A stretch of DNA of 64,000 nucleotides, taken from positions 5,210,001-5,274,000 of the forward strand of contig OZ076409.1 in assembly GCA_964187785.1 (NCBI GenBank), in the 5' to 3' direction. The DNA is from Amphiscolops sp. MND2022. Its lineage: Eukaryota. This document shows positions 1 to 64,000 of the stretch, one piece after another. Within the stretch, counting starts at the first letter, position 1, and each line of letters opens with the position of its first letter. Under the pieces are notes generated by a model. That model ran no database searches. It was given only the letters and a program-made list of their open reading frames with translations, and was not told the origin of the DNA. The translations under genes were made by a program, and so were the position numbers.

Positions 1-313
1 AACAAACTAACATTTTTCAATTTTCTAGCTTTCAACTTGAATGTCTTTGGAAAAGAATTATGCTTTGAACCATTTGTGGAGCCGATTTGTTTTTTTTTTT
101 ATTGAGAAACTATGTCTCAAAAGTGACAATAAATGCAAATTTTGAAAATTTTTTATATCATATTCGAAATGTTTCTCAAAATGTCAAGTTCAGAACGAGC
201 AAGAAATTAAAAGAAGCATTCGATTTTTTTCCAAAATGTGTCGTTGCAGCGTCGTACGCGTAGTTTTCCAAATCTAACAACAAATTGTCCAGATTTAAAC
301 ATCTTCTTGCCGA

Positions 314-663
314 TTTTTAGTCGGCGCTTTTATTATTAAAAGAGCCCGACTATTACAGTCACTCGTTTTTTTCTTTATTTAAAGACAGACTCGAAGCGAC
401 GAACGTTAACGTTCAGTATGTTCAACTAAAGGAAACTAAACGAATACCCGGGAAACGCATCTAAGTTATTCCAAAGGGTCCCCCTTGGTTTTTTACTTTT
501 TAAACGTAGCCTACAAAACCGGATGAGTGTAAAGGGTCCCCCCTTTCGATTGTTTCGGCACTGTGTGACTTTTTCTTGAATTTTTTTGTCTCCAAAGGGT
601 CCCCCCTTCGATTTTATTTGAGCCTTAGATATAGCGCCGACTTGAGGCGTTCCCTTCTTGTTT
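314..663 (+). mobile_element. Non-autonomous Helentron/DINE-1-like (HINE-like) element, copy
   Basis: 5' TTTTT-AGTCGGCGCT followed by partial inverted repeat GAGCCCGACTA; central AAGGGTCCCCCTT repeats; 3' AGCGCCGACTT, short stem-loop and TTGTTT. The same architecture recurs throughout the window. Confidence 0.7.
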
Positions 664-2516
664 GATTTCTACTGTTCCATTCTTCCCCATTCTGTTGTTG
701 ATCTCGTTGGAACAAAAATTTCGTGTCTTTTAGTATAATTTGGTATAATGTTTCACTTTTGTTCTTCATTCGTTTTTTTTTGCAAAAACAAGTTTGAACG
801 TTTGTCAAAAAACAAAGCTTTTCGAAACAACTTTTTTTTATTGTTGACTTTTTGAGATCTTCATGCATATGAAGAGGCTTCCGTAGTTTCTCGTGAAAAC
901 GAATAGCTGGAAAGTGATTGGCCATTTTGGCTGAAACACTGTTAAAATTGTTAGAAAGTTGGAACGAATCCAGACAATTTTGTATCCCTTGATTTCAATC
1001 CAAAGCCTTCTTTGAGTATTTTTGTACGTAAGAGTTGAGTAAGTATTTTTGAGAGCAATTGATGTGAGATATATGTATCCACTTGAAATTGGACCACATC
1101 TTTTTCTCGAAACCAACTATAACATTTGCTGTATTCTATCGATTGAAATATCAACATGAGACAATTCACTGGTAGTAATGTAAGTTGCTAAATTGTATTA
1201 GTATGAGCTTGTTTTAAGTCGATAAAGTTCAAAATCATATCCTAATACATGTATGTTTAAAAAGTCCAATTTTACAGCGTATTTTTATACCATTTAAGGA
1301 TGATATGTAAATCAAAACATCAAGGGCTTCAGTTAAATCAAGAGAGTCGATTGCACATAAAATTTCTCTAAAATTTCAAGCAAAAGTTGACTAAAAGTGG
1401 GAAAAAGCTCAATTTTGACCTAATTTGGTTCAAAACGGCCTATCATATCTTCTACAATTTTCATCGCATAACCTTCAAATAAACATTTGTAAACTAGATA
1501 AAAATCTAAGAAACTTTCACTTATATCATTATTTAAAAAATCGCTGCTCTTTTAGAGATATTCGTTTTTGAGATTTGCCTTTTGTTGCTTTTAGAAATAT
1601 CACTACTGTATTCTTTCGTGTAGTCTAAATCAGAGTATGAATGTTCGCGAATATACAAGTTTCAATGGTCAACTAAAAGGTTGGCAGGTACTTTGCCGTC
1701 TATACGTAAATATGACCTTTAACGGTCTGAACTTATTACAATGAAACCCTGTCATATCATTTTTTGAGTTTCGGTTTTCAGCGGTAATTCAAGTAACTTG
1801 CCTTTTCTAGTAACTATTCTAGTATGATTATTCTAGTATATTCTAGTATAGGAACTAGTATGATATTCGTGATTAACGGATTTTCGGCATACGTGACGCG
1901 GGTAGTTTTTCAAAAAGAGTATGTGGATTCCTCGTCAAGGAAGGAACGTTTCACCAAAAAGTTTTTGCAGAATTTTGTTTGAAAAAGCTTCTAGTTTGGC
2001 TTGAAGTTTGAAGAACATGCATACTAGATTACCAAGAAAACGGAACTCATGAGAATTTTCAGGCTCTAAAAGTTTCAATTATTTGTCAACAAACGTATTA
2101 AACACATTTGAACGCTGCTGTCAAATTACCAATAAGACAACTTTGCTCGAAACTAGTGACATTTAGATTGAAAATGAGAACGAAATGATTGGTAAAAACT
2201 GATTTGTCTGAAAATCTGGGAAAAATGGTTGGTCTAAATTTTCTCTGAAAGATCGAATCTTTTTGGGTCAAAGCCGTAATCGCGTACTGAGAAGCTCCAT
2301 TTTGAAACATCGACAAAAACAAGTCAAATGTTTTTTTTTGCCAATATTACAATTTCTAAGGCGAAAATTTAGTGCGTTCCGTTTTTTTGGTTCACCTGTG
2401 TGTGTGATATGAAGTTACCTCAGTGACCAGTGCATAGTCAATCGCTCAATTTGACTAGACTATGAATCGAAAAGGTCCAAATTTGTTTTGCGTTCTTTCG
2501 TTTTGAACTTCTGAGC

Positions 2517-3056
2517 TGTATTGTCGGTAATCCAGTCGTCAGGCAACGGTAGAACTCAAGTCGTTTTCATTCCACAAAACAGATATAGCCTTGATTGGTC
2601 AAGTTTCTGAATAGAAAACTTTCAGCCTAAGTTCTTCAAACGCATCCAAGGGTCCGAAAGAGCCGTCCATCGCTCTTTCATTTTTTGAAAAGTATCACAC
2701 AAAACAGTTCCCCCTAGATTATTTCAGCATATTGAGGGTGTTCACATTTTTCCTAAAAACCACCCTAGAGCACAATTTTAAAAGTTAGCGCTTTCGAATC
2801 TTAAAAAGGGCGCTTCTTGGCCGTTTCCGGTTTATTTATTTTCAATACAGAGTTTTTTGGAGTGACCAGTAATGGCCGGGCATTTTTTTATTTCAAGTTT
2901 TTTTCCTTTGTGTTCTTTTGAATAAAGTAGATAATTTTGTTTACCTTTTTCCATTTTTTGACATATCTCGGTCAAAAACTATAGCTCACGAAAAGATAGG
3001 AAAATTGTTTCCATTATTACAGTGTCAAATTAAGGGATACCTTTTTGTGTCATTAA
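2517..3056. repeat. Duplicated block A, copy 1 (copy 2 at 3954-4493)
   Basis: Near-identical ~540 bp direct repeat from TGTATTGTCGGTAATCC to TGTGTCATTAA. Confidence 0.95.
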
Positions 3057-3272
3057 AGTGACTTGCTCAAGGTCACAAATGTCTGACTGCTCACCGTTGC
3101 TCTTTTTGTTTTTGCTTTTCTCCGCCAAATGCGTTATTTTTGTCATTGACCATACCACTAAGATAGGGATGAAGGACTTGCTTAAGGACCAACAATGGTG
3201 AGTTGAGAGAGATTCGAACCTGATACCGCCCCAGTACAGGCCGAATGCTCTAACCACTACGCCATGCTCCCC
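3055..3272 (-). mobile_element. tRNA-derived SINE, 3'-truncated copy
   Basis: Minus strand has A-box TGGCGTAGTGG and B-box GGTTCGAATC, then GTCCTTAAGCAAGTCCTT resembling the post-tRNA motif of many SINEs; truncated relative to the 6214-6598 copy. Confidence 0.7.
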
Positions 3273-3939
3273 TTGGTATAGGTTTAAGTTAGTATATTAG
3301 GCTTTAGAAAAGAAATTTTTGGACGTAAAGTGTTTAATGTTTTGTTTCATCAAAAGGATTCATTTGACTGAAAATAGAGAAATTTGTATGGTTCAACTTC
3401 GAAGACGGAAGGCATAAAAGAACACAAAAAGATCTTTTGGTTCAGAAAAAAATTTTCCCGTCTGAAAAAGTAAAAAAAAAACATCTTTATCACCTGATGG
3501 ATTCAATATTTTCCCTAAAAGGAAACATCCATCGGATGTTGAATAAACCTTGTTCTTAAATCTCGTTAACATTTCAGACAGTTCAGGTTTAAAAAATGAT
3601 ACCTATTTCTATCAAAAGTGGTCAAAAAACGTACGTCGAAAAGTTCGTTTTCGGCTCAATTCCTTTTTTCGAAGAAACTCGTTTGAACTTTTTTGTTGTT
3701 TTTTTGTCAGGTTAGATTGTTTCTTTTTCGACTCTAAATGTTTTTTCAAGATTATTTTCCATGACAAAAATGAATCAAAATGAGATGGCTTACATTTGAA
3801 TAGTATTTATCATCTATTGTACGGAAAATAAAATCCAGACAAAAACAAAAAAGTTCCTAATAATTCCTCACAAAATCATACCCAAAGAATAAATTTTTGT
3901 AGATCGTCTAATTCTAATAATACCGGATATTTCTTCGAG
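3055..3939. repeat. Duplicated block B, copy 1 (copy 2 at 6381-7263)
   Basis: Near-identical ~885 bp direct repeat; the ORF track also shows the paired ORFs 3550/6874 and 3030/6158. Confidence 0.95.
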
Positions 3940-3953
3940 GATTTGTCGGTACT

Positions 3954-4493
3954 TGTATTGTCGGTAATCCAGTCGTCAGGCAACGGTAGAACTCAAGTCG
4001 TTTTCATTCCACAAAACAGATATAGCCTTGATTGGTCAAGTTTCTGAATAGAAAACTTTCAGCCTAAGTTCTTCAAACGCATCCAAGGGTCCGAAAGAGC
4101 CGTCCATCGCTCTTTCATTTTTTGAAAAGTATCACACAAAACAGTTCCCCCTAGATTATTTCAGCATATTGAGGGTGTTCACATTTTTCCTAAAAACCAC
4201 CCTAGAGCACAATTTTAAAAGTTAGCGCTTTCGAATCTCAAAAAGGGCGCTTCTTGGCCGTTTCCGGTTTATTTATTTTCAATACAGAGTTTTTTGGAGT
4301 GACCAGTAATGGCCGGGCATTTTTTTATTTCAAGTTTTTTTCCTTTGTGTTCTTTTGAATAAAGTAGATAATTTTGTTTACCTTTTTCCATTTTTTGACA
4401 TATCTCGGTCAAAAACTATAGCTCACGAAAAGATAGAAAAATTGTTTCCATTATTACAGTGTCAAATTAAGGGATACCTTTTTGTGTCATTAA
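3954..4493. repeat. Duplicated block A, copy 2
   Basis: Matches 2517-3056. Confidence 0.95.
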
Positions 4494-6213
4494 CCAGTGG
4501 ATTTCGCTAACCTAATTTCAAAACTGTAATGGACTGATTTTTGTGGCACTCTTTAACATGTAATAAGCATTTCTTGGGATGCACTGAAAATGTCACAAGT
4601 CCCCAGTTTGGCACAGCATTTATATATTACGGGCGGAAACCTGGTTTTCTATCTTGCAGGCCTGCAAATGAGATCCTCAAATAGAAGAAATGGCAATAAT
4701 TACACAGTAATTCTCACTATCCTATTTTTTGTTCGTCGAAACTCCCAATTGTTCCCTACACCCGAGCAGCATAGCGGGAAAGTACGGTTGGCAATTGATT
4801 TGTTAATTTCTCCAATTGTCGAAAAAAGTCCTCGCAAATGTTTCGCTGTGTTTTTTTTCAACCCATTTTGGTTCGTGAAAACACCCTTAAAGCCAAAATA
4901 CTGAAATTTTTTCGAAGCCATGGAAGAATTCCTCCACAAAAGTTGCGTTTATATAGTTTAGGAATAAATTATGGTGCCATTTCGGTCGTTGCCATTTCAT
5001 GTTTAGACAATTTATTTTTCATACTTTTTCTCCAGGGAGAATTGTCTAGATCTTCCGGGTTACATGTACCCTAAAACTGAAAATCCAGTGTCTATTATCT
5101 GCATTTCCGGGTTACCCCTCAAGGGATGATCTTAGTAAAATCTTGGATCTAAGATCTTGCCATGGTACGCATTTTGCCATGATAAGATCTTATCAAGACA
5201 AGCATGTTTCCAAGAAAAGTCTTACTAAGAAGGGTGTGATTTTGAAACAAAGTACCATCAGAAAAAGTTGAATTAAAATTAGGAATAGTAAGAGGAAATA
5301 TAATCTAAGATTCACTCAATTCTAAAAACTTACTCAATCAATATAACCTTTACAATTGGAGGGACAATAACTCAATCTACAGACCAATTAAAATTGATTT
5401 TGAATCAGAATTAAAGATTTCACGATTTCGTTTCCGAATTTAAATTATCAAGAAAGAATGAAAAATGTATTTCGAAACTCTCTTTAAATCGCCACTTGAA
5501 AAACCACTTGAATAATTTATACTACTCCTATTTTCGGTGTTCAAATTTCGAGACTGCTCAACTTATCAAGATTTCGGCACACTGAGACTACTCTAATGTT
5601 TTGAGAACCACTTGGGTCTAACCACATTTTCAATGCATTGGTTCTAAACAAAAATGCATTAAACACGAAGTGACAGTTTAAAGTGGTTTCAAAGCCATGT
5701 TTAATCTTTCCTGTTCGAGTGATTTGAATTCACTTTTCAGGAAACGGCTGAAAATGAATACATGGCATGATTTTCTTGTAACTCGCAGCAAAACAAACCT
5801 TTTCACATATTCGCCCCCTTAAAATTGCCCTGAAAAATAATGTACATCAATTAAGGGTTTCCTGTTTCTCAGTCGATTTGTAAGTGCCAACATCCGAGGA
5901 GTGATTGATTCTTGCGACATTAGCGGAAAACGTGTCGAAATTAAGTAGTTTTACTCAATTGAGATCCCAACGTCTCCGTTAGAATCTCTACTTCACACTG
6001 TGAACAGTTTCTATGGAATTTTGGTTAACCCCAGAACGCATTTAAAGCACACATTCTTAGTTTTCTTGGACAAGATATTCAAAACGTCCCATAAAATTTT
6101 GCTTTCCAAAGGAAATCTTTGAGAGCGGTTTGTAAAGCTTCTTGACGTTCAGATTTTTCAACAGCAATTCTCTCGTTTTAACTGACATATTTGAAAATTA
6201 CTGTTATATACTT

Positions 6214-6598
6214 GGAGAGAGAGAGAGAGAGAGAAGTTAATTTCCCCATTACCGCGGGGTGGACGCCGAATAAGCAGTTCTGCTTTTCTAAGTCGGCGTC
6301 CTTTCGGATACCTTTGGCGACTTTGGTACCATATTTGCAGCCAAGTGGTCAAGTAATGGTGGACTTGAAGCTGTGGTTTCAAAGTGACTATCTCAAGGTG
6401 ACAAAGGTCTGACTGCTCACCGTTGCTCTTTTTGTTTTTGCTTTTCTCCGCCAAATGCGTTATTTTTGTCATTGACCATATCACTAAGATAGGGATGAAG
6501 GACTTGCTTAAGGACCAACAATGGTGAGTTGAGAGAGATTCGAACCTGATACCGCCCCAGTACAGGCCGAATGCTCTAACCACTACGCCATGCTCCCC
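6214..6598 (-). mobile_element. tRNA-derived SINE with (TC)n tail
   Basis: GGGGAGCATGGCGTAGTGGTTAGAGC...GGTTCGAATC head (Pol III A/B boxes), ~300 bp body and a (GA)n microsatellite at about 6215-6234 forming the 3' tail on the minus strand. Confidence 0.75.
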
Positions 6599-7263
6599 TT
6601 GGTATAGGTTTAAGTTAGTATATTAGGCTTTAGAAAAGAAATTTTTGGACGTAAAGTGTTTAATGTTTTGTTTCATCAAAAGGATTCATTTGACTGAAAA
6701 TAGAGAAATTTGTATGGTTCAACTTCGAAGACGGAAGGCATAAAAGAACACAAAAAGATCTTTTGGTTCAGAAAAAAATTTTCCCGACTGAAAAAGTAAA
6801 AAAAACATCTTTATCACCTGATGGATTCAATATTTTTCCTAAAAGGAAACATCCATCGGATGTTGAATAAACCTTGTTCTTAAATCTCGTTAACATTTCA
6901 GACAGTTCAGGTTCAAAAAATGATACCTATTTCTATCAAAAGTGGTCAAAAAACGTACGTCGAAAAGTGCGTTTTCGGCGCAATTCCTTTTTTCGAAGAA
7001 ACTCGTTTGAACTTTTTTGTTGTTTTTTTGTCAGGTTAGATTGTTTCTTTTTCGACTCTAAATGTTTTTTCAAGATTATTTTCCATGACAAAAATGAATC
7101 AAAATGAGATGGCTTACATTTGAATAGTATTTATCATCTATTGTACGGAAAATAAAATCCAGACAAAAACAAAAAAGTTCCTAATAATTCCTCACAAAAT
7201 CATACCCAAAGAATAAATTTTTGTAGATCGTCTAATTCTAATAATACCGGATATTTCTTCGAG
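6381..7263. repeat. Duplicated block B, copy 2
   Basis: Matches 3055-3939. Confidence 0.95.
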
Positions 7264-9489
7264 TATTTTTTTTGTCAAATCATGTTAAGATGATGGCTTT
7301 GTTTTGAAAAAAAATACGCCTGTGATCTCAGTCCTATCAGAAAATAATTTTTCACTCCGCTTTTTGAGACTTAAGCGGGGCGCTGACTTGAGACTTTACC
7401 GTCTTTTTATACCATTCACTTGAATAAACGTTCCTCTCCCCAAAACGAATGCTTGCTTCGATTTTGAAACAGTGAGAATATTGAGAAATTTCAAATAGAG
7501 AAAAATGATAGTTTTCGAATGTTGAACTTTTGATTTCCAAGTTCTTAGGTTTAAAACAAAGTTTAGTTACTATATAAGACTTAGTTTTTCTGAGTCCAAT
7601 TTTAATTTCATTGCAGTTTGAAGAAAGCTCTTGAAAGTTAGTGGAAAAATTTTAAGACGCTTCGTAACAAGATGCCAACATTACAGTCTTGCCCTGATTT
7701 ATTTAGGCACAAATTTGGGGAAAAAAAGACAGATAATTATAAAACTTTTTGCTTAACTCAAAACACTTCGTTCAAAAAAGTTCTGATTTCTAAGTATTTC
7801 TGATTTTCTAAGTCTACTAAATTATTCCGTTCAACTCTGTTGATATCCATACCCCCTGAAACATTCAAATTTTGTATCAAATTGCAAAAAACGTTCAAAA
7901 CTTTCATGATTTTTGGCAACTTTTGGGTTTTTTCTTTTCCCCATAACTCAAGTATCTGTATTGGCTAAGAACTTCGTTTTTTTTTGTCGTTGAATTCCGC
8001 GAAAGAACCTTTATCTTTTGGGTTTAAAAATAGAACTTTGCAAAACTTGGAAAAACGCCAATAACAGACAATTTTTCCTTTTCCATATACGAGATACGGG
8101 CGGAAAAAAATTCGGTAATGCGTATTGAGGAAATGAATTCAAGGTTGATTATGAAAGGGTTTATAGGAGTATGTAAGTAGTATAAGTGCGGCCTTGTAAA
8201 TGCCCCGCCCTCGTTATAAAATTCATTTTACTGCTGATGAAACTATGACAAAATACATTCCAAGAAAGAAGCAAAAATTACTTTTGTGAGATTAGACTAA
8301 GACCTTGATGAACTGAGAAACTCCAATAAAATTTCCAAGGCCCCTAAAGCAGATGTCATTTGGTGACATAATTCGGCTATCGGATTACGTAATTGACGCA
8401 TGACGTCAAGCCTGCTTTGCACACCCCGCCCGCCTTCAGAGGTTAATGGAGTCACGATTAGCATTCAGTTTCTAAGGTGACTGCAATTGTAGGAAAAAAT
8501 TACTATTCATATACTCTTTGAAATTGAAAGTTTCAGTTGTTTTGTCAAAAAAATTTTTACTCATCATTTGGTTTTTTAACCTACTTGAGAACACGTAGCG
8601 TTATGTACCCACTGATGTTATATAATGATTTTCATTCAAATCTTTTACTCAACGTTGTTCCAATAAAAGCGAGAAAAAATCATATAATTTTTTTCAATTT
8701 CAACCCTGTTTTTAGGGAAAAAAGTACATTCGAGAAAGAGACTTCAGTCTAATAGTACAGTTTGACTCTAGTTACAACATGCAATTCGCAAAAAGTAACA
8801 GAATAATACATTGTCCAAAACATCTAGAATTTTTTTGCGTGACTGAAAAATTTTCAAGCAATGAAAATGTTTTCACTTCTCTAGCAGCAAACTGTTCAAG
8901 TTCAACCTTCAATGGACAAAAATTACAGCCCACAATTTTTTCTGTCAAAGAGAAAGTTCTGAAATCTTTCAGAGATACTGATACAAGGGGGAAATTTAAG
9001 ATAATCTACACTTCAAAAATCTAGTGCTTGAGTAAAATGTTTAATGTTTTTCTTCTTCATTACCCCTATTTTACAAAAACTCTTTCTTGATTTTGGCAAA
9101 AACTTGACGTTCGAACTGTTTTTGCTTAACGTCTTAGAAATTGTCTTCGGACTTTTGTTGGTGATTCCAACTTCCTAAAAAGTAGAAAAACATGCTTTTG
9201 TTCATCGTCGCTGAATTTCCTGACGTTCAAATTTTGCGGCTGAAAAGTGTCCGTTCAACACAGAAATTTGAACAAATTTTACAATTTTGGTGCAAAAACT
9301 GAACTTTCTTTCGTGAAAAGAGTTCCATGCTAAATATGCCTTCAATGTCTTGGTTAAATATGTTAGGACGTTTTACAGTAGAAGCCTTACTTTCTTCAGA
9401 AGAGCTCTCGAAAATGTCACCTTAATTTCAGAATACCTGTATTTTTTCAACGTAACTTAACGGATCTTTTGGTGCCTAATTCAAGAGCT

Positions 9490-9834
9490 TTATGTACCTT
9501 ATGTAATCACCGTTAATCAAATAGCACGCTGAATATGAAGCTACTTTGAAACATATAATGTGAATGAAGTTTGTTTGAATTGAAATCGCGGTAAAATTTT
9601 TGAGGTCACAGCTGCTTCCAAAATTAGAACGGCATCTTAATGAAATCTTCAAATTTTCGCAGCTCGGAATTGCCGCCAAATTTAGGATGCATCCTATAGG
9701 CAGCTTAATAAATTTAAATTGAATCAGTGAAACTTTATTGCATGGAGGTTTCCTGGAGAATTCTATAAAATTATGAAAATTTAGCTTGGTAACCTACAAA
9801 CTCTTCTAAAAAGTTCAAGCAGTTTCAACACGGG
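9490..9834. mobile_element. Non-autonomous DNA element fragment (same family as 45498-46037)
   Basis: Shares GTACCTTATGTAATCACCGTTA...AAAAGTTCAAGCAGTT..CAAC..GGG with 45705-46037. Confidence 0.6.
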
Positions 9835-10088
9835 CATCCAATTTTTATCACATCAAAAAATTCAACAGTATTTTCTGTTTCCAAAATAAAGTGATTCAAA
9901 CATTGTGAATATCAATACAAGTACAAAATACTAAAATACAAATTACTTCTCAATTTGAGCTTTCATAAATTTTGTGGTTTTTCACAGATAAAAAAACTAT
10001 ATTGGTCAAAAATTGGTAAAAGCGAGGAACATTTGGCAAAATAAAAAAATCAGCATATAAATGAAACTTGCAACCAATTGTTCATGTA

Positions 10089-10461
10089 GGCTCTTTTCTG
10101 ACCGCCACCAAAATTTTTTGGGAAAATTAATGAAAATATTATAACAAAAAGCCTTGATTACAAACCAGAAAGCTTCAATTTTAATTTATTTCCGTGGTGA
10201 CAGTTTAGAAGCCAGATACAAACTTTGTTCACACTCTTTTTCGTTTTGAAATCACGCAGTCCTAATAAGAAGTTCAACAACTTCCTGTTTTGAGTCACAA
10301 AAAAGCAGTTGATACAAACATAATTTTAGTCAAAATGCGTGGAAAATGTTTTGTTCATACGAAAATTGTTCTAATAGACGTTAACTTGCTGTTATGGAAA
10401 AAAATAATTTAGGAAAATCACTCTCAAAAATTTTAGTGGTGGGGGGGGACAGAAAAGAGCC
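10089..10461. mobile_element. MITE with GG...CC ends and 8-bp TSD (Merlin-like signature)
   Basis: TIRs GGCTCTTTTCTG..CCACCAAAATTTTT / AAAAATTTT.GTGG..CAGAAAAGAGCC; flanks TTCATGTA / CTCATGTA; related copy at 24153-24552. Confidence 0.7.
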
Positions 10462-12173
10462 CTCATGTAAAAACTTGAGTCATAATTTGAAAATGTTCTA
10501 AAAGAAAACCGTCAAAGATTTCGGTGTTTTTTTTCAGTTCTTATTGGTCTTCTTTTATCTCATTTATTGGTAGTTTTATAAAATCTTGGCAAGATGATAA
10601 TTTTTCCCTATAAATATACTTCTTGTAAATCACTCACAGGTACCGTCCAATTTCTCCCCTTATACTGGCGGCTTTTTTGAAGTGCCAATCAAATGACTTT
10701 GTCTTTTTATGACGTAATATTCTCGGTTCACGAATCAAGTTAACATATTACTTAGTCTACAGAATCAAAGAGTTTAGAATTATCTCAAGACGAATCCGTT
10801 CTTCTGTTCTTCAAAAAATTGCTTTCTTTTTTCTATATTTCTGTAGCTTGCGGAACATTTTTTTATGATTCAATAAAAATAATCAAAATATTTATATGAC
10901 TTAATTCGTTCACCATTTTTTCTAAATCCAGAGGAAATATTCAGGTTGACGAGCTAGGTATTGTTTCATTTCGAAAAAAACCAAGAGCCTCAGTGCATTT
11001 TAATTAACCGTACAAAACAAATCTCGGTTCAAACTTGGGTTGCTTCCTTTTTCCCGTTGAAGTTCGACAATTGGTATTCCACTTCCCTGAAAACCGTCTT
11101 CATATTTTTCGGATGTAATGAATGGAAACGATAACAGAATGGAACCCCTGTTTGGTAATAAAATTTGGAACGCAGGATAATTTTGCAAAGTTCTCAAAAA
11201 CAACTTTTATGAAAAATTAGAGATACAAAAATTTCTCGGATTTTCATCTATTTTAGACGCCTTTACTTTAGGAACTTCTACCACCATTATGAGACAAGTT
11301 TGTAAAAAATGCTTCGTATTTGTAATAAATTTTGAAATCCATTTTCGGAGACTAAGTTTAGAGCAGAAGCTAGTCATAAAATATTTTTTCATATTGCTCT
11401 CATCATTGACTAATTACACTCAAAACGTTTGAGCCATCGTTTTTACATAAAAAATAGGAAACCTGGACTGCAATTCAATTTTTGATCCTAATGAATAGAT
11501 AGATGTCATGGGATCAAATCCTAAAACTTTGGTTTACACGAACCCAACAAATACGAATGTGAGTTATTGATATTATTGATTATTGATATTGTGAGTTATT
11601 GATATTAAGAAACTTTTCTGAAGCAAATTTCTGCTGATAATCAATAGGCTTAAAGATGTTAGCTGAAGAAAGGAGTGTTCCAAGCATTTTTATCATTAAG
11701 GGGTTCCATGCTTTCACACACGAATGGAAACATCGTTTGGAGTTATTTTTACTCACGGTGTGTACCAAAATTCTTGACTGGTTTCCACTTTTCTCTAATT
11801 ACGCTCAATGATCACAATCCGCAATTTCTGATTACACTATGCATCACAATCCGCGATGAACACGATGCACTGTTTGACTAGAATACGGTTCGCTCTCGTT
11901 TTACGGAAAATACACCTTACACTTGATGATAAATTCCACTTTTGCGGCATATGTATCGTAATGTCAACAGCTTTCTAAAGCAAACAAATTTTTTGTTTGC
12001 GGTTTTCATATACTGAACTATTGACAAAACAGCCGCTATTCCCCCCATTCTAATTGATTTGATAGAGTTTGAAACCGTGAGTACTCGAGGATAAAAATTT
12101 TAAGTTTCTATATCGAATTTATTATCATTTTCTGGGGCAACGTGTAGAACGGTTGAATATGTGCTGCATCCGA

Positions 12174-12633
12174 TTTTTAGTCGGCGCTTTTCTTGAAAAG
12201 AGCCGACTATAGTCAAGGCTTTTCGTCAGTGCTTTTTAATTTTTTTCGATACACTTGAAGTGACAAAAATAGTTCTACCAAAAAATCGACAAAATTTTAA
12301 GACTGCAAATTGTACCCGTTGGCCCAAGGAACTGAACCAAAAAGGTTTCCCACGTAACATACAATACCGGAAGAGACCAACGGGTCCCCCTTTTCAGTTT
12401 TTTCGGCATTGTGACATTTTTTTCGAAAAAAAATTCACCAAAGGGTCCCCTTTCAATTTTTTGATGTTTAGCAACAATGGGTGTTTAAAAATCCGAAAGG
12501 GCCCCCGACTCGCAACTTCGGTTTAACTTTTGGGTTTTTCGGGTACTGTAAAAGACTACTTGACACTTTGAAGTCCTTTTGCTATTGTCGAGCCATAGAT
12601 ATAGCGCTGACTTATGCCGGTCTCGACTTGTTT
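12174..12633 (+). mobile_element. HINE-like element, full copy
   Basis: TTTTTAGTCGGCGCTTTTCTTGAAAAGAGCCGACTA ... GATATAGCGCTGACTTATGCCGGTCTCGACTTGTTT. Confidence 0.7.
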
Positions 12634-12843
12634 CTTCTACAACTGGCAGCATAGACAATTTTGTCTAGTGCGGGACTAGAATCCATTGACCACTGCTTCA
12701 AAACCTTGTCACCAGTCATAGAAATCCGCGTTAACTGTCAGGACAATTGAAAATTTTTTCCACCAACACTTTTAAGTAGCTTTTGGCAAACAGTAATGGG
12801 AGAAAATCAAATTTCTTTGTTTTTAGAGAAAGCGAATTAGTAA

Positions 12844-12888
12844 CGGCGATAACATTGTTCGGCGATAACATTGTTCGGCGATAACATT
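12844..12888. repeat. 16-bp tandem repeat, about 3 copies
   Basis: CGGCGATAACATTGTT repeated. Confidence 0.85.
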
Positions 12889-13020
12889 CAATTATAATAC
12901 GATCTGTTTTTAAGAATTTTAAACAATTTTTGTCTGGCAGAAATTGGGGGTTCTAATCTATACAACGCCCCGGGGCACTCTAGTTTTTAAACTGAGTCCA
13001 GTTGTCTTAAAATTCAAATA

Positions 13021-13379
13021 CATCGTTTCCGCGTTGAGTGAAGCATATCAGATGTTAAGTGAATAGTCTCGGCTTCCGTTCCAAATTTTCAGCCAATCAC
13101 CGGCCACCAAACTAAAAGTGCTTTACAATCAGAAGTCAAGTGAACAATATCAACATCTAAGTGAGTTAGCGAATAAGAATCACCAACGACGCTTTCAAAT
13201 TGAACAAACGCTGACCAAAGAAAGCTACATGTACACAAAATCGAAAGCGTCATTCGCTTACACTTTCATTCAAGCTACCATTTCGTTCACATCATTTGAG
13301 ATTTGCTGTAGCAAGCTAGTCAATTTCTATTGGTTGTTCATTTAACATCTGATATGCTTCATTTAACGCGGAAACGGCG
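13021..13379. mobile_element. Tc1/mariner-type MITE
   Basis: ~45 bp imperfect TIRs (CGTTTCCGCGTT..GTGAAGCATATCAGATGTTAA / TTAACATCTGATATGCTTCA..AACGCGGAAACG) flanked by TA on both sides. Confidence 0.8.
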
Positions 13380-14640
13380 TACAACGAGTGTAGCAATTAC
13401 TTCGGATACGAATATTTGAAATTTGGATCAACGTATCTAGTTGTTCGTTAGTTTCCTAGAGAAAGCAACTATTCAAAATTTGTTGATGTCATTTTCGCAA
13501 CGGTTATGCAATTATTTTCTTTAGCAATTTTTCTTTTATTAACCGTATAAATTTTGAATTTGAAGGTCAAGTGAATTAACTTGTTTTTTGATTTTCAACT
13601 TGGTTGCTGTGACACTTTGTGAGAGTTTTTCTCACCTTTGAAAGAATCTCACCTCGAAATGTCAAAAAGTGTCGCCCAAATATTTGATCAATAAATTTGA
13701 CAGACGACTTTTTATCAATGTCTTTTTTTCCATCTTTTCTCTCCCCATAGGGTTTCTCTGATTGACGTTCTACCTTGAATATTGAGTGAAATTCTAAAAG
13801 TAGGGAAAGGTTTTCCAAGATGTGAAGGTTTTCCATGAAACTTGCATAATGAAAAACGGTCGCTTTCTCCCAAAAAATTTTCCGTATTTTGAATTTTACA
13901 CTAATGATAACATTTTTTAGAAACTTGAAACGGGGATATTAAGTTGAATATCTCCTTTGAATAATCTCGAAAATGATAATTTGCAATCAGAATACCGAAA
14001 GAAAATGTTCACGAAATTTGGTGGGAAAATGTTCAACAGATTTGGCAGAGCGTTTTGCAGTATACGCTTGAAATTTACAATTTTATGAAGTCTACTGAAA
14101 ACTCACAAATAACTGCAATTGGCAAAGTAATGATGATATTCGAATTTCATGTATTGGCTCAGAATTATCTACCTCATAATTTATTCTCTGTTGTTCATTA
14201 GATCCGAAGAAACTTTCGATTTCAACGGTTGTTCAAACAATATAAAGCACAAAATGATGAGTTTTTTAGATTGATATTTTCGGATATTCTTTCTTTCTTA
14301 TTCATAAAAGCACCAGTAAAACAAAAACAAGATTTGGTCCTATGATTAGAAGCTGACACGAAAAAGGTCCAGTTCTAAAAAAGATGAAAAGTTTTCATTT
14401 CAAATTTCAAGGGGCGTTTTTTCAAAAAGCATTCCATTCTTCGCAGATTTTGTAAGATTTATGCAGCATTTTGTCAATATTGGGGATTTTGGATGATTTT
14501 TCAAAAAGTATGATTGTTGCGTAATTAGTCCAGGCATCTAAGAGGTGAAATGTCCACCCACCAGGCGAAAACAAATGTCTGTTTCGTTTGGATGGCAGTC
14601 GCATATTGCTCAAACAACGTTTAATCGAAGAAACTGACTG

Positions 14641-14935
14641 TTTTTCAGTCGGCGCTCTTCTTGAGAAAACAGTCGACTATGGTCATGGCTTTTCGTCAGT
14701 GTTTTTTCGATACAACTGAAGTGCCCAAAATAGCTCAACCAAATGTTCTACCAAGTTTTAAACTGTACCTGTTGGCCCAGGGAACTGAGCCAAAAAAGTT
14801 TTTCCTTTCTTTCATACAAACAGACTAAAGGGGGGTCCCCTTTTAGTTTTTTCGGCCTTAGGAGACTTTTTTCGAAAAATATTTCCCTAAAGGGTCTCCT
14901 TCACTTTTTTCGTTGCTTTGCATAGGTTGGTCCCC
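14641..14935 (+). mobile_element. HINE-like element, 3'-truncated
   Basis: 5' AGTCGGCGCT...GTCGACTA and central GGGTCCCC repeats; abuts an oppositely oriented copy. Confidence 0.65.
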
Positions 14936-15263
14936 TTTAAAGCTCAAAAATAACAAAAGGACTTCAAAGTATCAAGTACTTTCTTCCATTGTACCCGAAA
15001 AACCCAAAGGGGGCCGATCTGGTGGCCTGTAAGGGGCCACTTTTTTGGGCTTCTTTAACATCCAATCTGTTGCAAAATAAATATCAATAAAATTGAAGGG
15101 GAACCTTGGAGATACAAAAAAGTTCGAAAAACTCTCACAATGCCAAAAAAAGAGAAAGTAGGAAAAACCCTTTAGTCTCGTCCAGTACTGTATGTTACGC
15201 TGAAAAAGGAACAATTTCAAAATTCAGTTCTCTGGGCCAATTGGGACTTTTGTATAACGTTGT

Positions 15264-15492
15264 TGTTAACGTGGAGCGTTGTATGAAGAAACTAGAACTT
15301 GAATTGCAAAAGATATTGAGGAATGATATTGAATTGACTATTTCTGAATTGACGTATTCTGAAGGTTAATCTCTTTTGCACAAAGGCTCTCAGGCAAATG
15401 GCAAAGGCGTGAGAGCTCTCAAGCCAGACAGTTAGCAGGTACTTGTACATATTTACAACCTAAGTGTTTTCACACTTTACACGTCTATCACA
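15264..15492 (-). repeat. 3' LTR of the Mag-like element
   Basis: TGTTAAC...TATCACA; 3 substitutions seen versus 20321-20549; PPT (AAAAACGGGGAG on the minus strand) adjacent at 15493-15504. Confidence 0.95.
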
Positions 15493-15888
15493 CTCCCCGT
15501 TTTTGGGCAGATTCAATATCCTCAATTTTACATTATGTAAGTAATTGTATTCAACAAAGGTAACTCAACAACTTGGTAACTAAAATTACAACACTGATAC
15601 AATGCTGGGTACAGTTTAAAAGTTTCAACAGTCTCAGCTCAGTTTTCTTCTGGTATGTCTTTTTGCACCAGGTCTATTCCATACCGTTTTGTCGACACCC
15701 GCACTCTCTCTATGACCCGTGTTGGGGGAGTTGGCCCTTTGTTTGCGGTTTCCCACTTGGTTGTTGCAACTATTGGGATTGCGCTTTCTTGGGGTTTTTG
15801 CATCATCCCTTCCTCTGCTTCTTCTTTATGTTTTTGTTCAGGCCCCGCCTGCTTCGTTGTTTCAGCTTCTGTGCTGCTGGTCGCTATG

Positions 15889-18870
15889 TCAATTATTTTC
15901 GGGATCGACTCGTCTTCCGCATATGGGTCGACTATCATCCGGGGTTGCCTTCTTTTTCTTCTTTTGCGTTTTCTTTCTTTGGATGATTATCTCGCTGGCA
16001 TCAGATTCAGTTGTTGACGACACCCTTTTTCTTTTCTCTGATTTTGTTCGTCCGAATGCTTCCTTTTGTTCTTTTGAGGCGATGGCGATGTCCCGTTTTG
16101 CATAAGTCTTCGGTCTTCCTGAGGACTCAGGTAGCATGGTCACGGTATGAGCCGTCTCTTTAATCTTTCGCCCCGCTCTTTTGTCAAATGTCCCTTGTAA
16201 CTTTGAGCCGCGTGCTCTTTCTCTAACGAGCACCGTGGAGTCCAAGTCGTCTTGGAAGTCGGTCTGTTCAAATTCGAGGTTGGGGTCTTGTTCTGAAATA
16301 GCCAGCAGTTTTGACACTAGGTTCGATTTTACGGTGTTTGGCTGCCTACCCATTTGTTTCTCAAATGGTGAAGTACCATCCTTCTTTTTATTTACTCGCA
16401 GTGCGTAAAGAATTTCCGACAGGCCAGACTGGTCCTTAGTCACTATTATTTGTTTGTTCGTGCGTAAGCGTTCATTGATCGTTCTTGTCAATCTCTCAAT
16501 TTTGCCATTTCCCCTATGATCACGCACCGGGCAGGTTATATGCTCTATTCCAAATTGCGTACAAAATCGGGCGAATTGTTCACTCGTAAACACTGTACCG
16601 GGATCCGTTCTTATTTTCTTAGGCACCCCATAAAACGCTATGTATTGCTTCAAAAATTCTATAACTTTTTTCGTAGTGGGACACCTTAGAAATTTTGCGT
16701 CCTGCCATCCCGAAAAATGGTCGATCGACACCAACAGATACTTTTTTCCCTCTCTTGCATTTTGGAACGCTCCTGCAAAATCTAGTGCAATCTCCTCGTT
16801 TTGTTCTTTCACTTCCGGAATTTTTCCAAAAACGTTTTGGCTTTGAATACATTTTAGGTTCTTACCTGATTGTAGACATTGTTCACAAAGTCTTGCTTGA
16901 TCTATGACTTCCCGGTGAATCCGGGGCCACCAAATATCGCCGATCATTGCTAACATAGCGTCACGCCCAGGGAGACCATAATGTAGTGAGCACATAATCA
17001 TGGCTCTCATCGAATTTGGTATGACAAGTCTGTTATCCATGTATAAAAATTCACGCTCGTCTACCGAAAACGACTGAAATTTCTCTCGCCAAGGCAATGG
17101 AAGGCGGCTAACTGCCGTGCGGTTATAATTTTTTACAATGGAAATAACTTTTTGTATAGTTTTATCTGCGTGGTAGTTCGCAGGTAAAAGCTTTTCGTTT
17201 ATCAATTGAAGCGCGGAATTCTCACTCACGTTTACTTTACAGTAATTGTCACCAAACTGAGGCTTACTCAAATCCTGCGGATTGCGTGCTTCCTGCGATT
17301 TGATTGGTCCGCGTGACTTTGCTTCGCTTACGCGATTGACGGAATTTCTCTCTTTCACTTCACGCTTGATTTGCTTGGCTTTGCTCGCTTGACTTGCTTC
17401 GCTTGACACTTCTCCGTCTTCTAAAACATCTTTCAAACTAATTACAGAATTTACAGTGAACCATTCATTCCATAGTGATTCGGCTTTTAACGACGCGCCC
17501 TGCAACTCTGTTGGGTGTCTGGATAGATAATCTGCCAATCCCAACGTTCTTCCGGCTACATGTACTACTTCGAATTCAAATGGCAGTAATCTACCTACCC
17601 ATCTTGTCAATCTACTTGAAAATGTCTTATTTCCCCTATTGGGTTTTAGCACGGACATCAATGCTTTATGGTCAGAAATTACTTTAAACTGTACACCATA
17701 TACATAATTCTTAAAATGTTCATTTGCCCAGACTATTGCTAAAAGCTCTAATTCGTTGATAGAATACTTCATTTCGAAGTCAGTTAAGAATCTCGAAGCG
17801 AAACAAATTGGTTTCCACTCATTCTCATTTTGTTTTTGCTGAAGTACTGCACCAAGTCCCTGTTTACTTGCATCACAAACTATTCTAATCTCTTTGTTTC
17901 TATTAAAATGCGTTAATTCTACAACGTTAATAATTTCTTCATTGACTTTTAACAATGCAATTTCGTGTTCTTCATTCCATTCCCACTCTGCATGCTTTTT
18001 TAAAATAGATCTGAAAGGAAAGGTAATTGCTGCTAATCTAGGTATGAATTTATTAAATTGGTTGACTGCCCCCAAAAATGAACGTAATTGTTTTAAATTG
18101 GTCGTTCTCAGTCTTTCGCTAATGCCCTGGGATTTTGTAATAATTGGGGAGATGCCTGTTCTCGACAATTTATAGCCTAACCATTCTATGCTCTCTTGAG
18201 CAATTATACACTTTCCCGCCTTTAGCTGCAAGTTCGCATCATCAAGCACTCTCATTACTTCTTTGGTTACAATTAAAATGTCATCTATGTACACAAATAC
18301 ACTATTTATATTTGCTAAAGTTAGGTCCATTAGTTTTTGAAGTTCAGTTGGCATCACTGTCAGGCCGTAGTATCCTGTCGTAAATCGATATGTTCCTGTA
18401 GATTTCCCTCCAACTATTTGAAAATTGCAATGTTTCTTTGTTAGTTCGTGTAAAGGGACTTGTCCATACGCATAGGTCATATCTACCGACAAATACCACG
18501 CCTCCCCTTCATTTTTCCCTAATTCCTCCGCAATCATATCAATTAAATTATGTAAGTTTGGCATTTGATATTTATCTTTTGCTATTGATTGGTTTAACGC
18601 TCGGGCATCCAGCGCTATTTTCACTGACTTGTCCTTTTTTAAAGTAATTACAGTAGGTTGGATAAATATATCATCTTGAATTTTTTCAGTTCTTTCAATG
18701 TGGCCGTCTTTTAACAATTTTTCAATCTCTTTATCCACTTGTTCTTGCAGTTGAATAGGGATTCTGCGGCCTTTTTGTTGTGTAATTTTTGCATTTTCTT
18801 TCATATCGATTTTTATTTCGTAGTCCTTAACCCGACCTTTCCGTTTAAATAGTTCCGGAAATTCCCGCAT
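15889..18870 (-). pseudogene. pol: pol part (RT, RNase H, integrase) of the disrupted gag-pol
   Basis: YIDD RT motif, CDASKQGLGAVL RNase H, integrase DDE core (LDF, RTDPG, IER). About 10 aa appear deleted after YIDDILIVTK, and a His of the integrase Zn finger appears lost (LHYGLPG). Confidence 0.92.
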
Positions 18871-18873
18871 TAT

Positions 18874-19434
18874 TTATTGAACCTCGGGGCTTATATTTTC
18901 TTCGGGACTAATCTCATTTACCGCTTCAGCGCACTCAGTGAATTTAGTATTTACATTACACTCACCTCTTTCTACTGGCTGAGTAATTTTGTAACGTAGA
19001 GCAATTAGCCAATCACGTCCGATTATCGACTTTCCGCTGTTTGGTGCCACCAATACTCTTGCTTTAGATACGGTTACGCCGGCGACCTCTAGGCGTACGA
19101 ATTGGTATCCCAGCAATTCCAACGGTCTTTTGTTATAATCAACGTAACGCTCTTGGTCTATCATGTCTCTGATAACAACTTTCCTTTCACCGATGATCTT
19201 TTGCAAATCTCGTTTGGTAAAAATAGACACTGGGGAACCAGTATCAATAATGGCTTTAAAATAGTTTCCGCACATGGTTCCTTCCACAAAAACGGGTTTG
19301 CTGCCATTCCCATCGATTTGAAGTACTAATTGCTCTTCGTTATCGTCTGATGTGCTGCCGTCACTTTCTTCGATGTAGTTCACTCTTCGCATACCCTGCG
19401 TGTTGCTGTTTCTTGCATTCAGCCGTTTCATCAT
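18874..19434 (-). pseudogene. Aspartic protease region of gag-pol
   Basis: IIDTGSPVS and IIGRDWL motifs; in frame with pol across a single TAA at 18876-18874. Confidence 0.9.
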
Positions 19435-19475
19435 CTCTTTCTGACGGTGGGGGAACTTCTTATTGCAGCATTTTT

Positions 19476-20321
19476 CTAGATGCCCGCAATTTTACAAAAT
19501 TTACAACGATAATTTACAGCTGTACAATTCTTGATGTGGTCTGGAGTGAAGTTGGATTCCCCACATCTGAAGCATTCCCGCGAGTTTTGTGATTTTTCTA
19601 CAGCGTACACTGGTTCGGATTTCACATTTTTCGGGGTTTCTGTAGTTTGCAGGGTATATGACTTTTGCCGTTTCACCCCCTCCTCGAACGCAATTGCAAA
19701 CTCCAACGCCTGTTCTGGCTCACGGGGCTCGGTGCACAATTTTTCTTGTGTTTTCTTATTGTTCATATGTAATATAAACATATCCAGTACCAGAGTATTG
19801 GTTATTTCTCCGAAGTCGCACAAAGCTGCTAAGCCGTTCAGCGTGAGCCAGAATTGTTGGAGTGATTCCCCGGGTTGCTGCGCTCTTGAGAAAAATCTAT
19901 GTCGATCGAGGGTGCGGTTTCTTTTAACTTGAAAGCAGTCCGCCGCTAGTTGCATGAGTTCTCTCACTTTTAAATTCCACAGGGTTGTATGGGGATATTT
20001 ATCCTTGAATAATTTCCTTGAGGCTTCTCCAAGTGAAAGATACATAACACTAACAACCTTTTTGTTAGCAGGGTCTTCATCCATGTCCCCCAACAATGCG
20101 CGGGCCCTCGGGTTTTGCTCAGTTGCCTCACGGGTTAATTCCGAGATGGATATCGAAAACTTAGCCATGACGGCTACTTGGAATAGATCCACCCACTTGT
20201 CCCAGTCCATCGTGGGGGATGTATTGGCCTCATGCCAATGCCAGTACACAGGCAATCCAACTAGATGAGACATTGCAGTTGTTGAAAGGGATAATGATGA
20301 ATTTTCTGCTCGCAGCGCCAT
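19476..20321 (-). pseudogene. gag: gag with two Zn knuckles
   Basis: Retrotransposon gag motif (QQPGESLQQF), CFRCG..H..C knuckle; the second knuckle CKFCKIAG/HLEKCC is broken by a 1-nt frameshift near 19483. Confidence 0.9.
20305..20320 (-). promoter_or_regulatory. Primer-binding site, tRNA-Ser-like
   Basis: TGGCGCTGCGAGCAG directly after the 5' LTR; complementary to the ...CTGCTCGCAGCG-CCA type 3' end of animal tRNA-Ser. Confidence 0.75.
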
Positions 20322-20549
20322 GTTAACGTGAAGCGTTGTATGAAGAAACTAGAACTTGAATTGCAAAAGATATTGAGGAATGATATTGAATTGACTATTT
20401 CTGAATTGACGTATTCTGAAGGTTAATCTCTTTTGCACAAAGGCTCTCAGGCAAATGGCAAAGGCGTGAGAACTCTCAAGCCAGACAGTTAGCAGGTACT
20501 TGTACATATTTACAACCTATGTGTTTTCACACTTTACACGTCTATCACA
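20321..20549 (-). repeat. 5' LTR of the Mag-like element
   Basis: Matches 15264-15492. Confidence 0.95.
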
Positions 20550-23509
20550 GTTGTAGAATTATTTTTGTCAGTTCACGTGGATTGAAAAACAAAAGTCACT
20601 ATTATAGTAGCGTTTCACTTCATGAAGCGCCGACTAAAAGTATAATGACTCGCACTGTGGAAGTCTGAATGTCTAGAAACAACTTAAAGCTCTCTTTGTA
20701 TTTTGGGGCAACAGCTAGTTTTTCTTCTAGTTGAAAATTTTCATCGACGTTAATTTAACTTTACTATGCTACGCTCCGATAGAAATTAGTATTCTTCAAT
20801 CAATCAAACAATCAAGAGGTTTAACTAACTCGAGTCCTATATTTTTTCATCACTTCTGTGTTACCGGGAATTCTGACTTGATGTTTTGCTAATCGGCAAG
20901 GCAAATCAATACGTTTTGCATATTTTATCGACTAATGATCATTCACATTTATGGAAAACAATTGATATTTCCCTTTCAGATAAATTGCTTCCGAGAAAGT
21001 GATACAGGTTTTGAAAAGTTTGCTTCATAATTATGATTGCGATTTTACACTTTCGACAACACCAATGCTTGCTAATGAAACAATGTTTCTTTGTGGTCAA
21101 TTTGGAGGTTTTCTTTGCTAATCAGCTAGATCGATTTAATATTGACAGTCAGGATTTTACTTTCAGTGTGAGAAAATACCAGGAATTATTCGCAAAGTTT
21201 GAATGTTCTCTGATTGCTATAAACTTCTCAACCCGAATTGGATGAGGAAATTTCTCAAACTATTCAAAAATCTGTGCTTGAACTGTGAAACGGAATGTTG
21301 TCTGAACTATTCGAGCCCGACAAACGATTCCTAGCGCGTTCGAAAGAAAACAACCAGGGCTTTCAAATTGATTTTTGAACTGCTAGGCTAGGGGCCAAAA
21401 CTTTGCACGCCTCGTGTCTCTGACTGCACTTCAGAATGTTTCAAAACATGAAAGGGGCCGCTTTGACCCAATGATGTTACTGTGGGAGAAAGTAGCTGCC
21501 AGAAACGGAAACCGGATAAGGCAAAAATCCTCACTCAGTTTTTCTTTTCAATTCTTTGGTCCCGGTTTTTTGATATCAGAGACAAAAATTCATGAAAATG
21601 CGTGCAATGCTATATAATATCGTCTAAGAATGTTATTCAACAGTTTTCATTTCCATACGTTCGCCTTGTGCCTTCAGTTTGCAGAAGTTATTTGATATGA
21701 AATCGTACGATGGTCCATTTAGAGTTGAAGTTTTACATTGTTATGATAAAATTGAAACTTCGAAATTGGCTTGTTTTAAACTGTCCGACAAATAATTTCA
21801 ACTAATTGATGTTGAAGTTTCCAGAAAATAGACATGTAACCAAGGTTTGGTTATCGCTATTTTTTTTCTTTAGTCGCTAAACCTGCAAATTTCAAAATCG
21901 TTTATTCGCTGAAAACCTTTTTCTTTCAAGTATGTTTTAAAATTAAATGATAGCTCGAGTTAGTTTTTTTCAAGAAACAATACTGAAATTCTTAATACAG
22001 CGTAAATTTTACAAGGTTAAGAGTTGGAATTTTTCAAATTTCATTATGAATCCCCGTTTATACTCAGAGGAAATTTTGAATTTGGACAATCCAATAGTTG
22101 CCGCTAATTTGAATCGCTAATGAAATTGGTTAACAAATTCATTCGCTAAATCGCTAATTAGCGGTGTCAAAATTCTTTTTGTAACACATTAAAAAGTTTG
22201 AATCTTCCATCAAATCTTTCAATTTTCAGTTCTTAATTGCAATCGCGTTTGTTTGTTTTGAAACCATATCACGATTGGAATCCCGTTAGACTGCAATTGA
22301 CCAATCTTGTTTCCACATTTTGACAGTTCTTCTGTTTGTTCTATATTTTCCCCGATTATAAATTTTTTCATGGGGAACGAATACTTTTCCATATTTTTTA
22401 GGGTTTCACAATAAAGTAATGTATTATACAAAACTCTCTGGAAAATGAAAATTTTCAATACGAAAATTCTTACAGGTTGCATTCGAGAAATCTGATTTGT
22501 TTTCTAATTTTTAAATTTCGCCAGCCCATTTTCTTTAAAATGCTAACAAATGCCAGACAAAACGTGGGTTACCTTTTGGGTAATTTTTCCACTTGGGTTT
22601 TGGTTCGGTTTTGATCCGATTCTCTTTAATCAACGTTCAATTTACAACTTTTTCCATGATTTTAGATTTTTTGATATTTTTCAACACGGAGTGAACTGTG
22701 CGAAAATTTCCCGCCTCTTCGTTTTTTTACGAACGCTTGAAAATGGAGACCTGTTAGAAAATCCATAAGGCTCTTCTTTTTTGGTAAAAACAAATTGGCT
22801 CCGTTCTTCGTTTCAATAGAAAAGTCAATTCGTTTCAGTGTGCTAAAAATGTGAACTCAATTTGTTACAATTTGAGGACGGTATAAAAAATTTAGCTTTT
22901 TTAGACAACAATGTATGTCCTAAGGTATTATTTTTTTCTGTTTCTATAGTACAAAAGTACAAAAGTTCTGCATTTTAATTCAGCGGGCAATGAAATGCGC
23001 TCAAGGCTACATAAGGTAGAAATGCATTGAAGAAAGAATGTACTATTTTAACGTAAACGTATAACCTTTTGACTTCAACGGATATTAAAAACCAATCATT
23101 TGGTCTGTCATTTTTTTTCGAAAAGTTAAGAGTTCAGTGCGTTCCTAATGCTGAAACCTGAAGCAGAAAAAAAACTAGAAACATGATCAATAGGACGGAC
23201 TAGTAGACGGTATAGTACGGGATTGTGAATGTGAACGAAAAATTTTAAAAAGAGTACCTCCCGAGTATTAGCAAATATCACCATTCTACAATAAAAATGC
23301 TCCTGTAGACTACAAAATCAAGATGTTTTTGAAACAAAATTCCAATTCTGAACAAACTCAGTTGGAATACAGAAAAGTGAAGCCAGCCATTTTTATTCGG
23401 CGGTTTTTGAAAAAAAATCAAGACTTCCAGTTTCAATTTTTTTTCTTCAGGTATCGATATAATGGCCACTTTGCTTAAGGTATATGTTTCACTGATTAAC
23501 GTGAATATG

Positions 23510-23584
23510 AGTTTTGATGGTCTAGTGGTTGAGAAGCGTTGGCTTGGCAAACCAACGACGCGAGTTCGAATCTCGTATGAGGAC
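23510..23584 (+). pseudogene. tRNA-like sequence (tRNA pseudogene or SINE head)
   Basis: A-box TGGTCTAGTGG, stem GTTGG...CCAAC and B-box GAGTTCGAATC; acceptor stem imperfect. Confidence 0.45.
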
Positions 23585-23700
23585 AATTTTTGTCAAATTG
23601 AACTGTAAGAACAGCGTCTTTGTATAAAATATAGATTTACTGATATAATCCTGATGCAACATCAAAAACAGCGCTTTTCCGGTTTCTTGAGTGTTGCGGA

Positions 23701-24931
23701 AATTGGTTTATAATACAGCTATCGCCGAGGTGTTTATTTATTCAAGTTGAAAAAACTTGGTGTATTTACTTTTTCTGAATATAATGAGTAGATAGTTATC
23801 TAAAACGGATATAGAATGTTGAAAATTCGGTCTTGGAGCTGCTAAGTTGGAGAAAGTTTCAAACAGACAGAAACTTTGGAAAAAACGAGACAACCGTAAC
23901 TCTCTGGAACAATTAAGAAAACATTTTTTTTAGTTTTTCAGATTTTCGCGAACAAAACTGTTGTCCCGTGTATGGCATTTTAGTTGGTTCGAAGCATTGC
24001 TTTTTTGGATTGATCATCCTTTGAATACTGTGTTACACCCAGGGGTGTAAAATTTGTATTTGGATTTTTTTTTGAAATATAAATTAATTTGCTTGTTGCT
24101 GGATAATTATAATTATATTAAATAAATTGTCTAATACTGTGTGAAGGAAAATGGTTCTTTTCTGTTTTCCCCCCCACCACCAAAATTTTTGAAAATACCT
24201 TCCCTTAAAAACTTTAGACTAACCTTATTAAAAGTAAAACCTTCTTTCATAACAAGAAGTTAACTTCCATTAGAATAGTTTTCCGCTTGAACAAAACATT
24301 GTTCACGCATTTCGACTATAATCATGTTCGTATTAAGTGTTTATTGATGACTCAAAACAGGAAGCTGTTGATTTCTTCATCAAAAATGCGTGACTACATA
24401 TTGAAAAGTTTGTATCTGAATCCTAAACTATTACCCTGAGAATAAATTTGAAACTGAAGCTTTCTGGTTTGTATTCAAGTCTATTTGCTATAAGATTTTC
24501 ACTAATCCTCCAAAAAAATTTTGGTGGTGGGGGGGGGGAACAGAAAAGAACCAATTGGGTTTTCGAATCTAGCAATTGCCGAGGTGTTTATCTTTTTAAG
24601 CTGAATCATAATATAATGCTAAGTTGGAGAAACTTTTAGATAGACAGAAACTTTGGAAAAAAATGAGACAAACATAACTCTCTGGAACAATTAAGAAAAC
24701 ATTTTTTTTTTAGTTTTTCAGATTTTCGCGAACAAAACTGTTGTCCCGTGTATGGCATTTTAGTTGGTTCGATACATTGCTTTTTTGGATTGATCATCCT
24801 TTGAATACTGTGTTACACCCAGGGGTGTAAAATTTGTTTTGAATATTTTCTTGAAATATAAATTAGTTTGCTTGTTGCTGGATAGTTATAATTATATTAA
24901 ATATATTGTCCAATACTGTGTGAGGGAAAAT
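23701..24931. repeat. Diverged direct duplication (23701-24152 / 24553-24931) with a MITE at the junction
   Basis: GCTAAGTTGGAGAAA...TGTGTGA.GGAAAAT occurs twice; the core of about 150 bp is nearly identical. Confidence 0.85.
24153..24552. mobile_element. MITE, same family as 10089-10461, opposite orientation
   Basis: TIRs GGTTCTTTTCTGTT..CCCCACCACCAAAATTTTT / AAAATTTTGGTGGTGGGG..AACAGAAAAGAACC; no matching TSD. Confidence 0.75.
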
Positions 24932-25258
24932 ATATTGTTTGAACATAGATTTTGTTTGTTCACTTCTTGGACTGTACAATCAAAAACTTTACCAAACTTA
25001 CTGAATAGATTTTTCTACATGACTAACTAAATCCTTCATAACAGTTGGCCGAGAAATTGTAGAATTTAGTTTCGTGTGTTTCGCGTATACGATCATAATA
25101 ATCAATTTGTGTTGATACTGGCCAATACAAAAATGAATATATTGGAACAAAAAATAAATGTATTGTTTTGTACAAAGCTAAAAATAAATAAATTTTCTTC
25201 ATTTATTGTCAATATTTTTAAATATAATATATTGTTTTATATCCCTAGTTATCTCCCC

Positions 25259-25724
25259 TTTTTTAGTCGGCGCTTTTCTAGAGGAAAGAGTCGACTATAG
25301 TCATGGCTTTTCATCAGTGTTTTTTTAAAGACCACCTGAATGACCAAAATAGTTCTACCAAAAGTTCTACAAAATTTCAAATTTCACCTGTTGGCCCAGG
25401 GAACAGAACCAAAAAGTTTCCCGCATAACATACAATGCCAGACGAGACCAAAGGGTCCCCCTTTCAGTTTTTTTCGGCATTGAGAGACTTTTTTTCGGAA
25501 AAAAAATTCCCCAAAGGGTCCCCCTTCAATTTTTTTGGGTTTTGCGACAGACTGGGTATAGAAAAATCCCGAAGGGTCCCCCTTTCAATTTTTTTCGGCG
25601 TTGTGAGACTTTTTTCAAAAATTTTTTTTTAGTGCTGTAGAAGAGAATACTCTGAAACTTTGATGTCCTTTTGCTATTTTTGAGCCTTGGATATGGCGCC
25701 GACTTGGGCCGGTCCCGGCTTGTT
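25259..25724 (+). mobile_element. HINE-like element, full copy
   Basis: TTTTAGTCGGCGCTTT...GAGTCGACTA ... GATATGGCGCCGACTTGGGCCGGTCCCGGCTTGTT. Confidence 0.75.
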
Positions 25725-26271
25725 AATCCCACGCAGTGTCCCAGGACTCACTCTGTCTGGTAGCTGCTAAAACTTTTTTACGTTGTTTTCTTCGGTTATT
25801 TGATTTAGCTGTTCAACGCCGATTTATTTTCTTCCCCAGTTGAAGGTGCTTCGAAGTTTCACATATTCATTAAGAATGCCAAACACTTTCAGCATGATTT
25901 TGGGAGTTTCTTAGAGAATCATTCAAGTAGGCAGTTTACCTGATGCAATGCTATTTTGTTAGGTATTCAGTAGAATTTCTCTACAATTTGGCGGACTTTC
26001 AGAGCGACATCAAGGAAATTGAAGACAAATTCACCGCGTAATTTTGCAGGTTTTCATGGCCAAAACCTCAACTTTGTAAGTGCAGACGCTACAATATGAC
26101 ATCATCGACAAATTGTCTTTGTGTACCAGTGAGGGAAACAAATTTGTGAAACTGGAATGGTTTTCGGAGAAAACGATTCCTTTTTTGCACACAAACCATT
26201 GAAAAACGCTATATTTATCACTTCCCGGATTGAAAAAAGTCGATAACGAAGTTCATTAAGGTCGTTTTTGA

Positions 26272-26917
26272 GGATTACCAGAAATTTCGTCGTCGGAAAG
26301 TTAGTCGTCAGAAATTTCGTCGTCGGAAATTTCGTCGTCGGAAATTTCGTCGTCGGAAATTTCGTCGTCGGTGATTACGTTCTACAAAACGTCGCATTTT
26401 CTTTATTCTATTAGGAATCGTCTTATTATTGAGTCTTAATAATTATCGATAATTGTGCAATAATTACTATCATTGACTACTTTTCGTTATGGTTTTGAAA
26501 AAGTTTCGGACCTAAGAACTCCCCATATACACCTTGTTTCTTATCCCCCCAACGCGAAGTTGTTTCGACACTTGAAGCAAAAATTTCCATTACCAAAGGA
26601 TTTTTTGATAATTTTCTAACAAAAAGCAAAAATTCCCCCTCGAGCAAGCTTGAATTGAGTTGTAAAGTCCCGGTAGGTAGTTCCACCGGTAGGACTGAAA
26701 ATATACCATTGCTTAATAAGCGTCTTGATGAGTTGATTCAATGCAATTAACTTTTTGACTCAATTTTGGTGTCAAAATGAAACTTGTTCTTAAGATCTCA
26801 TTTTAATAATTGAGTAATTGTATAATTCAAATGATATCTTTTGGTGAACGCTGTTATTCTAATCAATACGACGAAATTTCCGACGACGAAGTTTCTGACG
26901 ACGAAATTTCCGCCTCC
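26272..26917. mobile_element. Foldback/MULE-like non-autonomous element with tandem-repeat TIRs
   Basis: About 6 x GAAATTTCGTCGTCG at 26281-26371 and about 3 inverted copies at 26868-26911; flanked by the direct repeat CGTTTTTGA(GGATT). Confidence 0.7.
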
Positions 26918-27214
26918 CGTTTTTGAGGATTTCTTTGAGAGCGGAACCTTAAGTTTAGCTGTCTGTTTGGAAGTTTTTTCATTGCTCAAGCTCGTAACAA
27001 AACCTGAAAAGCTGAAAAAATTGAATATACGATAACGCTTAACTGGTTTCAAGTCTTTTATAAATTTTAGATATTTCCCTCAGCCTGGTTCTTTTCCCCG
27101 GTTCCTCAAGCACGAAAAATCCACGTTTTTAGCATTGTTCGAAGCTTTTGCAAGATCAACACTGCAATACCCCAGAGAAGCAAGTTTGCATATTGTGTTT
27201 TTCAAAACGTGAGC

Positions 27215-27779
27215 AACAAGCCGGGAAGGGCATAAGTCGGCGCCATATCTCAGGCTCAGAAATGGCAAAAGGACTTCAAAATGTCTCAAGTATTTTGTTC
27301 TACATTACCCGTGAAGTAGTAGCTAAAGAGCTAGAATTAGAGGACAAATCATAGACAGACATTTATCACTGTTTGATATTATTATACTTAATTGTCTACA
27401 CGTATTCTCTTTTACAGTAGCAGAAAAACCCAAAAGTTGGACCGAATTGGCGCACTAAAAGAGAGGACTCTTTCGGATTTTTCAAAATCTATTCTGTCGA
27501 AAAACATCAAAAAAATTGAAGGGGACTCTTTTGAGAAAAAAGTTAGAAAAAAAGTCTTACAATGGCCAAATATAAAACTGAAAGGGGGACCTTTAAGTCT
27601 CGCCCGGTATTGTATGTTGCGCTGAAAAAAAAGAACAACTATTTTGGTCAAGTTCCTTCGGCCAGATTGTCCAATTTGAACACCTTAAAGGTTCATAGAT
27701 TTTTTAAGAACTATTTTGGTCGCTAAAAAAGAGTCACTAGTATAGTCGCGTTTCTTTTCGCGAAGAGCCGACTTAAAAA
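27215..27779 (-). mobile_element. HINE-like element (minus strand), with a ~110 bp internal insertion
   Basis: AACAAGCCGGGAAGGGCATAAGTCGGCGCCATATC ... GAGCCGACTTAAAAA. Confidence 0.7.
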
Positions 27780-27999
27780 CGAGCGGAAATTTTTGAAGAA
27801 GATTTCAACGCAATCGTCGGCATCACCGTTTGGAGATTGCTTGTGCATTCTGAAACTTCTGTAAGATTTCTGTCATTTTGAGCAAGCAACAAAAAGAATG
27901 TAATTCTTTATCATTTGTCCGTTAATAATAAGTTGGTTGTGAATCTTTAACTCTTTTTTTTGTGATTGATCTTGCTTTAACCCGATTGCTTTTAGACGG

Positions 28000-28583
28000 T
28001 AAATTTTATCAAAATGAGTCCGACTATTACAGTGACAAGTTTTTTTCTTTCTTTTTTTTTCGTCAGACCACAGAATGTATGAGTAGTGGACACTTTTTAC
28101 AGAAAGTACTGGACCGGCAAGCGGAATCGCATCTAAGTTAGTGTAAATGGTCCCCTTTCGTGTACTCAATTTTTAACGTAAGATACAAAACCGAACGGGA
28201 CTACAGGGTCCCCCTTTGAATTTTTTCGGTACTGTGCGACTTTTTTTTCGAGTTTTTTTTTGTCGCCAAAGGGTTCCGCTCAACTTTTTTGATATTTTGC
28301 AGTAAACTAAAGTTTCAAAAAGCCCAAAGGGTCTCCCCTTTCTAGTTTTTCGGCACTATGAGACAATTTCAAAAATCTCGTTTTTCGTTTTCTTTCGAAA
28401 TTCTTTTCAGATAATTTTTTCAAGTTTTTCAATATCTCCAAAGGGTCCCCCCTCAACTTTTTTGATATTTTGCTACAAACTGGGTTTGAAAAAGTCTAGA
28501 GGGTCCCCCCTTTAACAATTTTAAAAATTTTGCGCCTTTTGAGCCTTAGATATAGCGCCGACTTTAGACGTTCCCGTCCTTTT
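28000..28583 (+). mobile_element. HINE-like element, degenerate 5' end
   Basis: GAGTCCGACTATTACAGT, GGGTCCCC repeats and 3' GATATAGCGCCGACTTTAGACGTTCCCGTC. Confidence 0.65.
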
Positions 28584-28729
28584 AGTTTTTCATTTCAATA
28601 CATTTCATTTCAATACACTACCAGAAGAGCAAAGATACACTACACCAATGCAAAGCTAGAGAGCAGTTGTGTGTGCAGTGAGCGTTGTTTCAAATTATTA
28701 CGTAATAAGAGTTGAACTTTTTTTTGAAC

Positions 28730-29554
28730 ATGGCCTCTTGCGAAATCAAAAGCGCCATAGAAGCAATTGAGAATGCCGATTTAAAGCAAATTCTTACTGA
28801 AATCGTTACTAATCTTACCATCAAAGACGAGAAAATTAAATCACTGGAAAACAAGGTAGCTGATTTGGAGGCACGTGTGGACGAATGTGAAATCTATTCA
28901 TCAAAAGACTGTATTATAATGGAGAATTTACCAATAAAAAACTTCAACAATGGTAATGTACCCCCTCTCAGTCATCAGGTATGCGACTTTTTGAAATCCT
29001 ATATCAATTATGAGACCCATCCCAGTAGTTTTAAAGCTTGCCATCCTCTTGGGCCCTGGAAAAATGAAAAACATGCACCAGCAATTATTGTCAAGTTCGT
29101 GTACTTTGGAGAAAAAAATGAGATTTATGGCCGTAAATCTTGGTTATCAAGGTCATCAAACCCTCTTAATGGTCAAGCTATGTACTTCAAAGAGAGGCTC
29201 CCACCCAAACAGCGTGAAATCAAAAACAAAGCCGAAGAAGAAGGGTTGATAACAACTACATACAATTGCCAAGTAAAAGCTTTTACCAGAAGTTTCGATG
29301 GAAGATACAAAAGCGTCAAGTTGAATTCTGTGAAAGCGGTACATGATATCAAAGACATAGCTGTTAAAAAAGTCAAGCCATCTCAAAAGCAGCATGAAAA
29401 AATTGCAATGACGCCTGAACCATCCAAACTCGTGGAAAATCAAATGAAATCTTTATTGAAACGAATACGGTCGTCACCAGATGAGGAGGGCCTGCAATCC
29501 TTGAAAAACTTCTGTCGCGATAATGACATCAATGGACGAGGGACTGTAAATTGA
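28730..29554 (+). CDS. LINE ORF1 protein (coiled coil plus RRM-like domain)
   Basis: Heptad coiled coil (KIKSLENKVADLEARVDE), then EIYSSKDCIIMENLP, CHPL, PAIIVKFV and YFKERLP, typical of ORF1p. First ATG at 28730 (ORF track starts at TTG 28712). Confidence 0.85.
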   Translation: MASCEIKSAIEAIENADLKQILTEIVTNLTIKDEKIKSLENKVADLEARVDECEIYSSKDCIIMENLPIKNFNNGNVPPLSHQVCDFLKSYINYETHPSSFKACHPLGPWKNEKHAPAIIVKFVYFGEKNEIYGRKSWLSRSSNPLNGQAMYFKERLPPKQREIKNKAEEEGLITTTYNCQVKAFTRSFDGRYKSVKLNSVKAVHDIKDIAVKKVKPSQKQHEKIAMTPEPSKLVENQMKSLLKRIRSSPDEEGLQSLKNFCRDNDINGRGTVN

Positions 29555-29725
29555 TGAACTTGCAGTCAAATTTCTGAAAAGTTTCAAAAATGATAATGGA
29601 CAAATAGTTTGAAACCTAAACCTCACTACACTTAAAACATAAACTTCCTAAAGTTTGACTGCAAATACTTCCTTAATTCTCTGAACTTTGCGTTTTTCTT
29701 CAGTTTTTGTCAGCTTGCAATAAGG

Positions 29726-32566
29726 ATGGAATCTGTGGAAACTTTTAAAACCTCAGACATTTTTTACATGAACATACGTTCACTTAGGTGCTATCATGAC
29801 CAGTTAATTACTACTTTTGATGATTTTGAAGTAAAACCTGTGTTGATTTGCCTTTGTGAAACTTGGTTGACAGAAAATGACCCTATTGACCTTTATTGGC
29901 TCGACGACTACTCTGAAATTGAAACATCAAATAGACTGAACAAACTTGGTGGCGGTTTAGCTTTCTACGCGAGAGAAGACGTGAATTACACTACAACCAA
30001 ATGTAAATCTAATATTGAACACGTAATTGTCACAATCCATCGGGACGCTTTAGGTCCGCTAAATGTCTGCCTGATTTATAGACCACCAGATGCTAAAGCT
30101 GTCTTTTTTGATGAAATGGATTGTCTTCTAACTGATTTGTTTGAAATGAAAGGAGATTCCATACTCGTAGGAGACTTCAATATTGATGTTCTTGATAATC
30201 TAGACTATAAAACCAAAAAACTAGAAATTTGTTTGGAAGCATTCGGACTATCTGTGCAGAATGAAGAGCCTACTCGAGAGACTCTGTCAACTTCGAAATG
30301 CATTGACCTCTGCATATCAACTAAAGAAATAAAAGTTGAAACTCTCAAATACAAAATCAGTGACCACTATGCATTGAGATTTCCTATTTTATATGACACA
30401 AATCATTGCAACGATAATGATGTTATTCAGTTTCGTGATTTTTCCGGCTTTTCTAAAGAAGATCATCATTTGAAATTTTTGTTCTACATAGATCAAGCAC
30501 TTCGTAAATGTCAGTGTGACACAGTTGAAAGCAAATTAGAGTACCTCACCGGTGTTCTGAATTCAGCTTCCGAGAAGTATGCTCCACACAAAACTTTTGA
30601 TGCTACGAAGAAAAGATCAAATTGGGTAACAAACCATATCAAATCTTTGATTCATAAACGTGATAAAGCGCATGCCTCTTACGTTAAAGAGGCTAGCAAA
30701 AAGAACGAGTTAGTTTACAAGAAACTCCGTAACTCGGTCACCAGTGAAATTCGGAAAGCTAAACGATCCTATTATGACAAAAAAATCAAAAACGTGTGCA
30801 ATTCAAAAGAATTATTCAACTGTTTTAACCATTTTTGTGGGAAAGAAACCAAGAAACAAAGAGAAGTAGACGTTGAGAAATTTAATGATTTTTTTGTAAG
30901 TATTGGAAAAAAACTTGCAAACGAGTGTAGTGAATCCTTACCCAATGTTGACTTCGACGCGGACGGACCTGTTCAAACTTTCGCTCTCTTCGAGACAGAT
31001 GCATCTGAAGTTTACAGTATAATCAAACACCTAAAGAACAAAATTTCTTCTGGTCATGATGGCATCTCTAATAAACTTTTGAGGCTTGCTGCATCTTCAA
31101 TTAGTCAATTTTTAGCCAATATTTTCAATGAGTGTATAAATGATTCAAAGTTTCCTAAGTCTATGAAAATTGCGAAAGTTCTTCCGCTTTTAAAGAAAGG
31201 TGATTTTTCCTTACCGGATAATTATCGCCCTATTAGTCTTTTGACTTCGCTGAGCAAAATTTTTGAAAAACTCATTCACAAACGTATAACAAAATTTTTG
31301 GCGAAGCATAAACTACTAACTCCCAAACAATTCGGTTTTAGAGAAAATTTTTCTTGTGCACATGCAATTGCAGAAATCACTGAATTTATGAGAAAAACAA
31401 TTGACAAAAAACACTATGGCTTGGCAGCTTTCATTGATTTAAAAAAAGCCTTTGATACCGTTGATCACAATCTTCTTATTAAAAAACTAAATAGCTTTGG
31501 ACTACGCGGTCAAATTGAAAATTTGCTCAGAGATTACTTATCTGACAGAGAACAATTCGTATTTTCGGGTAATCAAAAGTCTTCATCGAGGAGCATTGAT
31601 TGTGGAGTTCCACAAGGTTCAATCTTGGGCCCACTCTTGTTTTTGATATACATAAATGATTTGCCTGAAACATGTAAGAATTCAAGCATGGTTCTATTTG
31701 CTGATGATACCGCAATTGTAACTTCTAAAAGCTGTAGAAATGTAACAAAAGATGTAGAATTGGATCTAAAAAGCATGAATCAATGGTTTTCGGTTAACAA
31801 AATGACTGTCAACGTATCTAAGTGTACAATTTTACCCTTTGGAAAAACAATAACCGCAACGGAAATTGACGAACTTGAGGGTTTAGCAGGCGAAATAGAC
31901 ATTGTAGATAAATTGAAGTACCTAGGCGTTAGTATCGACAAAAGATTGAATTTTCATAGCCATATAGCGAGTATCCAGAAAAGATTAGCTAAATTTAATG
32001 GTTTGGTCTACAAGGCACGTTATTGTTTTTCCCGGAAAGCTCTCTTAAGGTTTTATCAAGCATATGCAAAACCAATTATACTGTACGGTTTGCTCATATA
32101 CGGCGGTACAAGACATTCAGTGCTGAATGAGATTCTATTAATGCAAAAACGAATTATACGAACAATTTTCTTCAGAAAACGTAGCGATACAGTGTCTGAC
32201 TTGTTTATGAAACATAAAATAGAAACAGTTTTTGAACTTTACGTTGAAGAAATATTCAAAGAGACTCTATTTCAAATTTATGGTTTTTCGACAATTAGAT
32301 CATTGGATCTTCAAAATCAAGCTTTCCTACGGACAACTCGATCTCAAATTGCTGGACTAATTCGACCCCATTTTTCGCGAACTGTTACAGCCAAAAACTC
32401 ATTAGCCGGGAGAGTTACAAAATGTTACAACTTTTTAATGAAAAACGATCTATTGCCTAGTTTCGGAAACAATATTGACAAAATAATGTTAAAAAAGTTC
32501 ATAATGAATTTCAAAGAACTGTACATCCTTGACAGTGAAACAACTTTTAACCTCATTTTTGGTTAA
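29726..32566 (+). CDS. LINE ORF2: AP endonuclease plus reverse transcriptase (946 aa, uninterrupted)
   Basis: YMNIRSL, CETWL, GGG, IYRPP, GDFNID and SDHY (APE); NYRPISLL, QFGFR, DLKKAFDTV, GVPQGSILGP, FADD and KYLG (RT). Confidence 0.97.
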   Translation: MESVETFKTSDIFYMNIRSLRCYHDQLITTFDDFEVKPVLICLCETWLTENDPIDLYWLDDYSEIETSNRLNKLGGGLAFYAREDVNYTTTKCKSNIEHVIVTIHRDALGPLNVCLIYRPPDAKAVFFDEMDCLLTDLFEMKGDSILVGDFNIDVLDNLDYKTKKLEICLEAFGLSVQNEEPTRETLSTSKCIDLCISTKEIKVETLKYKISDHYALRFPILYDTNHCNDNDVIQFRDFSGFSKEDHHLKFLFYIDQALRKCQCDTVESKLEYLTGVLNSASEKYAPHKTFDATKKRSNWVTNHIKSLIHKRDKAHASYVKEASKKNELVYKKLRNSVTSEIRKAKRSYYDKKIKNVCNSKELFNCFNHFCGKETKKQREVDVEKFNDFFVSIGKKLANECSESLPNVDFDADGPVQTFALFETDASEVYSIIKHLKNKISSGHDGISNKLLRLAASSISQFLANIFNECINDSKFPKSMKIAKVLPLLKKGDFSLPDNYRPISLLTSLSKIFEKLIHKRITKFLAKHKLLTPKQFGFRENFSCAHAIAEITEFMRKTIDKKHYGLAAFIDLKKAFDTVDHNLLIKKLNSFGLRGQIENLLRDYLSDREQFVFSGNQKSSSRSIDCGVPQGSILGPLLFLIYINDLPETCKNSSMVLFADDTAIVTSKSCRNVTKDVELDLKSMNQWFSVNKMTVNVSKCTILPFGKTITATEIDELEGLAGEIDIVDKLKYLGVSIDKRLNFHSHIASIQKRLAKFNGLVYKARYCFSRKALLRFYQAYAKPIILYGLLIYGGTRHSVLNEILLMQKRIIRTIFFRKRSDTVSDLFMKHKIETVFELYVEEIFKETLFQIYGFSTIRSLDLQNQAFLRTTRSQIAGLIRPHFSRTVTAKNSLAGRVTKCYNFLMKNDLLPSFGNNIDKIMLKKFIMNFKELYILDSETTFNLIFG

Positions 32567-33003
32567 AGTTCCAGAATTCCTAATTCCTAGTATATTCCTT
32601 TATTGGAGCTGACAACTCTTTTTTTGTTTTTGGGGGCGTATACCCTAGAGCTGTAAAGCTCCTTTCTGCGTCCCGGTCAGATATGTGTTCCTCATATGAA
32701 TAAATATAAATTGTTTTTGTGTTTTTAGTTCATACCATATTTATCTGACCAAATCAATTCAAATATTCAAATATTCAAGAGTTTCACTAAGATTTCAAAA
32801 CAACTTAAATCAGTAATTGTGGCTGTTGGAAACTCATAAAGTTTAATATTACACTGCCAGTTTTTGTTCTGGAATAAAATTCTGGGACAAAAAGTTCTGG
32901 AATAAAATTACACTATGGTATCAAAAAGCTACGTACACCAACATTTTTTAAAAAAACACAGATCAGAGTAAAATTTGAAACAACTGTTGAAACAAATAAT
33001 AAA

Positions 33004-34508
33004 TCAATATCCCGTCAAACTCCCATGGCTTTTGATTACCTTCACCAAACGATTCTCATACGATGAGTACAAGTTGCGAACAACATCAGGGTTTATGTTG
33101 TTCCACACTTCCATAACCTTTTCTTCTAAAATTTCCCAGATAACAATCTGAACTCAGAAGCTTTTTTTAAAAATGGCCCAATTATTTCCAATAGGATTCA
33201 GGTCAGGACTGTAAATTGGCCAATCCAGCACCTCCCATTGCTTTTGGGCCAGAAAATTGCGAACAACTTCACTTTCGGGTACTGGGGCGTTGTCTTGCTG
33301 GAACACCAAATCCGGTATATTCAAATGTTGATCGTATTGCTTTAAAATCTCCAAATATCCGTAACTGTTAAGTGTTGCCGGACATTTAATTAGCATTTTC
33401 CTACCATCTGATCTGATGGACCCCCAAAACATCATAGATCTTTTGTCCGTGCGTATTCCTTGGGTGTTTTTGGGGCAAAAGCGACGACCAGTTTTTCTGA
33501 ACACCCGCACAACGCCATCACTATTCAAGCGCACAAGGGTTTTGTCTGAGAATACGACGTTTTCCCAGAAGCCTAGTATCGATCCAGCTAAAATTCAGAA
33601 CAAAAATGCGAGTGAAAGTTCGAGTGAAACAAAAACAACCTTCTTCAAGCTTACAATACCACCCAATCTGGCCAATGAAAATGCATCTAAGGTAGTGCAG
33701 AAGGTCCCCCCTCTCATTTTCTCTGTTTTTAAACCTAACATACGAAACCGAACGAGACTAAAAGGTCCCCTTTCAAACTTTATGATCTTTTGGTGTTTTG
33801 AGGTTTTTTGTCGTTCCAAAAAAGTCCTGAGCAGAGTTTCTATACTTTGCGCTTTTTGAGCCTTAGGTTTGGCGCCGACTTTAGATGTTCTCGTCTTGTA
33901 TCATTGAGAGCACCATCAAAAGCGCTATTAGTTCACTCTACGAAAGTGATTGATTTGATAATTTTTTTAAAATTCGTTTTGGTTTTTTCTACGCTTTGAG
34001 ATTTTACTCAAATATTTTGCGAAATTCCAAAACTTTTTCCGATTTTCAGTGGAAAATTGACGCTGGATAAAAACCAAGGGGCTTTTTCAACTTTCTCGAG
34101 CACCAGCGTTTTCTGATCAGTCTTTGTTTTTTGTTCAAGTTGAACTTTTTTGCGGGTTTTCTAGAAACAATTCCGTACTTCTTCAGGATTCTTCGAATAG
34201 TACATTTAGAAACTGTCTTTGACGTTGAAAAAGAGTTTGGCAGTACTCTTACTCGTTCTAATGTTGTTTTTGGGTCTTTTTCCACTCTTCGAACTATTAG
34301 TCTTTGCTCTTTTTCGCTGAGCTTTTCTGGCCGGCCTGGAGGTTTTTTCGCCACAAAAGAGTTCGTTCTCAAAAAAACGCTGATAAGCTGTTTGAGCTGT
34401 CGATCGAGATTTAAGACCCAACTTTTCTTTAATTTCTTTGTATGATAAACCCATTTCGCGAAATGTAACGATTTTGCAAACAACGTATGAATCCAAAGGT
34501 TTGACCAT
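33004..34508 (-). pseudogene. Tc1 transposase (DD34E type), frameshifted and interrupted
   Basis: HTH region with GRP, WENVVFSD, MFWG, FQQDNAP and WPIYSPDLNPIG (catalytic E appears as G); frameshifts near 34375 and 33165; insert at 33573-34074. Confidence 0.9.
33640..33899 (+). mobile_element. HINE-like fragment nested inside the Tc1 insert
   Basis: GGTCCCC repeats and 3' GGCGCCGACTTTAGATGTTCTCGTCTTGT. Confidence 0.65.
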
Positions 34509-35133
34509 TTTCAACAATGTTTAATCCAAGAGTGATTGATTTCACTTCCGGTTGAGAATGAAAATGAAAAGTTCTTCACAAACTGAATAAGATTTAATTT
34601 TCAGCTGTACGTCGCTTTTTGCTACCATAGTGTATTTTAGTTTTTGGCTACCAGGGCAATGGCTTATCTCGTTTAAAACACGTGAAATATAAGCTTGACC
34701 GGGACGAACTTCTTTAAATTGAGCGCAAATCAATTTCGGTACCGGTTTTCGGTCATTGACCTTTCCATTCAGCGCTGTTTTTGATTGACGGTTGAATAAA
34801 ATGACAAAAAAAAAGAGAATAGCAAAACCAATTAATAAAGAATAAATGATCAAAAAATGATTAAAGCAAGTTCTGAAGAGCTTCTGAGAACGTTATTTTT
34901 TTCTGAAAGAACCAATTCACATCACCAATGGTGCAATTTACCAAAACAAACATAACATCTTTTTCAAAACTGAAAAGTGAGCAGAAATGTATAACTTTTT
35001 CGCTCCTAAATATAGGTCGTGGTATACAATTGTTGCTATTATTAATTGTCACAAAAAATGAAACTTTAAAAAAATATGATTACAGCTCAATGATAAAATT
35101 GCAAATTTATTGGAGCATCACAAAATATATCGA

Positions 35134-36058
35134 ACAATGAACAGTATTCACAATTAAATTCAGTTTGTCAAAATGAATTAAAAACCTTTTGCTCAAAACA
35201 TACCAAGTATTAATCTAGTTATTGAAAATATCAAAGATCTTTTCTGTTACCTCTCCCACCAATTTAATTCCCTCCAGTTAAGCGGTCAAGTGAAAATATT
35301 TTTGATATAATAGTAAAAACCAACCAAATTTCAGTGTGGTTAGTCGGTGCTTTTGTAAAATAAAAGAGCCCGACTGTTACAGTCACTCGTTTCTTTTTCT
35401 TCAAGACACACTCGAATGCGACGAAATTTTTGTTCAATTTGTTCAACTAAATGAATACCTCGGAAACGAATCTAAGTTATAGCGAAGGGTCGCCTTTCAT
35501 TTTTTACTTTTCAAACGTAACATACAAAACCGGACGAGACTAAAGGTCCCCCTGTCAGTATTTTCGGCGCTGTTAGTCTTTTTTCCGAAAAAATTTTTGT
35601 CTTCAAAGGGTCCCTTCGATTTTATTGAAGTCCACCCTCGTAATATCCGGAGTTAAGCGCTATATCCGACCTTTTGATGTTATATCCGAACTATATCGCC
35701 GTTTTGTAAGGAGGAAGCGGAAGTCCGAAGAGAGGAGTTATGGAAAGAGGGACGTTTTTAGCAATCTTTCCGTTCTCAATTTCAATTTTTGGTAAATCTT
35801 TGTTGACAAATATGATACTTCTAAACTCAGGTATGCAAAGAAAAAGAAAGTGTTGGAAAAAGTTTTAAATGAAAAAAACAAATTTACTGAATAAAAGTAT
35901 CCAGCCTACGGAACCATATTTCGTTTATGCTCCCTTCTTAAAAGTCAATTAATTCAACGTGATACGGAAGACTTGATGAATCATACCGAAGTCAAAACAC
36001 CATTAGACTAAAACAATTCGGGTTTGAATTGGAACCTGAGGCCGACTACGTTGAACTT
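35134..36058. repeat. 925-bp inverted duplication, left arm (contains a partial HINE-like copy from about 35340)
   Basis: Reverse complement of 38351-39275 with only a few substitutions; the ORF track shows an identical 60-aa ORF on opposite strands. Confidence 0.95.
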
Positions 36059-37253
36059 AACTATTTATTTTGCACCCCTGGGTACAGTTAGTTCTAAAAT
36101 ATCGCAACTCCTTTGCTTAAAATTTCTTAGAATTTTATCTAGTTTACAAAAATGTTTTGGAATTTAAAAAGAGTATTTCATTTCAAAAAAGAACTAATTC
36201 CGTTTCTATCTTATACAAAAATCTCCCAAAAGCTATTCAAGTGAAAGTTTCTCAATTTTTCAATAAGAGTTGAGGCGTTGAGGCAACTAGCGTTGGTGGG
36301 ACATAGACACCTTTTTACTAGGCTTTGGTGGGACATGCATTAGGTGGGACATAAAAGGTTCGCCATATGAATGAGTTAAAGTAAACAAATAAGAATTAAA
36401 AGCCGAATGGTTAGAGCAATAGATTCGGAGTCTGATGAAGAAGCTGAAAGTATCTATCGATGTCTTGAATTCTATTTCTGTAGCTTGTTAACCCTAACTG
36501 GACCAAGAAAATTCCGGATCCACCCAAAACTCTGGTGCTAAAATATTGAGGCCTTTTTGAAATGATCTAGAACAAAATATTTTTGCAGTTTTGCGGGAGG
36601 TATAATACTCGGTCACTTGGATTTGTACGTAAACTCTAATATGCTACGGCAACTTAATTCCAATTCGTTCAATCATATTTTGTATATCACTGTAGTTCAA
36701 ATGTGATAGTATCACAAATATTTCTCAAGTTGAACAAAGCAGATTTAGTGGGACATAGACCGCCTTTTTACAAAGCCTTGGTGGGATGGCCACTTCTTTT
36801 GAAAAAAAATATAGGGCCATTGCTTAAAGAGGTGAGCCTTCTCGATTCCAGTATGAATTTTTTTATGTAAGAAAAAGACGCTTCTTGTAAAAAGTCGGCG
36901 CCAAAAAAGGCGCATAGTGCTGAAAAAACCCTAAGGGCGGACACTTTAGTCACCCCTCTACTTCTGGAAGCATAAGAAAACTTTGTGGTTTAGTGCCAGA
37001 AATCGACAAACCTTTGCAAAACCATGGGACCCGAATAATCGAGTACGAAATGACAGCCATGATAATTCGAGCATTGTTTCGATCAATTTGTTTTGGATAT
37101 TTCCGTCATTTTCTCCCAAAGCCATTGTCTATCAAATTGCAACTGTTAAATGAACGTAAAAACCTATATGGTTGTCTTTACAGCTCTTTTGACATTAGCA
37201 GCAAACAAGGCTACTAAATTTATCGCTATGTACCAAACTTTATCAGTTGAAGA

Positions 37254-37679
37254 CAGGAATTGGAAAATATCAATTGCAATTTAATTGAAATTCAAAAATG
37301 GCACAAAAAATTAATTGCACTTTTCGAAAAACTCCAATTCAATTGATCAATTATTTGGCAATTAATTTCAACGATAAACATTTAAAATTTCATTCATACT
37401 ATCACAATCAAAAATGATGTTCGGAATGAGCTTTTTACGAAATTTGCAACAAATTAGCGCCTGGAATTACGTTAATATTTGCCAAGTATGCACTCAATTC
37501 ATTTAGCTATGTTTGGCTATACAAATATGCCCGAGAAATAGGCTAAGAGAATTGCAATGAATTGGTTTTCATTGCCTACTTTCCAATCAATTCTTTGACG
37601 TCTTAAAATTACCCAATAAAAATATTTTCATTGAAAAATTGCAATTTATTGTTCATCAATCAAAATTTTCCAATTCCTG
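37254..37679. mobile_element. hAT-type MITE
   Basis: 15-bp TIR CAGGAATTGGAAAAT / ATTTTCCAATTCCTG; 8-bp TSD GTTGAAGA / GTTAAAGA; internal CAATTG-rich repeats. Confidence 0.8.
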
Positions 37680-37742
37680 GTTAAAGATTCTTTTCAAATT
37701 CTTTTTACCTGGGGGGGTGGAATAAATGACATTGTCCTAAAG

Positions 37743-37942
37743 NNNNNNNNNNNNNNNNNNNNNNNNNNNNNNNNNNNNNNNNNNNNNNNNNNNNNNNNNN
37801 NNNNNNNNNNNNNNNNNNNNNNNNNNNNNNNNNNNNNNNNNNNNNNNNNNNNNNNNNNNNNNNNNNNNNNNNNNNNNNNNNNNNNNNNNNNNNNNNNNNN
37901 NNNNNNNNNNNNNNNNNNNNNNNNNNNNNNNNNNNNNNNNNN
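37743..37942. other. Assembly gap (200 N)
   Basis: Run of exactly 200 N, typical of a fixed-size scaffolding join. Confidence 0.99.
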
Positions 37943-38350
37943 TTTTTTCCGCAATGAAAAGTTTTCCAAACACAAAAAAAACCATAGAAAAACAAAAATT
38001 TGTCTTTCTTATTGACAGTCTATTGGACTAACTGGGGTGAGTTATTGCTTGTCTCAATATAGTTTCTTTCCCGAGTCACCGATAAAAAAATGGAAAATAG
38101 TGAAAATTGGCAAAAATTACATTTTAAAAAACTAAAAGAAACATGCTTTTCCTCAAAAACTGAGCAACTGTTTGGTAAGTTATTGCCCAACTCTGGTTAC
38201 ACAGTAGGTCACAGGTGAAAACGCTAAGGAAATTTTTTCAATGAAGCTTCAGCTATGAAGAGACGACCGGTATTTTTCATGAGACGACCGGCGTTTGAAA
38301 GGAACAGAAAATCTGTTTTTGTCAATTTTCATCTTCTCGTTGTACCGTCG

Positions 38351-39275
38351 AAGTTCAACGTAGTCGGCCTCAGGTTCCAATTCAAACCCGAATTGTTTTA
38401 GTCTAATGGTGTTTTGACTTCGGTATGATTCATCAAGTCTTCCGTATCACGTTGAATTAATTGACTTTTAAGAAGGGAGCATAAACGAAATATGGTTCCG
38501 TAGGCTGGATACTTTTATTCAGTAAATTTGTTTTTTTCATTTAAAACTTTTTCCAACACTTTCTTTTTCTTTGCATACCTGAGTTTAGAAGTATCATATT
38601 TGTCAACGAAGATTTACCAAAAATTGAAATTGAGAATGGAAAGATTGCTAAAAACGTCCCTCTTTCCATAACTCCTCTCTTCGGACTTCCGCTTCCTCCT
38701 TACAAAACGGCGATATAGTTCGGATATAACATCAAAAGGTCGGATATAGCGCTTAACTCCGGATATTACGAGGGTGGACTTCAATAAAATCGAAGGGACC
38801 CTTTGAAGACAAAAATTTTTTCGGAAAAAAGACTAACAGCGCCGAAAATACTGACAGGGGGACCTTTAGTCTCGTCCGGTTTTGTATGTTACGTTTGAAA
38901 AGTAAAAAATGAAAGGCGACCCTTCGCTATAACTTAGATTCGTTTCCGAGGTATTCATTTAGTTGAACAAATTGAACAAAAATTTCGTCGCATTCGAGTG
39001 TGTCTTGAAGAAAAAGAAACGAGTGACTGTAACAGTCGGGCTCTTTTATTTTACAAAAGCACCGACTAACCACACTGAAATTTGGTTGGTTTTTACTATT
39101 ATATCAAAAATATTTTCACTTGACCGCTTAACTGGAGGGAATTAAATTGGTGGGAGAGTTAACAGAAAAGATCTTTGATATTTTCAATAACTACATTAAT
39201 ACTTGGTATGTTTTGAGCAAAAGGTTTTTAATTCATTTTGACAAACTGAATTTAATTGTGAATACTGTTCATTGT
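38351..39275. repeat. 925-bp inverted duplication, right arm
   Basis: Reverse complement of 35134-36058. Confidence 0.95.
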
Positions 39276-39344
39276 ATGTATATATATACATTTGAAAATT
39301 ATGAAGAAAATACCAAGGTTTAAGATACAAGTTTGTTCTGGTTG

Positions 39345-39675
39345 TTAGCGGGCGCGTTTCAGAAAAAGGCAGACCAATACAGTGACGACTAGGTTTTCTC
39401 TCTTCTTTTTTCTTCAGTATTACATCATTTTCTTCAATTCGTTCAACTTTGTTAGTGGATTCATGTCGTTCTGGAGCAAATTTGAAATTTATACTAGGAC
39501 CAATTTACAAAGCTAGAAACACCAAAGGTTTTTTCACACTGTGGAGATAATTTGAAAAAAAAATTCGTCTTCAGTTGAACAAAAACCTTTAGTTGCGCTC
39601 GAATTCCTTTCAAAGAGATTTTTTGCGCATTTTGAGCTTTAAGCAGAACGCCAAAATGGGCCGTTCCTTGCTTGC
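39345..39675 (+). mobile_element. Old, degenerate HINE-like copy
   Basis: Degenerate 5' (TTAGCGGGCGCGTTT..CAGACCAATACAGT) and 3' (TTTTGAGCTTTAAG..CGCC..TGGGCCGTTCCTTGCTTG) ends. Confidence 0.45.
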
Positions 39676-42212
39676 TTGATAAAAACACAGTAAAAATTAT
39701 CATTTTGTTTTGCTTTTACTGGTTATTTTTAAAAATACCTTGTCACGGATTATACGAGAAAAGTTCAAATGTTTTTCATCTGTTCTTGTAATTTTCCTGG
39801 AGGTTTCTTTTCCGATGAGACTTCAAATATCAAGCAAAAAATGGAGGCATTTCTATTTTTCAAATCTTCAAGAGATTTCAAATCTTCAAATCGTCAAGAG
39901 AGTTTGCTCTTGAAAGTTAAAAGCTTCATCAGTTGCATTTTGTAATCTCAACTCTTTTCATCTTGTGTGTTTTTTAACTATTCACTGCTAAACATTTATC
40001 GGGCCTAACTAATTAATGAAAAATGAAAAACGGAAGCAAAACTAAGTTCAAGATACGTGATAAGATCAGACAAAGACGTGAAAATATGGCAAATTCAGTT
40101 TTTCAGCAGTTTGAACTTTCTGCACAAATAGGCGAGAAGAACTTGTTCTCTTAGCTTCTGAAGTTTCAATCCCTACAGAATCCTATTTTATTCGAAAAGT
40201 TAGGAATCAAAACATTATTTAGAATCAAAACATATCAGTAGGCAATCAATTTTGAACGATCGTTTTTTTTTAAAAAAGAAATGATACTAGATTTGATCAG
40301 AAAAAATGAAATGGATAAACAGAAAATTAGAATCGCAAAGCTTCAATAATTTTTCAGTTTCAATAATTCACGGCAAACCGAATAAATAGGATACGGCATC
40401 TCACCGTATAACAAGGAGCTTCCCATTTTCCCGGCAGATTCGACTATATAAAGCATCTCAAGACCACCAAAAAACCACGAGCTACAAAAAAGCTAAAAAT
40501 AATTTTCCAAAATTATTATCAGTTCTTTTTTTTCGATTGCATTATTTTTGAAGCCATTTGTGAAAACAGTCATTTCTAAAAGTGAAAAGCTATTTGTCGG
40601 AACAACGGGTGCTTGTGAAAATAAAAAAGGCGCAAATAGAAGACAAACGTAAAATTGACAGTTGGCGCTGAAATTTCCCGAAAAGAGAACAAGGTTAAAA
40701 ACAGTCACTTTTTTCGAGGACAGCAATTAATAGCTCCGAGAAAAGTCTTTGGTTTTTTTTCATCTTTTTTCTGCTCTTAGTCAACAGTTGAATCGTCAAG
40801 TTTTATACGAGAATTTATCAAGACTCTTGTGCTTAAAATAGATCAGAAGCAATGAGATTTGAAGAGTCCATATAAGGCATCGATCTTTAGATTGTTTTAG
40901 TCGTTGTCTTGTTTTTCTCCGATGCGGTTTATTTTTCTCCGATGCGGTTTATTTTCAAAAGAGGCGATTGCTTTTTGAAATTTTAATTAAGTATGGAAAT
41001 TTATCGGTTTCTCGAAATAAAAACAGATCAAAAACATGGCTTTTGAACAGTATTGAAAAAAAAATATTTTTGCGAACCTCAGAAAAATGTGTTGCTCAGT
41101 TCCGAAAAGACCTTTTATGTTGTAATCTTGGTTTTTCATATCTTTCACACTCATTAGTATTGAGGTACGATTTAAATGGGAAAAATCAATATGAAAAGTG
41201 CAAATGTAAAATGTTTTTCTCTTAGAAAAAACGGTCTTTTTTATGTTTTGTTTTTAAATTCATACCACGTAGTTCTCAGCGAAAAATAATTTAGTCATGA
41301 ATTTTCTAAAATTAAACTCTTTTCTTTCGACTTAAGGTATAGCAGGTAAGCGGAATATACCGCCGATAACGAAAAGCAAATTCGAAAATAAAATTTTATG
41401 AAACTCGAAATTGATCATTTTTGTAATTGGTCTAGGTATGAATAAACTTGACTATTTATAATAACAAAAAAATAAATATTGGACAGACTATAAAGGTACC
41501 ATGGAAATTACAATCTAAAAAGAACAGTCTCCCAGACAAAACAAAAAAGTTTTCTCTCGAAAAGTTGTGTTTTTATTCTATTTAAAAAAGGTGGTTTTTC
41601 TTAAATTTTGCAATGAAGTAGGAATGCATTCGGCGCCTATTGCTGAAAAAGCAGTGTCAGAACTTAAAGAAGTTCAATTAACCTAATGAAGTGTTGTCGA
41701 TTTGGTTTATTTCAAAGTGCGAAAGCGCGACGCGACATTGTTAGCTCGAAAACGGATGCTGACAAAAAATCATTTTGTAAAATGGTTGCGCTTTGAATAG
41801 GTAGACTATAACGACCGTTTCTTTCAATCCCAAACAGCAGTGTTTTTTTTTGGAAATTTTCAAGAACCCGTTAGGACATTTACTATTGTGTCAAAAAAGC
41901 ACTGCAATTAAAAAGCAGAAAAAAGGTTGTTATTGACAGGCGTCTTTTACTAGAGAGAAAATATTTTCCGAGAGGAGTTCTCAACTTATCTGATTTCGAA
42001 AGTTTCATTAGTAATTACAGTCTAGCTTTTCCACCAATTGGAAGTCGAATATTCTGAAATTTAGTTTCCTTTTCAATGAATCTTTCCCGGTTTGTTAAAT
42101 TCCCGGAATGCTATAGGTTTGTTAAATTTTAAAACCCCAAAATTCGAAACGTGACCCTTTGCTGAAATTAATTTAACCAAAGTGCCAAAAAATTCCAACT
42201 CGCAGTGGCTAG

Positions 42213-42716
42213 TTTTTAATCGGCGCTTTTCTTTAGAAAACAGTCGACTATAGTCATGGCTTTTCGTCAGTGTTTTTTTAAGACCACTTGAACTGACCAA
42301 AATAGTTCTACAAAAGTTATACAAAATATTATTGCACCAAATTGCACCATTTGGCCTAGCGAACTGAACCAAAAAGGTTTTTCCTGTTTTCCCGCGTAAC
42401 ATACGATACCGGGCGAGACCAAAGGGTCCCCCTTTCAGTTTTCTTCGGCATTGTGAGACTTTTTTTCCGGAAAAAAAAATTCCCCAAAGGGTCCCCCCTT
42501 CAATTTTTTTGATGTTTTGCGAAAAAATGGATGTTGAAAACCCCCAAAGGGTCCACCCTTTCAGTTTTTTTCGGCATTGTTAGACTTTTTTTCCAAAAAA
42601 ATTTTTTCATAAAAGGGTCCCCAACCCCCAACTCACCAATACTTTGACATATTGAAGTCCTTTTGCTATTTTTGAGCTTTAGATATGGCGCCGACTTGGG
42701 CCGGTCCTGGCTTGTT
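42213..42716 (+). mobile_element. HINE-like element, full copy
   Basis: TTTTTAATCGGCGCTTT...GTCGACTA ... GATATGGCGCCGACTTGGGCCGGTCCTGGCTTGTT. Confidence 0.75.
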
Positions 42717-43385
42717 GTTCTTACGTTCACGGTGAGCGAAAAAAAAAGAAGTAATTGTAAGAGTCTACCTTTTTTAAAAGTGCCGAATAAAAACATTTGA
42801 TCCGACAAACTGATCAGTTGAATTGCTACGTTTTGACTACATGTGTTACGTTTTTTAATTTTTCAAAGAAGTGAATTAATTTGTTGAAATGCAGAGGTTA
42901 TTCAAAAAGGGTGAAATGTAGAACATCTGTGAACAACATGTGTGTGACATGTAGAACACGTAAAACTGAATGACTTTGTTATAACGCTGAATTTGATCCC
43001 CCAAAAAAGGAAAAAAATTTACGTGGGAATAGCGTAGAAGGTACAGCCCGAAGCAGTGAATCAGAAGGTCAACTGTTCAGTTCTAACTCTCCGCAGCGTT
43101 TTGGTTTGATCGAATAAAACATTTCAACCGGTTACAAAAGTAAATTTATTTATCTTATAATCGAGTCAACGGCTAAGTGAACGTGGGTTTACTTAAACGT
43201 CATCATCAGTATAAATTTCTTCAACTTTCAATGTATTTTCATTCGTGTTTCTTTGAATCTGCTGATGAATTTTACAAAATTTAGAAAATCACATTTCTCT
43301 ACCCTAGTTTGCTTGAACTTTTTACATTTTTTACAATTATTTTTTACATTTTATACAATCCTCAAACACATACGGAAACGTTATT

Positions 43386-43648
43386 CCCAGTGTTCGAAGC
43401 CATGGAACCCTTGCCATGATCATGGTAAATCTTGCTGCTAAATCATGGTTAACCATGGTACCCTTGTCAAGATCATGGCAAACCATGATACATGGAACCC
43501 TTGTCAAGATCATGGTTAATCATGGTTAGCCTTTGCACGATCTTGCATGGCCATGGTATCCTTGTCAAGATCATGGCAAGATCTTGGCAAGGCTAGCAAG
43601 GAACTTGGCATGGATCTTGGCAAGGGTACCATGGCTTCGAACACTGGG
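43386..43648. mobile_element. MITE with CCC...GGG ends and 2-bp TSD (CMC/EnSpm-like signature)
   Basis: ~30 bp TIR CCCAGTGTTCGAAGCCATGG.ACCCTTGCCA; internal CTTGTCAAGATCATGG repeats; TT on both flanks. Confidence 0.8.
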
Positions 43649-44794
43649 TTGCGTTAATATTTCCCTATTGTCATCAACTTGCATCAAGTTGCTTGAAAGA
43701 ATCATCAAAGTTTTGGCGGCGATTCAGGCTGTGAAGTTCAAGTTTCATTATGCATTAGCTCTAAATTTTAATGCAGCAGAGACGTCAACAATTTTGGCGC
43801 CACTTCAATGAAAATTGACTTCATTTATAATGTAAACAACAAACTAGCGTATCTGCAGCGTCGTACTTGAGAAACGGTTATTAAATCAGACGAGTACTTG
43901 AAAATTTAATGTGTGAATACGACGTATCGTGTCCGTAAAGAAGGAGAAATATTTTCAACTAATTGCAGTAGTGGAAATCGCAGTCTAACTTTACAAGATT
44001 TACAACATGAGCATTACTGAATTATGCAAGAAGGTTGAGAATTGGCTTGCGATATAAGCTTGTGCTTCATTGCTTTACAAAAGCAATTTTAAAGGAAAAG
44101 GTCATTCACAGCGAGCGTTTGCTGTGAATCCCACTGGCAAATCTCTTGTAGTTCATTTCAATTTTGGTTTTGCAGACTTTGCTGAGAGTTTATGTAGGCA
44201 TGTCTGAAGGCTGGTTACCTTAGTTGAGCTCGCATGAATTTTTACATGTTGCATGGATGCATGCAGGGTAGTTTTTTTTTTTAAAAAAAAACTAGAAAAT
44301 AGCCTGAAACTGAAACTGAAATTTCTGCGCTTACTATTACGGGAATTAACAGAAAAGATCCAATTCAGGAATCATGTAGGGAAAAATCTCGTAAAACTTT
44401 GCTGCATCTTTGATAATCTTGAACGTTTTTCACTGGGCTTCAAAAAAGCTCTGCAGCATAACAGTTGTCAGGAAAAAAGTCAATTTTCCCACAAAACCTT
44501 CATAAAAGCCCTTGCAACCAATGAAATTTTCGAACAAGAGTTTTCTTTTCTCCGATGAAAATGCTGACTTCTAGGAATCTCGCTCTGATAGAAACTAGAA
44601 AAAATGAAAAATATACTAAACTTTAAAAGTGAAATTATAAACATCGAATATAGATGGCTACAGCGATTTTCACTGTCTCTCGGAATCAATGAATGAATCG
44701 AGGGGAAACTTGATTAGATTTGAAGTCGGAACTCTCATCTCGATTTGCGGTGTCTGGAACTGACCGACGATTGAAAAATCTTTGAAGGAAAAGT

Positions 44795-44980
44795 CTGATC
44801 TTGCAAGAAATGTATGGACCTGCAAGAATCTTGCAAAAAACATCTGAATCTGCAAGAAATGTCTGATCTGCCAGAATGTGACTGGTTTGTCTGAATTATA
44901 AGATACTTGGAAGATTCTTGCAGATAATCTCTCATATGTTCCACTTCTGCAAGATTCTTGCAAGAAATGTATGCAAGAAT
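44795..44980. repeat. (CT)TGCAAGA(AT) motif cluster, probably a MITE remnant
   Basis: Repeated TCTTGCAAGA / CTGCAAGA units; related clusters at about 5130-5230 and 62865-62935. Confidence 0.5.
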
Positions 44981-45379
44981 ATGACCGACAATTGACCTAC
45001 TACCTACTAGTCACTGATCTGCAATCCGTCAATTTCTTCAAAATTTGACCTACATTGACAAATTCCAGGTCATATTTTCATATTTCAAAGAACGAGCAGT
45101 CTTTTTGGGAAGAAACGAATTGGGCTAAATCTAAAATTCATCATTTTCTCAGAAATAAATTTCGAAATACAGTTTTTTTTTAAATTTCAAAGAAAACCAG
45201 ACACGTTACAGAAGAACTTTTCCGGCCCTAGCAGTGATTGTTTCTTAGGAAAAGGGGTTTGTGTTCTTCAGCGAAGAAATTAGAAAGAAACTTGCTCAAA
45301 ACAGAAAAGCTAGACTATTGTTCACTTCAGCCGTTGACATTCAAACGAATGAACTGTCAATAGCTTTAGCGAACAATTG

Positions 45380-46343
45380 TTAGTCGGCGCGTTTATATGA
45401 TAAAAGAGCTCGGCTATTACAGCCACTCGTTTTTTCCTTAAGACAGATTCGTTTGCGACAAAATTTTGGTTCAATTTGTTCGACTAAACGAATGTTTACC
45501 CTAGTCGAGATTGCTTGGACGTTTTACATGCTGCATGAAAACATGCAGGCTAATTTTTTACAAAACATGGAAAATTCCGGGAGCCTGCATGGAAACATTT
45601 TGTAGGATTACAATGCAGCTTCCACTATTCCAATTAAAACTGAAAACATTTCCACTTCTTCACTACCGCGATCACTTTGTTTTCACGCGTAAGTTTCTCA
45701 AGTAAGTACCTTATGTAATCACCGTTAGTCAAATACCACGCTGAATATGACGCTACTTTGAAACTTATAATGTGACTGAAGTCTATTTGCATTGAAAGCG
45801 CGATAAAATTGATGACGGTCTCAGCTGCTTTCAAAATTAGAACGGCGTCTAAATGAAACCTGCAAAACTTTGCAGCGCAAAATTGCCGCCAAATTTAGGA
45901 TGCCTTTTATTGGCAGCTTGATAAAATTAAATCGAATCATTGAAGGTGTGTTGCATGGAAGTTTCTTTGAGAATTGTATGAAATCATGGAAAATTAGGTT
46001 GGTAACCTACAAAAAGTTCAAGCAGTTCCAACCAGGGATACCTCGGAAACGCAACTAAGTTATTGCAAAGGGTCATTTTTTACTTTTTAAACGTAATTTA
46101 CAAAACCGGACGAGAATACAGGTTCCCTCCTTCGATTTTAATGAAGTCCCTCTCGTAATATCCAGAGTAAAGCTCTATATCCCAACTTTTGACGTTATAT
46201 CTGAATTTTATTGCGTTTTATTAAGGAGGAGGCGGAAGTTCGAAAACATGAGTTTTTAATGAAAACGTCTTACGCGTATTTTAAAAACTGTGCTTTTTGA
46301 GCATTAGATATTGCGCCGACTTTGGACGTTCCCGTCTTGTTTT
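45380..46343 (+). mobile_element. HINE-like element interrupted by a TIR element
   Basis: 5' TTAGTCGGCGCG; 3' GATATTGCGCCGACTTTGGACGTTCCCGTCTTGTTT; the consensus resumes at ATACCTCGGAAACG after 46037. Confidence 0.7.
45498..46037. mobile_element. Non-autonomous TIR element with CCC...GGG ends
   Basis: Imperfect TIRs CCCTAGTCGAGATTGCTTGGAC / GTTCAAGCAGTTCCAACCAGGG; second copy at about 9490-9834. Confidence 0.65.
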
Positions 46344-46896
46344 TCTTTTAAAGTTTTTCCATTTTGAACTAATTACTTTCCATTTTCTTCGCATGGATGA
46401 AGAGGTTTGTAAATTGAGACACTAAAAATCCAAGACAATTGTTCAGTCAGTAGTTAGGGGACTTCTCGAGGTCAAGCACTATTTGCATCTTTAGAAATTT
46501 CCCTTGATATCTGGAACCTTTTCCCGTTTTTCGTGATTGACGCTCCTCCGCAATTTGAATGACTTACTGTCACCTTTCTGTGGCCCAAGGACAATAAACT
46601 ATTCCCTATTAACGTGGAGGAATTAACGGGTCTCCTATAAATCAGGTGAAATTCGAGTTTGGTAGAAAACTCAATGATAAAGATGATAGCTGCAGCACAA
46701 GTTCAATTTTTTTTTCAAAAAAAATGAAAGTAGTGAAATTTTATAATTTTGTTGCTAGTGAGGGTTTTTCTTGCAGGGGACCGCCTATCTATCCATCGAT
46801 GAACGTCGATCATAAGGAAAAACGCTGTGCTTTTCTTTCCAAGGAAAAGAAATGGAGGTTAATTGAATTGGCTGACAAAGAAACTGATAGTCAAAA

Positions 46897-47609
46897 TGTA
46901 ACGTCAAGCTAACAGCTACATTCCAGAACCGGGACAATGCCCAGGTTGCCTTAACAAGAGACCAGTGTCTTACAACAACCTAAACATTAGTTTTTGGTCC
47001 CAAATGGTCTCTGTAAGGACTTTTCCAAGACGCCGAGGAGACTCCTCATATTAGAGCTCCGTGGCGACGTGCCGGCACACTCAAAGTCCGGACACGTCCC
47101 ACAAGCACGTAAAAACGGTCCTAAAGGCTTCCTGCGATCCTACATACCTCCGAGGTCTGAAAACAGGGGTTTAGTCAGAGCACATCTCAATTAAGTGAAT
47201 AACGTCTAAAATCAACACCTTCCAGGTTTACCATTAACAAACACCTGAAAATCTGCCAAAATACTACAAAACAGCACTGGGGAGGCATTCTGAACAGTTC
47301 TCAGCGAGTTTTGAGCTTTGGGTTCAACTCACGCAAAAATCGCACCTTCTTCTTCATCTCTTTTCCGGCTCATTCTTGCGATTTTCCGGTTTTGATGGCA
47401 CAACACTGGGGTATTGGCTAGTTTCTGCTTCTGAATATCTTCTTTCGCTGCTTTTCGGTCTTCTCTGTGGTCTGGGGGGGTCTTTTTTTGCGTTGTGTGT
47501 GCTTCCTTTTCGATTTCAACGACCTGCTAGGTCGGCCATTTTGATTCGCACACTTTTTGGGTATTCTTCGAATTTTTGAAATTTTTGACCTTGACTGGTG
47601 GACGTTACA
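46897..47609 (-). repeat. 3' LTR
   Basis: Matches 61263-61974; purine tract GGGGAGGA adjacent on the minus strand (47610-47617). Confidence 0.97.
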
Positions 47610-48867
47610 TCCTCCCCGGGCCGTAGTTTGTCGTCCTCGGCAAACGAGAGAGAATGATACATACCCAGCGGGTCTTTTAGCAACATTATTTCAATTTTTT
47701 TTTACTGCTCCAAATTTCTGCATCATTTTTACAGCACTTTTTTTTGACATTAGCACTTTTTCATCTTTTGAATTTAGCACTTTTTCAACATTCTAGAGGA
47801 TAAAAACATTTTCTCTAAAAGAAAACTCTTTCCACTCGTTTCAATCTAGTTAAAACTTCTTTTAAGGGTGGTAATGTACGCGGCATTCCAAGAATTGCAA
47901 GAAAGCATAGTTGCAGGAATTTCAATTGCAATTTTTTTTTTGTTTTTGGGCAGGGAGGCACCAAGTTAGGACCCACCTACCAGGTAGGGTATTACAGAAT
48001 GCACAATAGCACTTGAATCGGGTGTAATCAAAGCGTTGCAATGCCAAATGAACAGCTCCAATATAGAAACACTACAAATAACACGTCAAAGAAGATCACA
48101 ACGTGAGAGTCCATTCAGTCCATCGTGTTCTGATGTTTGTTTGGGATCCCTTTCCACTGCGCTCATTTTGAGTTCCAGGAATTCATTCATCGTCCACTCA
48201 AGTGTATGAAGTGCAGAACAAGCATTTCTGAAGCCAACAACTATTTGGCTGGAACGGATACGTCTATTTAGACGACAAATAAGTGATTGCCGCTGGAACC
48301 TGTTCCGTATGGGTTGCTTCGCACAAATCACAGGTTGAGTCAAACGTTTGGAGACTGGTGGTTCGAACACCACTAAATTTGACTTGATATTCGTCTCCTG
48401 TCATGCACGGCTTCACCATTCCATAGTTGATAACAGCAGTTGGTTGACGTTGATCTCCGGACAATTATATTGACTTCTTGCCGCTGTCAGTTGGATCCAC
48501 ATTGCTCGGACCGCTCTCTCAACCAAGTGAAAGATTAATGCATTGTGTACAAACAAGAAACGATAGCATACTGCGTTGGTGTGTAGCACCTGGGGTATAA
48601 TCTCAGGAAATTGTGGGGATGTAACTGGGATTTGTGATCTGATACCGCGTAGGTTCAGCGAAATAGGACACAACTGTAAAACAAGCAGCAGTTGTAGATT
48701 AAGACCTTTTTTGAATTGGAGCGAAATACAATATGATCAGACACAGACGAGACAGATAGTAAAACAATCCGTATTAAGAACCAGTTCGCCAATTAGTTAA
48801 AACGACACATAAGTTTAAAAGAAGGCAAGTGGCCTTTCGAATGACTATTTCTGAGTGCTACAGGCTT

Positions 48868-51800
48868 TCAATCAAGCTTGTGCTTTACGTGGCTAGGGTG
48901 TGCTTTGACTGATGCAATCGACACATACACCCTGTCATGGAGAACTATGTCAACGTCTGAGTCAATGAAGTGATCTCTCAACATTGAATACCAAGCTGGT
49001 AGTATGTTGATTGACCTTTCAGGATCATAGATAGGAAGGTGAACTCGGGTAATTTGAGCTTGGGCGAGCTTCTGCACCAGATCTGTCAGGCACAGATGTA
49101 GCACATCATGTAACATGGGATGTTTGTTGGAGGCTCTTGTGAATAGTAGAAACATGTCGTTATTCCATGGCGCATCTGGTGATTTGGCGAGGTGTATGGC
49201 TTTTCCTACGGCTGGTCGTAGTTTGAAAATCTCTTCTTGGCCATATTCCCTGATGACGTAACGCGCCATTGCTGAGTATGATAGAAGATCAGTCGGACAA
49301 CATATCACCACGGTACCACGTGCTTGCAGTATATCGGTTTCATCGTAAGATATCCATGGTAGATAGTTCGGCTTGACTTTCGGGTGCGTTGTCAACAGTT
49401 TTCCCGTGACGGTGCTTTGATTATCTTGACTTGGTTTGAGATGATCTAGAATGGCTTTACGGTCTTGCCACACTGTTCTGCGCAAAGGCCTGTCTCCCAA
49501 ATTCGTGCAAGACCAATCATGAACTACGGAGAGTGCTTCTAGCACGGTCACTGGGTTCTCAAACGTATACGTGTGTTTGTCCAGCAGGCGTATTTTGGCT
49601 TGGCGACAGAAAGTGATAGCTAGTAGCTGTAACCAATGTTGACTAAGGAATTTCCCGCGATAGATATCTGCTAGATGAAAACAAAGTGTGTCCTCGAACT
49701 CTACAAGTGTACGCAAGTTCTCTAAACAAATCAATAGAGTTCCTGGATTCACTGGTGATGTTTCGTCCAAGGAGGTGACCAATAGCCACCACCCAGCCGT
49801 TGGATGATACACATCTCCAGGGGGTGAGGTCACACCGTATTGTTGCCATAGCTTTTGCGCGGTGATGCAGCGTACCATTGCTACTTTCGTGTCTTCTGGC
49901 TCTATTTTTCCAAATATCATCGATGGTGGGAGCGTGGGAATGATAGCGGCCAACGTAAACTCTAATCCGCTCTTGTCGTGCCACGTCCACTCCTTGAACC
50001 GATAGGTGGGACAGTCTGAGGGCGGTGTTCCTTGCATGGCCTTTAGCGTGGTTTCCAATGGTGGGACCACACCTGGTCCAATGCTCGAGTACGTCTTTTC
50101 TATTGAAATTACAACATGATGTACTTGTGGAACATCCTGGTCCTTTGCGTGTATGGACCTGATTGTATGTTGTATATGGTCTTCGAATATCTCGGTGTCG
50201 GCTAAGTCAAGAGCAGGAGCGTCCACTCCCCGGGCCAATCGCTTGTCCGGTGTTCTCACTTCAACTAGGTTGACGCAACTACAGTTGCGGGAACCACAGG
50301 TTCCACACCTGTATCGTGGTGCTCTGTTACGTCGTAGCTGATAAGGTGGGGCTTGTGAAGGGGTTGGTTGCTCCGCTTCTCGTTGCTCTGGCGATATGCT
50401 TTCCGCTATGTTGGGTAATGTCATTACACGTTCCAAAGTTTGAGACTGAGCTCTGGCTCTTACTCGGCCTCTCGCTCGCGTGTAAGGTCTGTGCGCTCTT
50501 GTAAGTGTTCTGCTTGATGAAGTGGTACTTCCTCTTCTACGACCTGGAGGTCTGCCTCTTGGTCTGCCTCTTCTAGTTGCAGTTCTCCCTGATGAGGGTA
50601 ACGTTTCCATGCTTTGACAGGGTTCTTGAATTTCTCTGTCAGTTCCTTCTTGGGGTTCGGCTTCCTCGGCAAGTTCTAGTCCTACCGAGCTACCAGCTCG
50701 AGAACTGAACAGTGGAAAATTACTCAATGTATCGGTTAAAGCCGGGTTCAAAAGCAATGGTGCGGAGGTTCCTGACGGTGAAGGTACCAAGCTTGGTGCT
50801 GGTTCAGGTAAGACTTCCTCTTGATCGGAATACAGCGGTTCTAGGTCATCAATATCAGGATGAACCATTGGTTGCTGTGGTTCTTCAATGGGTTGATCCA
50901 TTGGTTCTCTGTCAGATTCCGACTCAGACGGATATCCAAAGTGACTGAATCGTCTACGTGGGATTCCTCGTTCCAGAGCGGACTGAGTACGTGTCTGAAT
51001 CGTGCGCGGTGGGACAGGCGCGGTTGGTTCCATTTCGAACGATGCCTCCGGCAGTTGTTCTGGAAGAAATGAGTCTCGTGATATATCTGACGTTATCTCT
51101 TCATTGCTTTCTTCCACGTATGGATCTGCGACGATGGCTACATTCTGGTCTAACCCGAAGGGTTGATGTGCTGCCCAATCCCATGGCGCTGGCACATGCT
51201 TCTTCAGACGCTCAAAATGAACCTTTTGACCTGTATCCAAAACGTACAATCTTCCCTCTTGTAACACATCCGTGACCTTGTGAGGTCCACGCCAGGCACG
51301 AAGAAGTTTGCGGGTACCGCCCTTGGGGATTATGTGGCAAAAAACCCAAACGGCATCACCCACGGCGTGAGCTTTTGCCTTCAAATGCCTGTCAAACTTC
51401 TGTTTTTGTCGTATTTGCGCCTGATGAGTGTTTCGGCGAACAAGCTCGTGGATTTCTTGTTGTCTGGCAAGTAGGTGCTCTACAAATTCTTCTTTTGATT
51501 CGAATTCTCGCGCTGCGAATTCTGGGTATATAAACGAGAGCGGAATGGATTTTTCTGCGCCATGTTGGAGCATATACGGGGAAAATCCGGTTGTTGCATG
51601 TCTAGTCGAATTGTAGGCACCCAAGACTCCGTCTATGTGCTCATCCCAGTCAAGCATTCTGCGAGACGTGTAGACTCGGAGCAAGGTCAGTAACGTTCGG
51701 TTCTGGCGTTCCACTAAACCGTTGCCTCTCGGATGAGCTGGAGTAGACGTCACCTTGGTTACTTGCGAGGCTTTCATCAATTCTTGAGCAATTTCGGCAG

Positions 51801-53403
51801 TGAAATTGGTGGCATTGTCCGACTGCATCCTGGCAGGAGTGCCATGTCTCGCGAACCATTTATTCAGGATGATCTTTGCAGTCGTCTGGGCGTCGTATTC
51901 ATCATGTGCACATGGGATTGCCTCTGCAAACTTGGTAAAATGGTCGATGATGACTAGCAATCCATTATTTCCTGACGTTGTCTTGCACAATTTCAAATGG
52001 TCAAATTGCACCAGGTCATTAAAATTGCTGCTGTTGATACTCTGTAGGGGGTAACAGGGATTCCCAGCGGGATGCTTCGTCTGTTGGCATGTTAAGCAAT
52101 GCTTAATATGATTGACGACATCACGCTTGATGCCTGGCCAAGTGTGGCGCTCTTGTATCCTCGCCAATACTTTGCCAACGCCTTGGTGTCCTGATTCATC
52201 ATGCGCTCTGTACAAGATTTCATGCTGGTAGAGCTGGGGCATGACAATCATACACGGTCGTACGTGCATCGCGCGTTGCTGCGGAATGTAATTGACACAT
52301 AAAATTTCATTTTGGTTCAAGAACAGTAGGTCTTTTTTCTGATGAAAGTACCGTTTGGCAAAGTCTTGCACATCCTCGGGGAACAAAGCGTCATCCAATG
52401 GCTCGTTCTTCATGAGCTTCTTCAGCGCTAGAAGATGAACATCCCTGTTTTGAGCTAGATGTAGATCCTTCAATCCACGCATTGTCGACTGATGCTCGTG
52501 AAGCTCAGTCCCAACTAGCCTAAGGACATCAGCTTGTTCTTGACACTGCATTGGCAATCTACGCAACGCTGGGTCGCGTTTGGTGGTGTCGAGACGTGCC
52601 GCTGGCACTTTGGTTGTTACACTAAGGATACAATTTGGTCTGTCGTTTTCGGTTGATGTCGGAGTGTTTTCCCATTGCACCTGTGGATACCACGGTATGG
52701 AGCTCAAAGACTGATCTGAGGTTAGATCCTCCTTTGGTGACTTTTTCAAAATGTACAGCACAGGGAGTTGTGCCCGAGCTTCGGGCGGAAGCTCCGGATG
52801 GTTTCGGATGAATTTTCCGTGTTTGTTAATATATGGCACAGTGGGGAGTTCTTCGTAGTCTTTCTGGGACATGAAGCTGAATCCCTTGCTCACTTCTGGT
52901 AGAGCTTCCACAATCTTCTCCCGATGCACGTAGTCATTGGTCCTTTTGCTAAGACCGTCTGCATTTCGGTGTTGCGTGCGTGGTCTGTGGATCGTCTTGA
53001 AGTGATATTGGTCGAGGCGCGCAATCCAGCGTCCAATCATGGCCTGATCCATTGAATATGTCTTCAGCCACGAGAGAGCCTGGTTGTCCACGCGCAGCGT
53101 GAATTCCCGACCTGCAAGGTAGGAATGAAACTTCTCGATAAAATAGAATACTGCATACATTTCCAGCTTCGGGGCGCCATAATTCATTTGTGTTCGAGTC
53201 AGTGACTTGCTGCCATAAACGATGGGACGAAGAATGGTTTTCCCATTGTATTGTTGTTCTTGGTGCAGTATGCCGGCTATAGCAAGTGCACTGGCATCTG
53301 TGTCCAAAACAAAACGTCCTTCTTCGTTTGGCGCTGCCAAAGCTGTGGCATCGGCTAATGCCTGTTTCACTGAGTCAAACGCTTCTTGATGTTTTTCTTT
53401 CCA
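48868..53403 (-). pseudogene. pol: Polyprotein C-terminal half: RNase H, integrase (HHCC, DDE, GPY/F), disordered linker, putative macrodomain(s)
   Basis: LDTDASA, KLEMYA, VDNQAL and HRNADGLS (RH); HDESGH..CLTC, FDH, QSDN, VER and WRGPHKV (INT); about 770 extra C-terminal aa. In frame with the upstream ORF across one TAG (53406-53404, F*WKEKHQEAF). Confidence 0.93.
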
Positions 53404-56400
53404 CTAGAAGTGTTGGTTCTTCCTTAACAACTCCTGCATAGGTTGCACCTTAGCAGCGTGAAAAGGAATGAAGTCCCGGTAGTAGTTCGCAAATCCGAGG
53501 AAGCTCTGAAGCTCTTCTTTATTTCTCGGGGGCATCCATTCTTTGATTTTGCTAACAGCAGCCGGGTCTGGTTTTATGCCTTCGGCTGAGACTACTCTTC
53601 CGAGGTATTTGGTTTCGGTGCGCATAAAATCACACTTCTCGGCTCGCATCTTGAAACCTGCCTCTCTGAGACATTCGAACACTTCTCTGATCCTCTCCAA
53701 GTGATCTTCAATAGTTTCGGTGGCAATTACTATGTCGTCAATGTATGCCATGACAACACTTCCATGGCGTTGTTGAATCTTCTGAAGAGCTCTGGTGATC
53801 GATCGCTGAAATGTGGCCGATGCATTGCATAGCCCAAAGGGCATGCGCCGCCATTCGAACAGGCCAAGTTCACACGCAAACGCGGTTTTTCTGCGATCAC
53901 GTTTCTTCAGTGGAATCTGCCAAAAGGCCCACGCTAAGTCGATGCTCGTGAATATTTTTGCATTCGCGATCCTTGAAAGACTTTCATCAATCCTGGGCAG
54001 TGGAAACGCGTCTTTCACTGTTACATCGTTCAGCGGGCGGAAGTCACAGCAAAAGCGAAGCTCGCCTGATTTCTTTTTCACCATGACAATCCCACTAGCC
54101 CACGGCGAGTAATAGGGTTGAATCAAACCTAGAGCTAACAAATTCTGCACTTCTTGGTCTGCTTTGGCTGCTTTGTCGGGAGACATGCGCCTTGCCCCTT
54201 CTCTGTGTGGTATAGCCTCCGGCTCTAGCTCTATGCGATGTTTCGCAATTTTGCATCGTCCTATGTCGGATTTATTTTTCATGAACAGGTCATCGTATTC
54301 ACTCAAAACGCTCGCTAATTTGTCTCTCGCCCCTTCCCCCCAAGAAGAAAGGACGGAAGAGAGGTCGGGGCCTGGGATCGGCTTCAGCAATAGTGGATCT
54401 GTCCTTTTGCGTTTTTCATTTTCCGATAGGCCCATTTCTGACGGCTCAGTTGAAGACAAAAAGTTCTGTGCAAAGGAACTAAACTCTGAACTCGTGTCCA
54501 AATCTAAGTCTCTGTGCACTTGATTCACAAATTCGGCTGAAAGCTTCGAAGCTTCACGACTGTCTTGAATGGGAACGGAGTTGAACACAAAATTGGTGAG
54601 CACCGCTTTCCCAACTACGGTTTGTTCCTTGATTCTTACCCCTTCTTTAGCAGTTTGGTTTCTTAGGGCTAAAAAAACTACACCGTCTTCTCCCACGGAA
54701 GTAAGTGTATCTTCTGAATCAAACAATGAGTTGGACCTAATGCTACATGGGTGCACCATTACGTTACGAAAATGAAACTCGTTGGGCTGCTGCGTTATGA
54801 TCTTCGCGCGCACAACTTTTCGTTCGAAAGGCCCTAAAGTAACCTCCTCGGCAGAAACAACGAATGATGGCTCTTGGTCACTGACCTCGTGAACTGCTTT
54901 GAAGATCCTAGGCGTTTCCGGGTCACGGATGGTTATTTTCATGGCAGCCAGGTCCACCAACACGTTGTATGTGCGCAAGAAGTTCCGACCCAGGAGAAAA
55001 TCCTCTGAACCAATGTGATCGGCTATGACTACAAAGTTGGTCTTCAGAGTATGTCCGCCAAGCTGAAAGCTTACGTCTTCGGCTATTCCAACGGTGGTGA
55101 TGGTCTTGCCATTAGCAGCGAAGAGTTCAAGATCGTACGGTGACAGGTTCAGTTCATGCTGGGGTGCAATTTTCTTGTACGCGCTCAATGAGAGGATGGA
55201 GACTCCCGAACCGGTGTCTATCATGCCGAAGAGTGGTATCGGCTTTTGCAAAGTAGTTCCGAATGCGACGACTAGCGAGGCTCGCTCATCAATCTGGGCC
55301 TCTCCTTGTGCATCCTGCACTCCGATGTTATAACAGCGCAGTTCTTGCCTGCCCAAGTACAGTCCCTGCGGGAAGTGTCCTTCCAGGACAACAATCGCGT
55401 CGAATTTCATGTCGACACCATCAACCGTGATTGCAATGGGGACTGGCGCGATTGTTTTGACCTTGTGTAGTTGGGCTAGCTTGGTCTCGTCATCTCTAGT
55501 AAAATGCGGTAAGGGTCTCGAAGCTATCGTGAGACTGGTATTGCGGCAAAGTTCCTCTTTTAGTTGTGCCAACGTGAGGTTTGGACGTGCTTTTTGTTCT
55601 GCTGATAATAGCAAGTGGATAGAAATTAAAGTCTCAGTACAATCAGGTGCTGGGGCTTCAAGCGTCGTCAAGATTTGTTTTTCACCGCAAGTCACAACCA
55701 CAGGACGTGAGGGGCCTCCTTCTTCTGAAGTTGAGATCACCCGTATTTGATCATCAGTATCAATAATGTCCGCGGAATTCGCGAAAGGGGCGTACCACGC
55801 CGCTTTCACTTGTTCTTCTGTTGCTGCATTCCCAGGCACCATGCATTCGGATGCAGTGTTGCCCGTGCAATCAAAAGTGACGCGTAGTGTGGGCGGTGCT
55901 TGTGCTGGTAGTGCCGCGGGCACAACGTCGTTATTCATGCCCTGAGAGTTAGAAGGACAAGACCATTCACAAGCTGGGTTCGTTCGACATGAAGTAACTA
56001 GTTGTTGCACTGATTTGCGTGCGCGATCTTTCAAAGGGCAATCGGCAATGAAATGTGACGGGTCGCCACAATTGAAACACGCTCTAGATGGCTTCGGTGG
56101 TTGCTGTCGAACAGCCACTGGCTGTGGAGGTAGCTGCCAATTAGGCGCTTGAGGCGCCGCTGCCAGTATCGGGTTTTGTTGTCTTGCAAGTAAAGGCTGT
56201 TGCTGTTGCTGAGGCGCTGGATAGTTCTCCGAGCGGATAGGGCCGCGCATGTGCAAGTATTGTTGTACCGTGAACCGTAGTGCTTCCACTGTTGGAGGAG
56301 TATCCACGTACTGTTCTTGTGCGTACATGAGTGCGAGATTTCGCTTCAACTCAAAGCTGCGTACCCCTTCGATGAACCTCTGCATGATTTCGTAGCGCCT

Positions 56401-57927
56401 TACAGTAACTTCTTCGTTAGGAAAACCTTGGCTGCGCAAACCTTCAAGAGCGTCAAGATACTGCATGTGGTCTTCGTCGTCGGACTGATTGCGTGTACGG
56501 AACTGCTGTTGTATTTGGAACTTGCTAGATCCCGTTCCAAATCGACGCGCTAGTAGCGCAATGACTTTTTCATCCGTGTCGCGCTCAGCCTCGGACTTGT
56601 TCGTAATATAGTCTCGTGCCTCATTCTCTAGGAATTCAACGATGGTCCATGCTCTGTCCAGTTGAGTATCCTTTGCGTGTGCTTTCTCCAAATAACGTTT
56701 CATGAGCATTAGCCAACCATCTATTATCCCGTCGCGCGCACCGCGGTATTTCGTTGGTATATTTTTGGCTTCTTTTGCTGCTAGCAATGGTTCCAAACTT
56801 TTGGACATCGCGCTTGTTATTGCTTCGGCTAACGCTTGTCCATGTATGGTGTTCGGTGTATTGCCTTTTGCAGCCTCTTCTACTGTTTCTGGATTCAAAT
56901 TTCTTTGATCGCACTTCGTCCCACTCTGGCACTGAACTACTTCTCTATTGGTGGGTTGCTGAATTGAAGATTCATTAGTGGATGGTACGTTCGCAGGGTT
57001 TAGTGCCACCGGCACAGGTGAAGGACGACTTGGTACCGTCGCCATTACAGCTTTTACACCTAGGGTTAAATCTTGAACTGTAGTCATGAGGTCCACCATG
57101 CGCTTGTCGACATCTATTTCTCTGCGATGCATCGTTTCGGACATGAGCGTCAGTCTTTCATCGGCTTGTTGATCTCTTTGCGCCATTATCGCCGTCATTT
57201 CCGATATGCGCTGTTCAGTTAGACCCTTGACTGATGCCATTGTCGTTTCCATTTTGTCCTGATTGATGCGCCCTTCCGTCTTCATTTCAAGCACTCCTCT
57301 TCTCAGTTCCTCCACTTCTTTCATTAAAACTTCAGCTCGCTGAGCATGGTCACTATTCTCTTGGGATAGTTCTGCCTGGACTTGTTTCAACTGTGCCATG
57401 CTCCGTCCCAAGTCTTCGTTTATGGCTTCAGTTTCCTTGATGCCTCTAGTAATGGTAGAACTTGAAGATGCAACGCTACCTGAGCCTGAATCTTGGGGAG
57501 TTGCCGTGCATTCTAGTCGGAAGGTGCTAAGATCTAGCAGAGGTGGTGTGGTAAAGGTATAGTTCTGGTTCACCTCTTTTGCAGTCTCCCGCCTTCCCAG
57601 CTGGTTTCCTGAAGGAGTACTTGCGGTGTCAGCAACAGCGTTTCTACTAGCAGCAAACACTGGAATTCCGGAACCCAGCGGGTCCACACCCAAACTCACT
57701 TGTGGTGTAATCTCTCCTAAGGCCATGCCTGCATTCTTGTCCTCTACACCTTTGCTGATGTTCGAGCTGGTAGCTTGTTCTCCATTCGAGTTTGGCCAAT
57801 CTCCCCAAGCAATCGCAGAGTTATTCATGGGAGGCCAGACGTTACCACAGTTCATGGCAGTGCCATTTACAAAATTAGCGCTATCCGAAGATGTTCGAGA
57901 GGAGTTTAGTTGGCTGAAATATGCCAT
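53404..57927 (-). pseudogene. gag-pol: Polyprotein N-terminal half: coiled coil, Gag, Zn knuckle, protease region, RT
   Basis: CFNCGDPSHFIADC, MIDTGSG..LLGRNFL, SPWASG, DFRPLN, MPFGL and YIDD; ends at a premature TAG in the RT connection region. Confidence 0.93.
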
Positions 57928-57939
57928 TTGCGAGTTTTG

Positions 57940-58212
57940 CTAGGCATTTGACATGTTATCTGACATGACGTCGTATAAAAACATGTTCGCAATTATGTCA
58001 TCCGCTGCTATCTCAGCACGTGCACTAAGCCCAGACAACTCCTCTACCTCGCTTGCAAATGGATTCGTAACATGGAAGCTACTAGACTGCCTATTCGATT
58101 CATTCAAAGACTTCAGATGCTCAATCTCGCCTGAGTTCATGCTCGATGGACTGCTCGGACTACTGTTTCCTCTGGTAACCCAGCTTTTGAACAGGGCTTT
58201 GGCTTTTCTCAT
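57940..58212 (-). pseudogene. Probable true N-terminus of the polyprotein (90 aa)
   Basis: Same frame as the 57927 ORF (285 nt upstream), separated only by one TAG and 4 codons. Confidence 0.7.
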
Positions 58213-61200
58213 TACTCACTTCTTGCTTCTTTGTGTAAAGTCAAATACAAGGCAAACAAAATTTGGGAGTTTTGACGTACTCCTTCACTATTAAGCAAAT
58301 TAAACTATGGGACCACTACGCTCTGGGGCTTGCAGCTCGCAATTGCCTGCTATGTTCTAAGTCGAATGAAGCTGGCTTACAAACTACAGTCTCCAGATTA
58401 CATGTACTGGTGCTAATCACCACTAATCAGAACAAAAATGTTTGCTACCCCACTAACTGGAGATAGTTATCCTACGAAAGGTTAAAGATGAGTTTTTTTT
58501 AAAATTTTTTTTGAAGTACTTTAGAGGTTACTCACACTAAACTACGCTTTACCCAGCCACAGGCTATGCGGTTGGAATGAATAGAAAGGTTTTGGCACGC
58601 TAACAGAGCTTTATGGAGATTTATTCAAGAAATCTCCGCACTTTATTCTGTGAGCGCACTCTATGTTACTCGCACTGCCCTTTATGAGGAGAGTACAAGT
58701 AGGGTTACTACAAATAGGGAACTCGGGGATAGACCTTGGGGGTGAGTAGGTGCTAGGAGACTAACAAACAAGAGAGTTTTACTAATCTGATGATTACAAG
58801 ATCAATGGAGACACGGTTCTTCACACTTTCAGATGCTACTGTACTTAATGTACTTTGGCGAGACGCAGCGCGTCCTAAGTCTAAGTCTCGTGGGAAACTC
58901 CTAAATGCGTTCTGATTCTTACACTATGCTTCGCATTCGAAGTATGCGTGGCTACAACTGTCAGTTCGCACTTAGGTGACTCTGTTAGGTGACCAGAGGG
59001 TGGCTGTTAACAGAGAAAACACGATTTTGGTGTTTTTCGCTTCTACGTCTCGTTGACAATCTTTCCACGAACCCAAGATCTTAGGGTTGAGCTAGCTCTA
59101 TACTGATTGCCTCAACAAGACGTGCTATGGGTGCCTGGTGTAGAACTAGGGTCGTTGGAGCACTCACTTGCGACTATACCTACGAAAAATACGTAATTTT
59201 TCGCAAAATTTCTCAAAATCAGCAACTTTTTCGCCAATATGCACGCCTGGAACAGGTGGAAATCACTTCTAGAGCTAGTAGCGACCTGAAAATTTAACAC
59301 GGTATACTACTGTGGCCAAATCGTGGGAAAATCACCATCGATTGCGCTAAAATTAATTGCACGTGACTTGGGGTCGTTCAACAATGTTATTGCAAAATTT
59401 TACAATGTTGTGAAATTCACACAAGTCTGTCAAACTCGCCTTCTAGGCTTCCTAGCTACCCGAAATTTTGTATGCGAGCGTGAATTATGCCCACGTAACA
59501 GAAAAATAAGTTAGCAGGGAGCCCAGGTCAATATTCCGGAATCCGAGTCGACAAAACTATGATGTACCCTGTATGTCACTTTCAGGGGTTAAAATTCACA
59601 AAATTGTCAATTTCTCTAAGTTGGGCAGTAGCAAGCTGCTCAAAATGCACAAATCGTCGGGATCGAGTGCCGTATGCACGAAAATGCAAGAATTTTAGTG
59701 CTGGGATACCTGCAAGGTATTGCACTATGCTCAACTAAAATTCAATTTTTTCGACATTTCCATACGGTTTTTGAGCAAAACTGCGGCTAAGATTTCTCAA
59801 TCACTAGTAATGGTAGCGCTACGAAAATTACACCACTAACGTAACTTTTTGCGGTCTACACGATGGTGCAATCCGTTTTGGGCTACTCCTGCTAGGAGAG
59901 ATTTCGACCTGTCTTGGGTACACTACTCCAGTGTTCCGAAAATGTCGCAAAAATAACACGTTTTTGGCTATTTCTCGGCAACTACTGGTTGGAATCACTC
60001 GCGGTTTTCTGCGTTTGCAACGTTATGCTTTATACTAACAGAAAATAGGCAAGCGAAACCTGGCAGGTTCCAAATAAGGTCTCTCAAAATAAACTTCAAG
60101 TTACACCTTTGACACTCTGGGAACAATGTGAAAAGTACGTATTTTCCCTAGGAACTTTTTATTTCTTGGTTCCCAGATGTTCGGGATAGTTCTAAACGTA
60201 ACGTAATAAGGTGTAATAACTTTATTCACGGGACTGGGGTTGTTTCAATTATTAGTTTTGATGTTATAACTCTCAGGTCTATGGGGTCCTCTAGTCAGGT
60301 CTATGTATAACAAAAGAAAGTAAAGGGTTAAACTATCAATTTATATTGGGGAAGGGTGAAAAACGTCTTGGCAGTAGTGTTTTGTACCACCAAGCTCGGG
60401 AACAATGTTTTTGAGCAGCTCTGAAAGCTTTGGAACAAACGCTCAAGGCTTCGCCCTCACCACATTTGGTCTGTTAGGCCAATTTTGGGTCTTCACAAAC
60501 AAAAATCGCTAATTTTTTGTTTTCAAGTAAATTAGCGGGTTAAAAAATTTTGTTCCTAGCCTGATAGGTCTAGTGGAACGTTTTTATTGTATTCCCACTG
60601 GCCGTACTCTTTTCTACAAAATTTCGACTTTCAAAATCTGTAAAATCACTATTTGAGCCTTATTTTACATTATTTTTCAGGTTTTCGCGCTCAAATTCTC
60701 AATCAACTGGTTCAAACACCCTCAGGGTATTCTTTCCAGTTAATTTTAGTTGGAATAGGCCTGGGAATATGCTTTTTGGGCTTCTAAACTAAGAAAATAA
60801 GGAATTTCACCCGATTGTCGTGGGTATACTGCAATCACGGGGGTGACGGAGGTGCGATGACGCAGGGGTTCACCTACTGTCGTCAGCTAGCTGGGGCCTT
60901 CAGTGCTCGTCCTCCTGGTCCCCATACATTGCAATTAAGCTGAAACAAGGCTAGAAGACCCTTTAAAACACAATCCGGTGAAGCCGGATGGTTAATTTCG
61001 ACAATCAGAAACGGTATGGAAACGGTACTCTGTAATCACACGGTTATTTCTCATTCCAGACCCCGGAAACATGCAGGAAACACAGGAAAAACACTAGTAC
61101 AAGGCCCACAGGGCTAGCATAAGGCAATAAAAACAATCTAGGACTCACCAGAAGAATTTCCTAGATCCGAACCTAGCAGGGCCGGAAAGCAGGAAAAACT

Positions 61201-61228
61201 CCAATTATGGCGAAAAGATGGAAAAAAT

Positions 61229-61246
61229 GTCCCTTGTGGGGCGCCA
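61229..61246 (-). promoter_or_regulatory. Primer-binding site (tRNA-Lys-like), 16 nt from the LTR
   Basis: TGGCGCCCCACAAGGGAC resembles the TGGCGCCC...GGGAC Lys-type PBS. Confidence 0.6.
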
Positions 61247-61262
61247 TAAAAACTATCCTAGA

Positions 61263-61974
61263 TGTAACGTCAAGCTAACAGCTACATTCCAGAACCGGGA
61301 CAATGCCCAGGTTGCCTTAACAAGAGACCAGTGTCTTACAACAACCTAAACATTAGTTTTTGGTCCCAAATGGTCTCTGTAAGGACTTTTCCAAGACGCC
61401 GAGGAGACTCCTCATATTAGAGCTCCGTGGCGACGTGCCGGCACACTCAAAGTCCGGACACGTCCCACAAGCACGTAAAAACGGTCCTAAAGGCTTCCTG
61501 CGATCCTACATACCTCCGAGGTCTGAAAACAGGGGTTTAGTCAGAGCACATCTCAATTAAGTGAATAACGTCTAAAATCAACACCTTCCAGGTTTACCAT
61601 TAACAAACACCTGAAAATCTGCCAAAATACTACAAACCAGCACTGGGGAGGCATTCTGAACAGTTCTCAGCGAGTTTTGAGCTTTGGGTTCAACTCACGC
61701 AAAAATCGCACCTTCTTCTTCATCTCTTTTCCGGCTCATTCTTGCGATTTTCCGGTTTTGATGGCACAACACTGGGGTATTGGCTAGTTTCTGCTTCTGA
61801 ATATCTTCTTTCGCTGCTTTTCGGTCTTCTCTGTGGTCTGGGGGGTCTTTTTTTGCGTTGTGTGTGCTTCCTTTTCGATTTCAACGACCTGCTAGGTCGG
61901 CCATTTTGATTCGCACACTTTTTGGGTATTCTTCGAATTTTTGAAAATTTTGACCTTGACTGGTGGACGTTACA
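61263..61974 (-). repeat. 5' LTR
   Basis: Matches 46897-47609. Confidence 0.97.
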
Positions 61975-63864
61975 AAAGTATTTGGTAGGCGTTTTATCGG
62001 CAAATATTTCCAAGGCAAATACTTTTTATACCATTTGAGATTTTGAATTTTAAAAAATAATGAAATTAGGATCAAACCGTCCACAAAAAAATGGGACGAT
62101 TTTTTTTCGCTTTCATTTCCTTATGAGGAAAAAGATACTGACTCGGCCGAGTTTTTTTCACTTTTTACCAGGTTTCAAATTTTCACCCAATAGGAGAAGG
62201 TTTTGTCACGTAATTCAACGGCAAAAATAAATGCTTTAGGCAAGTTTGGAGGAGAAAATTTCGTGGAACTCATCAGCCACAAACTTGAACAATAAAGCAA
62301 ATGGCTCCAGGGAAAACATTTTCATAGAGAAATCATCAGCGTTTTCGATCGTTAGATCATTTTTTGTAAATTTTGTAGTGTACCGATTACGCTCGAGGGC
62401 TGAAAAATATTACAGGAATACAGAAAACGAAATTCAAACTTTTCCAGAGGTTGAAACATCATTTTTACCCTTTCACTGACATTTAGTTCGAGTAGAAAGG
62501 CTATCATGCCACTGTGTTGTGAAAAATTTACGCAATCCTTGTCCGAACTCGTTTGCAACGTTCTTCAACAAGTGGGGGTGGTTTTCTCTGAAAACGACGA
62601 GTTTCGATTCATTTTAATTTTTATCTTCAATTTTGAATTGCAAAGGAGAGATGCAATTTAGCCCCGAAATTGACTTCACGCATTTTCGTGCCGTCCCAAT
62701 GTTTGCTTTTTTGGTTATTCGGTATTCATCTTTTTTCCCACCCCTAGATTGTAGTGAAATTAACCCAAGACATTCCGTGGCGTTTTTCGCATTCGTGTAG
62801 CCGTCGCACAAAGAACACCTCGTATTGCAGTATTTTTCCGATTGTAGAAAATCTTAACCTTGTCCCAAGATCTTGCATATTCTTACATATTCCCGTTTAC
62901 TCTTGAAAGTCTTGATAAGATGTTGTTTATTCTTGCTTCACACAAACCTTCTGAAGTATTTGATGGAAATATTGGTAACAGTCGTATCAAGAGTGTAGAG
63001 TAAATCAATTTTGTTTACAATTACTTTGCTCTTGTTCGCTTTACAAGCTACACCATCATTCTTTGAAATGTTGGTTATTTGACAACCCAATGTACGGAAA
63101 TCCAGTACGTGATAGCTGGGTTGGTAGTTTGAACGTCTCCGACAAATTAGGTACACTGATCAAGCCGTACTTGACGTAGGTTTTTGTTTCTTTTCATTCA
63201 CCTTTGTTATCTTTTCTCTTGAAATTTTGGGCAAGATCTTACAAGATTGTACTTCATCTTGCGCTTTTGATAACCACCTGGCCAAAATTTTCACGAAGGG
63301 TTCACGAAAATGCAAAATTGTTATCAAGAGTTTCAAACAATTTCATACTGGGTTGCGGCTAAATCGTCTTGAGACCGGATCACTGTTTTTTGAGACCGGA
63401 TCCGAAATCGATCATTGATTTGAATTTTTCTCGTTTGTTTTACTTTCATCATGAATGGCTTTTAACGGTTGCCTCCGTCAAAGAACGTCAAGGAAGAGGG
63501 CCAACTTTTTTATTATGGCCATTGGTCTCCATATTTGAATCGTCGTCGATCTAGTTTTCCGTTGCGGTCGATTCTTCTCGTTAATGCTCGGGAAGACATT
63601 TCTACATACTTCACTGGAATGGAGAAGCTTCTCGCGGGTTTTTCTGCCTTCTGCCGGACTTTTTTGCAGATGCTGATGAGTACAGTTGTCTGTGCCAGAA
63701 ACCGTACAGCTTTTCGCCAGCTTTATGTTGCAAACTGGCTTTGCTTTCAGTACAAAAAATCTGGTCGCCATTACATTTGGAACGGAATGTGTCTTCTTCG
63801 TTTGCGACTGCAATCTTGATTGTTTCTTTTTTCTCCATGTGTGTATTTTTCTCCAACCCCGGCG

Positions 63865-64000
63865 TTTTTAGTCGGCGCTTTTCGTAGAAAACGCAGACTG
63901 TAGTAGTGACTTTTCTTGTTTTTTAAGACCAACGAAGTGACAGATTTCATAAGCTTTATAAGCTGACTTGCTGCACTAACACTAACTGCCACTCTACACC
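63865..64000 (+). mobile_element. HINE-like element, 5' end (runs out of the window)
   Basis: TTTTTAGTCGGCGCTTTTCGTAGAAAACGCAGACTGTAGTAGTGAC. Confidence 0.6.

Follow-up and report, generated by a model that had tools for sequence, protein, structure and literature searches.

A tandem pair of TARG1-like macrodomains with remodelled pockets downstream of the integrase in an abundant Ty3/Gypsy family of Amphiscolops sp. MND2022

Described macrodomains and Gypsy accessory domains

Macrodomains are readers and erasers of ADP-ribose in cells and in RNA viruses, and the viral ones counter antiviral PARPs. The SUD domains of coronaviruses are macro-like binding platforms. In chromoviruses, a chromodomain that reads chromatin marks lies C-terminal to the integrase. 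The two domains described here (A and B, in this order after the integrase) occupied the same place in a Ty3/Gypsy polyprotein, plausibly with an analogous role, and their fold was unrelated to that of the chromodomain. Macro folds are also carried within the polyproteins of other selfish replicators, the RNA viruses (alphavirus nsP3 and coronavirus nsp3). The viral macrodomains and macrodomains 1 and 2 of PARP14 were among the weaker structural matches (Z about 12 or less for domain B), and the viral and PARP9/PARP14 macrodomains belong to MacroD-like or other classes, unlike the domains of this study. The orientation of the two domains in the PARP14 tandem was also unlike that of the present pair (rmsd 16.7 A over 414 columns).

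The best structural match of both domains was human TARG1/OARD1 (C6orf130; 4j5r, 4j5s, and 2l8r), with which they shared a minimal macro fold of about 140 residues and collinear motifs. TARG1 is a free-standing cellular enzyme in which the Lys/Asp dyad and the Gly-rich loops are intact, and it showed about 15% identity to the family studied here, whose domains stand in tandem within a retrotransposon polyprotein. The macrodomain of the antitoxin DarG came next among the fold matches, reaching Z 15.5 with domain B and 11.2 with domain A. DarG and SCO6735 are bacterial, acting in toxin-antitoxin systems or as stand-alone proteins, and DarG retains the catalytic Lys. In the available text of PMC9411070, TARG1, DarG, and SCO6735 reverse the ADP-ribosylation of nucleic acids, ADP-ribosylated DNA is among the substrates of the DarG/SCO6735 class, the catalytic residues of that class vary, and SCO6735 is an active hydrolase that lacks both catalytic residues of TARG1. 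Lys84 is given as catalytic in TARG1 in the parts of PMC9411070 and PMC7050489 that were available. The latter, to the same extent, describes Zn-dependent macrodomains in which a metal site replaces the glycine-rich catalytic loop, and an ALC1-like class that includes both readers and erasers.

The accessory domains of LTR retrotransposons covered in the available portion of a review (PMC6338049) were the chromodomain and a DnaQ-like exonuclease, and no macrodomain appeared there. No description of a macrodomain in LTR retrotransposons, including a tandem pair after the integrase, was found in the literature searches, and none was found for the canonical TARG1-like macrodomains of Gypsy elements that are reported below.

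Anatomy of the element and fold of its C-terminal module

The window (the whole stretch of DNA analysed) comprised 64,000 nt of Amphiscolops sp. MND2022 (contig OZ076409.1, positions 5,210,001 to 5,274,000). It contained a 15-kb Ty3/Gypsy LTR retrotransposon on the minus strand, and the macro segment formed the C-terminus of its Pol polyprotein, in the place C-terminal to the integrase (Table 1). Its assignment to Ty3/Gypsy was given by LTRs with TG...CA termini, a PBS, a PPT, the order Gag-PR-RT-RNase H-IN, and a target-site duplication. The PBS-like 18-mer presumably corresponds to the tRNA-Lys type. The two LTRs were 99.58% identical over 714 aligned bases (blastn of the two ends), and the family is young, recently active, and very abundant, with a high copy number.

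The minus-strand frame running from 57939 to 48871 was a single Gypsy polyprotein frame broken by one in-frame TAG at 53404-53406. In the first half of the polyprotein, Pfam recognised zf-CCHC, protease, and RT; the second half had RNase H, the integrase zinc finger, and the integrase core, and residues 700-1511 of P0001 matched nothing. A chromodomain was not found in the polyprotein (Pfam, E<=0.1), and on this point the element is not a chromovirus. The long tail after the GPY/F motif that was proposed in the preliminary description was present; its length had been put at about 770 aa, and 805 aa followed the G-P-H motif.

Table 1. Features of the Ty3/Gypsy copy, with positions in the window
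Feature	Position	Strand	Basis
Target-site duplication, 3 bp	46894..46896 (left copy); 61975-61977 (partner)		Flanks read
3' LTR, 713 bp, TG...CA termini and short terminal inverted repeat	46897..47609	-	blastn, termini read
Polypurine tract, adjoining the 3' LTR upstream (element strand)	47610..47617	-	Read from sequence
TGA stop closing the polyprotein	48868..48870	-	Frame reading
Macrodomain B, derived pocket loops (tail 289-431; P0001 1349-1491)	48931..49359	-	Model, hhalign, dN/dS
Domain A, whole folded unit (tail 33-262)	49438..50127	-	Models, dN/dS
Domain A, macro-like core (tail 98-216)	49576..49932	-	VIA-wide, Foldseek, hhalign
Pro/Arg/Glu/Ser-rich linker, integrase to macro module (P0001 761-1092)	50128..51123	-	Composition
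Cys knuckle C-x2-C-x4-C-x-C (P0001 1031-1043)	50275..50313	-	Motif conserved among relatives
AT-hook-like Arg-Gly-Arg-Pro repeat (P0001 944-957)	50533..50574	-	RGRP-type motif
G-P-H motif (P0001 706-708)	51280-51288	-	Read from sequence
Integrase, whole	51601..52239	-	Pfam
Integrase catalytic core	51601-52020	-	Pfam PF00665 at 1.2e-7
Integrase H2C2 zinc finger	52072-52239	-	Pfam PF17921 at 5.7e-17
RNase H	53005..53403	-	Pfam PF17919 and PF17917
In-frame TAG splitting the polyprotein in the window copy; open in other copies	53404..53406	-	Frame reading
RT	53599-54081	-	Pfam
Protease	54925-55287	-	Pfam
Gag zinc knuckle (zf-CCHC)	56035-56085	-	Pfam
Second in-frame TAG, near frame start	57940..57942	-	Frame reading
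Continuation of the frame upstream of the second TAG, 91 codons	57943-58215	-	Frame reading
PBS-like 18-mer, 16 nt downstream of the 5' LTR	61229..61246	-	Read from sequence
5' LTR	61263..61974	-	blastn, termini read

AlphaFold models showed two macro folds with pLDDT of about 80. Domain B was mostly above 90, and the loop with D-P-E-R was its least confident part (pLDDT 68, tail residues 401-410). Domain B matched TARG1 chain 4j5s_C in Foldseek at E 1.7e-9 (TMt 0.83) and chain 4j5r_A in VIA at Z 17.9 (rmsd 2.0 A, 137/141 residues), with TARG1, DarG, and Poa1p as the first structural neighbours in both. The profile of domain B aligned with the canonical TARG1-like macrodomains of other Gypsy elements over 131 columns (hhalign E 2.3e-5, 76% probability), while the control against host MacroD-type macrodomains gave E 0.073. 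By modelled fold and profile, domain B is placed in the ALC1-like (TARG1/DarG/Poa1p) class rather than with the MacroD-type domains.

Direct searches returned less. A profile of the whole tail against PDB sequences had TARG1 as all of its top five matches at a non-significant E of 0.096, the narrower profiles A3 (domain B) and A4 found no TARG1 chain among PDB sequences, and the tail itself had no macro match when PDB sequences were searched by phmmer. Pfam Macro (PF01661; gathering cut-off 22 bits) had no match at E<=10 to the tail or its two halves, and none to 28 relatives of domain B. In the protein atlas, the nearest clusters were phage-derived proteins without names (0.91-0.92), and one cluster at 0.90, a weak lead, had Pfam Macro in 14% of its members.

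In the model of domain A, the macro-like core was preceded by a beta extension and followed by two helices; folded alone, the domain reached a pTM of 0.77. In VIA-wide, which is independent of Foldseek, TARG1 2lgr ranked first among 48,161 chains (Z 12.0, rmsd 3.2 A, 117 residues), followed by 2afc (11.7), DarG (11.2), and Poa1p (10.2), and all eight matches with Z>=8 were macro or macro-like folds. The Foldseek match of domain A to TARG1 had E 1.1e-4. In hhalign, domain A aligned with domain B at E 0.0017 and with the canonical Gypsy-borne macrodomains at E 5.8e-4 (29% probability). Sharing its top neighbours with domain B, domain A is also assigned to the ALC1-like class, less firmly than domain B. 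The spacer between RNase H and integrase, taken as a control, aligned over 12 columns at E 0.27 and was rejected as a third macrodomain.

A macro fold and TARG1-type homology of the tail module can be regarded as nearly certain. The preliminary description had proposed a Gypsy polyprotein ending in a TARG1/OARD1-like macro fold at 48928-49356, with a more degenerate, macro-like copy upstream at 49575-49925; both stood, the TARG1 alignment spanning 48931-49359 and the aligned core of the upstream copy 49576-49932, with the Z and E values given above for each. The strings it quoted (ISYDETDILQ..., MIFGKI..., and DIVLH) were found at P0001 residues 1351, 1162, and 1485, and the AlphaFold and Foldseek analysis it had suggested returned a macro fold for both domains. 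DarG and Poa1p, which it named as kin, ranked next after TARG1 structurally for domain B, and A and B were collinear, motif by motif, in the hhalign comparison of the two.

Selection, canonical relatives, and the remodelled pocket

In ten pairs of subfamily copies (dS up to 1.06), dN/dS lay at 0.06-0.12 in domain B and at 0.06-0.11 in domain A; in the same pairs it was 0.16-0.49 in the linker and 0.00-0.09 in RT. The dN/dS test put forward with the preliminary description thus found that the tail was not neutral across family copies (0.06-0.12), and the module is maintained under strong purifying selection. A stop lay inside the tail in 3 of 94 scored copies and in none of the remaining 91, and 43/94 (hand count) were within frames open over at least 2,990 aa. 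The tail was conserved in other polyproteins down to about 28-40% identity, and its motifs persisted in an abundant sister family with open frames at about 40% identity. That the segment is more than a chance likeness follows from this conservation and from the dN/dS of 0.06-0.12. A tail that resembles macrodomains by chance, or that is a decaying neutral relic with no function, would agree with the two in-frame stops of the window copy and with the marginal direct sequence similarity to known macrodomains. Against it stand the low dN/dS at dS up to 1.06, motifs intact at 28-40% identity, the 43 copies open over at least 2,990 aa and the 91 stop-free tails, and the fold matches at Z 17.9 and Z 12.0, and this explanation is extremely improbable. 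There is very little doubt that the macro module is functional.

Elsewhere in the genome, further Gypsy families (loci L027-L030) carried canonical TARG1-like macrodomains, and so did database polyproteins from a beetle, cyprinid and loach fishes, and aphids. The canonical domains matched TARG1 at E 3.4e-27 to 4.7e-20, and some reached the Pfam Macro cut-off. The Lys was kept in 114/120, the Asp in 114/117, and both in 109/117. These domains occupied three different places in Pol among the Gypsy families: C-terminal, after the integrase and a long linker, in L027 and L030, and between protease and RT or between RNase H and integrase in L028 and L029. They share the element type and the macrodomain class with the window family and differ from it in being single, not tandem.

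Residues of the derived pocket were counted in 35 representatives with less than 80% identity, taken from 109 sequences. In domain B, the Lys84 position was Arg in 29/35 and Lys in 1/35, and the Asp125 position was Ser in 14/35 and Pro in 13/35. The position of Gly121 was Asp in 33/34, and that of Gly123 was Glu in 29/34. The G-A-G loop of TARG1 aligned with (Y/N/S)-S-A, and the G-C-G loop with D-P-E. The catalytic Lys84 and Asp125 and the Gly-rich diphosphate loops of a TARG1-type hydrolase were absent from domain B, apart from the one representative with Lys. The profile alignments thus bore out the earlier observation that the Gly-rich loops are replaced, and they added the absence of the TARG1 dyad. 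The new loop motifs, S-A...R-Y..R-E and D-P-E-R, were strongly conserved. Shared with TARG1 and also conserved were a Thr just ahead of the catalytic position and a Pro shortly after it, by a few residues. The most conserved positions included His395, Asp400, Glu402, His429, and Asp430, and the best-conserved residues fell in segments that line the ligand cleft of TARG1. An Asp (tail residue 297) aligned with Asp20 of TARG1, which we take to contact the adenine, was kept in 23/25 representatives covering the site. In its alignment to domain B, domain A was about 9 residues short where the first phosphate loop would lie, and its Lys84-aligned position was Ser or Ala. Both domains were mildly acidic (median pI 5.9-6.5), and general nucleic-acid binding by the macrodomains is for this reason not favoured.

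Loss of the dyad is no proof that catalysis is lost, because SCO6735 is active in its absence, as stated in the available text of PMC9411070. In the main rival to the reading preferred below, domain B would still be an ADP-ribosylhydrolase with a different mechanism, stripping PARP-type marks from proteins of the element or from RNA/cDNA ends. Such activity would serve counter-defence in the manner of RNA-virus macrodomains, with domain A as a regulatory or substrate-binding partner; this rival is rather doubtful. Domains with the intact dyad lie at three Pol positions in other Gypsy families and occur also in polyproteins of other animals, which speaks for enzyme activity as the trait selected by Gypsy elements. 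The available parts of the two sources offer precedents in SCO6735, which acts on nucleic acids, and in the Zn-dependent macrodomains, which use a metal site and not a glycine-rich loop (PMC9411070, PMC7050489). His395, Asp400, Glu402, His429, and Asp430 are typical metal or acid-base residues and lie near the C-terminal ends of neighbouring strands in the model. Such a site is, however, read from residue types alone, and the D-P-E-R loop is the least confident in the model (pLDDT 68). The proposed Schiff-base intermediate is out of reach for an Arg at the Lys84 position; Asp125 has been lost as well, and the glycines are gone from both phosphate loops.

The same replacement of both Gly-rich loops, with acidic side chains in the diphosphate loop and the first loop of domain A entirely gone, would suit a macro fold reused with no ADP-ribose ligand, as a protein or nucleic-acid platform that recruits a host factor or aids particle assembly. 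Neither domain was recognised by the Pfam Macro models, and domain A had weaker fold matches to SUD-type chains (8ufm and 6yxj, Z 7.1-7.5). This reuse is unlikely, given that the best-conserved residues map to the ligand-cleft segments of TARG1, that the Asp20-aligned Asp is retained in 23/25, and that the mild acidity is unlike a general nucleic-acid-binding surface.

Linker, target sites, and the proposed integrase tether

The stretch of the linker that was modelled had pLDDT below 50. An RGRP-type motif, presumably the core of an AT-hook, lay upstream of the Cys knuckle in 60/62 relatives covering the region, and the knuckle itself was found in 76 related proteins. Neither the RGRP motif nor the Cys knuckle was seen in the tails of L027 and L030. 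Target sites were read in the window copy and in 20 further copies, 17 of which had both ends and 3 of which had only one end within the 1-kb stretches fetched. A perfect 3-bp duplication flanked 16 of the 18 copies with both ends, the window copy included; the usual Ty3/Gypsy target duplication is longer, at 4-6 bp. The duplications were AT-rich (40/48 bases by hand count, against 62% A+T in the window). Among the 18 copies, no target-site motif beyond the 3-bp AT-rich duplication and no strong sequence specificity was seen.

The reading preferred here, with a probability of about 45%, is that the module is a pseudo-enzyme reader of an ADP-ribose-type mark that tethers the integrase. A chromatin or ADP-ribose reader that guides integration, and counter-defence, had both been offered in the preliminary description, and they are still the foremost candidates for the function. 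The ancestor would have been a TARG1-type ADP-ribosylhydrolase domain, of the kind still canonical in other Gypsy families. In the lineage of the window, this domain may have been duplicated and remodelled, with the catalytic Lys changed to Arg, the Asp to Ser or Pro, and both Gly-rich phosphate loops swapped for S-A...R-Y..R-E and D-P-E-R, while the first loop of domain A was lost. Catalysis would then be absent, and the inferred binding target of domain B is an ADP-ribose-type mark carried by chromatin, PARP, or DNA ends. The AT-hooks on the disordered linker would hold AT-rich DNA, and together with domain B they would tether the integrase-cDNA complex at the integration site, from the place that the chromodomain has in chromoviruses.

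Several observations count against such a reader, among them the activity of SCO6735 without the dyad, the weak direct sequence similarity to macrodomains, and insertion sites with no strong sequence specificity beyond AT-richness in the 18 copies. The acidic residues that replace the loop glycines could abolish diphosphate binding, and a ligand unrelated to ADP-ribose would therefore be favoured. The canonical macrodomains of other Gypsy families also occur upstream of the integrase, separating either protease from RT or RNase H from integrase; macrodomains would thus be useful to Gypsy elements when not attached to the integrase, which favours an origin, and possibly a function, in enzymatic counter-defence. 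A tentative scenario embraces both: animal Ty3/Gypsy elements might repeatedly have captured TARG1-type hydrolases as counter-defence against ADP-ribosylation by the host of their proteins or their RNA/cDNA ends, and the window lineage might have turned one into a tandem pseudo-enzyme reader that, jointly with the AT-hooks of the integrase tail, directs integration towards chromatin or DNA ends marked by PARPs.

Retroelements expose RNA and DNA ends when they replicate, and ADP-ribosylated nucleic acids are substrates of the TARG1/DarG class. The wide occurrence of TARG1-type domains in Gypsy elements, together with a tandem pair under strong selection in one very successful lineage, points to an unstudied conflict with, or dependency on, ADP-ribosylation. 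The co-occurrence of canonical and derived macrodomains in one genome provides a natural experiment, and annotation of transposable elements based on Pfam overlooks the derived ones completely. The remodelled tandem pair, devoid of the catalytic residues, suggests that retrotransposons are linked to ADP-ribosylation in a way not yet described. Should the tentative scenario above hold, integrase targeting would gain a new class of module, and the arms race between RNA-virus macrodomains and PARPs would have its counterpart among retrotransposons.

Anatomy of the retrotransposon

The Ty3/Gypsy LTR retrotransposon in the window is complete and young and measures about 15.1 kb; the domains under study form the last part of its Pol. 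A single long frame, interrupted in the window copy by an in-frame TAG, is bracketed by LTRs that are 99.58% identical over 714 aligned bases. A polypurine tract adjoins the 3' LTR, and an 18-mer that we take to resemble a tRNA-Lys type primer-binding site begins 16 nt after the 5' LTR, not directly after it. Pfam placed a Gag zinc knuckle, an aspartic protease and RT in the first half of the frame and RNase H, the integrase H2C2 finger and the integrase core in the second half, and no Pfam domain was found in the last ~800 polyprotein residues. Past the integrase core, a G-P-H motif occupies residues 706-708 of P0001, the second part of the polyprotein. The long tail past this motif reported in the preliminary description is real, and its length of about 770 aa is corrected to 805 residues after G-P-H; the strings quoted from it are present at P0001 residues 1162, 1351 and 1485.

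The leader of about 3 kb between the 5' LTR and the long frame is unusually long, with no minus-strand ORF of at least 70 aa and no tandem repeat. About 1.25 kb of non-coding sequence separates the polyprotein stop from the polypurine tract. A second Gypsy element, without the long tail, and a LINE also lie in the window.

Coordinates of the retrotransposon features and of macrodomain-bearing Gypsy loci elsewhere in the genome
Feature	Position	Strand	Remarks
Long polyprotein frame	57939 -> 48871	-	single frame
In-frame TAG	53404-53406	-	window copy
LTRs	46897-47609 and 61263-61974		direct repeats, ~713 bp, TG...CA ends
PBS-like 18-mer	61229-61246	-
Target-site duplication	46894-46896 and 61975-61977		3 bp, flanking the element
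Leader	58216-61262
Non-coding stretch	47618-48867
Short tandem repeat	47742-47787		one, 24-bp; in non-coding stretch
Arg-Gly-Arg-Pro repeat	50533-50574	-	linker
C-x2-C-x4-C-x-C knuckle	50275-50313	-	linker
Domain A core	49576-49932	-	from structural alignment
Domain B	48931-49359	-	from structural alignment
Second Gypsy element	15889-20348	-	protease, RT, RNase H, integrase
LINE	28709-32566	+	endonuclease, RT
L027 locus with macrodomain	C12:44815000-44824999		after integrase and long linker; human TARG1 E 3.4e-27
L030 locus with macrodomain	C8:61674000-61683999		after integrase and long linker
L028 locus with macrodomain	C1:2909000-2918999		between protease and RT; human TARG1 E 5.1e-26
L029 locus with macrodomain	C2:8419500-8429499		between RNase H and integrase; human TARG1 E 4.7e-20

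Fold and relatives of the Pol C-terminus

A word-indexed search with P0003, the last 451 residues of the polyprotein, returned 22 long proteins with tail identity down to about 40%, most of them with Pfam hits to RT, RNase H or integrase. A HMMER scan of 1.84 billion representatives gave 271 proteins at E<=0.001 and 71 at E<=1e-30; most were fragments. The alignment of relatives showed the entire 420-residue region to be conserved with sharp motifs. AlphaFold, run on the 451-residue tail from 43 aligned sequences (mean pLDDT 80.5), produced two compact domains (33-262 and 288-433) in which most residues exceed pLDDT 90; the pTM of 0.58 leaves the relative orientation of domains A and B uncertain.

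Foldseek against the PDB ranked TARG1/OARD1 first for the tail model (4j5s_C, E 1.7e-9, TMt 0.83, rmsd 2.3 A), followed by DarG (E 5.4e-7) and Poa1p (E 1.7e-5). VIA-align, limited to Foldseek-derived candidates, superposed model residues 289-431 (domain B) on 4j5r_A with Z 17.9 and rmsd 2.0 A over 137/141 residues; the scores were Z 15.5 for DarG and Z 12.8 for Poa1p. Domain A folded alone (pLDDT 80.3, pTM 0.77) also had TARG1 as its top Foldseek match (E 1.1e-4, TMt 0.54-0.62). A Foldseek-independent search of 48,161 chains, in which domain A was matched over model residues 98-216, gave TARG1 (Z 12.0, rmsd 3.2 A, 117 residues), the Bacteroides macro-like protein 2afc (Z 11.7), DarG (Z 11.2) and Poa1p (Z 10.2). 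The models show two TARG1-class macro folds in tandem, fused to the integrase; the TARG1/OARD1-like C-terminal macrodomain and the degenerate copy just upstream, both proposed earlier, were recovered with boundaries agreeing within a few bases.

Sequence-level support for macro identity is weaker than fold support, but specific. Pfam Macro was absent from the tail at E<=10 and from all 28 tested relatives of domain B, and phmmer of the tail against PDB sequences gave nothing relevant. The five best PDB matches of a whole-tail profile were all TARG1 chains, with end-to-end alignments though at E ~0.1, and a narrower domain B profile did not recover TARG1 from the PDB. Domains A and B align collinearly (hhalign E 0.0017, 118 columns, 15% probability), with C-x-x-A-D-L, L-L-x-T, C-L-E-x-L and D-x-x-R in common and a 9-residue deletion in domain A at the first phosphate loop.

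The strongest sequence link of the module is to canonical domains in other Gypsy families. A Pfam Macro search of the 1.07-Gb genome gave 3 strong matches in open frames of 136-226 aa, taken to be host genes, and 21 weak matches (25.5-29.6 bits), all but one of which lie within open frames 317-1,925 aa long. All four weak loci examined (L027-L030) are other Gypsy polyproteins with canonical TARG1-like macrodomains that keep the Lys/Asp dyad; in RT and integrase they share only 22-36% identity with the window element and so represent distinct lineages. L027 additionally shows weak similarity to dUTPase (E 0.0029). A profile of the canonical Gypsy-borne domains matched the domain B profile with 76% probability (E 2.3e-5, 131 columns) and domain A at E 5.8e-4; as controls, host MacroD-type domains against domain B gave E 0.073, and the window element's RNase H-integrase spacer gave E 0.27 over 12 columns. 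These comparisons indicate that the tandem pair is homologous to the canonical Gypsy-borne domains.

A database search with the canonical profile found 129 proteins. By hand count among the 120 listed, about 70 carry Gypsy-type Pfam domains, one has a Copia-type RT (P0356), and six are DNA-ligase fusions (P0334, P0338, P0340, P0342, P0348 and P0350). The few named records listed come from a beetle, three cypriniform fishes, two aphids and a copepod. A PARP-type zinc finger occurs in 3/6 of the ligase fusions, one record of which is named from a copepod, and a further match, P0373, has a viral methyltransferase domain.

Selection and the cleft

Searching the genome with the tail yielded 4,544 first-look candidates, and the 94 scored among them are all at least 88% identical; by hand count, 43 had open frames of at least 2,990 aa and only 3 had a stop inside the tail. 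Pairwise Nei-Gojobori dN/dS between genomic copies, not tree-based (10 pairs from the window copy and four diverged-subfamily copies), was 0.06-0.12 for domain B (dS 0.05-1.06) and 0.06-0.11 for domain A, 0.00-0.09 for RT, 0.00-0.21 for the integrase finger and core, 0.16-0.49 for the linker and 0.13-0.62 for N-terminal Gag. The macro module is therefore under strong purifying selection, and these data contradict the reading of it as a neutral relic. Between regions of one copy pair (window copy against L013-L016, the diverged-subfamily copies) dS varies more than 10-fold (against L014, for example, 1.0 in domain B but 0.01 in the integrase C-terminus), a pattern suggestive of inter-subfamily recombination.

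A sister family with a tail ~40% identical is abundant in the same genome (e.g. C5:8856935-8857912): first-look candidates number in the thousands, open frames of 3,192-3,194 aa are numerous, and the AT-hook, knuckle and tandem-macro architecture is shared. P0098, the most distant relative, finds nothing closer than 36% identity in this genome; the module therefore exists outside it as well.

TARG1 uses a Lys84/Asp125 dyad, DarG has the Lys only, and SCO6735 has neither, yet is active (PMC9411070, PMC7050489). The window family was represented by 35 sequences, drawn from 109, that have <80% mutual identity and are 30-98% identical to the window copy. At the Lys84 position Lys occurs in 114/120 canonical Gypsy-borne and related domains, against Arg in 29 and Lys in 1 of the representatives; at Asp125, Asp occurs in 114/117, against Ser in 14 and Pro in 13. 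Both residues are kept in 109/117 of the canonical and related set. The glycine loops are altered as earlier suggested, with Asp at Gly121 (33/34), Glu at Gly123 (29/34), and Ser (27/29) and Ala (26/29) at A42-G43. Two alignments (tail against TARG1, domain B against canonical) agree on these positions, and by them dyad and glycine loops are lost; judged by these defining residues, domain B is not a TARG1-type enzyme.

The Asp that corresponds to Asp20 of TARG1, an adenine contact there, is kept in 23/25 representatives, and the best-conserved domain B positions cluster in segments that line the TARG1 cleft by alignment. A new conserved polar set comprises Arg321, Arg325, Glu326, His395, Arg403, His429, Asp430 and Arg431. 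Selection thus appears to preserve the cleft of domain B. The main rival reading is an altered-mechanism hydrolase used in counter-defence. In its favour, a metal site could be built from the conserved His, Asp and Glu, canonical macrodomains are of use to Gypsy elements in places with no relation to integrase, and SCO6735 and Zn-macrodomains are precedents (PMC9411070, PMC7050489). This reading is considered rather unlikely. A ligand unrelated to ADP-ribose, suggested by the acidic residues now in the diphosphate loop, is held to be improbable.

Linker, target sites and proposed role

Between integrase and macro module lies a stretch of ~330 residues rich in Pro, Arg, Glu and Ser, with pLDDT <50 where modelled. 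Its Arg-Gly-Arg-Pro repeat is presumably an AT-hook core. The Cys knuckle occurs in 76 related proteins, and an RGRP-type motif upstream of it in 60/62 proteins covering the region; neither was seen in the L027 and L030 tails. The linker of the window element looks DNA-binding, and both macrodomains are mildly acidic. Gypsy target-site duplications are usually 4-6 bp, longer than the 3 bp found here. A perfect 3-bp duplication flanks 16/18 copies with both ends found, with A or T at 40/48 duplication bases (hand count) against 62% A+T in the window; no further target-site motif was seen in the 18 copies.

The full-text literature found, with subscription journals outside its scope, describes no macrodomain in an LTR retrotransposon, and domain-architecture databases may list RT/integrase with Macro. 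Accessory domains of retrotransposon polyproteins are the subject of a 2019 opinion piece, which names the chromodomain and a DnaQ-like exonuclease and, in the passages retrieved, leaves macrodomains unmentioned (PMC6338049). Fold and element type are both known; their combination and the derived tandem form were not found in print and appear new. In the preferred reading, given a probability of about 0.45, the module would act as a pseudo-enzyme reader that tethers the integration complex: an ADP-ribose-type mark would be bound by domain B and AT-rich DNA by the AT-hooks. The module would then be a functional analogue of the chromoviral chromodomain.
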